Positions 1-34,792 of a stretch of 34,792 nucleotides of DNA are shown in pieces. The notes beneath the pieces were generated by a model. It did no database searches and was not told the origin of the DNA. It saw only the letters and a program-made list of their open reading frames with translations. Origin of the DNA: a virus (lineage: Duplodnaviria > Heunggongvirae > Uroviricota > Caudoviricetes). Position 1 is the first letter of the stretch, and every line of letters begins with the position of its first letter. The position numbers and the translations under genes were made by a program. The stretch lies in the IMG/VR virus record IMGVR_UViG_3300035208_005635, positions 64,001 through 98,792 of that record; one strand, written 5' to 3'.

Positions 1-2
1 AA

Positions 3-1334
3 CCTAATTCTGAAAATACCATAGAAGATATTGCTCAGAGTATTTGCACTAATTTCTATGCGTTTGGAAATTCTTATTTAGAAAAAGTTTTTGAAGACGG
101 AGATTCTACTAAGGAAGTAGTAGAAATCTATAATCTTAATAGTGAGAATACAAAGATTTTGGTTGACGCAGAAAGAAGAAAAGCTGGCATAAATGAGATT
201 GTAGGGTATGACTTATATGTTCCTTTTGCAGAAGGTAATTCTGTTTCTGATAAAACTATTACTTATTCCAGAGATGAAATTACTCACTTCAAGAGAACAG
301 ACCCTAGAGGAGGTTTGTATGGAAAACCTTTATTTGAGGATAATCAAGCAGTGATACAATTAATCTTACAAGCCTTAGGGTATAATATTAAAACCTTCGA
401 AAATTCAGGAAAACCGCCATTAAAGATTAGATTACCAGAAGGGACAAGCTCTACGGAAGCAGAAGAATTTAGTAATTTCTTCGAAAAGAATTTTCAAGGA
501 ATACACAATGCAGGCAAAGCCTTAGTTCTTTATAATAATGCAGATGCGGCGGCTCTAGGACTATCCCCAGCCGATATTGAATATTTGAAACTTTTGACTT
601 TTGGATTAAAGCAAGTAGCAGGTATGTATGGCGTTCCAATGATAATGATTAGTCAACCAGAAGGTAGTAATCGAGCCACAAGCTACGAAGAAACCAAGAG
701 TTTTTATCAGAGAGTTATACAGCCATTGAGAAATTACATAGACAACAAACTAACTAAAGAAATTAATGTTCAATCCTTAAACTGCCCAGATTGGAGATTA
801 GATTTTCAAGACATTGATTTGGAAGACAGCACTTCAAGAGTTGAAGAAGCTAGCAAATCGTTTATGTATGGAACTAGAAGCTGGAATGAGGCTCGTAAGA
901 GAATGGCTCTTGAAGCAGGGACAGAATCTTGGATGGATGATTTCTATGTTGTTCACAACGGTATTGCTACTCCGCTTAGAGATTTCTCTTCAGGAAAGGC
1001 AAAAACTCAAACAGACAAACTAAAAGAAAAAGCACCGAAAGAAGAAAAAAAACCAGTCGACCCTACAAAAAAATCCGAAGAAACAGAAAAGTCTGAAACT
1101 TCTGTTGAAGCAAAAAAGAAAGCAAAGAAAGAAAACGACCAATTAAACAAAGGAGAAGTTATTAGTGCTATGAGAAGCGATAATCACAAGGTTCATTTAG
1201 AACAGCATAAAAAAGTTTTGTTTACCATTAAGGATAAATATCGAGCTAGTTTGAGAGTGCATATGTATTCTCACGAAGACTTGATGTGGGAACAAAACGA
1301 AGATGGAAATTATGGAGAAGTCGATAAAGAGTAA
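3..1334 (+). CDS. Phage portal protein, HK97 family (5' truncated)
   Basis: The frame is open from base 3 (PNSENTIEDIAQSICTNFYAFGNSYLEK, the portal GNAY-type motif), so TTG159 is not the start. Downstream motifs include EITHFK, GLYGKP, FENSGKPP, VAGMYGVP, SNRATSYE and SWNEARKRMAL. Confidence 0.93.
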   Translation, partial: PNSENTIEDIAQSICTNFYAFGNSYLEKVFEDGDSTKEVVEIYNLNSENTKILVDAERRKAGINEIVGYDLYVPFAEGNSVSDKTITYSRDEITHFKRTDPRGGLYGKPLFEDNQAVIQLILQALGYNIKTFENSGKPPLKIRLPEGTSSTEAEEFSNFFEKNFQGIHNAGKALVLYNNADAAALGLSPADIEYLKLLTFGLKQVAGMYGVPMIMISQPEGSNRATSYEETKSFYQRVIQPLRNYIDNKLTKEINVQSLNCPDWRLDFQDIDLEDSTSRVEEASKSFMYGTRSWNEARKRMALEAGTESWMDDFYVVHNGIATPLRDFSSGKAKTQTDKLKEKAPKEEKKPVDPTKKSEETEKSETSVEAKKKAKKENDQLNKGEVISAMRSDNHKVHLEQHKKVLFTIKDKYRASLRVHMYSHEDLMWEQNEDGNYGEVDKE

Positions 1335-2286
1335 TCAATACTATTCTTCAAGTTATATTGAAGCAGAGAAGAAGGCTTTTAATAAAGTCGGAGGTTCAGC
1401 CTTCTTCTCGAGCAAAGTAGTTTCTAGTTATTTGGAGATAGAAGGAAGATTTGTAAAAAGCATTGCTAATGATTTTCTGTCTGAGCAAGCAAAGAGATTT
1501 CCTTGGGGTATTATAAAGGATTTTTTACAAATCTATCCGCCATTACTAAAAAAGAGTCGTTATCAAATAGAAAAAGAGTTGTTGTCAAAAATGATGGATG
1601 ATGAGAATTTTCTCAATACTCCAGAAGAGACAGATATTGATTTAATGACTCAATATTATGAAGAAGGATACAATATAGGCGGGCAAACTGCTCTTCAGGA
1701 TATAAAAAGTAAATTTAGCAAAGGCAATAGTAGTATGAAAGCTTTGTCTTCTAATATCAAGACAAATTTTACCTTAACAGACCCGAGAGTTAGAAGTAAA
1801 TTAAAATGGGAGGGAGGAAAAAGAATTGTAGGAATAAATGAAACTACTCGTCGATTAATAATAAATGAGTTAATAAACGCCTATGATTCAGGACTTGGAG
1901 CAGAGGGAATGAAGAAACAGTTATCCGCATTATTTTCTTCTTGGAGAATAAATAATAATAGTCAAGAGTTTACTAATAAAAGAGCAGAGCTGATTGCTAG
2001 AACAGAATTATCACAATCAGTTAGTTGGGCAAGAGAAGAAAGTTATGCTCAGAGAGATGTTAGAAAAAAATCTTGGTTAGCGGAGCCTACCGCTTGTGAA
2101 AGATGCACTCAGGCTATGGGCGATGGTATTATCTCTTTCAGCCAATTGTTTAGTATAGGATTATTAGGTCCGATTGCTCATCCGAGATGCAGATGCACCT
2201 TATTACCAGAAGTAGAGGTTCAAGACTATTTACAAGGTTATACTTGGCACGGAGAGGCAGAAAATGCGTCTCATAGTCAAGAATAA
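1312..2286 (+). CDS. Minor head morphogenesis protein (Mu gpF / SPP1 gp7 family)
   Basis: RAELIARTE, KKSWLA..CERC and AHPRCRC motifs; directly follows the portal. ATG1312 chosen over 1303 because it matches the T-ATG start pattern. Confidence 0.88.
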   Translation: MEKSIKSNQYYSSSYIEAEKKAFNKVGGSAFFSSKVVSSYLEIEGRFVKSIANDFLSEQAKRFPWGIIKDFLQIYPPLLKKSRYQIEKELLSKMMDDENFLNTPEETDIDLMTQYYEEGYNIGGQTALQDIKSKFSKGNSSMKALSSNIKTNFTLTDPRVRSKLKWEGGKRIVGINETTRRLIINELINAYDSGLGAEGMKKQLSALFSSWRINNNSQEFTNKRAELIARTELSQSVSWAREESYAQRDVRKKSWLAEPTACERCTQAMGDGIISFSQLFSIGLLGPIAHPRCRCTLLPEVEVQDYLQGYTWHGEAENASHSQE

Positions 2287-2290
2287 ATAT

Positions 2291-2836
2291 ATGATACCAT
2301 TTCCAATGACAAATCGTCTTAATGTTACTAATCAGAATATGGGAACTTCTTGTTATAGTTCTACCAGCTGTCAACTTGAAAAGGAGAGACTTGAAAAGAA
2401 TAAAAAAATTTTAGACAGAGATATTTCTTTGACAAGACTACAAAATACTCTTGAAAAATTAAAGAAATATTCTGAAAAATCTGGTATTCCTTACTTAGAA
2501 GTTCTAGAGGCCTTTTTAACAGAAGAGCAGGTAGAACTATACAATAATAGATTCACTATTCGAGAAGAAGCAACTAAATTGAGAGAAGAAGAGGCATTAG
2601 AAGCAGAAAGAATAAAGAAAGAATTGGATAATTATCAAAAAATAGCAGACGATTATCGAGAAAATACATATCCTACAACTATCCCGAGTAATCCAGATGT
2701 TGGAGATTTCAATATCCACTATTATGCAGATTGTCAGAATCAAATTGACAGGAGTGGATTTCATCGTATTTCTCCAAATATAAAATCTAATTCAAAATCT
2801 GTTTTTTATCAAAGGTTAACAGAAATTATTAACTAA
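2291..2836 (+). CDS. Hypothetical protein with coiled-coil region
   Basis: ORF in operon; ATG2291 follows the preceding stop; no family recognised. Confidence 0.6.
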   Translation: MIPFPMTNRLNVTNQNMGTSCYSSTSCQLEKERLEKNKKILDRDISLTRLQNTLEKLKKYSEKSGIPYLEVLEAFLTEEQVELYNNRFTIREEATKLREEEALEAERIKKELDNYQKIADDYRENTYPTTIPSNPDVGDFNIHYYADCQNQIDRSGFHRISPNIKSNSKSVFYQRLTEIIN

Positions 2837-2848
2837 TAAATAATAACT

Positions 2849-3070
2849 ATGAAAGAGGTAACTACTCAAGACATTAGAAAAGAAATGTTAGGATTAGACC
2901 CGATTACAAAAAAGAATCTACTTGGACACGTTCAAGGAAAATCTAATCCTGAGATTTTAAACTTTATTAAACACTATAAAAAGGTGAGGGGTTTAGATAC
3001 CCGAGAAGGTGTGGAGAAGTATCAAGAAAATAGAAAATACGGCTGTAAAGGCTGTAAAAATAAAAGATAA
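2849..3070 (+). CDS. Small basic hypothetical protein
   Basis: 73-aa ORF with A-rich upstream tract and T-ATG; ends CKGCKNKR. Confidence 0.6.
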   Translation: MKEVTTQDIRKEMLGLDPITKKNLLGHVQGKSNPEILNFIKHYKKVRGLDTREGVEKYQENRKYGCKGCKNKR

Positions 3071-3074
3071 TTTT

Positions 3075-3332
3075 ATGCCAATATATAAAACAAAATGTCC
3101 TAAGTGCGGTAAGATAGAAGAAGTTTTTTACGGGAAAATGGTTGACGGAGAACTTATCTCTCTTGCCTGCAAAGACTGCGGTAATCCGCAACTTCAGAGA
3201 ATTTTCTCTCCTATAGCAAGTGCTAATTTCGCTAACGGGAGTAGTAGAAAATCTCTGAAAACCAGAACAGGAGTTGGGGAGTTAATTTTAAAGAGAGGGG
3301 CACAGGATATTATTAATAATGCTTCTAAATAA
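3075..3332 (+). CDS. FmdB-family zinc-ribbon protein
   Basis: MPIYKTKCPKCG...CKDCGNPQLQRIFS matches the FmdB MPxYxYxCxxCG...CxxCG..LxR pattern; the start is ATG3075, not GTG3009. Confidence 0.8.
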   Translation: MPIYKTKCPKCGKIEEVFYGKMVDGELISLACKDCGNPQLQRIFSPIASANFANGSSRKSLKTRTGVGELILKRGAQDIINNASK

Positions 3333-3333
3333 T

Positions 3334-3600
3334 ATGCAATTAAAAACTTTAACAGCAAGTTGGTGCTCGAGCTGTAGAGCAATGAAGGCTGTTTGGTCTG
3401 CTATAAATAGAGAATACCCAAAAGTAGAATTTAATTTTCTCGATTGCACAAATGACGATGGTATTGCTTTATCTTATGACTCAGATATTTTACCTACTGT
3501 CTTAGTTTTAAATGATGAGAATAAAGTTGTGGATAAACTAGTCGGGACTCATCACAAAGACTCGGTAGTAGACGTTTTAAAGAAACATAATTTTATTTAA
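3334..3600 (+). CDS. Thioredoxin-like protein
   Basis: ASWCSSCRAM CxxC motif and ILPTVLV cis-Pro motif; 88 aa. Confidence 0.85.
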   Translation: MQLKTLTASWCSSCRAMKAVWSAINREYPKVEFNFLDCTNDDGIALSYDSDILPTVLVLNDENKVVDKLVGTHHKDSVVDVLKKHNFI

Positions 3601-3603
3601 CTT

Positions 3604-4356
3604 ATGCCAGAAGAAATAAATTATCAATTAGGTTGTATTCAAGACCCAGTGGATACAAACGATTTATTACTAAGTCAATATATCATTCCTAATAGATTGC
3701 CTAAATCTATAGATTGGTTTCAAACAGAAGTTCCAGTATTAGACCAAGGCAGAGAGCCTGCTTGTGTCGGATACGCTAGTGTTGCTCTCAAGCAAAACCA
3801 AGAAAAGATAGATGAGAACAAGATATTAAACTTTTCTGGGCTAGACCTTTATAAACGCTGTAAAGAAATAGACGAAATGCCGGGAGTTGACGGAACTAAT
3901 ATTCGTTGGGCGTTAAAAGTTTTACAAGAAGAAGGAATATCAGAAGCTGGTGGTGATATTTATAAGATAGGGGCTTATACAAGAGTAACTACTCTTGAGG
4001 AATTAAAATATTCCTTAGTGTCTAATGGTTTTGCTTTATTAGGTGTTCGAGCAATGCCGAGAATGTTTAACCCTAAAGATGGAGTAGTTTTTTCTGAAGA
4101 GGGCGATGTATCAAAAGGAGGACATTGTATTTTAGTAGGAGGATACGACGATTATTCGCAGAGAATAACCTTTAAAAATTCTTGGGGTCCTGCTTGGGGA
4201 TTGAGCGGTTATGGCTATTTAACCTACGAGTATTTCAATAAGAATCTAACAGACGGTTGGACTGCGGTGGATATATTTAATGAACATCCTACAGTTGCTT
4301 CTACAATGTTCAATATCGATAAATTAAAAGAAGATTTAATTAACGTAACTAAATAA
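3604..4356 (+). CDS. Papain-like cysteine peptidase (C1A family)
   Basis: DQGREPAC (oxyanion Gln, catalytic Cys), GGHCILVGGY (His), KNSWGPAWGLSGY (Asn). Confidence 0.9.
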   Translation: MPEEINYQLGCIQDPVDTNDLLLSQYIIPNRLPKSIDWFQTEVPVLDQGREPACVGYASVALKQNQEKIDENKILNFSGLDLYKRCKEIDEMPGVDGTNIRWALKVLQEEGISEAGGDIYKIGAYTRVTTLEELKYSLVSNGFALLGVRAMPRMFNPKDGVVFSEEGDVSKGGHCILVGGYDDYSQRITFKNSWGPAWGLSGYGYLTYEYFNKNLTDGWTAVDIFNEHPTVASTMFNIDKLKEDLINVTK

Positions 4357-4360
4357 TTTT

Positions 4361-4690
4361 ATGAACAACCAAGTTTCACAACAAAATGTTCCGGCAATCA
4401 GCAAGTATCAATTAAAAATGTTTGTCGGAAAAACAGACCAAGAGCTAGAAGACAGAGCCAACACTTTTCTAGAGACGATTAACGAAGAGAAAAAGTTAAT
4501 GAACTACATTTTCTCTGTTAATCAAGTAACAGGTGAGCTAGTTTTAGTAATTACCTATGTTACTTTATCTCCAATGACTAAGGAAGAGTGGGTCAATCGC
4601 CAAAATAAGCAAAAAGAATTTACTAAGGTCTTTCAGGAAATTCAGGCAGAAAGTTTATTGCCGAAGTCTCCAAAGATAGAAACTCTATGA
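4361..4690 (+). CDS. Hypothetical protein
   Basis: 109-aa ORF; ATGA overlap with the next gene. Confidence 0.65.
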   Translation: MNNQVSQQNVPAISKYQLKMFVGKTDQELEDRANTFLETINEEKKLMNYIFSVNQVTGELVLVITYVTLSPMTKEEWVNRQNKQKEFTKVFQEIQAESLLPKSPKIETL

Positions 4691-4992
4691 CCCAAGTCCA
4701 AGACCTTTCTACCCTTGGACAAAAGAAAGAGGGGACGATTCTAAATTTAAAATTTCCTTCTGTGGAAAATCGTCCCCTGACAGTTAAAGAATTTGTTGAG
4801 TTTAGTATTTATAATTTTGACCAAGTAGGTAGACAATTAAAAAGCATTTTAGAATATCTTAAGGGGCAGGATAATGTAAATATGATTATGAAAGAGAAAT
4901 TAACTCTCTTTGAGACTGTTCTCAATGCTTGGATAGAAGAAGCTAAAAAATTAGAAAGCAATGAACAAAAAGAAAATACAGATAACAAATAA
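4687..4992 (+). CDS. Hypothetical protein
   Basis: 101-aa ORF coupled by ATGA overlap. Confidence 0.65.
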   Translation: MTQVQDLSTLGQKKEGTILNLKFPSVENRPLTVKEFVEFSIYNFDQVGRQLKSILEYLKGQDNVNMIMKEKLTLFETVLNAWIEEAKKLESNEQKENTDNK

Positions 4993-5113
4993 AGATTGGG
5001 AAGATATACTAGAGGAAATGAATAAACTTTTTCCGAAGGGGGTATCAAAAGATAGAGGAAAGGCGATGGTTTTTCTTGCTCAGATTTTTATTATTCTAAA
5101 TATTCGACATTAA
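4961..5113 (+). CDS. Small hypothetical protein (50 aa, not in ORF track)
   Basis: MNKKKIQITNKDWEDILEEMNKLFPKGVSKDRGKAMVFLAQIFIILNIRH fills the gap and stops 5 nt before ATG5119. Confidence 0.55.
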   Translation: MNKKKIQITNKDWEDILEEMNKLFPKGVSKDRGKAMVFLAQIFIILNIRH

Positions 5114-5118
5114 AAATT

Positions 5119-6312
5119 ATGAATAATCGACTTCTTATTTACGGCGACTATTATATTAAACCCTCTGGCTTTGCTAGAGAATTTCGAGATTTAATTCCTG
5201 AACTTCAGAAATTAGGTTGGGATATTCGTCAAGTAGCTTTGGGTTATAACGGATTTCCTGAAGATAAAAATATAAAAGTGTATCCAGGTAAATTTTATAA
5301 GCTTGATAGTTATTGGGCTAGAGAAATGCTTGAATACGCTATTAAGGACTTTGACCCTGATATTGTCTTATCTTTGGGAGATTATTATATGTTGCCTAAA
5401 ATAGCTTTTGCAATGGCTTATCCTCATAAGGCTAAATGGATTCATTGGGGTGTCTTAGACGGAGCTCCTTTAGGTTTTGGTTGTAAAGAACCATTAAAGT
5501 GGGTTGATTATAATTTAGGGCATAGTGATTTTGCTCTTGATGAGATAAGAAAAGTTCTTCCCGATATTCAGGGAGAAAAATTTATACCTGCAACTAATCC
5601 TGACATATTCTACGAAATGAATAAGAAAAAATTAAGAAAAGAATTTGGTTGTGAGGATAAATATGTAATAACCACAGTGGCTAGAAATCAGACTAGAAAG
5701 AATTTACCTGCTCTTTTAGAGGCTATGCGTTATCTTAGAAAAGATATTCCTAATGCAATGTTGCTTTTAGGTCTTACACAGCAAAACACTATTACTCCCG
5801 AAGGAGCCTTAGAAGGTCATCAAATTCAATATTTAATCGACTATTTTGAAGTTAATGACTGTGTTGTAATACCAAAAGAAAAAGACGGCAAAGGTTCTTT
5901 GACTGATAAAACTATTCGAGAGATTTATAATTTAGGCGATATATTCTGTTTGCCTAGTATGGGAGAAGGATTTGGAATGATTTTTCACGAAAGTCTTGCT
6001 TGTGGTGTTCCTGTTCTTGGAACCGAGTGTTCAGCAATACCAGAAACTATAAAAGATTTTGGTTCTTATCTACACCCTGAGTCTTTCTTTTATACCCAAG
6101 ACGGTGTTAGCCAAGCGGTAGTTAATTCTCTAGAAGTTATGGATGCTATAGACGATGCCCATTCAAGAAAGGATGAATTTGATAAAAAGGGTCAAGAAGG
6201 AAAAATTTATGTTAGTCAATTCACTCCTATAAACCAAGCTAAAAAATTAGACGAAATAATGAAGAGAGTAATCTCTGAAGATATTAAATCTATAATGAGA
6301 CAAGAGGTATGA
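5119..6312 (+). CDS. Glycosyltransferase, GT-B fold (GT4-like)
   Basis: PSGFARE N-terminal loop, VARNQTRKNL, and the DIFCLPSMGEGFGMIFHESLACGVPV EX7E motif. Confidence 0.93.
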   Translation: MNNRLLIYGDYYIKPSGFAREFRDLIPELQKLGWDIRQVALGYNGFPEDKNIKVYPGKFYKLDSYWAREMLEYAIKDFDPDIVLSLGDYYMLPKIAFAMAYPHKAKWIHWGVLDGAPLGFGCKEPLKWVDYNLGHSDFALDEIRKVLPDIQGEKFIPATNPDIFYEMNKKKLRKEFGCEDKYVITTVARNQTRKNLPALLEAMRYLRKDIPNAMLLLGLTQQNTITPEGALEGHQIQYLIDYFEVNDCVVIPKEKDGKGSLTDKTIREIYNLGDIFCLPSMGEGFGMIFHESLACGVPVLGTECSAIPETIKDFGSYLHPESFFYTQDGVSQAVVNSLEVMDAIDDAHSRKDEFDKKGQEGKIYVSQFTPINQAKKLDEIMKRVISEDIKSIMRQEV

Positions 6313-7100
6313 GCATAGCAACAAAAATAATAAAAAATATTAGAGAAGAAAAAGGAAAAGGATTGGTTTCTATTATTGTTCCTATTTATAACAAAATAGA
6401 ATTTACAATGCAGATGCTTTCCGGTCTTTTTGAAAACACTAAGACACCTTATGAGATTATTATTATAGATAATAATTCTGTAGATGCTTCAGAAAAAGTG
6501 ATTAAAGAGTTCTTTAAGAGCAAGCCTGAGGGTGTTGAAGGTGTTTATATAAAGAATCCTCAAAATCAAGGATACTCGATTGCTAATAATCAAGGTGCTA
6601 GGGTTGCTAAGGGAGAAATGCTCTGTTTCCTTAATAATGACACTATTCCTCTAAAAGGCTGGTTAGAGGGGCTTGTAGGGGCTCACAAAGCCCATAAGGC
6701 AGGGATAACAGGGGCGAAACTAATAATTCCAGGGCAAGGTATTATCCAGCACGCAGGGATAGATTTTGACGAGTTCAAATATCCTGTTCACATAAACTAC
6801 GGTCTGCAAAGAGACGCCAAAGAAGTTTCTGAAGATAAAGAATATAAAGCAGTTACAGGAGCTTGTTTATTAGTAGACAAAAAGAACTTTCTTAATATGG
6901 GAGGTTTTGATGAGGGTTATTGGTTAGGCTGGGAAGACATAGATTTATGTAATCGTTTCAGAAAAGCAGGTTATCATATTTGGTATGCTAGCAAATCAGA
7001 GTTGTATCATTACGAGTCTATGAGTGAAGGCCGATATTCTAAAGAAACAGATAACTGGTATAAATATTCTAAAAAATGGGTTTTCGAAACTAATAAATAA
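6309..7100 (+). CDS. Glycosyltransferase family 2 (GT-A)
   Basis: VSIIVPIYN, IIIIDNNSVD, NQGYSIANNQG, FLNNDT, VTGACLLV, GGFDEGY...EDIDLC. Confidence 0.95.
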   Translation: MSIATKIIKNIREEKGKGLVSIIVPIYNKIEFTMQMLSGLFENTKTPYEIIIIDNNSVDASEKVIKEFFKSKPEGVEGVYIKNPQNQGYSIANNQGARVAKGEMLCFLNNDTIPLKGWLEGLVGAHKAHKAGITGAKLIIPGQGIIQHAGIDFDEFKYPVHINYGLQRDAKEVSEDKEYKAVTGACLLVDKKNFLNMGGFDEGYWLGWEDIDLCNRFRKAGYHIWYASKSELYHYESMSEGRYSKETDNWYKYSKKWVFETNK

Positions 7101-7104
7101 TACT

Positions 7105-7407
7105 ATGGGAGAAATGAAAAAAGTTAATCCCGAGGAAGTTAAAGCAAGGATTAAATTACGTCAAAAGATTTATTATCAAACTCATAAAAAGAGATTAGTA
7201 GAGTCTGCAAAAAATTATTATCAAGAAAACAAAAGTAGTATCTTAAAAGATAACAAAAAATCTCTTAGAAAAAAGAAATATGATACTTTGTATTATATTA
7301 AGCATAAGACAGAAATTTTATCTAAAAGACATTACTTAGCAGAGCAAAAAAAACTAAAAAGAAAATTAAATGGAATATCAGCACAACAAAATAAAAATGG
7401 CTACTAG
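7105..7407 (+). CDS. Very basic hypothetical protein with YY-x2-3-K-x2-I repeats
   Basis: YYQTHKKRL, YYQENKSSI and YYIKHKTEI repeats; ATG7105 preferred over 7024. Confidence 0.55.
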   Translation: MGEMKKVNPEEVKARIKLRQKIYYQTHKKRLVESAKNYYQENKSSILKDNKKSLRKKKYDTLYYIKHKTEILSKRHYLAEQKKLKRKLNGISAQQNKNGY

Positions 7408-7549
7408 AGTTCGAGGAAAGAAAGTAGACCAAGATTATGCTGCTTTCTTTCAATCTGAAGTTTTAGGAGTTCTTCAAGGTTCTAAAAAACCTGATATTTT
7501 AAACAAAAAAGACTATGGATTTTTACCAAAGAGGAAAAATAGAGGTTAA
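7397..7549 (+). CDS. Small hypothetical protein (50 aa, not in ORF track)
   Basis: MATRVRGKKVDQDYAAFFQSEVLGVLQGSKKPDILNKKDYGFLPKRKNRG bridges 7407 to 7515 with short overlaps on both sides. Confidence 0.5.
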   Translation: MATRVRGKKVDQDYAAFFQSEVLGVLQGSKKPDILNKKDYGFLPKRKNRG

Positions 7550-7721
7550 AATAAACGGGGAGAGCATAGGCTATGTTTCTGCTATAGATATTCGCCGTCA
7601 AGGGGGGATGTCTATAAACTTAATTAAAGAAAGTGTCGATACCGTGGAAACGGTTGACACACAACAGTCCTATGATGATTTCTTTAACAAATTTAAAAGA
7701 GTCTTTAGCAAAGACAATTAA
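7515..7721 (+). CDS. Small hypothetical protein
   Basis: 68-aa ORF with T-ATG start; stops 4 nt before ATG7726. Confidence 0.55.
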   Translation: MDFYQRGKIEVKINGESIGYVSAIDIRRQGGMSINLIKESVDTVETVDTQQSYDDFFNKFKRVFSKDN

Positions 7722-7725
7722 TTTT

Positions 7726-8244
7726 ATGTCTAAAAGTAAAGAGAAAACAATAAGAGATAGAGTAGAGGAAATTTATTCTCAATTCTTTATCAAAACAGAT
7801 ATACCGATAGAAAGCGAAAGAGTTAGGTTTATTTCTGCTGTTTTAGAACTTCTTGAAAGAGCAAAAAGTCCTAGTTTATTTTGCCCTAAATGCGACCAAA
7901 GAATGAGTATTGATTTAGAAACAGGAAGTATGTCTTGTTTCAACTGTGGTTATGAAAAGAAAAGAACTATTCCTGTTTCAGAAGAAGAGAAGATAATTTC
8001 TACTCCTAAACCTTTAATATCTAAGACAGTTGCTAAGACAGGAGAAAAGCCAGACCCTAGATTAATAAATGCAATCAATCAAGTAGAAAAAGGACCTGCG
8101 GGTAAATCCCCCAAAAAATCTATTGGCGAAGCTCTTAGAAAACTAGCAGACGGTCGAAATTCTCCTGTTGTTACTGCTGAAGACGAAGCACAGATAAGAA
8201 GTATTCCCGGTGTCCCGCAAAAAGGAGGAATTAACTGGGTATAA
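7726..8244 (+). CDS. Zinc-ribbon-containing hypothetical protein
   Basis: CPKC-x12-CFNC motif; low-complexity K/P-rich C-terminal half; ATG7726 preferred over 7633. Confidence 0.65.
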   Translation: MSKSKEKTIRDRVEEIYSQFFIKTDIPIESERVRFISAVLELLERAKSPSLFCPKCDQRMSIDLETGSMSCFNCGYEKKRTIPVSEEEKIISTPKPLISKTVAKTGEKPDPRLINAINQVEKGPAGKSPKKSIGEALRKLADGRNSPVVTAEDEAQIRSIPGVPQKGGINWV

Positions 8245-8246
8245 AT

Positions 8247-8693
8247 ATGTCATTGATAATAGACCCACACAACATAATAAGTCGCTTAATAACTCCTGAC
8301 GATTATGCAAGAGTAAAGGAAGAAGCAGACAGGATTTATGAGGAGGCTTTCAGTCCCAAAGGAATTTTTAAAAAAGTTTATGCAGTTGCTCACCAGCAAG
8401 TAACTGATAAAGACCCGCTTAGATTCTTTATTTTAAGGTCTGGTTTAATAGTAATGAATCCAGAAATTATAAGACACACAAAAACAACAGTCGGAGATTA
8501 CGAAGCTTGTTTATCTTTTCCTAATAATTATCAGATACTTGTTCAAAGATGGTATAAAATTACAGTTAAATACGAGAAGTTAAATAACGATTTAACAGTC
8601 TATCAAAGAGAAGAGCATTTAAAAGGTTTAGAAGCGAGAATATTTCAACACGAAATGGCTCACTTCGACTGCAATTATATTTATGAACAGTAA
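8247..8693 (+). CDS. def: Peptide deformylase (divergent)
   Basis: MNPEI, EACLS (EGCLS motif), ARIFQHEMAH (HExxH); motif 1 is altered to VYAVAHQQV. Confidence 0.88.
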   Translation: MSLIIDPHNIISRLITPDDYARVKEEADRIYEEAFSPKGIFKKVYAVAHQQVTDKDPLRFFILRSGLIVMNPEIIRHTKTTVGDYEACLSFPNNYQILVQRWYKITVKYEKLNNDLTVYQREEHLKGLEARIFQHEMAHFDCNYIYEQ

Positions 8694-9180
8694 ACAGCAA
8701 ATTGAAGAAGAATATAGCAAAAAAGACCCGTGGGGGTATGAAACAAATCCTTTCGATAAAATAAGATTGAATAAGATTTTGGATGCTTTGAAACCCTATG
8801 GAATTTTTAACAAGGCTTTAGATATAGGTTGCGGAGAAGGATTTATTACAAAGCATTTACCGGCTAAAGAAATATATGGGTATGATGAATCAGACATTGC
8901 TATGAGTAGATGTCCTAAAGAAATTAAGACGTTAAGAAAACCAGACGTAGAAGGAAAATTTGATTTGGTTATTGCTTCGGGTGTTATGTATAACCAGTAT
9001 GATTATCTTTCTATTATTGATTTGATAAATAGGCACTCTTCAGGAATAGTTTTGCTGTGTAATATTTTTTCTTCTGAAGTAGAAGAGGTTAATCAGTTAA
9101 AGAATGAGGTTTATAAAGAAACATTCCCTTACAGAGACTGGAATGAAATAATTAAAATCTATGATTATCAGGTGCACTAA
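8683..9180 (+). CDS. Class I SAM-dependent methyltransferase (NodS-like)
   Basis: ALDIGCGEG SAM motif, FDLVIASGVMY, N-terminal DPW motif as in NodS-type enzymes. Confidence 0.85.
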   Translation: MNSKQQIEEEYSKKDPWGYETNPFDKIRLNKILDALKPYGIFNKALDIGCGEGFITKHLPAKEIYGYDESDIAMSRCPKEIKTLRKPDVEGKFDLVIASGVMYNQYDYLSIIDLINRHSSGIVLLCNIFSSEVEEVNQLKNEVYKETFPYRDWNEIIKIYDYQVH

Positions 9181-9361
9181 TTGCGGTTCTCATTTTAATA
9201 ATGAATCCGTTAAAAATTGTCCTATTTGTTTTCCAAGGAGAGTTAAAAAGAGAAGAGATAATCTAGGAATAAAGAGTTTCCTACGTTCTGATATTAAAGA
9301 TAAGAAAAGAACTTCGACAGGGTATTCGCATAGATTAAAAACAGGCGGAAGTTCTGGTTAA
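9161..9361 (+). CDS. Small zinc-ribbon protein
   Basis: CTNCG-x8-CPIC followed by a basic tail. Confidence 0.6.
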   Translation: MIIRCTNCGSHFNNESVKNCPICFPRRVKKRRDNLGIKSFLRSDIKDKKRTSTGYSHRLKTGGSSG

Positions 9362-9365
9362 TACT

Positions 9366-9515
9366 ATGGATAAAATTTGGACACCTTTTATTATAGGTTT
9401 AATTGTTTCTGTCTTTATTTATATTATCGGTTTTGGTTTGGGAGGATTCTTATATAATAATCATAATTTAGAAATAGACTTTTTCCATACTTTTAGGATT
9501 AGTGTAAATTGGTGA
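9366..9515 (+). CDS. Small membrane protein (49 aa, not in ORF track)
   Basis: MDKIWTPFIIGLIVSVFIYIIGFGLGGFLYNNHNLEIDFFHTFRISVNW; one hydrophobic helix; fills the gap exactly with a T-ATG start. Confidence 0.6.
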   Translation: MDKIWTPFIIGLIVSVFIYIIGFGLGGFLYNNHNLEIDFFHTFRISVNW

Positions 9516-9518
9516 TAT

Positions 9519-11306
9519 ATGAAAAAAAATAACGAAGTGATAAGAATAAAAAATAATTCTTTCTATCCTCTGATATCAGTTATAATTGCCAGCAGAGTAG
9601 AAGAAGAGATAAAAACTATTTCTTCTCTAAAAAAACAAACATACGAAAATATTGAAGTAATTATTGAATATGATGTAAATAAAGAAGGAGTAGCCGTAGT
9701 TAGAAACAGAGGAAGAAAAAAAGCAACGGGAAAATTTCTATTCTTTTGTGATAATGATATAAATTTAGAATCCAACGCTCTATCTGATTTATATAATTGT
9801 CTAAAAAAGAATCCTGAATGTGATTGGTCATTTGGAAGATTTTTTATCGGTAACGAAGAATTTAATGTTCGTAAAGAAGAAGTTCCAAAAGAATATGGAG
9901 AAGAGTTTATAAAATATTTCTATGGTATCTCTACAATGTCCTTGATAAGAGCTTCTGCAAATCCTGTTTATGATAATAAATTTATAAGATTTGACGATTG
10001 GGATTTGTGGATTACTCTTAGTAAAAATGGTCATAAGAGTGCCTTCTGTAATTCTTTATTATTTAGAACTGTTTACAGCTCTTCAGGAATTTCATCTAAA
10101 GGTCCTCTACACGAAGATTTTTGGAAAGAAAAAATATATAAGAAACACGGAATACTTTATAAAAAGAAAAAATTGGCTGATATAATAATACCTCATCACA
10201 ATAGACACGAATTTCTTGAAAATCTATTAAAAAGAATACCTAATGATTTATTTAATATTATCCTAGTCTCGGGTGGTAGTTTCGCTGAAAATTGTAATAA
10301 GGGAGCCAAGACAGCTCAAACTGATAAATTAATCTTTTTAAATGATGATACTGAACCTACTATAAATATTTTAATGTCTCTCGCTACTAGTGAAAAAGAT
10401 ATGGTTGGTTGTGCTCAAACAATACCAAAGTATCATCACCTAAGAGGAGTAATATTTTATGGAATAGGATACACATTAACTGAAAATGGAACATTACAAC
10501 CGGGTTTAGCTAGAAAAAGAGAAGAAGTTCGTATTCCATCTGGTTTCTGTTTTTCTATAAAAAAAGAAGTATTTGAAAAATTAGGAGGTTTTGATGAAAT
10601 TTTTGTAAATGGAGCGGAAGACCAAGACTTAGGATTTAAAGTTTTAGAGGCTGGATATGAAATAGATTTTATAACTACTCCTATTCCTCACTACGAAGCT
10701 CAGTCTGAAGGAAGACATAAATTTAGTGGGTTCAATCAAGAACTGTTTGATTGTATCTGGCATAAAGAAAGAATTATTAATTTATTAAAACTAAAACCTA
10801 TGACTATTATAAGCACTGCTAGAGAACAAGAAGAAATTTGTTCAAAAACAGAAGAAGTTCTTTCTAGTAATATTAAGGTTGAGATAGGAACTGCATTCTT
10901 TAAACAAAATTCTTGTGAAAGATTGACTCTAGATGATATTTCTAGAAGAGAAGAAAAATCTGTAAAAGAAATTTTTGTTAAAGATAAACTACAAACTTTT
11001 GAAAAAGAAAGAGCATTAGACGTTTTAAAAAGTTGGCATAGAGTTTTAGAAGATAACGGTAGAATAATTGTTGTAGTGAAAAACGTAAAAAATATTATGT
11101 CTTTGTTTTTACAGACTAGAGAAATTAAATACTTAGATATGATTTATGGAGATACAGATAGCAGAGAAAAGTTTAGTTATGGTTATACGGCAGATAGCCT
11201 AAAGAGTTTAATTCAATCTGCCGGATTCAGAGATGTAAGAGAATTAATGCCGTCAGCAGAATACTATAACTCTCAAACAGACTTAATGATTGACGCAAAA
11301 AAATAA
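9519..11306 (+). CDS. Tandem GT2-GT2 glycosyltransferase with C-terminal methyltransferase-like domain
   Basis: Domain 1: ISVIIASR, FFCDND, DDWDLW. Domain 2: ADIIIPHHN, FLNDDT, GGFDE..VNGAEDQD. C-terminus: LKSWHRVLEDNGRIIVVV (Methyltransf_11-like). Confidence 0.88.
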   Translation: MKKNNEVIRIKNNSFYPLISVIIASRVEEEIKTISSLKKQTYENIEVIIEYDVNKEGVAVVRNRGRKKATGKFLFFCDNDINLESNALSDLYNCLKKNPECDWSFGRFFIGNEEFNVRKEEVPKEYGEEFIKYFYGISTMSLIRASANPVYDNKFIRFDDWDLWITLSKNGHKSAFCNSLLFRTVYSSSGISSKGPLHEDFWKEKIYKKHGILYKKKKLADIIIPHHNRHEFLENLLKRIPNDLFNIILVSGGSFAENCNKGAKTAQTDKLIFLNDDTEPTINILMSLATSEKDMVGCAQTIPKYHHLRGVIFYGIGYTLTENGTLQPGLARKREEVRIPSGFCFSIKKEVFEKLGGFDEIFVNGAEDQDLGFKVLEAGYEIDFITTPIPHYEAQSEGRHKFSGFNQELFDCIWHKERIINLLKLKPMTIISTAREQEEICSKTEEVLSSNIKVEIGTAFFKQNSCERLTLDDISRREEKSVKEIFVKDKLQTFEKERALDVLKSWHRVLEDNGRIIVVVKNVKNIMSLFLQTREIKYLDMIYGDTDSREKFSYGYTADSLKSLIQSAGFRDVRELMPSAEYYNSQTDLMIDAKK

Positions 11307-11318
11307 TTTAATTTTTCT

Positions 11319-11588
11319 ATGGAATTCAAATGGAGATGTCAAAAATGTTTTCGATACTTGTCTAGTATTGAAACAGAGTCACTAAAAAATTCTCTTACAC
11401 AGAGAACTGTTTGTCCTAACTGTAAATCGGAAAATAAGATGACTTTAGAAATAGAGACAGTAATTCTTAGTTGTAGTTTTAGTAAGAAAAGAGAAAGTAA
11501 TATCCATAGAACACTCTTAAAAAAAGCTCCTGATACACAAGGTTACCTTGTGGATAACTGTAAAGGAGAGTCAAAAGTAACCTATTAA
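11319..11588 (+). CDS. Zinc-finger protein, Mu Com-like pattern
   Basis: WRCQKCFRYL...VCPNCKSEN resembles the Com RCxxCxxLL...CPxCxxxN pattern. Confidence 0.5.
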   Translation: MEFKWRCQKCFRYLSSIETESLKNSLTQRTVCPNCKSENKMTLEIETVILSCSFSKKRESNIHRTLLKKAPDTQGYLVDNCKGESKVTY

Positions 11589-11656
11589 TAATATCAGAAT
11601 AGGCAGAGTGATATTATTTAATATTAGGTAAAAATACGACTATTTCCCATAAACCC

Positions 11657-11684
11657 TTGACTTTTTTGACAATAGGTGTATAAT
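11657..11684 (+). promoter_or_regulatory. Sigma70-type promoter for the head operon
   Basis: TTGACT (11657-11662), 16-nt spacer, TATAAT (11679-11684) in the 270-nt gap before the protease gene. Confidence 0.8.
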
Positions 11685-11690
11685 GTAGTC

Positions 11691-11820
11691 AGATAGCATT
11701 AAACTTCGCTTAGTAGGCAATTTAGCGTTTTCTACGCATAACCACGCCTTAAGACTCTAGATATTGAGTTTGGCGTGGTTTTTGCTAATTATCTAATATC
11801 AAAAAAGTTTGCCTTTTTTG
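11691..11820 (+). ncRNA. Candidate structured 5' leader / attenuator-like RNA
   Basis: Perfect stem AACCACGCC (11740-11748)/GGCGTGGTT (11772-11780) with inner GACTC/GAGTT; AGGCAA (11715-11720)/TTGCCT (11809-11814) followed by a T-run; GCGT/ACGC mini hairpin. Confidence 0.45.
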
Positions 11821-11860
11821 AAAAAAATATACTTTTAATAATTATAAAGTAAATAAACCT

Positions 11861-13342
11861 ATGTTGAAATTAAAGCAAAATAAATTAGAAGAAGCTCGTT
11901 TCTCTTTTGCGATGCCTATTCTTAAATGCTATGAAGAAGTTGTAATGACAGAAAAAGGAGAAGAGAAAAAAAGATTTTTAGAGGGAGTTGCTTCTTCGAC
12001 CGATTTAGACTTACACGGAGATATAATGGCTCCTAGTGCTATAAAGTCTATGGCGAATAGTATTAAAGACCATTTAATCGGTTTAAATGCCGAACACGAT
12101 AAATCTTGGCAATCTGACCTAGGGGATGTGACATCTTTGACAGCTAACAAAAATAATCAGCTAGTAATGAAGGCAGAACTAGATGTTACTTCAAAAGCAA
12201 ATGACCTTTGGTATGCTTTAACTGTCAAAAAGAAAGAACTAGGATTATCTATTGGGGGTTTTGTTAAAGATTATGTTCTTGAATGGGACAAAAAGAATGA
12301 ACGTTTTAAAAGAGTTTTTAAAGATATAGAGTTAGACCATATTGCAGTTACTTCTACTCCTGCCAATCCTAAAACTTGGGTAGGTGCTATCTCTAAATCT
12401 ATCGACTCTTTAAAGAGAACAGTAGATATAGACATTTCTAAAATTTCCGAAATGAGTGCAGAAGATGTTGCGGGACTTTTGAATTTATCTTTTCAGAGTT
12501 TGGATAAAGAATCAATTAACGAGTTATTAACTAAGTATAGTCTTAAAAAAATTTCTATGGGAAAAACTTTAAAATCTTCGCTTGAATCTGACGAAGAAAA
12601 GGACAAAGCCACTGAAGAAGAATCTAAAGAAGCCGCTGAAGAAGAGGCTACTGAAGAGGAATCTGAAGAAGCTGAAACCAATTCTGAGGAAGAAACCCAA
12701 GAGAACGAAGAAAAGGAAACAGAAGCTGAAGCTGAGGAAGAAGCTGAAACTGAAGAAACTGAAGAGGAATCTGAAGAAGAATCCTCTGAGGAAACTGAGG
12801 AAGAAGCTGAAACCGAGGAAGAAGCAACTGAAGAGGAAGAGTCTGAGGAAGCCGCTAAAGAAGAGGCTACCGAAGAGGAAGAGGAAAAGACCATAACTTT
12901 AACCCAAAAAGAATTAGATGCCTCTGTTCAAAAAGGTATCGCTGAAGGGTTGAAGAAAGTCTTAAGTGCTCTAATGGGCAAGAAAGGTGAGGCTACTAAA
13001 ACTGAGGAAGACAAAGAGTCTGTAAAGACTGAAAAGTCTAAAAAGGACAAAAAGACTTCCGCAGGCAAGGTTGCTTTATCAGGAACAGAAGAGGTTGTTT
13101 CTCTATTGAAGACTGTTATTAAAAGACAGGATGATATAGAAAGCGAACTCAAAAAAAGACCCGTTAGAAAGACCGTAAAAGCGGTTGCTATTGAAAAGGA
13201 CGAAGAGAAGGAAGAATCTAGAGTAGATTCTGAATTCAAATCTATGGGCGAAGAATTGGCGGATGTTCGAAAAAAGTTTGCTAATGATTCTTCCAAAGCC
13301 TTTATCGAAGCAGGCAAAGTCCGTAGGAAATGGGCGGAATAG
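11861..13342 (+). CDS. Prohead maturation protease (HK97 / herpes-fold family) fused to an acidic scaffold-like region
   Basis: FLEGVASSTDLDLHGDIM, AEHD (His), GLSIGG (Ser), ELDHIAVTSTPANP; then about 100 aa of E-rich repeats and a helical C-terminus. Confidence 0.9.
   Translation: MLKLKQNKLEEARFSFAMPILKCYEEVVMTEKGEEKKRFLEGVASSTDLDLHGDIMAPSAIKSMANSIKDHLIGLNAEHDKSWQSDLGDVTSLTANKNNQLVMKAELDVTSKANDLWYALTVKKKELGLSIGGFVKDYVLEWDKKNERFKRVFKDIELDHIAVTSTPANPKTWVGAISKSIDSLKRTVDIDISKISEMSAEDVAGLLNLSFQSLDKESINELLTKYSLKKISMGKTLKSSLESDEEKDKATEEESKEAAEEEATEEESEEAETNSEEETQENEEKETEAEAEEEAETEETEEESEEESSEETEEEAETEEEATEEEESEEAAKEEATEEEEEKTITLTQKELDASVQKGIAEGLKKVLSALMGKKGEATKTEEDKESVKTEKSKKDKKTSAGKVALSGTEEVVSLLKTVIKRQDDIESELKKRPVRKTVKAVAIEKDEEKEESRVDSEFKSMGEELADVRKKFANDSSKAFIEAGKVRRKWAE
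12589..12890 (+). repeat. Degenerate tandem GAA/GAG-rich repeats encoding an EEEA/TEEE acidic tract
   Basis: Recurrent units such as ACTGAAGAGGAA and GAAGAAGCTGAAAC; GCCGCTGAAGAAGAGGCTACTGAAGAGGAA recurs as GCCGCTAAAGAAGAGGCTACCGAAGAGGAA. Confidence 0.8.
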
Positions 13343-13386
13343 TAACAGCCATTTCACTTTTAGTAATTTAATAAGTCAATTTGCGT

Positions 13387-14391
13387 ATGTATAAAAACGT
13401 TGCTCAAAGCTTGTTAGACGCGGTGAAAGTTTTGCAGAAATCTGAGAATATGAAGGACGGATTGTCCGAAGCCGTCAAAATTCTTGAGAAGACTGTAGAA
13501 ACTACAACCACTTCTACCTATGCTCAACGTGAACATTTGGATACTCGCTTAGCAGACATCACGGATAGAAAAACTCCTTTTCTAGACAGAGTCTCTAAGA
13601 AAAAGGCCAATGGTATCACTCACGAATGGGATATGATTACCGCCTTAGGCAGTAATGATACAGCCACCGCGGAATGTGGAACTCCGCCAGACAATGAAGC
13701 CACAATCACCCGCTATTCGGCTCAAATCAAAACCTTTGCTTCTAAAGTCGAGGTTTGCGACAAAGCTCAATGGGGTGCCTCTGATTACTTCGACTTGATG
13801 GATTTACATTTAATGCACGGAATGAGAAAAATCCTTCAGGATGTCGAAAAGAAATGTTTCTATGGAGACGCTACCGGTTCTCCGAATGAGTTCGATGGTA
13901 TTTATAATATTGTATCGGATTATGCTTCCGGCAATATTGTAGACGCAACTCATCACAAGATTTCTACAACTTATATTGATACTGCTATTCAAGCTGTTAT
14001 CGATAACGGCGGTATGCCTGATACTCTTTGGATATCTGCTAGAGATATTAAAGATTTGGCTACTACTTGGTCTAGTGTTGTAGTTTATAACGACCCGTCC
14101 GCTGGAATGACCTTCGGATACAATGTGGCTCGTTATATGAGTTACGCTGGTCCGATTGATATAACTCTTAACCATTTTATCAATACGACCAATTCTCTGA
14201 ATACTCCTTACGATGATGCCTTCTTGCTGACTATGGGCGAAATCTCTATGGCTGAGTCTGAACCTATGTATAAACTTCCTGTTTATCGCGGTTTGACTCT
14301 TGCTGAGACTCAGTCTGTTGTCTGGAATTGTGTTCTTGAACTACGTATTCCACAATGGATGTCCATCATTAAAGATATTGGAACTGCTTAA
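13387..14391 (+). CDS. Major capsid protein (HK97 fold, SU10-MCP-like)
   Basis: Follows the protease; DITDRKTPFL, THEWD, HGMRKILQDVEKKCFYGD...EFDGI; higher GC and biased codons; strong terminator after it. ATG13387 preferred over TTG13381. Confidence 0.9.
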   Translation: MYKNVAQSLLDAVKVLQKSENMKDGLSEAVKILEKTVETTTTSTYAQREHLDTRLADITDRKTPFLDRVSKKKANGITHEWDMITALGSNDTATAECGTPPDNEATITRYSAQIKTFASKVEVCDKAQWGASDYFDLMDLHLMHGMRKILQDVEKKCFYGDATGSPNEFDGIYNIVSDYASGNIVDATHHKISTTYIDTAIQAVIDNGGMPDTLWISARDIKDLATTWSSVVVYNDPSAGMTFGYNVARYMSYAGPIDITLNHFINTTNSLNTPYDDAFLLTMGEISMAESEPMYKLPVYRGLTLAETQSVVWNCVLELRIPQWMSIIKDIGTA

Positions 14392-14398
14392 AGTTTGT

Positions 14399-14437
14399 AA
14401 GAGAGGTAGGTGGGTGTAATCTGCCTACCTCTCTTTT
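14399..14437 (+). terminator. Rho-independent terminator after the capsid gene
   Basis: GAGAGGTAGGTGG-GTGTAAT-CTGCCTACCTCTC 13-bp stem (two G.U pairs) followed by TTTT. Confidence 0.85.
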
Positions 14438-14472
14438 GAGGGATTTTAATTAAGTAATAAATAAATATACTT

Positions 14473-14916
14473 ATGTCAGAAAATAATAAAGAGGAATTGA
14501 CCTCGGAAGAGGCAAAAAAATTAGAAGAGGCAAAAAAACTAGAAGAAGAAAAGGCAAAAAATAATAAGGATTTTGTTCCTGTTTCAGATAGAAAAGTTAA
14601 AGTTATTTCTCAGACTATTTTTAGCTCTAAGATTGTTGTTGTTTCTGGAATAGCTAAACCTACTAATGGACCTTCTAGAGAAATCTTTAATGTCTATTCT
14701 TTTAATTTAGACGGAGAAACCATAATGACGGAAAAAGATGCTATTCTATTTTGGAAGAATAGAAAAGAATCTCCTGAATGGAGAAATGATATCGAAGTTT
14801 TAGGATTAGACGGCGAGGGTGAATACACAATTAATTACGATTATAAAAAAGTAAAAGATTTATACTCAGTGGAAACTGTCGGTCTTGGCGAAAGCGAGCA
14901 ACAGACCACAAAATAA
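14473..14916 (+). CDS. Hypothetical protein (possible head-associated)
   Basis: N-terminal EEAKKL tandem repeat; first gene after the capsid gene. Confidence 0.65.
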   Translation: MSENNKEELTSEEAKKLEEAKKLEEEKAKNNKDFVPVSDRKVKVISQTIFSSKIVVVSGIAKPTNGPSREIFNVYSFNLDGETIMTEKDAILFWKNRKESPEWRNDIEVLGLDGEGEYTINYDYKKVKDLYSVETVGLGESEQQTTK

Positions 14917-14920
14917 TTCT

Positions 14921-15196
14921 ATGAAAGTTCTCATTCAAAAACATCGCTCTTTTCCTATCTGGAAGTTTTATAGTGAGGATAGGAGTTATTTAGGTCAAAT
15001 ACAAGGAGATGATAAGTCTTCTATAGGTGCTTTGGCTGAAGTTATTTCTGACCTTCTACTAGGAAAAGAGGTAAAAGGTTATAATAAAAATATTCTTTCT
15101 GATGGGAGTATGAATATTACTAATTCAGAAGATAAACGAGTAGCGGCTTTTGACAAAGAATTTATCTCTGTCGGAGAAGCTATTAAAAATCAATAA
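14921..15196 (+). CDS. Hypothetical protein
   Basis: ATG14921 (MKVLIQKHRSF) preferred over TTG14885. Confidence 0.6.
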   Translation: MKVLIQKHRSFPIWKFYSEDRSYLGQIQGDDKSSIGALAEVISDLLLGKEVKGYNKNILSDGSMNITNSEDKRVAAFDKEFISVGEAIKNQ

Positions 15197-15200
15197 ATCT

Positions 15201-15467
15201 ATGGGAGATTCTTATACAAACAATAGAATAGTTCAGATAGATTTTGACGGCTCGACTGTCGGAACTTTATCCGGAACCTGTAAGGAGTTAATTCTATCTT
15301 CGACTCAAGCTTGCTATATTGCTTTTAACACGGCTACTGTGTCTGCTGTTACTGGCTTTATGCTACCGGCTAATTCTCCTGTAGAGATAGACTTAGCCAA
15401 CGTTTCTACTATAACGGCAATAAAAGTTTCTTCTAGCGGAAAACTTACAATACTAGAATTATTCTAA
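15201..15467 (+). CDS. Small beta-rich protein, possible head decoration
   Basis: 88 aa, S/T/A/V-rich, CYIAFN...GFMLPANSPVEIDL; position after the capsid gene; function inferred only. Confidence 0.45.
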   Translation: MGDSYTNNRIVQIDFDGSTVGTLSGTCKELILSSTQACYIAFNTATVSAVTGFMLPANSPVEIDLANVSTITAIKVSSSGKLTILELF

Positions 15468-15490
15468 AAAAAAATAACCAGTAAATAGTT

Positions 15491-16483
15491 ATGAGGATTT
15501 TAATGACCAATTTAAGATTGTCTTGGTATTCGGGGTCTGATACTTATCTCTATACTTTAGGGAAAGAACTAATAGCAAGAGGACACGAGGTATCTATCTA
15601 CTCTCCTAATATTAGTTATGTCTACCAAGGCAGAAGATTTAAAGAAGCAGGTTTTAAGGTTTTTGACAGTTTAGAAACTTCTTTAAATATTTTATCGAAA
15701 GATAAAGAATTTGATGTAATACACGGACAGCATAATCAACCTGTTTCAGAAGTATCAAAATTATTTCCAAAATTGCCAGTCATCTTTGTTAGCCACGGAG
15801 TTTTACCCGAGCCTGAAAAATATCCAAAAGATATTCTCATCTCTGAATATATCGGAGTTTCAGAAGAAGTAGTAGAATTTCAATTTAAAAACATACTGGA
15901 AAACAAAAAAAGAGTTATAAGAAATCCTATAGACTTAGAAAGATTTTCTTATGCTCCTAGAAAAGTTGAAAAAAGATTGAAAGTTCTAATTACCAGTAAC
16001 TATTTTCATAACTCTTGGGTAGGTTCGGAAGTTTGGGAAATGGCTAAAAATCTAGATGCTGATATTACTGTTTTAGGGACTAACGGAAGAATGACTTTTA
16101 ATCCAGAAAAATATATTAAAGATTGTGATATTGGAATAGGCTTGGGTAGAAGTATTCTTGAAGTTATGGCTATGGGAAAACCTGTAATTATAGGAGACTA
16201 CGCAGGATACGATGGAGTTATCACTCCTAAAAATTATAAATTGATAAGACAAAAAAATTTCTCTAGTAGAACAAATAAAGAACAACGGACAGGTGAAAAA
16301 TTGACTAAAGAAATAAAGAATATTTTTTCTGGTGATTACCTAAAAATGGGGAAAGATAATAGAGAAATAATAGAGAAATATCATAATGTTAAATTAATCG
16401 CGGATAGATTTGAAAATATTTATAAAGAAGTAACTTTATGCAAACAGCCTTTAAACAACCAGACGGAAGTGTCAAATGGGTGA
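15491..16483 (+). CDS. Glycosyltransferase, GT-B fold (GT4-like)
   Basis: YSGSDTYLYTL..EL..RGHEV, FDVIHGQH, VIRNPIDLERF, GRSILEVMAMGKPVI. Confidence 0.92.
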   Translation: MRILMTNLRLSWYSGSDTYLYTLGKELIARGHEVSIYSPNISYVYQGRRFKEAGFKVFDSLETSLNILSKDKEFDVIHGQHNQPVSEVSKLFPKLPVIFVSHGVLPEPEKYPKDILISEYIGVSEEVVEFQFKNILENKKRVIRNPIDLERFSYAPRKVEKRLKVLITSNYFHNSWVGSEVWEMAKNLDADITVLGTNGRMTFNPEKYIKDCDIGIGLGRSILEVMAMGKPVIIGDYAGYDGVITPKNYKLIRQKNFSSRTNKEQRTGEKLTKEIKNIFSGDYLKMGKDNREIIEKYHNVKLIADRFENIYKEVTLCKQPLNNQTEVSNG

Positions 16484-17322
16484 ATTATCAAAATTTACCC
16501 AATCTTGCTGGAGACAGAAAGATACAGGATAGACAAAAGTTCATTGAAGAAGATTTTAAAGATGCTAGTGTTCTCGATTTAGGCTGTTGGGGAGGTCAAA
16601 TGATGCTAGAGGCAAAAAGATTGGGAGCAAAAGAAGTTCAAGGAATAGAAATAGATAGAGATGCCATAAAGTTAGGAAGAGAACTAGGTCTTAATATATT
16701 AAGAGATGATTTAGAAAATCCTTTTCTGTGGAAGAGTCTAGATAATTACGATGTTATTCTCTGCTTGGCTATTCTTGGAAATATGAAAAATAAAATTGCT
16801 GTTTTGACTAATGCTTCTCCTCTTGCCAAAGTTATGTATGTAGAAGGACACGGAAAGCAATATTTGTTTTCTAGAGCTGATTGGATGGATTTATTTCTAA
16901 CTTATACTTCTTTTAAAACTATAGAATATATAGGAGATGTTACTACTAGACCTTTATTCAGATTATCAAGAGAAGAAAAAACTATTGATTATATAAAAAG
17001 TAAAAATTATAAACGAATAGCTTTAATTGGAAAACCGGGAGCAGGAAAAACATTCCTAACAAAATATTTTCCTGAGTATATAATTTACACAGATACGGAA
17101 AAAGGTTTAATTGGAGATAGAATAGTTGTAGATAGCCACGGAGCTTTAACTCTTTCTAATTTCGATTGTGTCATAAACGTAATAGCGGACTTAGATATTA
17201 GAAAGAAAAGAATTTCAGAAAGAGCAGAAACAACTGAGGATAGTGTGTCTAATTTTTCTGATACTATTAGTCCTTTATATGTAAAAGGAGAGTATGATTT
17301 TTTCACAATATCTAATAATTAG
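16438..17322 (+). CDS. SAM methyltransferase fused to a P-loop kinase-like domain
   Basis: VLDLGCWGG and GIEID in the N-terminal half; IALIGKPGAGKT Walker A and DLDIRKKRISER lid-like segment in the C-terminal half. Confidence 0.8.
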   Translation: MQTAFKQPDGSVKWVNYQNLPNLAGDRKIQDRQKFIEEDFKDASVLDLGCWGGQMMLEAKRLGAKEVQGIEIDRDAIKLGRELGLNILRDDLENPFLWKSLDNYDVILCLAILGNMKNKIAVLTNASPLAKVMYVEGHGKQYLFSRADWMDLFLTYTSFKTIEYIGDVTTRPLFRLSREEKTIDYIKSKNYKRIALIGKPGAGKTFLTKYFPEYIIYTDTEKGLIGDRIVVDSHGALTLSNFDCVINVIADLDIRKKRISERAETTEDSVSNFSDTISPLYVKGEYDFFTISNN

Positions 17323-17348
17323 AATGTTAAGAGGAAATAGAAAAATTT

Positions 17349-18140
17349 ATGACAAAGTTTAAAATTTGTGGTCTTACTAGAGTAAGAAATGAATCTTTAA
17401 TAATTCAAGAACACTTAGATGCAATGGCTGAATATTGCACTGCTGGTATCTATGTTTTTGATGATGCTTCTACAGACAATACAGTAGAAATTTGTAAAAA
17501 GCATCCTGCAGTAAAAGCAGTAATTGGTGTAAAAGAATGGGATGGAATTACAGAATTAGCATTAATAGAAATGCAACAAAGACAGGCGTTAGTTCGGGAA
17601 GCACAAAAAGATAATCCTGATTGGTTTGTTTATTTAGATGCTGACGAAAGATTATTCTATAATTTTTCTGACCTGTCTGATAAATACGATGTTGTAGTTT
17701 CTAGATTATTTGACTTTTATATCACTAAAGAAGACAAAGATAGACCTTATAACGGTGATTTAGTTTCAATGAGGAGACTGTGCGGTCCGGAGTTTAGAGA
17801 TATAGTAGCTGTATTTAAAAATCAGCAGAAAACTAAATTTACTCGTAAAGATTCAAGAAGCCCGGAAGTAACCGCCTATGATAGAAAATTATTTTCAGGA
17901 TTTATTAGACATTATGGAAAAGCAATATCAGTAGAGAACTTCGAAAAGAGATGTGATTTTTATACGGCTAGAGCTCCTGAGTATTCTCTTGTTTGGGAAT
18001 CGAGAAAAGGAAAAGCAGTTCACAGTGAATCGGATTTTCATAGACCATTAAGAGCTTGGTCGGAAGTTCATAAATTTGCAACAATGCTTACTGCTGGCGA
18101 TTATACAGCAGAGCAATTAAAAGCAATGACAAATAATTAA
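17349..18140 (+). CDS. Glycosyltransferase family 2-like (GT-A)
   Basis: GLTRVRNE, YVFDDASTDNT, DWFVYLDADE, IRHYG. Confidence 0.88.
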   Translation: MTKFKICGLTRVRNESLIIQEHLDAMAEYCTAGIYVFDDASTDNTVEICKKHPAVKAVIGVKEWDGITELALIEMQQRQALVREAQKDNPDWFVYLDADERLFYNFSDLSDKYDVVVSRLFDFYITKEDKDRPYNGDLVSMRRLCGPEFRDIVAVFKNQQKTKFTRKDSRSPEVTAYDRKLFSGFIRHYGKAISVENFEKRCDFYTARAPEYSLVWESRKGKAVHSESDFHRPLRAWSEVHKFATMLTAGDYTAEQLKAMTNN

Positions 18141-18161
18141 TATAGTAATTAGGTAAAAGTT

Positions 18162-19256
18162 ATGAGTAATAATTCTTTCAAGCCAAACATCGTATTTTTT
18201 AATAAAGATACCCAAGGTTGCGGTTTTTACAGAATGCTAATGCCCGCCCACCAGTTAAAAATTCAAGGACTAGCAAACGTAGAAGTAGTTTACAATCCTT
18301 TCAATAAAGCTGTCTTTGATTGGGCTCATATCATAGTTGTTCAAAGACCGACTAGCTATGATATGGCAGAGTTTATTCAGTATTACAGAGCCCAAGGAAA
18401 AAAAGTTATCTACGAAATAGATGACTATATGCAAGGAATACTTCCCGATAATCCTGCTAGACCGTTCTGGGAACATATTGGAGGACATATTTCTAGAGGA
18501 ATGCACTGTATGAGGTTGTGTAATGCAGTTACAGTAACTACGCCTAGATTGCAAAAAGAGTATTCATTCTATAACCCAAATATTCACGCTATACCGAACT
18601 ATATAGATAAAGAGCTTTGGGAACAGCCTTTAAAAAATAAAGAGTTCTATGAAAATAGAAAAAATGATGATAAAATTAGAATAGGTTGGGAAGGTTGTGT
18701 CGGGCATAGACAAGATTTACAATTAATCGCCAAAGTTCTCGAAGACTTAGTCCTTGAATACAAGGGCAAAGTAGTCCTCTCAATGTTCGGATTTACGCCG
18801 TTAGACATTTTCCTAGCTTTGCCTAATATGCACCAAGTTTGTGCATCCTGTGGGCATACAGGGCCATTAGAATACTTCCCAGCAGTGCCTTTATTAGAAT
18901 ATCCTACTAGATTAAGAGAAATGGCTTGGGATATAGGAATAGCCCCCACAGTCAGTATTGCTTTTAATGATTGCAAATCCGACCTTAGATTCAAAGAATA
19001 CTCAATGTTAGGTATTCCAACAGTAGCTTCTGATATGCCTGCTTATAATAATTCCATTAAGAATAATTTTACAGGTATACTTTGTAAAGATAGTTACAAG
19101 TCTTGGTATGACGCTTTAAAGTCTTTAATAGAAGACAAGGTAAAAAGAAAAGAAATGGGAGCCAATGCTAAAGTTTGGGCAGAAACTAAATTTATTCAGG
19201 ATAATATTCTAGATTGGGCGAAAACTTATAACAAGATTTTAAATACAACAGACTAG
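18162..19256 (+). CDS. Glycosyltransferase, GT-B fold
   Basis: GCGFYRML.P, VIYEIDD, VTVTTPRL, IRIGWEG, DIGIAP....FNDCKSDLRFKEYSMLGIPTVASD. Confidence 0.9.
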   Translation: MSNNSFKPNIVFFNKDTQGCGFYRMLMPAHQLKIQGLANVEVVYNPFNKAVFDWAHIIVVQRPTSYDMAEFIQYYRAQGKKVIYEIDDYMQGILPDNPARPFWEHIGGHISRGMHCMRLCNAVTVTTPRLQKEYSFYNPNIHAIPNYIDKELWEQPLKNKEFYENRKNDDKIRIGWEGCVGHRQDLQLIAKVLEDLVLEYKGKVVLSMFGFTPLDIFLALPNMHQVCASCGHTGPLEYFPAVPLLEYPTRLREMAWDIGIAPTVSIAFNDCKSDLRFKEYSMLGIPTVASDMPAYNNSIKNNFTGILCKDSYKSWYDALKSLIEDKVKRKEMGANAKVWAETKFIQDNILDWAKTYNKILNTTD

Positions 19257-19328
19257 ACAAGTTAATATACTCGTGAATATTCGTTTGATTGTCGAAACAA
19301 ATGAATATTCGAGAAAATAGTAAAGAGG

Positions 19329-19356
19329 TTTACAAATAACATCCATTGTTTATAAA
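19329..19356 (+). promoter_or_regulatory. Possible sigma70-type promoter
   Basis: TTTACA (19329-19334), 16-nt spacer, TATAAA (19351-19356), about 30 nt before GTG19388; AT-rich, so chance cannot be excluded. Confidence 0.35.
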
Positions 19357-19387
19357 TAATATTTATAGGCAATGCACAAACAATTTT

Positions 19388-19891
19388 GTGGCAGCAACTT
19401 TTACTTGGAATCAAAGAACAGGTGCTACAGGAGTGGTAGTCACTTCTGACTTAGGTATTAGCGGAAACTTGTTCAACTTCCAAAATCAAGATGTTGCTTC
19501 GGCGGCTCAATACGCTTCGTATCCAGTCACCGCAGGCAACAACAGCTACGATGTTTACTTAAGACCACATTTCTCTGGAAGCTTTAACAAGATTCAAAAC
19601 ATTCAGTTTTGGAAAAGTTCTGGTGCAGAGGGTGCGGGTGAAGCCTTATATTGGAAGGATGGTGGTGCGAATGCTTACGCGGCTCCGGCAACTACTACTG
19701 ACGGAACTGACGCAGTCGTTCCTACAGCTGACCCTGGTTCTTCTAATGTTGGTATTAACTCCAGTCAAGCAAGTTCTCTAAGTGCCGCAGGCTACTCCGA
19801 CTATATTGTTCTACAGATTAGAACAACCACAGCCGCAGAAGCAGGTGACACCGAGGTCTTTACTTGGACACTTCAGTATGATGAAAATTAG
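19388..19891 (+). CDS. Putative virion structural protein (beta-sandwich-like), family not named
   Basis: A/G/S/T-rich, with GC content and codon bias like the capsid and tail tube genes; GTG19388 (MAATFTW) preferred over TTG19346. Confidence 0.6.
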   Translation: MAATFTWNQRTGATGVVVTSDLGISGNLFNFQNQDVASAAQYASYPVTAGNNSYDVYLRPHFSGSFNKIQNIQFWKSSGAEGAGEALYWKDGGANAYAAPATTTDGTDAVVPTADPGSSNVGINSSQASSLSAAGYSDYIVLQIRTTTAAEAGDTEVFTWTLQYDEN

Positions 19892-19921
19892 ACTTTTCAT
19901 CAAGTAAAAATCTTAAGTAAA

Positions 19922-20028
19922 TTTCTATGAGAAGTTTAAACCCGAATACAATCGGTTGCTCTCTCCGAGGGAATAACAATACAATGTTGGCTCTCGGATT
20001 TACGCTATAAAAAATAATCTCATAAAGA
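19922..20028 (+). ncRNA. Candidate structured intergenic RNA with two identical ATACAA loops
   Basis: Outer stem TATGAGA (19926-19932)/TCTCATA (20018-20024); hairpin CCGA-ATACAA-TCGG (19942-19955); hairpin TCCGAGGG..AACA-ATACAA-TGTT..CTCTCGGA (19964-19998). Confidence 0.45.
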
Positions 20029-20035
20029 TAATTCT

Positions 20036-20536
20036 ATGAATAAATATGCAGAGGAAATAAAAAATAGATTTGATTTCGATTATTATTGGATTGCAAAAAG
20101 AAAAGACGGAAGTTCTCTATTTCAATTTGAAAATTCTGAAAATTCTGATTGTTTAGTAGAAAATATGTTTTCTGAAATAGACAGGAATCCAGAGAAGTTT
20201 AAGAGTTTTAGTTTAATCAGCACTAATTCGGAAAATATTTTCAGTGTTGATTTGGAGACAGGAGACTTTAAATTAAACGGAGTTAATTACAAAAATAATA
20301 TAGACATTCAAGGTAATCAATTACGATGTGTTTATTGGAGAAGAAAAGTAATTACTTTGAATTTAATAGATTCTTCAGAGAGTGTAAGGATAGGGTGTTA
20401 TTTTCTAGGTTGGCAAACAACAATTAATAACCATAATTATAAAAAGATTCTTAAAATATTTGCTGACGGAACTGTTCAAGAAGAAAGCGATTCAAAAAAG
20501 TCTTCTTTATCTTCCAAAGCAAATATAAAAAAATAG
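20036..20536 (+). CDS. Hypothetical phage protein
   Basis: 166-aa ORF with T-ATG start; no family named. Confidence 0.7.
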   Translation: MNKYAEEIKNRFDFDYYWIAKRKDGSSLFQFENSENSDCLVENMFSEIDRNPEKFKSFSLISTNSENIFSVDLETGDFKLNGVNYKNNIDIQGNQLRCVYWRRKVITLNLIDSSESVRIGCYFLGWQTTINNHNYKKILKIFADGTVQEESDSKKSSLSSKANIKK

Positions 20537-20537
20537 T

Positions 20538-20690
20538 ATGAGTAATATCTACTTTAATCTAAGTGGCTCAGTAATTGTCTTTATTTGCGGAATGCTGGTG
20601 GGGGGAGCAACACAATATTTCTATCGTTGGTTTGATAAAATGACTTGTTGGATACATAGAAAAATTAGTCGAAATAAAGGTTGTTATTAA
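20538..20690 (+). CDS. Small membrane protein (50 aa, not in ORF track)
   Basis: MSNIYFNLSGSVIVFICGMLVGGATQYFYRWFDKMTCWIHRKISRNKGCY; one hydrophobic helix and a basic tail; starts 1 nt after the previous stop. Confidence 0.55.
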   Translation: MSNIYFNLSGSVIVFICGMLVGGATQYFYRWFDKMTCWIHRKISRNKGCY

Positions 20691-20707
20691 ATAATCAGAG
20701 TAAAATT

Positions 20708-20905
20708 ATGCGGGATACAAAAAACGAAGTCAACGCTATAAAATGGTTTGTTACTATAGTAGCATCGATAGTCTTTATTGCTTCTAGTCTTGTTAGAATA
20801 AAGGGCGGTCAAGATGTTGACGACAAACTTTGCTGGGTTTTTATAGTAACCTCAGGTTTAGTTTGGGGAGCTAATTTTGTAAATTACTTTAAAAAGAAAG
20901 AGTAA
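20708..20905 (+). CDS. Two-TM small membrane protein, possible holin
   Basis: 65 aa from ATG20708; two hydrophobic segments and a basic C-terminus (YFKKKE), as in class II holins. Confidence 0.5.
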   Translation: MRDTKNEVNAIKWFVTIVASIVFIASSLVRIKGGQDVDDKLCWVFIVTSGLVWGANFVNYFKKKE

Positions 20906-20937
20906 AGAGGTTGAAATGAATTTTTTAAGATTGCACT

Positions 20938-23900
20938 ATGTCCGACACTATCAACAAAACAATTCTCTCCAAACTTGATATAAAGAAAACAAATATTTAT
21001 GGTGAATACAGGAGAGTTAAAATTTCTATAGACCCGACTAAGGTAGGAGGTTCTTTGACAAATTATCCTTTATATATAAATTTAGGTTTGCTAAATGACA
21101 ATTTTTGGGACTATGTAAAGAATGGAGGAGGGGATATTAGAATATTTTCTCAGGACAATACTACTGAATTACCTAGAGAAATAGTATCTTGTGATACCAC
21201 AGCGAAGACAGGCGAGGTATACGCCTTAGTGCCTTTAGTTTCTAGTTTAGTTGCTACAAAAATATATTTATATTTTAGTAATAATAATTTAAGCGACTAC
21301 GCTGTTGATGATACTTACGGAGCACAAAATGTTTGGGGAAATAACGCAAAATATATCGGACATTTTGAAGGTAACGCTGACGATAGTTCTGTTAATAATA
21401 AAAACGGAACTGTTAGCGGTGCTTCTCAGGTTGACGGAAAATTAGGCGGTAAAGCATATTCTTTTGACGGCTTAAATAATAAAATTACTATAGGAAGTGG
21501 AAACAACGACTACGATAATGGTTTAGTTATCGCAGTATGGTTAAAAAATTATAAACAAGACATCTCTAGTATTAGCTACCAATGCGAAGATGATTTAGGA
21601 GCAGAGGTAGGAGCAGTTAGTGGTAATTATTGGAAAGGAAGACAAGGAATAGATGCCGCTGGCGGTAAGCTAGTTGATTATGTTATTCCTAATACCGATT
21701 TTGGAAGTAGAACAATAGCTATCTACGGATACCAAACAAATCCAGATGTTGTGAGTGGAACTTTTTTAATAAAGGATGAAACTACAGGACAAACTTTAGG
21801 TAGCGGGGACTTAGGCAGAAGAGTAATTACAGATAGTGATAAGAGAATGAATAGTCTTTATATTTTTGAAGGAAAAGGGCATCCTTTTCACGTTTATATT
21901 TATTTTTCTGATAATACAGATGTATACTTAGACTATATTTCTACTTTAAAGGCAGGCTATGACGGGGTAGTTCAAAAAGGAAATAACGGAAATCCTTTCG
22001 GCATTAACTTAAATAATAGTTCAGGATATTTAAGAGGATACTTGAATGGAAATGGTAACGTTAGTGGAAGTGGTTCTGGTTATATTCCCGATACCTTTGT
22101 AAGATTAGTAGTTGTTTACAACAAATCAGAAATTAAATATTACCAAGACGGAGTCTATAAAGATCATTCTACTAATGTAACGGGAAATTTGACACAGTCT
22201 ACATCGGATATTATTTTAGGAGATTGGGGAGGTTATAGTCTTTGGGGGGAACTGGATGAAGTATATTTGCGAGACGACCCTGAGAATTGGACACAGGCGT
22301 ATATTACTACTGATTATAATAACCAAAATTCTCCTGCGACTTTTTACAGTTTTATTTACCAAACATTATCCACAGGAATTTCGGCAAAATCTAGAATCCA
22401 AATTGCTAATATAACGAAAACCCTTTCTGCGAAATCCCATTTATTAGTCTCAGGAAATGACAAAAGTATTTCTTCTAAAACAGACATAAAATTATTAGAT
22501 GTTTTAAGAAGCATACAAAGTAAGTCAGCTATTCAGAGAACCTTTGAAAAAACTATTTCTTCAAAATGTAGGATACAAAGAATAGAAGTAACAAGTATTC
22601 AGTCAAAGACAAATATAGAAAAGTTAGGAAGAATAATATTAATCTCTTCTAAATTAGACGTTAAGAAGACAACTTCTCAGGGGAGATTCCCTTATGAAGT
22701 TTCTGTAAGTATAGACCATACAAAAGTTGCTGGTGATTTAATTGACTATCCGTTATATATAGATTTATCGAAATTCGATAATTTATTCTGGTCGAGGGTT
22801 AAGAACGGAGGTGGAGATATTAGAATATTCGCTAGTGATAAACAAACAGAATTACCGAGAGAAATAGTGTCTTGTGATACTTCTTCAAAAACAGGAGAAG
22901 TTCATACTAAACTTTCTTCTTTATCTTCCTCTGAAAATACTATAATCTATGTCTGTTTTGGGAATAGCATAGATAACGACTACTTAGCAACAGATACTTA
23001 TGGTTCACAGGCAGTATGGGGAAGCACTTCGAAAATTTATCATTTAAAAGATTTAACAAGTCTAACAGTTTTAGACAGTAAAGGTAATTACAATGGTAGC
23101 AAAACAGCGACTCATACTCCTTTAGAAGTTAATGGAAAAATAGGTAGTGGTCAAAGTTTTGATGGAGAATCAAATTATGCGTCTATAAATATAGACCAAG
23201 CGGCAATTGACCCGAGCAAACCGCACACATTTGTTGCGTGGGTAAAAATAAAAAGCACTCCTAATTCAAATAACAATGGAATTGTAGATAAATTCGAGAT
23301 GCAGACTGGAGGTTTTAGTTGTGGGTCAACAATGGGAATATCGATCAGTAGAACACCATATATTAGAATAGGAACTGCCGCAGTTGGTTCTGGATTCAAT
23401 AGAGAGCAAACATTATATGCAGACTCTAATTTATCAACTGGAACTTTTTACTTTGTTGCTGGGATATATGACGGAACAAATCTTCGTTTTCAACTTAACA
23501 GGACATCTAAATCGACTGGAGCAACATACCCACCAGTAGATAGAACTTCAACAAATACTCGCATTGGGAATACTCACCATTCAAACGGAACTATTGACGG
23601 AATAATAGATGAGGTTAGAATTTATCAAGAAGCATTGTCAACCCAAAGATTAACTACTGACTATAACAACCAGTCTTCCCCAGAAACCTTTTATGAAATA
23701 GGAGAAACAAGAGAGACCTCCCTTTATACAAAGGCTAGAATAGAAAAAGCAGGAGTTATAAAAACTGTTTCTTCTAAGACTAACATCCGGAGTTCTATAG
23801 GTATTAAAACAGTTTCTTCTAAGTGCTCAATAAAGAATGTCAAAGCTGTCATTATTTCAGGAAAGGCAAGAATAGAAAAAACTTTCTCTTCAAGTATTTC

Positions 23901-24675
23901 AGCAAAAGTTAACCTAAAGGCGACTGAATCTAAAGAGATATTTGCCAAAGCTAGAATTTTAGTAGGAGGAGTTGTGGCATCTGTTTTATCTAAACTAAAT
24001 ATAAAACAGACAAAAAATATTTCTGTTTCTTCTAAATTAAGTATTCATAGACTAACCGAAAGGAGTATTGCCTCTAAGACTAGAATAAATAGAATAGAAA
24101 GTTATTCTATCCAGAGTAGAGCAAATATTCGTTCTGCTGTTCCGCAAAATATTCTATCGAAGTTGGCTATCTACAACTTTGTAAATAGAAGTATCCAAAG
24201 CAAGTTAAGCATAAAAATATTTGGAGTAACTAAGACAATTTCTTGTAAAGCTGATATTTATCAGCCTGCTAGAAGTCTCGAAATGCCTATGCGATTATTG
24301 AACACAAAAATTGATATTAAAAGAAAGACTATCACAAAAGACGCTATCGGAGATTCAACAGAAGTCTTTAATATCATCCAAGCAGATGTTCCTGGAACAA
24401 TACAAACATTGACAGGACAAGAAATTGCTAGTCTTCAAGGAGAGGTGTATAATTATACACATAGAGGTTTCCTTCCTAAAATTGTTATCCGAGCAGGAAC
24501 ACACGAAGAGGTGTCAATTAGAGAAGGAGATTTCTTACTAGACAAAGAAACACTAGTGTCCTACAGAATAAAAAATATTGAAGAAATGCGACCAACTAAC
24601 AGACTTTTAAACAATGACAGATTTAGTCATTTCGAAGTCTATCTAGAAAAAATTAACGATGAACGATATGGATAA
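20938..24675 (+). CDS. Fibre/adhesin-like protein, 2x(DUF2341 + LamG-like) with repeat shafts, fused to a C-terminal head-closure (SPP1 gp16-like) domain
   Basis: Two copies of YPLYI.L...F...VKNGGGDIRIF..D..TELPREIVSCDT, each followed by a laminin-G/ConA-like domain (GK.G....FDG, AW, G.LDEV). The last ~130 aa (LNTKIDIKRKTITKDAIGDSTEVF...VPGTIQTLTGQE...THR) fit the head-closure pattern. Confidence 0.8.
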   Translation: MSDTINKTILSKLDIKKTNIYGEYRRVKISIDPTKVGGSLTNYPLYINLGLLNDNFWDYVKNGGGDIRIFSQDNTTELPREIVSCDTTAKTGEVYALVPLVSSLVATKIYLYFSNNNLSDYAVDDTYGAQNVWGNNAKYIGHFEGNADDSSVNNKNGTVSGASQVDGKLGGKAYSFDGLNNKITIGSGNNDYDNGLVIAVWLKNYKQDISSISYQCEDDLGAEVGAVSGNYWKGRQGIDAAGGKLVDYVIPNTDFGSRTIAIYGYQTNPDVVSGTFLIKDETTGQTLGSGDLGRRVITDSDKRMNSLYIFEGKGHPFHVYIYFSDNTDVYLDYISTLKAGYDGVVQKGNNGNPFGINLNNSSGYLRGYLNGNGNVSGSGSGYIPDTFVRLVVVYNKSEIKYYQDGVYKDHSTNVTGNLTQSTSDIILGDWGGYSLWGELDEVYLRDDPENWTQAYITTDYNNQNSPATFYSFIYQTLSTGISAKSRIQIANITKTLSAKSHLLVSGNDKSISSKTDIKLLDVLRSIQSKSAIQRTFEKTISSKCRIQRIEVTSIQSKTNIEKLGRIILISSKLDVKKTTSQGRFPYEVSVSIDHTKVAGDLIDYPLYIDLSKFDNLFWSRVKNGGGDIRIFASDKQTELPREIVSCDTSSKTGEVHTKLSSLSSSENTIIYVCFGNSIDNDYLATDTYGSQAVWGSTSKIYHLKDLTSLTVLDSKGNYNGSKTATHTPLEVNGKIGSGQSFDGESNYASINIDQAAIDPSKPHTFVAWVKIKSTPNSNNNGIVDKFEMQTGGFSCGSTMGISISRTPYIRIGTAAVGSGFNREQTLYADSNLSTGTFYFVAGIYDGTNLRFQLNRTSKSTGATYPPVDRTSTNTRIGNTHHSNGTIDGIIDEVRIYQEALSTQRLTTDYNNQSSPETFYEIGETRETSLYTKARIEKAGVIKTVSSKTNIRSSIGIKTVSSKCSIKNVKAVIISGKARIEKTFSSSISAKVNLKATESKEIFAKARILVGGVVASVLSKLNIKQTKNISVSSKLSIHRLTERSIASKTRINRIESYSIQSRANIRSAVPQNILSKLAIYNFVNRSIQSKLSIKIFGVTKTISCKADIYQPARSLEMPMRLLNTKIDIKRKTITKDAIGDSTEVFNIIQADVPGTIQTLTGQEIASLQGEVYNYTHRGFLPKIVIRAGTHEEVSIREGDFLLDKETLVSYRIKNIEEMRPTNRLLNNDRFSHFEVYLEKINDERYG
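22363..22671 (+). repeat. Seven 14-15 aa [IVL]xSKxx[IVL] repeats
   Basis: ISAKSRI, LSAKSHL, ISSKTDI, IQSKSAI, ISSKCRI, IQSKTNI, ISSKLDV. Confidence 0.85.
23707..24264 (+). repeat. Thirteen 14-15 aa [IVL]xSKxx[IVL] repeats
   Basis: LYTKARI, VSSKTNI, VSSKCSI, ISGKARI, ISAKVNL, IFAKARI, VLSKLNI, VSSKLSI, IASKTRI, IQSRANI, ILSKLAI, IQSKLSI, ISCKADI. Confidence 0.85.
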
Positions 24676-25387
24676 AACAATCACATCAAAAACTTCTATT
24701 GCTGTTTCTGAATATTTATCTCTGGAAACCTTTAAAGCCGACACAACTCTTGATTTAATAGATTATACAGACCCAAAGATTCAAGAATTTATAGACAGAG
24801 CAATTCTGTTTATCAACCAATGGTTAGGTAATAGTGTTGCTTATGGGTATTTTGAAGACGAGAGTATTCGCTGTTCCTTTGACTATCCTAGAAACGGATT
24901 GAATATTCAACTTCCTAGGAGACCGATATTATCTATTAAAGAAGTATCCTTAAACTACGGTAGAGGTTCTACAATTAATTGGAGCACACCGACAGCTGTT
25001 GCTGTTTGGAGGATAAACAAAAAGGTAGGATATATCGAATATTTAGGTATTGATTCTTCAGGAATATCTTTAAGCGTTTGTAGTCGAGACCCTTTAGCTA
25101 GTAATATTTCTCCTCTAGCAACTGTTAAGTATTACGCAGGGTATAAAGAAATACCTTCTGCTGTTTCCAAAGCTACTCAAATATTAGTAGAACAGCTTAT
25201 CTTAAATGCTCAAGGAGAAGATACAGAAATTTCTTCAGTTGCTGTTGGTAATTATAGAGAGGGCTATAAGAGAAGCGTAGGTATTAAAAGTATGGGAGTT
25301 GTGGGCGGAGCCGACCAAGTAGAAAAATTATTAAGACCTTACAGACAACCAGGGCAAACTTTATTTACTAGCGGTCCATTAAGTTAA
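24668..25387 (+). CDS. Head-tail adaptor (HK97 gp6 / SPP1 gp15-like)
   Basis: YLSLETFK, IQEFIDRA...INQWLG, LPRRPILSIKEV, VKYYAGY..IPSAVSKAT..LV; ATG24668 preferred over 24659. Confidence 0.8.
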   Translation: MDKTITSKTSIAVSEYLSLETFKADTTLDLIDYTDPKIQEFIDRAILFINQWLGNSVAYGYFEDESIRCSFDYPRNGLNIQLPRRPILSIKEVSLNYGRGSTINWSTPTAVAVWRINKKVGYIEYLGIDSSGISLSVCSRDPLASNISPLATVKYYAGYKEIPSAVSKATQILVEQLILNAQGEDTEISSVAVGNYREGYKRSVGIKSMGVVGGADQVEKLLRPYRQPGQTLFTSGPLS

Positions 25388-25391
25388 AATT

Positions 25392-25814
25392 ATGATTACC
25401 TTCAAAATCACCGGCAGTGATGTAGTAACTAATCAAATTAGAAATGCTCAAAAAGTATATCAGAATACTCTAAGAGCGGCTACTAGAACCGCTGGACTAT
25501 TAGTTGAAAAGCAAGCAAAGATTAATTGTCCTGTAAAAAGCGGTGATTTACGAAGAAGTATTCATAGTCGAGACTCTAAGAAAGGAAATACTTATATCGC
25601 AGAAATAGGACCAGACGAATCTACTGAAAAATATGCTATTGCCGTAGAGATGGGTCATAGCCAAACACCTGGAAGATATGTTCCTGCTTTAGGTAAAAGA
25701 TTAGTAGCCAGTTTTGTTCAGGGAAAATGGTATATGGCTAGGACTGCTTTGCAAACAGAACAAAAAGTAAAAGATATTATAAAAGACGCCTTTAAAATAA
25801 CTTACGGATTATAA
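25392..25814 (+). CDS. HK97 gp10-like neck / tail-completion protein
   Basis: AKINCPVKSGDLRRSI, YAIAVEMGH, G.WYM..A. Confidence 0.85.
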   Translation: MITFKITGSDVVTNQIRNAQKVYQNTLRAATRTAGLLVEKQAKINCPVKSGDLRRSIHSRDSKKGNTYIAEIGPDESTEKYAIAVEMGHSQTPGRYVPALGKRLVASFVQGKWYMARTALQTEQKVKDIIKDAFKITYGL

Positions 25815-25815
25815 T

Positions 25816-26247
25816 ATGTCGACTTTCAAACTACAAGATTTAAAACAACTTGTGTATAACCTGCTTAAAAATGATACTACTCTCATAGGACTTTTGGATG
25901 ACCACGAAAGTATTTATCATTTTTACCCTAAGCAAGAAGACAAAGTTCCTTATCCGATACTTGTTTATAGTATTTTAGGCATTCAGGATAATCAATACGA
26001 TTCTGACATAGACGCGGGAATAAACAAGTTGACTTTAAACATAGATATATTTTCTGATAATAGCTCAACAAAAGAAGTAGACGATATTGCTGACAGAGTT
26101 TACGAATTATTGCACGCTAAGAGTATTTCAGATGATAATATATTAGCCTATACCTGCTACAGAGTCTATCAAGATGAAAGTTTTGAGGATAATTCTCAGA
26201 CTTGGCGTATTAATGCTCGTTACGAAATTACAAATACGAGAAAATAA
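25816..26247 (+). CDS. Tail terminator (SPP1 gp17-like)
   Basis: LVYNLLKND..L..LL, PYPILVY, LNIDIFS, DIADRVYELL; canonical position. Confidence 0.8.
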   Translation: MSTFKLQDLKQLVYNLLKNDTTLIGLLDDHESIYHFYPKQEDKVPYPILVYSILGIQDNQYDSDIDAGINKLTLNIDIFSDNSSTKEVDDIADRVYELLHAKSISDDNILAYTCYRVYQDESFEDNSQTWRINARYEITNTRK

Positions 26248-26266
26248 TTATTAACAGTAAAGAGTT

Positions 26267-26614
26267 ATGGGAATCGAAAAAACAGTCATTGACACAGACA
26301 ATGGCAACAAAAAGCTTCCAAAGTTTCAAGAGATTTTGGAAACTAAATTTAAAACTTGGACAGGTATTAACGACCCTGATTTGTCTGAGGCTCTGAAAGA
26401 TTTATGCGGAGATTCTTTCTTCGAAATGAGAAAGATGACAGCTCAAATCTGTAGAGCGATTGAGGGGGAAGTCTTGGATAAAGAGAAGGCAAAAGTCTTA
26501 ACAAACGCCCTGAAGCTTATTATAGATGATACTTGGAGGAGTATCATCGATAAGCAAAAAGTAGGGGTGGATAAACTTGGTATTCTTGTTCACAAGTATG
26601 CTAAAGATATCTAA
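26267..26614 (+). CDS. Hypothetical helical protein
   Basis: 115-aa ORF between the terminator and tail tube genes. Confidence 0.6.
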   Translation: MGIEKTVIDTDNGNKKLPKFQEILETKFKTWTGINDPDLSEALKDLCGDSFFEMRKMTAQICRAIEGEVLDKEKAKVLTNALKLIIDDTWRSIIDKQKVGVDKLGILVHKYAKDI

Positions 26615-26819
26615 AATAGTTTTTGTCGGAAACGGCAACGCTGTCCATACTTTAAAAAGCGGAGTTAGGGAAATCTTCGAAAAAAATATTCCTAAAGAAG
26701 TAGGAAAAGAAGATGCTGTGATTCTTCTTAAGGCAAGAGGAAGTAAGTGTGATTGTCATAAGCAACCGGCTGTAAAGCTGTTTCTAACTTATGACGAATG
26801 GAAAGAGGTTAATAAATAA
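26598..26819 (+). CDS. Small hypothetical protein
   Basis: ATG26598 (MLKISKIVFVGNG) preferred over TTG26577. Confidence 0.6.
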   Translation: MLKISKIVFVGNGNAVHTLKSGVREIFEKNIPKEVGKEDAVILLKARGSKCDCHKQPAVKLFLTYDEWKEVNK

Positions 26820-26834
26820 CTATAGGAAAATTTT

Positions 26835-27392
26835 ATGGCTATCACAGTCACAAACATCAATACAGCTGGAGCCGAGGTTACTCTCGGTGGAACTGTAGAA
26901 ACTGTCGATGTAGATGGATTTTACATCGGCACTACGGGTGGAACCAATGTTGGTTGCACTAACGGAGGTGTTACTGTCGCATATTCTTTTGAAACAAAAG
27001 ATATTTATTGCGACCAAGTAACTGCCCCTGTCGAAACAGCAATTATAAATGAAACCGCTTCTATCAAGTTTAATATGCTTGAAAGCGATGCTGACAATCT
27101 ACAAATTGCTATTCAGCAATGTGTTTATAGTCAGGATGTTGGAGTTGCTAACAAAATCGGTGTCGGAGGTATCGTTACCGTTAACTTTACTCCTTTAATG
27201 CTTGTCATTAAAGACAACGACGACCAATCCTTAGAAACAACTTGGACTTTCTTCAAGACTATTTCTAAAGGTATTGAAACCAATTTTGAAAGAGAAAACC
27301 CAACTGGTATCAGTGTTACCTTTACAGCTTATGCTGATACATCCCACGCTTCCGGCCATCAACTCTTCGATGTGAATGAGGCTTTGGTCTAA
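26835..27392 (+). CDS. Major tail tube protein
   Basis: VGCTNGGVTVAY, DQVTAPV, ETASIKFNMLE, TNFERENPTGISVTFTAY; precedes the chaperones and tape measure; high-expression codon bias. Confidence 0.85.
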   Translation: MAITVTNINTAGAEVTLGGTVETVDVDGFYIGTTGGTNVGCTNGGVTVAYSFETKDIYCDQVTAPVETAIINETASIKFNMLESDADNLQIAIQQCVYSQDVGVANKIGVGGIVTVNFTPLMLVIKDNDDQSLETTWTFFKTISKGIETNFERENPTGISVTFTAYADTSHASGHQLFDVNEALV

Positions 27393-27419
27393 GCGAGGTT
27401 AATTAAGTAAATAATAATT

Positions 27420-27833
27420 ATGAATGAGTTAAAAACTACTATTGAGGCAACTCTCAATAGTCAAACAATCACAATCAATAAACTTAAAGCGGGCAAGTAT
27501 TATGAAGCCCAAAAGATTTTTATTGGTATGATTGAATCTGTAAGAAAGCAAATCGGTTCTAAAGTTCAGGGAAAAGACATTAAGGACATTAAAGAAGTAG
27601 TAGAGAAAGATTTATCTGGAGTCAACACGGAAACTCTCTACGAGATTTTTCCTAAGGAAGTCGCTAAGTTGGTTTCCTTTTGTATCGATGTTCCTGTCGA
27701 AAAATTATTGACAGAAGCCTACCCTGAAGAAATATCAGATATTGCTGAGAAGGTTATTAAATTGAACAATTTTGCAGAGAACCTAAAAAATTCCGTAGCC
27801 CCTATGGGGAGTCTGGGGGCTCAAAAGAATTAG
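27420..27833 (+). CDS. Tail assembly chaperone G
   Basis: Between tail tube and tape measure; carries the A AAA AAT slippery site near its 3' end. Confidence 0.85.
   Translation: MNELKTTIEATLNSQTITINKLKAGKYYEAQKIFIGMIESVRKQIGSKVQGKDIKDIKEVVEKDLSGVNTETLYEIFPKEVAKLVSFCIDVPVEKLLTEAYPEEISDIAEKVIKLNNFAENLKNSVAPMGSLGAQKN
27785..27821 (+). promoter_or_regulatory. Programmed -1 ribosomal frameshift signal (slippery heptamer plus hairpin)
   Basis: A AAA AAT in X XXY YYZ phase at 27785-27791, 5-nt spacer, stem AGCCCCTA (27797-27804)/TGGGGGCT (27814-27821). The -1 frame is open from 27761 to 28198. Confidence 0.85.
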
Positions 27834-28198
27834 GTCAGCCTAGTGCTAGGGTGTCCCTAATGCCTAAGACTACTTACTTGTCTTGGGCGTTGGACATCCT
27901 AGCGACTAGATACGGTTGGACAAAAAAATATATTTTTGAAAGTTTATACTGGGAAGAATTTAACGAAATCCTAGAAGTGGCAGCAAATAATCTAGTCTAT
28001 GAAAAGAATGAAGAAAGATTTTTTAACTTTCTTCTCCACGCTGGAAGCAAAGATGCTGTCAAATCTTGGAAAGACTCTCAACTTCCGTTTCCTGATAAAG
28101 ATTCTATTGGAAAGAAAAAAACCGCACATTATGGAGGTCTCGACCAAATGCCGAGACACGTGCCTATAAAAAAAGTAAAGCGAAAAAACAATGGCTAG
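27785..28198 (+). CDS. Tail assembly chaperone T moiety (expressed as a GT fusion by -1 frameshift)
   Basis: The -1 frame reads KKFRSPYGESGGSKELGQPSARVSLMPKTTYLSWALDILATRYGWT..., continuous with the 27851 ORF. Confidence 0.8.
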   Translation, partial: KKFRSPYGESGGSKELGQPSARVSLMPKTTYLSWALDILATRYGWTKKYIFESLYWEEFNEILEVAANNLVYEKNEERFFNFLLHAGSKDAVKSWKDSQLPFPDKDSIGKKKTAHYGGLDQMPRHVPIKKVKRKNNG

Positions 28199-31151
28199 TA
28201 AAATAGACATAGTAGTCCAAGCGGTAGACAATCTATCGGCCACAATGAAAAAGATAGAAAGCAATCTGGCTCAATTCTCCAGAAATGCTTCTAATTCAAT
28301 GAGGCAGGTAGAAAATTCTTCGAGAGCAATGTCAACTAATACAGTAGCTTCTGTCAATAAACTTAATGTTTCTTTCCGTTCCCTAACAGTCACTCTTAGA
28401 AGAATGGGTGCGATAGTCGGCTCTATTTACGCTGTTAGAAGTGCTATACAAGGTATTACAAGCCTTACAGACGATTTTATAGCTTTAAATGAAGGTATGG
28501 CAATGGTAAATACTATTGCTCAGAAAGATACTGAAAGCATAAATCAACTAACTAACAGTGTTATTGAGTTGTCTACAAAAACAGGAAAACCCGCCGAAGA
28601 TTTAGCTCGAGGACTATATGATATTTATTCTTCAGGATTTGAAGGAGCTCAGGCAATGGATGTTCTAGAAGAAGCCTCTGAGGGTGCTATTGCAGGTTTC
28701 ACTGAGACTAAAACTTCAGCTCAGATTTTAATGACCGCGATGAACGCCTATAATAAGAAGACAGCTCCTGAGATGAAAGATATTTCCGATACTTTATTTA
28801 AAGTCGTTGACCGTGGTATTGTTACTTATAAAGAACTAGCTCAACAGCTTGGAACTGTTATGGCTGCTGCGGCTCCTTTAGGAGTTGATTTGAATACGAT
28901 AGGTGCCGGAATGGCTCAATTAACCAAGCACGGTATTGACGCGGCTGAAGCAGCAACTTCTTTAGAAGCCTTAATGAGAAGTATTTTAAAACCAACTTCT
29001 GACGCCAAAGATGCGGCTAAAAAATTAGGTTTACAATGGAATACTGAGGCTCTCGAAGCCAAAGGGTTAGGGGGAATGTTGACTGATTTATATAAGGCTA
29101 CAGCAGGAAATGAAACAGCAATGTCAAAAGTTGTTCCTGAACTTAGAGCCTTTAGGTCGGTTATGGTTTTAGCGGCTGACGGAGGCGTAGAATTTGCCCA
29201 CACTCTTGATACTATATCCGACCACGCCGGTGCAATGGACAAGGCTTTATCTAAAGCAGAAGATTCTGTTGCTCAAAGAATGAGAGTAGCAACCGCAGAA
29301 TGGGTGAAATATAAAAATGAATTAGTAGAAAGTTTAACTGAGGTTGAGATAGGTTTTATAAAAACAGCGGCTAATGTAGCTAAATTTATTTCAGAAAATG
29401 TTGATTCTTTCGTTGCTTTATTAAAAGTTATAAGAGACTTGACTGTTGTCTTTACTACTTTTTGGGTAGTAAGTAAAATTTATGCTTGGATAGAAGCAAT
29501 AGCGGCGGCAAAAGCGGCGATAGTTGCTTTATCGCTTCAAGCAGGTAGTGCTACTGTAGCGGTAAACACTCTAAAATTAGCCTTGACACCCTTAATGGGT
29601 TTAGGAATTGTTTTAGCGATTGCTATTCCTGCCTATGAAATTGTTTTATCTCAAATAAATAAGTTAAAAAATGCTTGGGTAGATTTAGCAAACTCTCGTG
29701 GTCAGACTGCGGATATGATAACAGACGCCGCTAAAAATTTAAGGTCAAATGTTAGCAGTGATTTGACATATATACAAGATTTAAAGAAGCAAGCTCAAGA
29801 AAAAGGAAATAATGAAGAATACGCTAGAGCAGTAGAGCAAGAGAATAAAATCATAAAGTTAAAAGAATTAACAAATGAAAAATTAAGAGTTTTGGCTACT
29901 AGAGACTCTAAGGGTAAAGATACTGCTTCTATACCAGACTTAAATAATCAAATAGTTGCTTTAAAAAAAGAAATATCTTCTTTTGGAGATGTTGCTTGGA
30001 AATCTTTAGGGAGTCTTTCTTCAAATATAACTGCTCCTGAAATGGATTTGTCTTCTTCTCCTGTTTTCGGTATGGGCTCGGACGAGCTTGACGATTTCTT
30101 TTCCGATGCTTCTAATAAAACTGCTGATACTATAAAAAAGATTTCTAAAGATATTAGCGATTATTATGCTGACTTAGACGATTATACTAATGATTATATT
30201 AAGACTTTAAATAAACAATCAGACGCCCTCGAAGAGCAGGGTTTAAAATATTCAAGATATTTAGAGGATATAAATACAGATTTATCCAGAACTGAAGAAG
30301 CTCATAAAACAGCCTTAGCCGGAATTAACGAAGACATCCGTAGAAACAATGTTGACTTCGCAGAAAATATGGATGACAGGCTTAAGAAGTTCAACGACAC
30401 AATGAATGAGATGAGAAAGAAACACGGAGATACTATTGAAGATTTACAACACGATATTGAATTAGAAAAAGGATTTGGATTGAGAGCTGACCAAGAAAAA
30501 TTAAAAGAATTAGAGAAAAGACTTGCTAGAGAGAATAGAGATTATGCTGAAAAAACTGCGGATGAGCAAGAACAGTATAACGAAGATATTGCTGATTACA
30601 CAAAAAATAATGACGAAAAATTAGCCGATTTTCAGGATAGGCTCGATGCTGAGCAATTGGCTTACGACCAAAAAATAGCAGATACCCAACTAGCAATGGA
30701 GAGAGAGGCGGCTGATTATGCAAAATCTCAAGACGATATTTTAGCTAAGACTAACGAAACTTTACAAGGAATTGTGGATAGCTATCAAAATGCTTTCTCT
30801 GCTATTTACGACAAAATTAGAGATTCCGGTGTTCCTGATTTATTAGCAATGTTGCCAGAGTTAATGAATATTACAGGAGAGAAATCTATCTCTGGTGTAT
30901 CAATAGACAGAAATCTAGGAGCAGAACAAGAATTTGTAAAAAACTGGGGTGGATTATATGGAAGACTTCCTAATGCCGAAGAAATAAGTTTAGGTGTTTA
31001 TGGAACCAAAACAGGACCTAATACCTCTGCTGGAGTTAATGTTACTATTAATAATCCAGTAGTCAGTAATGCCGAAATGCTTGACCAGCTTTATGACCAG
31101 TTAGTCAATAAAGTTGGCAAGGCTATTGCTAGAGATAAAAGAGGTGCTTAA
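28191..31151 (+). CDS. Tape measure protein (TP901-like N-terminal domain)
   Basis: DIVVQAVDNLS, GKPAEDLARGLYDIYSSG, AQQLGTVMAAAAPLGVDL, AATSL..LMRSILKP; long amphipathic and coiled-coil repeats; 986 aa. Confidence 0.95.
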   Translation: MASKIDIVVQAVDNLSATMKKIESNLAQFSRNASNSMRQVENSSRAMSTNTVASVNKLNVSFRSLTVTLRRMGAIVGSIYAVRSAIQGITSLTDDFIALNEGMAMVNTIAQKDTESINQLTNSVIELSTKTGKPAEDLARGLYDIYSSGFEGAQAMDVLEEASEGAIAGFTETKTSAQILMTAMNAYNKKTAPEMKDISDTLFKVVDRGIVTYKELAQQLGTVMAAAAPLGVDLNTIGAGMAQLTKHGIDAAEAATSLEALMRSILKPTSDAKDAAKKLGLQWNTEALEAKGLGGMLTDLYKATAGNETAMSKVVPELRAFRSVMVLAADGGVEFAHTLDTISDHAGAMDKALSKAEDSVAQRMRVATAEWVKYKNELVESLTEVEIGFIKTAANVAKFISENVDSFVALLKVIRDLTVVFTTFWVVSKIYAWIEAIAAAKAAIVALSLQAGSATVAVNTLKLALTPLMGLGIVLAIAIPAYEIVLSQINKLKNAWVDLANSRGQTADMITDAAKNLRSNVSSDLTYIQDLKKQAQEKGNNEEYARAVEQENKIIKLKELTNEKLRVLATRDSKGKDTASIPDLNNQIVALKKEISSFGDVAWKSLGSLSSNITAPEMDLSSSPVFGMGSDELDDFFSDASNKTADTIKKISKDISDYYADLDDYTNDYIKTLNKQSDALEEQGLKYSRYLEDINTDLSRTEEAHKTALAGINEDIRRNNVDFAENMDDRLKKFNDTMNEMRKKHGDTIEDLQHDIELEKGFGLRADQEKLKELEKRLARENRDYAEKTADEQEQYNEDIADYTKNNDEKLADFQDRLDAEQLAYDQKIADTQLAMEREAADYAKSQDDILAKTNETLQGIVDSYQNAFSAIYDKIRDSGVPDLLAMLPELMNITGEKSISGVSIDRNLGAEQEFVKNWGGLYGRLPNAEEISLGVYGTKTGPNTSAGVNVTINNPVVSNAEMLDQLYDQLVNKVGKAIARDKRGA

Positions 31152-31169
31152 TAATTAAACATTAATCTT

Positions 31170-31934
31170 ATGAGTTCTTCTGTTTCATTCAACAATCATT
31201 CTCTGCAAGACGATAATATTATTACAGAAAAAGTTTTTCATTTATCGGTTCCTGAAATTAACCAAGTTTTAGAGGCGAAATCTAGACGAAATGGAAGTCT
31301 TTTGATGTCTAATTATTTCACTCAAAGAAGAATAAGAATGGAGGGTGTTATAAAAGATACATCTATTGAAGCCTTAGACACTAGAATAGATTTAATAAAA
31401 TCTTATTTAGTAGGGGAAGAGAAAAACTTAGACATAGGATATATTACAGGAACACGGAGATATATTGCAACTCTTAGTAATCTGACTGTTGAGCGTGAGC
31501 ATTATAATACAAACTGGACTCCGTTCTCTATGGAGTTTGCTTGTGCCGAGCCTTTTGGAAGGGACACAACTAATACTGAAATATCGTCTAACGGAAATAC
31601 TACTTCTCCTTTTAGCGAGGTTTTCATAATACCCGGAACTATCGGAGCCTGCCCAGTAATCACTTTAACCTTAAATACAGGAGATAATGTCACGGCTATA
31701 AAGGTTGAGAATGCTACTACGGATGAATATATGACAATTACAAGAGATTATTCTAATAGTGATATTTTAGAAGTTGATTGTCTTAATATGACAGTAAAAG
31801 CAAACACAGTCGCAGTAGATTATTTAGGAGTTTTCCCTAGCTTTGACTCTGGTTCTAATACTCTAAGAATTACAGTTACAGGCACTCCGTTTAATATTGA
31901 TTTAGACATCTCTTATTTATCTTTATATTTATAA
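31170..31934 (+). CDS. Distal tail protein (Dit)
   Basis: Immediately after the tape measure; RRIRMEG, FACAEPFG, PGTIGACPVITL, FPSFDSGSNTLRI. Confidence 0.85.
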   Translation: MSSSVSFNNHSLQDDNIITEKVFHLSVPEINQVLEAKSRRNGSLLMSNYFTQRRIRMEGVIKDTSIEALDTRIDLIKSYLVGEEKNLDIGYITGTRRYIATLSNLTVEREHYNTNWTPFSMEFACAEPFGRDTTNTEISSNGNTTSPFSEVFIIPGTIGACPVITLTLNTGDNVTAIKVENATTDEYMTITRDYSNSDILEVDCLNMTVKANTVAVDYLGVFPSFDSGSNTLRITVTGTPFNIDLDISYLSLYL

Positions 31935-32001
31935 ATATTAGAATACCTATTTTTTGGTTTTAAAAATAATATAGTAGTTTGTAAGATTTGAAATAAACTA
32001 T

Positions 32002-34792
32002 ATGAGTGAAATAACAAATTCTCCAGGAACAATGTGGAACAACTATTCAGTTGGAACTTTGCTATGGGCCGATATTAATAATGCAAAGGTCAGTGATGGT
32101 TCGTATGCAACAGCAAGTGTTTATAATGTTGACTGGGGATATACTATTAAAGATAAGTTAGTAAAAATTGTTAAAGCGAACAGTAGTATAGGAGACGAAA
32201 ATAAAGGAAATTATACATCTCTAGAAACAAGCGATACTTATAGAGTATATGGTTCAGATAGCGACTTGTGGGGAGAAGTATGGACACCTAACGATATTAA
32301 CAATTCAAATTTTGGTGTTGTTGTTTCATATGAAATAGCAGAGGAATACGGCGGTTTAGTAAGTAATACCTACTATTTAAAGGCTTCTAATTTTAGTTTT
32401 TCAATACCAGACAACTCTACAATATACGGTATTAAGGCTGAAATCGAGGCAAAAGGACTTTCTTACTCAGCTGATTTTAAACATTATGGAACAGCGTATG
32501 TCGACCATATCCGTATTACAGTTTATTATATCGAAGCTAGTTCAACTACAATCTCTTCTAAATGTTCTATTAAAAAAACACTAGAAAAAGTTGTTTCCTC
32601 AAAGTCTAGTATTCAAACACCAGATATATCTAAGACAGTAACCTCAAAAGCCTTAATTACACATTTAAGTCAACAAACACTTTCTTCTAAAGCAAGAATT
32701 TTTACTAGTGGAGTAACAAAATCTTCTCAATCTAAATTAGATATCAAAAAGACTGCCTCTTTGGGTGAGCGAAGAAGAGCTGTTTTAACTATTGACCATA
32801 CTAAAGTCGGAGAAGATTTAGTCGATTATCCTTTATATATAAATCTAGCTGACTTAGACGATACTTTTTGGAGTCAAGTTAAAAATGGAGGAGGGGATAT
32901 TAGAATATTTTTATCAGACGGAACAACTGAGTGCCCTCGTGAAATAGTATCTTGTGATACCTCTACTAAGACTGGAGAAGTTCATACTTTAATTTCTTCT
33001 GTTTCTTCCTCTGTTGATACTATAGTCTATTTATACTACGGAGACCCTAATCTAAATGATTATGAGGTTACTGATATTTATGGTGCCCAAGCGGTGTGGG
33101 GAAGTAATGCAAAACTTATTGCTAATTTTGAGGGGAATACAAATGACAGTTCTGGTAATAATGGGGCAGGAACAATAAACGGGACTGTTGATGAGGTTGC
33201 TGGTAAAATTGGGAAAGCATACGATTTTGACGGACTTGGTAATTATATAGATTATGGAAAAGATGTTTTAGACGGATTAGATGATTTTACTATTAGTGCT
33301 TGGATAAAAAACAGAAACCCAATAATTGGGTCAGACTATCGTCAACAAATAATCGGAAACGGTAGATATGGAGTAAGCATTTGGGGTTTTGATTTAGAGG
33401 GTGGTGATACTTTAAGGCTTCACTACAATAATAATCAATATATTAGTGATTTTACTGGACTAAATGATAACCAAGACCACCTTGTTAAAGTTGTGCATAG
33501 TGGCTCTAATTTAATTTTTTACGTTGACGGAGTTAAGCAGGTTAAGTCTGCTTTTAGTGGTGCGGTTAGTGGTTTGACAAATTCTTATATTGCCACAAGA
33601 TACCCGCTTAATGATTTTAGAAGATTTATTGGAACGATTGATAGTATCAGAGTTATAGGAGAAATACAATCAGATAATTATATTCTTACCGAATACAACA
33701 ACCAATCAGAATCAGATACTTTCTACTCTATTACTTATGAAACTTTAGTAAACAATGGTTTAACTTCTAAATCTAGGATTCAGATTATAGACATTACAAA
33801 GACTGTTTCTTCCAAAGCGAGAATACAAAGAATAGAATCTAAAATCTTAACTTCAAAAGCAAGCATCTTTAAGGTCGCTCTAAAAACAGTTTCTTCAAAA
33901 TCCGCTATTCAGAGAACCTTTGAGAAGTCTGTGTCTTCAAAAGCGAGAATTCAAATATCTAACATAACGAAAACAGCTACTTCTAAAGCTAGAATCTTAA
34001 CGGGAGGAGTTATAAAATCGGTATCTTCTAAATTAGATATTAAGAAAACTGCCCATTGGGGAGTAAGACGAAGATATAAGATAACTATAGACCATACAAA
34101 GGTTGGTGGAAATGATATTAATTATCCTTTATTTATAGATTTAGGATTATTAGATAATAATTTTTGGAACTATGTCCGAAATGGTGGTGGCGATATAAGA
34201 GTATTTGCTTCTGACGGAATTACTGAATTGCCGAGAGAAGTAGTGACTTGTGACACCTCGGCTAAAATAGGAGAAGTTCATACAAAAGTAGCCTCTATTT
34301 CTACCTCTGTTGATACAGTAATTTATCTCTATTATGGAAATTTTAGTGCGACTGACTACGCTCCTACTGACCCTTACGGGAGAAATGCAGTATGGACAGA
34401 CTTAGCTACTGTTTGGCATATGAAAGATTTGACTACTTCCTCTATTCAGGGAAGTAAGGGGGCTTATGATTTGACAAAAATAGGAGCCAATCAACCCATA
34501 GAAATTTCTGCGAAGATAGGAAAAGGGCAAGATTATGATGGAGTAAATGATTCTGCCTATACGGCTAAAGAAGCAGTAGATACCTCAATTCCCCACAGTT
34601 TTGTGGCTTGGGTATATTGGGATGTCGCACAAGGAACAAATAATAGAGGAATCATAGATAAGTTTAAAATGGAAACAGGCAACCACCAGAGTGGCTCTAA
34701 CTTGATGTTGTCAAAAGATAATAAAAGATTAAAGCATCAAATAGGTGATGGTGTGGGTTATCACACACAAACCCTTGAATGGGATACTAATT
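32002..34792 (+). CDS. Large tail fibre/adhesin-like protein: N-terminal beta domain, repeat shafts, at least 2x(DUF2341 + LamG-like); 3' truncated, not in ORF track
   Basis: Translated by hand from ATG32002 (MSEITNSPGTMW) with no stop to the window end; contains YPLYINL...VKNGGGDIRIF...PREIVSCDT twice plus SK repeats. Confidence 0.88.
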   Translation, partial: MSEITNSPGTMWNNYSVGTLLWADINNAKVSDGSYATASVYNVDWGYTIKDKLVKIVKANSSIGDENKGNYTSLETSDTYRVYGSDSDLWGEVWTPNDINNSNFGVVVSYEIAEEYGGLVSNTYYLKASNFSFSIPDNSTIYGIKAEIEAKGLSYSADFKHYGTAYVDHIRITVYYIEASSTTISSKCSIKKTLEKVVSSKSSIQTPDISKTVTSKALITHLSQQTLSSKARIFTSGVTKSSQSKLDIKKTASLGERRRAVLTIDHTKVGEDLVDYPLYINLADLDDTFWSQVKNGGGDIRIFLSDGTTECPREIVSCDTSTKTGEVHTLISSVSSSVDTIVYLYYGDPNLNDYEVTDIYGAQAVWGSNAKLIANFEGNTNDSSGNNGAGTINGTVDEVAGKIGKAYDFDGLGNYIDYGKDVLDGLDDFTISAWIKNRNPIIGSDYRQQIIGNGRYGVSIWGFDLEGGDTLRLHYNNNQYISDFTGLNDNQDHLVKVVHSGSNLIFYVDGVKQVKSAFSGAVSGLTNSYIATRYPLNDFRRFIGTIDSIRVIGEIQSDNYILTEYNNQSESDTFYSITYETLVNNGLTSKSRIQIIDITKTVSSKARIQRIESKILTSKASIFKVALKTVSSKSAIQRTFEKSVSSKARIQISNITKTATSKARILTGGVIKSVSSKLDIKKTAHWGVRRRYKITIDHTKVGGNDINYPLFIDLGLLDNNFWNYVRNGGGDIRVFASDGITELPREVVTCDTSAKIGEVHTKVASISTSVDTVIYLYYGNFSATDYAPTDPYGRNAVWTDLATVWHMKDLTTSSIQGSKGAYDLTKIGANQPIEISAKIGKGQDYDGVNDSAYTAKEAVDTSIPHSFVAWVYWDVAQGTNNRGIIDKFKMETGNHQSGSNLMLSKDNKRLKHQIGDGVGYHTQTLEWDTN
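32539..32754 (+). repeat. Five [IVL]xSKxx[IVL] repeats
   Basis: ISSKCSI, VSSKSSI, VTSKALI, LSSKARI, SQSKLDI. Confidence 0.8.
33748..34050 (+). repeat. Seven [IVL]xSKxx[IVL] repeats
   Basis: LTSKSRI, VSSKARI, LTSKASI, VSSKSAI, VSSKARI, ATSKARI, VSSKLDI. Confidence 0.8.

Follow-up and report, generated by a model that had tools for sequence, protein, structure and literature searches.

What do the glycosyltransferases (GTs) encoded among the head genes of an uncultured groundwater phage build, and on which molecule? The window is a stretch of 34,792 nucleotides of a Caudoviricetes virus (IMG/VR record IMGVR_UViG_3300035208_005635, positions 64,001 to 98,792), in which GT and methyltransferase (MTase) genes are interleaved with head genes. 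The original prediction was that soluble enzymes build a glycan on virion proteins. Virion glycosylation by a late-expressed soluble system that decorates the virion surface is indeed the best reading, and in our judgement a probable one. It draws on the conserved head-module position of the genes, their independence from DNA-modification and lysogeny genes in relatives and the precedent of mycobacteriophage Corndog, whereas two of the original arguments, Ser/Thr-rich fibres as acceptors and the avoidance of restriction sites, did not survive.

Two blocks of glycosyltransferase and methyltransferase genes in the head module

The phage genome is circular (98.6 kb) and its assembly is backed by two contigs of the source run, with even depth and one mismatch. 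All block ORFs lie on the + strand at the coordinates of Table 1, where genes are named by their first position. The head module contains two blocks with six soluble GT genes (seven domains) and three MTase domains; this inventory, first drawn up from the letters alone, was borne out by Pfam and predicted structures, and the GT4, GT2, GT-B and MTase assignments were returned by Pfam and PHROG searches. The enzymes are cytoplasmic, with GT-A, GT-B and SAM-MTase folds, and keep to two fixed slots of the head module. No membrane helix was predicted in any block GT and neither block encodes a multi-TM protein; the only protein in the genome with four predicted TM helices is located outside the window. 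No epimerase or nucleotidyl-transferase was matched in the whole genome, in searches that detected their positive controls; the supposed lack of nucleotide-sugar synthesis holds for this phage but not for its family, whose members carry such pathways. An eighth GT was found beyond the window, in a DNA-modification cassette, and no tyrosine integrase was found in the circular genome.

Table 1. Features of the head module and fibre region (window coordinates)
Feature	Position	Strand	Evidence and remarks
GT4 (GT-B) glycosyltransferase	5119..6312	+	Pfam GT4 5.5e-17; conserved left boundary of block 1
GT2 (GT-A) glycosyltransferase	6309..7100	+	Pfam GT2 4.6e-26; conserved core; 4-bp overlap with 5119 gene
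Zn-ribbon protein	7633..8244	+	left edge of variable slot in all relatives examined
Peptide deformylase	8247..8693	+	PF01327 2.5e-17; accessory, inside block 1
NodS-like SAM methyltransferase	8683..9180	+	Pfam 2e-6; variable slot
GT2-GT2-MTase-like fusion	9519..11306	+	two Pfam GT2 domains; variable slot
Prohead protease, acidic scaffold-like tail	11861..13342	+	PF04586 in homologs
Major capsid protein, SU10 type	13381..14391	+	candidate acceptor
GT4-like glycosyltransferase	15491..16483	+	Pfam 1e-9; conserved core of block 2
MTase fused to P-loop kinase-like domain	16438..17322	+	Pfam MTase and AAA_18/AAA_24; lineage-specific insertion
GT2-like glycosyltransferase	17349..18140	+	PF13704 1e-13; semi-conserved
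GT-B of GT4 clan	18162..19256	+	PF00534 3e-7; phrog_7162 3e-42
Pilin/TasA-like beta-sandwich, 167 aa	19388..19891	+	fold; adjoins most conserved GT
Conserved partner gene of 19388	20036..20536	+	61 loci
Fibre 1	20938..24675	+	DUF2341/LamG modules; about 19 stalk repeats of 14-15 aa; fused to head-closure domain
Fibre 2, 1867 aa	32002..34791, across circular join	+	about 19 stalk repeats

Block 1 had been described as GT and MTase genes between the minor head and protease genes. The enzymes are as described, but they do not form a pure GT run, as peptide deformylase 8247 and four small ORFs lie among them, and seven non-structural ORFs intervene on the minor-head side. Besides the peptide deformylase, the block 1 interval houses thioredoxin and a C1 peptidase; since it gathers unrelated accessory genes, position alone is a weak argument there. 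The peptide deformylase indicates a bacterial host. As further observations touching on the host, a 9-kb contig binned with Saccharibacteria encodes the capsid of one relative, one of the 19388 homologs bears the label Paceibacterota, and the phage genes have no Shine-Dalgarno motifs. Among the block 1 enzymes, 5119 harbors an EX7E motif at 283-291, and the third domain of 9519 (aa 440-595), which has no Pfam match, is predicted to adopt a class I SAM MTase fold (TM 0.84); its glycine motif is apparently degenerate, so that its activity is uncertain.

In block 2, the C-terminal domain of 16438 has an NMP/shikimate-kinase-like fold (TM about 0.8). The gene is absent from L003-L006 and L008-L010 and, being missing in all close relatives that cover block 2, is accessory, and with it the possible phosphorylation of the glycan suggested in the original prediction. 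The most widely conserved enzyme of the set is 18162 (49 loci), a candidate initiating or core enzyme.

Conserved core enzymes and a rapidly exchanged slot

Both blocks hold the same position in related phages, and the cassette splits into a conserved core (GT4-5119, GT2-6309, GT4-15491 and GT-B-18162) and a fast-swapping slot upstream of the protease. Identity of 5119 is 68% in close relatives and 36-47% in distant family members, that of 6309 ranges from 42 to 99%, and for 15491 the clusters GT4b and c5 proved homologous (hhalign 97.8%). The slot is exchanged even where capsids are 95% identical: in L002 (capsid 95%, GT2 99% identical) it holds NodB, GT-D, MTase and GT2 genes instead, and 9519 is only 32-39% identical even between near-identical phages. 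In bacteria, GT-D belongs to the glycosylation of serine-rich-repeat adhesins. Relatives reach up to 13 GT domains in the pre-protease slot or nearby, and a hydrophobic helix was found in only 2 of 214 GT ORFs. Complete relatives add epimerases, UDP-glucose dehydrogenase, LicD, PEP mutase and CDP-glycerol transferase, genes whose sugar and phosphonate chemistry is that of surface glycans.

Around 19388, in 60 dereplicated loci, 112 GT ORFs occur in 500 kb on the head side against none in 334 kb on the tail side, a count made with HMMs built from upstream genes. Of 42 loci with close 19388 homologs, 34 have a GT no more than 1.5 kb upstream, and the 18162-19388 unit is found with three Pfam capsid families (SU10, Phage_cap_E and Phage_capsid_3). 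Homologs in the cultured phages S-CBS4 and Mae-JY09 are likewise located in head modules, those of 18162 in phi92-like phages adjoin a primase, and an unrelated 40-kb phage has a close homolog of 8683 (6e-43) in its post-capsid GT cassette; for 15491 and 17349, cultured phages yielded no homolog.

Such islands, with LicD, CDP-glycerol transferase and phosphonate genes, look like capsule loci, and this raises the alternative that the enzymes remodel a host surface glycan (O-antigen, capsule, S-layer or pilin glycan) at the cytoplasmic face, using the lipid carrier and flippase of the host, to block superinfection or the binding of progeny to debris. Weak PHROG matches to GtrB-like proteins (4e-8) and the lectin-like modules on the fibres point the same way, and the missing TM helices do not exclude it, because the GT2 and GT4 enzymes of bacterial O-antigen and capsule synthesis are soluble too. 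Host remodelling is nonetheless unlikely: membrane anchors of the GtrA/GtrB type were not found, no tyrosine integrase was found in this genome and no integrase in 12 of the 13 complete GT-bearing relatives (one has it), the genes are embedded, with overlaps, among late structural genes, a late timing for a surface change, and the block 2 core keeps its link to a structural gene across capsid families.

DNA modification and restriction sites

In a second alternative, modified DNA bases carry a glycan that the GTs lengthen during packaging, in concert with the upstream deazaguanine cassette or an unrecognised base handle. The phage does encode FolE, QueD, QueE, a DpdL-motif protein, a DpdA-like protein and a GT4 just upstream of the terminase, and known phage DNA GTs can add di- or trisaccharides and are located near structural genes (10.1101/2023.12.21.572611). 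The cassette, however, comes with a GT of its own, to which the block GTs show no detectable similarity, and T4 alpha-GT and beta-GT ranked only 26th and 50th in a fold search with 18162. GTs are present in 13 of 15 complete relatives; one of these 13 has QueD with DpdA and one has ThyS, while QueD, the DpdA homolog and ThyS are all missing from the other 11. ThyS (PF00303) was absent from the phage genome and from 14 of the 15 complete relatives in a search that detected its controls; a search for TET/JBP (5mYOX) dioxygenases gave no match in the phage, and none in the control genomes either. Glycosylation of DNA is thus a very unlikely role for the blocks, and it is the rarity of these genes, together with that of the integrase, that makes virion glycosylation the best reading.

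The genome contains GATC, GTAC, CATG and GCGC 2, 0, 0 and 0 times, against 227, 138, 154 and 69 expected. The original prediction took this avoidance as an argument against DNA protection by the GTs, and it does suggest cleavable DNA in this phage; the argument nevertheless fails, since the phage carries a GT within a deazaguanine cassette of its own and these sites are not avoided in the relatives whose GT islands are largest (ratio about 0.8), as DNA glycosylation would allow. The avoidance is real, yet uncorrelated with GT islands across relatives, and was set aside as evidence.

Candidate acceptors

The fold search with 18162 retrieved the generic GT4 clan and did not single out protein acceptors; small-molecule GT4 enzymes were closest (BshA, Z 27.9), the best matches being BshA, sucrose-phosphate synthase and TreT. 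This could be read as a sign of a soluble product, such as a glycoside, an osmolyte or a sugar attached to a defence signal or host protein, with the head-module position serving strong late expression only. A weak GT4-conflict match of 5119 (3e-4) and the accessory enzymes of the block 1 interval fit as well, but GT4 folds are all alike, and seven to thirteen GT domains, swapped MTases and deacetylases and rare-sugar pathways better fit a complex, variable glycan, and a soluble product is very unlikely.

If the virion is the target, the likeliest acceptor would be 19388, which we name tentatively; the capsid would come next, as a less likely candidate, along with small head proteins such as 15150. 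The beta-sandwich of 19388 weakly resembles pilin and TasA folds (Z about 6; TM 0.56-0.63), and a sequence search of the PDB gave no match. Each copy is predicted to bind one fibre-stalk repeat, and a complex model of two copies with the stalk supports this binding, scoring 0.82 against 0.01 for the best control, with contact agreement of at least 91% and partner pLDDT of at least 62, a mark reached by 58 of 80 solved pairs and 2 of 110 mismatched pairs; the score may have profited from likeness to donor-strand pilins of solved structure. In the model, the stalk repeats are beta-strands buried within 19388. The Ser/Thr-rich fibres, originally proposed as acceptors, are not supported in this role, since their repeats are predicted to be buried and also occur in phages without adjacent GTs. 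Many phages with 19388 and fibres have no adjacent GT.

Several possible acceptor signatures were rejected. Ser/Thr content of 19388 homologs is not higher in GT-linked phages (0.244 when GT-adjacent, 0.264 otherwise), and differences at single sites are confounded by phylogeny (5 label changes). Co-variation of 18162 with 19388 (rho 0.87) is hardly better than with the capsid (0.85) and does not discriminate. No C-terminal Ser/Thr is conserved on the capsid or tail tube across the family, most capsids ending in Asn-Leu-Gly and tubes in Ala-Leu-Val/Ala; a terminal Thr on the capsid is limited to the sub-clade of this phage.

A proposed model for a virion glycan

The phage probably coats its own particle with a putative strain-specific glycan, possibly placed on the small protein predicted to sheathe the fibres. 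The block 2 GT-B enzymes (18162 and 15491) and the block 1 core would place the first sugars on a virion protein, with host nucleotide sugars as donors, and the variable GT2, MTase and kinase genes would extend, methylate or cap the chain. The variable slot would give each strain its own coat, as capsule and O-antigen loci do, and relatives may supplement the system with their own sugar and phosphonate pathways. About 20 copies of 19388 per fibre chain are predicted to sheathe the stalks. The likely benefit would be a particle that binds less non-specifically, is less open to proteolysis or has its recognition of the host tuned. A more ambitious version, which we consider rather doubtful, is that of a groundwater phage family, possibly infecting Patescibacteria, whose capsule-locus-like islands make strain-specific glycans (methylated, some phosphonate-bearing) on a pilin-like protein threaded bead by bead on repeat-templated stalks, giving "glyco-serotypes" on an undescribed fibre architecture. 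Searches of the literature yielded no relevant account of phage fibres built by donor strands or of metagenomic phages with glycan shields.

Phage-encoded virion glycosylation is reported, in the literature found, for mycobacteriophages only, with antibody shielding as the described effect. If the model is true, a conserved core with a quickly swapped slot in groundwater phages, which live far from antibodies, would imply a different cause of diversifying selection on virion glycans, with host recognition, grazing, proteolysis and adsorption to minerals as candidates, and many sugar and phosphonate genes that environmental phages carry as "auxiliary metabolic" genes would work for the particle instead of host metabolism. 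The 19388-stalk model offers a concrete, expressible substrate, so the question is testable without phage culture.

Comparison with known systems

Several soluble GTs with an O-methyltransferase near virion genes are found in this phage as in mycobacteriophages (Corndog gp35-38, Che8 gp108-110, Myrna; PMC12363180, PMC11256854, PMC4351075), which belong to a different host group. In Corndog, reported to be glycosylated (PMC12363180), an O-MTase and three GTs sit between portal and protease (PMC4351075), matching block 1; 6309 is distantly similar to Corndog gp37 and Che8 gp109 (E about 1e-6), and Che8 gp108 is a GT2-MTase fusion like 9519. Che8 and Corndog have a GT25-like enzyme (gp110 and gp38) that has been called essential (PMC12363180), and the groundwater phage has three GT-B enzymes instead; no gp38/gp110 homolog was detected by phmmer or hhalign in the window or the 19388 loci, PF01755 is absent from the genome, and relative G043 carries a distant GT25 match (1.7e-5). 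The mycobacteriophage glycan is attached at the C-terminus of the capsid and tail tube (PMC12619734), whereas a conserved C-terminal tag is missing here, and the two blocks, the core with its hypervariable slot and the relatives' larger islands with their own sugar pathways set the family apart. Smaller cassettes in a similar slot, with homologs of 5119, 18162 and 8683, occur in S-CBS4 (gp14-16), Mae-JY09, Zuko (gp4-5) and the Manatee Spring phage MW202801.

Phage DNA glycosylation systems (T4 alpha/beta-GT and the 5mYOX/ThyS-linked GTs; 10.1101/2023.12.21.572611) have GT-A and GT-B folds in common with the blocks, and a Dpd-type cassette, as in 7-deazaguanine systems (10.1101/2023.04.13.536721), exists elsewhere in the genome, but in most complete relatives the block GTs occur without the corresponding base-modification genes. 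GtrABC-type parts (membrane-anchored GtrB, the GtrA flippase and multi-TM GtrC) were not found. Bacterial capsule, O-antigen and protein-glycosylation islands show the same conserved flanks and swapped centre, and share GT2, GT4, GT-D, LicD, epimerase, MTase and phosphonate genes with the relatives; unlike them, the phage islands sit in a late operon and have no flippase, polymerase or other multi-TM glycan machinery. Finally, chaperone-usher pilins and TasA/camelysin (PF12389) have a beta-sandwich that the fold of 19388 weakly resembles, and an outside strand is likewise predicted to complete the 19388 sandwich; in contrast to donor-strand polymers, this strand would be supplied by repeats in a long fibre protein encoded separately, and that protein would determine the length of the assembly.

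Gene content of the two blocks

The window spans 34.8 kb at the end of a virus record (98,792 bases) from a groundwater metagenome, and the region is covered by two contigs of the source run at even depth. A 153-base overlap between the record ends, with a single mismatch, indicates a circular genome that is probably complete (~98.6 kb), despite a CheckV completeness estimate of 75%. It carries in this window portal, minor head, protease, SU10-type capsid, neck, tail tube and tape measure genes, and two DUF2341/LamG fibres. The lack of Shine-Dalgarno motifs is compatible with a Patescibacteria or Bacteroidota host.

The arrangement of glycosyltransferase (GT) and methyltransferase (MTase) genes in two blocks is real and non-random. 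Pfam bears out the six GT genes and seven GT domains of the original prediction and two of its three MTase domains, the third (residues 440–595 of 9519; proteins are named by window start) being recognized by structure only, with a match of TM 0.84 and a degenerate glycine motif. The C-terminal end of 16438 has a P-loop kinase-like fold, and no block GT or MTase protein has a membrane helix. Nucleotide-sugar synthesis, said to be lacking from the window, gave no epimerase or nucleotidyl transferase match in the whole genome either, nor did ThyS, QueC or tyrosine integrase match there, while the controls did. The deformylase and small ORFs inside block 1, and the thioredoxin and C1-peptidase genes preceding it, indicate that this interval tolerates accessory genes. 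Block 2, beyond the terminator-like hairpin that follows the capsid gene, would be transcribed by read-through at a lower level.

Features of the window, the whole genome (G000) and loci of other phages
Location	Feature	Remarks
Whole window	Genes without Shine-Dalgarno motifs	
3319-4356	Thioredoxin-like protein; papain-family (C1) peptidase	Minor head gene to block 1
5119-11306	Block 1	Minor head to protease
8247-8693	Intact peptide deformylase	In block 1; retained in most close relatives
11657-11684	Strong sigma-70-like site	Precedes protease gene
14408-14430	Terminator-like hairpin	3' of capsid gene
15150-15467	Small Ser/Thr-rich beta protein	Immediately precedes block 2; position taken by small proteins in most relatives
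15491-19256	Block 2	Capsid to neck genes
20938-24675; 32002-34791	Fibres with 14-15-aa stalk repeats	Each predicted bound by 19388 via strand complementation
G000 21805-22665 and 17607-17900 (L013, L012)	4-TM protein; protein with type IV prepilin-like N-terminus	Early region
G000 50416-61272 (L014, L015)	7-deazaguanine cassette: QueD, QueE, PRTase-FolE with intein, DpdL-motif protein, radical SAM, GT4, DpdA-like, ParB	Outside window
L107:6054-10745 (G030)	PEP mutase, TPP-dependent decarboxylase-like, Fe-ADH, cytidylyltransferase, LicD, FkbM MTase	In GT island
L109:3428-7516 (G020), minus strand	Phosphonate ABC transporter genes, NTP transferase, CDP-glycerol transferase	Portal-protease slot; intein in nearby GT4-GT2 fusion
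L111:5679-7840 (G043)	GT2-GT2; Corndog gp38-like GT	Upstream of terminase; 33-kb phage bearing 19388; no 18162 homolog in the parts examined

Conserved core and variable slot

Among ten close relatives, block 1 is bounded on the left by 5119 and 6309; 15491, 17349 and 18162 are retained at 46-75% identity, and the exchanged stretch runs from deformylase to protease. Locus L002 has a capsid 95% identical and a 6309 protein 99% identical, yet its slot holds different genes (a NodB deacetylase, a GT-D, another MTase and other GT2s). 16438 is absent from every close relative whose sequence covers block 2. The region is larger in more distant complete genomes, reaching 13 GT domains apiece in G004 and G018; the G004 island adds epimerases, UDP-glucose dehydrogenase, a transketolase-like pair and a cytidylyltransferase, and that of G005 adds LicD. 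Judged by sequence, the PEP mutase, TPP enzyme and Fe-ADH of G030 would constitute a phosphonate synthesis pathway. Multi-TM proteins are absent from the islands, except for the G020 phosphonate transporter and DUF2061; the islands encode surface-glycan chemistry with the export machinery missing.

With the 19388 protein as marker, 73 more loci were collected. In the dereplicated set, GT ORFs around this protein number 112 in 500 kb on the head side versus 0 in 334 kb on the tail side, and a GT lies within 1.5 kb at 34 of 42 loci with close 19388 homologs versus 1 of 15 with distant ones. The 18162–19388 unit occurs with three capsid families (SU10, Phage_cap_E and Phage_capsid_3). Homologs of 5119 lie within the head module of the cultured phages S-CBS4 and Mae-JY09, and an unrelated 40-kb phage has 8683 and 18162 homologs directly 3' of its capsid gene.

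Function of the blocks

Virion glycosylation is the likely function of the blocks. Host-surface remodelling is an unlikely one: serotype conversion is associated with lysogeny, and it loses weight because, among the 13 of 15 near-complete genomes that bear GTs, only G030 has an integrase. DNA glycosylation, which normally depends on a handle that a neighbouring ThyS or 5mYOX gene supplies (10.1101/2023.12.21.572611), is improbable: in the same 13 genomes QueD and DpdA occur only in G005, and ThyS only in G012. Least probable is that the blocks make a soluble product.

DNA modification would be served by a separate cassette, which lacks QueC, includes the DpdL motif LxxxHRHxF (10.1101/2023.04.13.536721) and contains the eighth GT of the genome, a GT4 upstream of the terminase, outside both blocks and with no detectable similarity to their GTs. 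Restriction-site avoidance, which had been held against DNA-protecting GTs, is confirmed (GATC 2 seen versus 227 expected; GTAC, CATG and GCGC 0), but its use in that argument is weakened, because DNA modification has its own cassette with a GT of its own; no such avoidance is seen in the relatives whose GT islands are largest (site ratios near 0.8).

Candidate acceptor and predicted fibre coat

19388, a 167-aa protein encoded at 19388-19891, is a candidate glycan acceptor on adjacency and abundance only. Its predicted fold (pLDDT 91) is a beta-sandwich weakly resembling chaperone-usher pilins and TasA/camelysin. When two copies and a fragment of the stalk were predicted as a complex, the score was 0.82 (best control 0.01), with contact agreement of at least 91% and partner pLDDT of at least 62, a mark attained by 58 of 80 solved pairs versus 2 of 110 mismatched pairs; in the model the last strand of each copy grips ~15 stalk residues. 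This model supports binding of 19388 to the fibre stalk, although the score may partly reflect likeness to solved pilins. With ~19 repeats per fibre chain, 19388 would make up most of the fibre surface, covering stalk serines. Fibres with at least four tandem 13-16-aa repeats occur in 26 of the 30 loci having enough downstream DNA, while control ORFs reach 2. The pairing of 19388 with a repeat fibre is seen again in phages of at least four capsid families, GTs present or absent.

Conserved Ser/Thr residues of 19388 outside the predicted interface are 63, 65, 113, 118, 137 and 147; its Ser/Thr content is not higher where GTs adjoin. The co-variation of 18162 is barely stronger with 19388 than with the capsid. 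The 18162 model is a GT-B of the GT4 clan, closest to BshA (Z 27.9), with SdgB/GtfA at ~21 and T4 beta-GT at 17.4; these matches do not point to an acceptor. No conserved terminal Ser/Thr was found on capsid or tail tube. The protein preceding block 2 is possibly a head decoration protein and an alternative acceptor.

Comparison with mycobacteriophage glycosylation

Corndog encodes an O-MTase and three GTs in its portal-to-protease interval (PMC4351075). One account reports glycosylated virions for Corndog, Che8 and Myrna, and Che8 gp110 and Corndog gp38 as essential (PMC12363180). These two proteins are GT25-like; in Che8 gp108 a GT2 is fused to an MTase. The phage described here has the same layout and GT2/MTase logic, but no GT25 homolog was found in it; its cassette would work in the manner of the mycobacteriophage system without being a member of it. 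Two things are distinctive here: the design of a core plus a variable slot, which expands into capsule-like islands, and a predicted fibre coat templated by the stalk repeats.

Follow-up and report, generated by a model that had tools for sequence, protein, structure and literature searches.

Head-closure proteins (stoppers) described so far are stand-alone chains of about 100–140 amino acids, a few myophage ones carrying 45–100 additional N-terminal residues. In phage SPP1, the N-terminus of the stopper gp16 is inserted into a crease on the exterior of the adaptor barrel, and the gp16 loop 43–51 becomes the helix that closes the channel (PMC9701221). In OE33PA, the N-terminal helix of the adaptor touches the stopper ring (PMC13232314). 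Both N-termini thus lie at the adaptor-stopper junction. The neck appendages described so far are separate proteins. The neck passage structure (NPS), or collar-whisker, of lactococcal siphophages (TP901-1, 936 group) is an elongated appendage of the head-tail junction, tipped with carbohydrate-binding modules and used for accessory adhesion (PMC10747895; see also PMC6669499). The neck fibre of cyanophage A-1(L), built from gp82, gp81 and gp80, also ends in a carbohydrate-binding module (PMC10966104). Here we analyse a 34,792-nucleotide stretch (the window) of a 98,792-bp contig of an uncultured phage, in which a stopper forms the end of a much longer reading frame with lectin-like modules.

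The reading frame and its stopper domain

The open reading frame at 20938–24675 (+ strand) spans 1245 codons with no stop inside and encodes P0001, whose open frame and domain content define a lectin arm followed by a stopper (1245 aa). Its layout is one repeat, a DUF2341-LamG module, seven repeats, a second DUF2341-LamG module, twelve repeats and the stopper, so that a 14/15-aa unit is present in 20 copies (1 + 7 + 12). The single N-terminal unit (aa 1–22; 20938–21003, +) contains the motif SKLDIKKT and stands ahead of lectin module 1 (21004–22368, +), which comprises DUF2341 at aa 64–121 (PF10102, 22.2 bits) and a LamG/ConA-like domain with an insertion at aa 345–444 (PF13385, 30.6 bits). 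Stalk 1 with its seven repeats (aa 478–583; 22369–22686, +) leads to lectin module 2 (22687–23748, +), in which DUF2341 occupies aa 625–677 (27.7 bits) and LamG aa 744–903 (69.2 bits). Taking the protein as a whole, Pfam assigns both families above their cut-offs, that is Laminin_G_3 with 85.4 bits over two domains (cut-off 27.6) and DUF2341 with 43.9 bits (cut-off 23.4), the first DUF2341 copy alone being slightly below the latter value. Stalk 2 with its twelve repeats (aa 938–1115; 23749–24282, +) runs straight into the N-terminal arm of the stopper, as judged from the repeat layout. Pfam and PHROG searches of P0001 revealed neither a protease nor an autoproteolytic domain.

The C-terminal ~130 residues (aa 1116–1245; 24283–24672, +) are a head-closure protein of the SPP1 gp16-like (Hc1) type, and the sole one in the contig. 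Pfam places Phage_HCP (PF05521; cut-off 25) at aa 1116–1223, with 26.9 bits when aa 1100–1245 are searched alone, 26.6 bits in a six-frame scan and 22.1 bits, under the cut-off, with the full 1245-aa protein as query; PHROG 25 (‘head closure Hc1’) matches with an E value of 0.0045. A second Phage_HCP match was absent from the six-frame Pfam scan of all 98,792 bp. An AlphaFold model of the domain (146-aa query, aa 1100–1245; pLDDT 80, pTM 0.71) retrieved SPP1 gp16 in its connector (7z4w; TM 0.76 by target, rmsd 2.4 Å) and 2kz4 (TM 0.76) with Foldseek, and 14 of the top 15 entries, for which the output gives no chain names, are chains from solved phage or GTA necks or stopper-family structures. 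VIA-align superposed the model on 2kz4 (SF1141) with Z 11.7 (107 aligned residues, rmsd 2.5 Å) and on neck chains of Milano (10.2), phiXacJX1, GTA, Chi, Douge and Pam3 with Z 8–10 (among them 9.0, three times 8.7, and 8.5). These alignments begin at target residue 1–5. Since free stoppers of other origin begin to align at P0001 residues 1115–1120 with their own residue 4–9, the domain represents a whole stopper rather than a fragment. In the single-chain model, a short helix at residues 61–66 of the query (domain position ~45–50) coincides with the position of the SPP1 gp16 segment 43–51, and the adjacent Q-G is invariant or almost so across the aligned stoppers.

Downstream lie further neck genes. 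The stopper frame overlaps by 17 nt with the gene of a probable gp6-like head-tail adaptor of 242 aa (24659–25387, +; phrog_442, E 1.5e-10), which begins with one stalk repeat. This gene has no Pfam match even at E ≤ 1, and it reaches an atlas feature score of 0.97 to PF05135/PF24163 clusters and structural TM values of 0.58–0.71. A HK97 gp10-like neck or tail-completion protein (25392–25814, +; PF04883, 31.6 bits; phrog_5) and the tail terminator (25816–26247, +; PF11367, 33.8 bits; phrog_176) follow, giving the order stopper, adaptor, gp10-like, terminator. The adaptor gene precedes the stopper gene in the related contig L012 and in the contig encoding P0012. Upstream of the fusion, a head maturation protease-like gene is located at 11861–13342, and two small genes at 19346–19891 and 20036–20536 gave no match indicating a function in Pfam or PHROG.

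The initial annotation, made from the sequence alone, had proposed one uninterrupted frame that joins two DUF2341-LamG-repeat units to a gp16-like domain of ~130 aa, and had seen no other head-closure gene. The Pfam searches, the repeat layout and the Foldseek comparison it called for bear out each of these points. Its neck neighbourhood holds as regards the presence of adaptor, gp10-like and terminator genes; the adaptor itself has to be corrected to the 242-aa gene downstream of the stopper.

The repeat stalk and the lectin-like modules

The stalk unit has the consensus [ILV]-[ST]-[AGS]-K-[AGS]-x-[ILV] within its 14/15 residues. It matches no Pfam or PHROG family, and no sequence relationship to SufB/SufD-type, CsgA, RTX or Bacteroides adhesin solenoids was found; the unit appears, from these searches, to be undescribed so far. 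AlphaFold predicts one strand per repeat for aa 957–1115 (pLDDT 68, pTM 0.66; scores under 50 for two of five models). The model superposes over its full length on two-sheet beta-solenoids with Z 10.5–12.0, including SufB/SufD (5awf_A; Z 11.0, rmsd 3.3 Å, 157 residues aligned), and on surface-protein and phage stalks of the atlas with TM 0.80–0.88. The period is near the ~15-aa period of the adenovirus-type triple beta-spiral, and the monomer model, which is of moderate confidence, is self-contained and needs no trimer. In all probability the stalk forms a two-sheet beta-solenoid as a monomer. Provided that the model is correct, the 12-repeat stalk is compact, only ~3 nm long, and the initial designation as a giant fibre may overstate its length.

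The stalk model resembles the beta-helix core of SufB/SufD, CsgA curli, RTX beta-rolls and putative adhesins of Bacteroides in that it superposes on them over its full length, but it differs from these beta-solenoids in having its own 14/15-aa unit and no sequence kinship to them.

As for the heads, no related solved structure was found by sequence. LamG/ConA-like domains include some that are not lectins. A post-Dit tail-tip gene (32002–34792, +), which continues off the contig end, carries paralogous repeats and DUF2341-LamG modules that are 40–58% identical to those of P0001 (BLASTP, E 1e-96) and share DNA repeat families with them; the SKLDIKKT junction is found before every DUF2341-LamG module in both genes. 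Because of this paralogy, the heads of P0001 most likely bind a host-surface polysaccharide.

Recurrence of the extension in related phages

The exact P0001 frame is on record from one contig. The search for such fusions elsewhere, as advised in the initial annotation, uncovered three further diverged lineages with in-frame fused stoppers in the identical neck position, namely P0003 (1492 aa, on four IMG/VR contigs), P0004 (1775 aa) and P0006 (1828 aa, on at least three contigs). Their stopper domains are 48–54% identical to that of P0001, their repeats number 47–52, and their heads differ. Other relatives have short stoppers, that is P0008 (138 aa, no repeat), P0005 (165 aa), P0002 (170 aa) and P0007 (226 aa). 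The stopper may accordingly be preceded by nothing, by 1–2 or ~6 repeats, or by ~1360–1690 residues with other heads, and in these relatives too its gene has the adaptor, gp10-like and terminator genes as neighbours within the neck module. The close relatives L006–L008 (90%) encode the free 170-aa stopper P0002, and blastn comparison with them delimits a 3317-bp segment (20906–24222, +) that is replaced by 128 bp between flanks that are 88–94% collinear on both sides. The right-hand boundary falls within the last repeat and is in frame. By these comparisons, the N-terminal extension is a swappable cassette.

A corresponding extension exists on the adaptor. In L012 and L018, the adaptor sits behind ~630 aa of P0001-type stalk repeat; the C-terminal domain of the L012 fusion (P0027, 867 aa) is 52% identical to the 242-aa adaptor of the window, which retains its one stalk repeat at the homologous site.

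A proposed neck ring with sugar-binding arms

Collectively, these data make it fairly likely that the sole stopper of this phage, N-terminally extended by ~1115 residues, displays lectin arms from the neck ring. Judged from sequence, the neck ring itself probably shows the sugar-binding arms. The sequence analysis establishes the frame with its domains, the stopper fold, the lack of a second stopper, the repeated occurrence of the fusion and the limits of the cassette; what we infer in this model is the incorporation of the full-length chain, the hexamer, the number and geometry of the arms, and sugar binding. Once DNA is packaged, the C-terminal domain would dock beneath the adaptor ring, probably as a hexamer, shut the channel and present a docking face to the tail. 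With the N-terminal arm of the stopper placed at the adaptor-stopper junction, each subunit would send outward a stalk of 14/15-residue repeats bearing two DUF2341-LamG modules. As many as six arms, each covalently anchored, would project from the neck and most likely aid capture or orientation of the virion during reversible adsorption. Several points count against this model. The N-terminal residues of the SPP1 stopper are tucked into the adaptor crease, and therefore a bulky extension must exit the crease. The exact frame comes from one contig, the stalk model is of moderate confidence and would make the stalks short, some LamG/ConA-like domains are not lectins, and Phage_HCP falls under its cut-off with the full protein as query.

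A broader proposal, which we regard as tentative, is that both neck rings serve as display scaffolds in this phage group and form a modular, swappable lectin collar. The N-termini of six stopper and twelve adaptor subunits would meet at the junction, each able to carry the same beta-solenoid repeat. Lone repeats occur on the adaptor of the window, on the short stoppers and, in distant free stoppers, at the C-terminus; they would serve as docking strands that assemble together with the stalk base or cap it, two adaptor strands per stopper making up one solenoid coil. If this holds, the same lectin cassette is present at neck and tail tip, and host polysaccharide would be bound at two sites.

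It might be argued that the frame is an assembly or sequencing artefact, in which pieces were joined chimerically or a stop or frameshift separating a fibre gene from a stopper gene was overlooked, given that the exact protein comes from one contig and that paralogous modules are present in the tail-tip gene. We consider this extremely improbable. The same in-frame architecture recurs in three more lineages on independent contigs from other samples, the flanks are collinear with L006–L008 and the right boundary is in frame, exact DNA matches to the paralogous tail gene reach no more than 28 nt and exact repeats inside the frame no more than 14 nt, and GC3 is uniform (0.21–0.24) in all parts of the frame. 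On this sequence evidence, the in-frame fusion is no artefact. It is also highly unlikely that the stopper fold merely anchors the arm elsewhere, in the tail tube or baseplate by way of a related beta-barrel, while an unrecognised protein closes the head. N-terminal domains of Dit and baseplate proteins and Hcp-like tube proteins do match the model, and the two upstream genes without recognised function are at hand as candidates; however, these matches are weaker (VIA-align Z 5–6) than those to neck chains (Z 8–11.7), which cover the whole domain. Moreover, both Pfam and PHROG assign the domain to head closure, the six-frame Phage_HCP scan offers no other stopper candidate in the whole contig, and the gene belongs to the neck module in every relative, the free short forms occupying the canonical stopper slot by the gp10-like and terminator genes.

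Two other explanations accept a stopper at the neck and differ in which chain is incorporated. The fusion could be a precursor. Cut at the point where stalk and stopper meet, or close to it, whether by the head protease, a host enzyme or its own activity, it would yield a ring of ~130-aa stoppers and a lectin part that is freed, attaches elsewhere or is active solely in assembly. This is unlikely in our estimation, even though every form, fused or short, has a brief conserved linker (L-G-I-P/K followed by R-x-L-N-T) precisely at the junction, a protease-like gene is encoded upstream and close relatives use free stoppers of 138–170 aa. In free stoppers, which start Met-Ser just ahead of the linker, it also serves as the N-terminal arm; its conservation needs no cleavage site because it is explained by adaptor binding in this role. 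Furthermore, the frame itself brings no proteolytic domain, and the short forms and the adaptor retain 1–2 repeats, suggesting that the repeat remains attached at the neck. Alternatively, an internal start at ATG 24283, ATG 24289 or nearby could provide a free stopper in addition, as put forward in the initial annotation, and produce mixed rings with fewer than six arms. The domain boundary coincides with the two in-frame ATGs, Met1118 is retained in the 90% relative, and a mixed ring would relieve crowding. Still, this option is disfavoured and appears improbable: the 20-nt leaders of the two ATGs are 50% and 55% AT as compared to a mean of 79% for the 33 real starts in the window, which ranks them below 97% and 94% of real starts and below 93% and 86% of ordinary in-frame ATGs inside genes. 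Neither ATG has an SD-like core (present in only 4 of the 33 genes), and the methionines are not conserved, Met1116 being Ile in P0002 and the Met of fused relatives being shifted, or absent at the junction (P0006).

The model of an extended stopper in the neck ring can be compared with known systems. With stoppers of the SPP1 gp16 and HK97 type (7z4w, 2kz4 SF1141, 3f3b XkdH) the P0001 domain shares the fold (Z up to 11.7), the N-terminal arm, the long beta-hairpin and the location in the neck module; its single-chain model also places a short helix where the channel-closing one would lie. It differs in gene order, as the P0001 gene precedes the adaptor gene instead of following it, and in size: at 1245 aa, P0001 is far from the stand-alone form, its ~1115 additional N-terminal residues comprising lectin-like modules and repeat stalk. 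No report of a covalent stopper fusion was found in the literature searched, and the initial view that the architecture is undescribed stands, as does its core, a lectin-bearing extension in frame with the sole head-closure protein, in light of the fold match and the recurrence. Described neck fibres dock non-covalently, and a covalent stopper-lectin fusion would be new as far as we found. The T4 fibritin (wac) whiskers and the A-1(L) fibres radiate from the neck, as proposed for the P0001 arms, but they are separate trimeric proteins that sit on gp13/gp14 (T4) or the gp5 pentadecamer (A-1(L)) of the neck. In neither case is the fibre joined to a neck ring protein, and in place of a 14/15-aa repeat the stalk has a coiled coil or a chain of beads. 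Like the NPS, P0001 is a putative neck appendage with distal LamG modules, its location being deduced from the stopper domain. The NPS, however, is a trimeric protein of its own whose gene stands last in the tail module; an N-terminal collar domain attaches it non-covalently around the region of portal and adaptor. Where the NPS, fibritin and A-1(L) gp82 each have an N-terminal anchor of their own, the anchor of P0001 is C-terminal, covalent and itself the essential stopper.

Organization of the fusion gene and identity of its C-terminal domain

The window comprises the final 34.8 kb of a 98,792-bp IMG/VR viral contig with a completeness of ~75% (CheckV). The ORF at positions 20938-24675 (+ strand) stays open for 1245 codons, and Pfam assigns to its product two DUF2341 domains (aa 64-121 and 625-677), two Laminin_G_3 domains (aa 345-444 and 744-903) and a C-terminal Phage_HCP domain (PF05521, head closure; aa 1116-1223). 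Thus, the single ORF joining a lectin-like repeat arm to a C-terminal domain, as described in the initial annotation, is confirmed as written. A 14/15-residue unit, [ILV]-[ST]-[AGS]-K-[AGS]-x-[ILV], occurs between the domains, with one copy at the N-terminus, 7 copies at aa 478-583 and 12 copies at aa 938-1115, and an S-K-L-D-I/V-K-K-T variant precedes every DUF2341-LamG module. Identical DNA stretches shared by the ORF and its paralogue among the tail genes of the window reach 28 nt at most; internal exact repeats of the ORF do not exceed 14 nt and GC3 is uniform.

When scored alone, residues 1100-1245 reached 26.9 bits with Phage_HCP as compared to the Pfam cut-off of 25 (26.6 bits in a six-frame scan; 22.1 bits when scored within the whole protein). 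Exhaustive searching of 1.84 billion representatives with phmmer revealed 23 relatives; the ordinary ones measure 123-171 aa, with residue 4-9 aligning to residue 1115-1120 of the fusion protein. Based on the 23 aligned sequences, AlphaFold produced a confident model (pLDDT 80, pTM 0.71). Of its 15 top Foldseek matches in the PDB, 14 are chains from solved necks of phages or GTA or from stopper-family structures, the chains being unnamed in the output. Among these are SPP1 gp16 as part of the connector assembly 7z4w (rmsd 2.4 Å; TM 0.76 by target) as well as SF1141, Pam3, Douge, GTA, Bxb1, T1 and XkdH. With VIA-align, which is independent of Foldseek, SF1141 scored Z 11.7 and neck chains of Milano, phiXacJX1, GTA, Chi, Douge and Pam3 scored Z 8-10, with matches spanning the entire domain from target residue 1-5. 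Searching PDB profiles with the stopper alignment returned weak matches (E 0.17-0.18), the top two being a head-closure protein and the Pam3 connector protein. The model also contains a short helix at domain position ~45-50, and at the matching position loop 43-51 of SPP1 gp16 folds into the channel-closing helix (PMC9701221). A second Phage_HCP match was not found elsewhere in the 98,792-bp contig by six-frame scanning, in agreement with the earlier proposal that no other head-closure gene is present among the adaptor, gp10-like and terminator genes. Taken together, the C-terminal domain is the stopper of this phage, and its assignment as SPP1 gp16-like is firmly borne out by Pfam score, model and both structure comparisons.

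Related loci, neck gene order and possible origins of a free stopper

In close relatives (L006-L009; stopper 90% identical), the gene order is unchanged and a free 170-aa stopper (P0002) is encoded behind one or two repeats. The DNA of L006-L008 is collinear with the window, 94% identical upstream and 88% downstream; positions 20906-24222 of the window (3317 bp) face 128 bp in these loci, and homology resumes in frame within the last repeat. The idea that the first 24 residues of P0002 are left over from the end of a LamG module (T-x-F-Y ... T-R-E) was rejected, as the local alignment score is too weak. Giant fusions occur again, at an unchanged neck position, in distant lineages whose stoppers are 48-54% identical: a 1492-aa protein in four IMG/VR contigs (P0003; a ~490-aa head without Pfam match, then ~850 aa of repeats), a 1775-aa protein in L011 (P0004; other, non-LamG inserts in its N-terminal part) and an 1828-aa protein in L012, L013 and L018 (P0006; a LamG module and ~47 repeats). 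Further forms are a free 138-aa stopper without repeats (P0008) and a 226-aa protein with about six repeats and a stop upstream (P0007). No further fusions emerged from a profile search restricted to long proteins, indicating that the clade is small. No match was obtained when the ORF was compared with 50,697 phage records by megablast, and the sole tblastn match in phage records (33.6%; aa 67-185, DUF2341 region, window 21136-21492) is a hypothetical protein of two Methanoculleus viruses, L4768 and Blf4. In cellular genomes, the close-clade alignment produced 182 pattern matches, none of which was confirmed, so that neither a prophage relative nor a host is provided by this route.

The recurrence of giant fusions in lineages with ~50% identical stoppers means that the in-frame junction is kept across lineages, which argues against an assembly error; the fusion, for which a search in other contigs had been suggested, is solidly established as a gene architecture. 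A different question is whether a free stopper also arises in this phage. The initial annotation proposed ATG 24283 or ATG 24289 as internal starts giving mixed rings, and this is disfavoured: the 20-nt leaders of the two codons contain 50% and 55% AT, respectively, as compared to an average of 79% for real starts, only 3-6% of which have leaders that low in AT, while 86-93% of ordinary internal in-frame ATGs have leaders at least as AT-rich. In addition, Met1116 is replaced by Ile in the 90% identical relative, and the other fusions either have Met elsewhere or lack it near the junction. Hence, nothing marks an internal start at these sites. Cleavage of the protein after translation is a possible alternative source of a free stopper.

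Genes upstream of the stopper ORF encode the major capsid protein and, as a block, glycosyltransferases; those downstream encode a 242-aa protein, a gp10-like protein, tail terminator, major tail protein and tape measure protein. The 242-aa protein, whose gene overlaps the stopper ORF by 17 nt, is most probably a gp6-like adaptor (phrog_442, E 1.5e-10; atlas feature score 0.97 to PF05135/PF24163 clusters), and the order in the window is therefore stopper then adaptor. The neck gene order varies, being stopper-adaptor in the window, L003 and L011 and adaptor-stopper in L012/L018 and a distant relative (contig of P0012). Glycosyltransferase-like genes are located among the head genes at 5119-11306 and 15491-19256 (phrog_7162, E 3e-42; phrog_13126; a GtrB-like gene) and may have a role in virion glycosylation; one gene beside them has a weak Sak4-like P-loop match. 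In L011, positions 1415-5975 upstream of the 1775-aa fusion encode a holin (PF05105), a PT-HINT/Hint-like 178-aa protein, two glycosyltransferase-like proteins and a SET-domain protein, all within the structural region. An SD-like core precedes 4 of 33 genes in the window, and leaders are AT-rich (mean 79% AT, 47% A; + strand starts). Leader composition and scarcity of SD motifs are a sign of SD-independent initiation and thereby a possible clue to the host, to be taken as a lead only; tRNAs were not found in the window.

Repeat stalks on neck proteins and probable display of the lectin-like heads

The repeat is not confined to the stopper. The window adaptor begins with one stalk repeat (24659-24710; K-T-I-T-S-K-T-S-I), at the point where the long stalk of the L012 adaptor ends. 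The latter protein (P0027, 867 aa; L012:1544-4147, L018:239-2842), encoded just before the stopper fusion, consists of ~630 aa of stalk repeat and a domain that is 52% identical over 235 residues to the window adaptor, the alignment starting exactly at its lone repeat. Thus, both neck rings can carry such stalks. Moreover, the distant free stoppers P0009, P0010, P0012, P0017, P0022 and P0025 (142-161 aa) end with one or two repeat copies (last ~30 columns of the stopper-domain alignment), and one such stopper has the canonical adaptor-stopper order; this C-terminal repeat may represent a docking strand. The repeat accordingly travels with neck-ring proteins in general. The first beta-strand of the stopper (24283-24330; aa 1121-1135; L-N-T-K-I-D-I-K-R-K-T) also matches the stalk repeat motif, and the stalk may have originated by its duplication.

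By sequence, no relatives of the stalk were detected in Pfam, PHROG or PDB, stalk and heads yielded nothing significant in the PDB, and the best score in an atlas feature search of the stalk was 0.75, which is below the useful range. AlphaFold, when provided with an in-phase alignment of 36 stalk segments, predicted that each repeat forms a single strand of ~11 residues and that the turns are tight (pLDDT 68, pTM 0.66; two of five models poor). Foldseek of this model against PDB and BFVD gave zero matches at E <= 0.001, and the matches come only from VIA-align and atlas shape search. In these, the entire model can be superposed on two-sheet beta-solenoids, namely the SufB/SufD core (Z 11.0, rmsd 3.3 Å, 157/159 residues), CsgA curli (Z 12.0) as well as RTX rolls and Bacteroides putative adhesins (Z 7-8), and it reaches TM 0.80-0.88 to stalks predicted for surface proteins and for uncharacterised phage proteins. 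Provided that the model holds, the stalk would be a monomeric rod in which two repeats make up one coil, a view that we hold with moderate confidence. Beta-solenoids usually rise by 4.8 Å per coil, from which the length of the 12-repeat stalk would be estimated, with the same moderate confidence, at ~3 nm. Prediction of a three-copy stalk complex gave ipSAE 0.00 in both runs, which have no bearing on oligomerisation. A monomeric rod would make one arm per stopper subunit possible.

Both DUF2341-LamG modules are 40-58% identical to modules of the gene that follows Dit. That gene (window 32002-34792) has the repeat-module layout of the neck ORF and runs off the contig end; its first ~180 aa are without Pfam match. 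As neck ORF and tail tip have this cassette in common, the heads may bind to the host surface, and the LamG/ConA-like family would suggest a sugar as ligand.

The SPP1 connector contains 12 portal, 12 gp15 and 6 gp16 subunits, and the N-terminus of gp16 slots into a crease that separates the gp15 barrel from its outer loops (PMC9701221). In OE33PA, the stopper ring is contacted by the N-terminal helix of the adaptor, with two adaptor subunits per stopper (PMC13232314). The stalk of the fusion protein runs straight into the conserved arm L-G-I-P-x-R-x-L-N-T, the segment that comes after the initiator Met-Ser of free stoppers. By analogy, the N-termini of stopper and adaptor would emerge at the adaptor-stopper junction, which fits arms radiating from this level. 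Display of the lectin-like arms from the neck ring is likely but unproven.

Comparison with known neck appendages

The anchor of the fibre here appears to be an essential connector protein, in which case the ring itself would fix stoichiometry and attachment, and swapping of the lectin cassette would leave the tail untouched. If confirmed, this architecture would represent a new route by which siphophages decorate their head-tail junction and would define a new family of repeats forming rigid stalks; it would also demonstrate that very large cargo is tolerated at the N-termini of stopper and adaptor, which could be useful for phage display or retargeting. The series of 0, 1-2, about 6, 19 and about 50-60 repeats provides a natural set for studying arm evolution.

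To our knowledge, every described neck appendage, be it whisker, collar or NPS, is a separate protein docked on the neck. The mode of docking is often unresolved. In TP901-1/936 phages, the NPS is a separate protein that docks non-covalently (PMC10747895), and the same applies to T4 fibritin and gp82/81/80 of A-1(L) (PMC10966104). A neck classification covering 447 phage genomes does not mention fused neck proteins (PMC4362835), and full-text literature searches found no fibre-stopper fusion, in line with the earlier remark that the architecture is not known to be described. By profile score, fold and gene location, the C-terminal domain qualifies as a member of the stopper family, from which the protein departs in not being small and stand-alone. 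In contrast to NPS and whisker fibres, which are defined by a separate chain with its own anchor, the protein described here would be a neck appendage anchored by a covalently attached, essential stopper.
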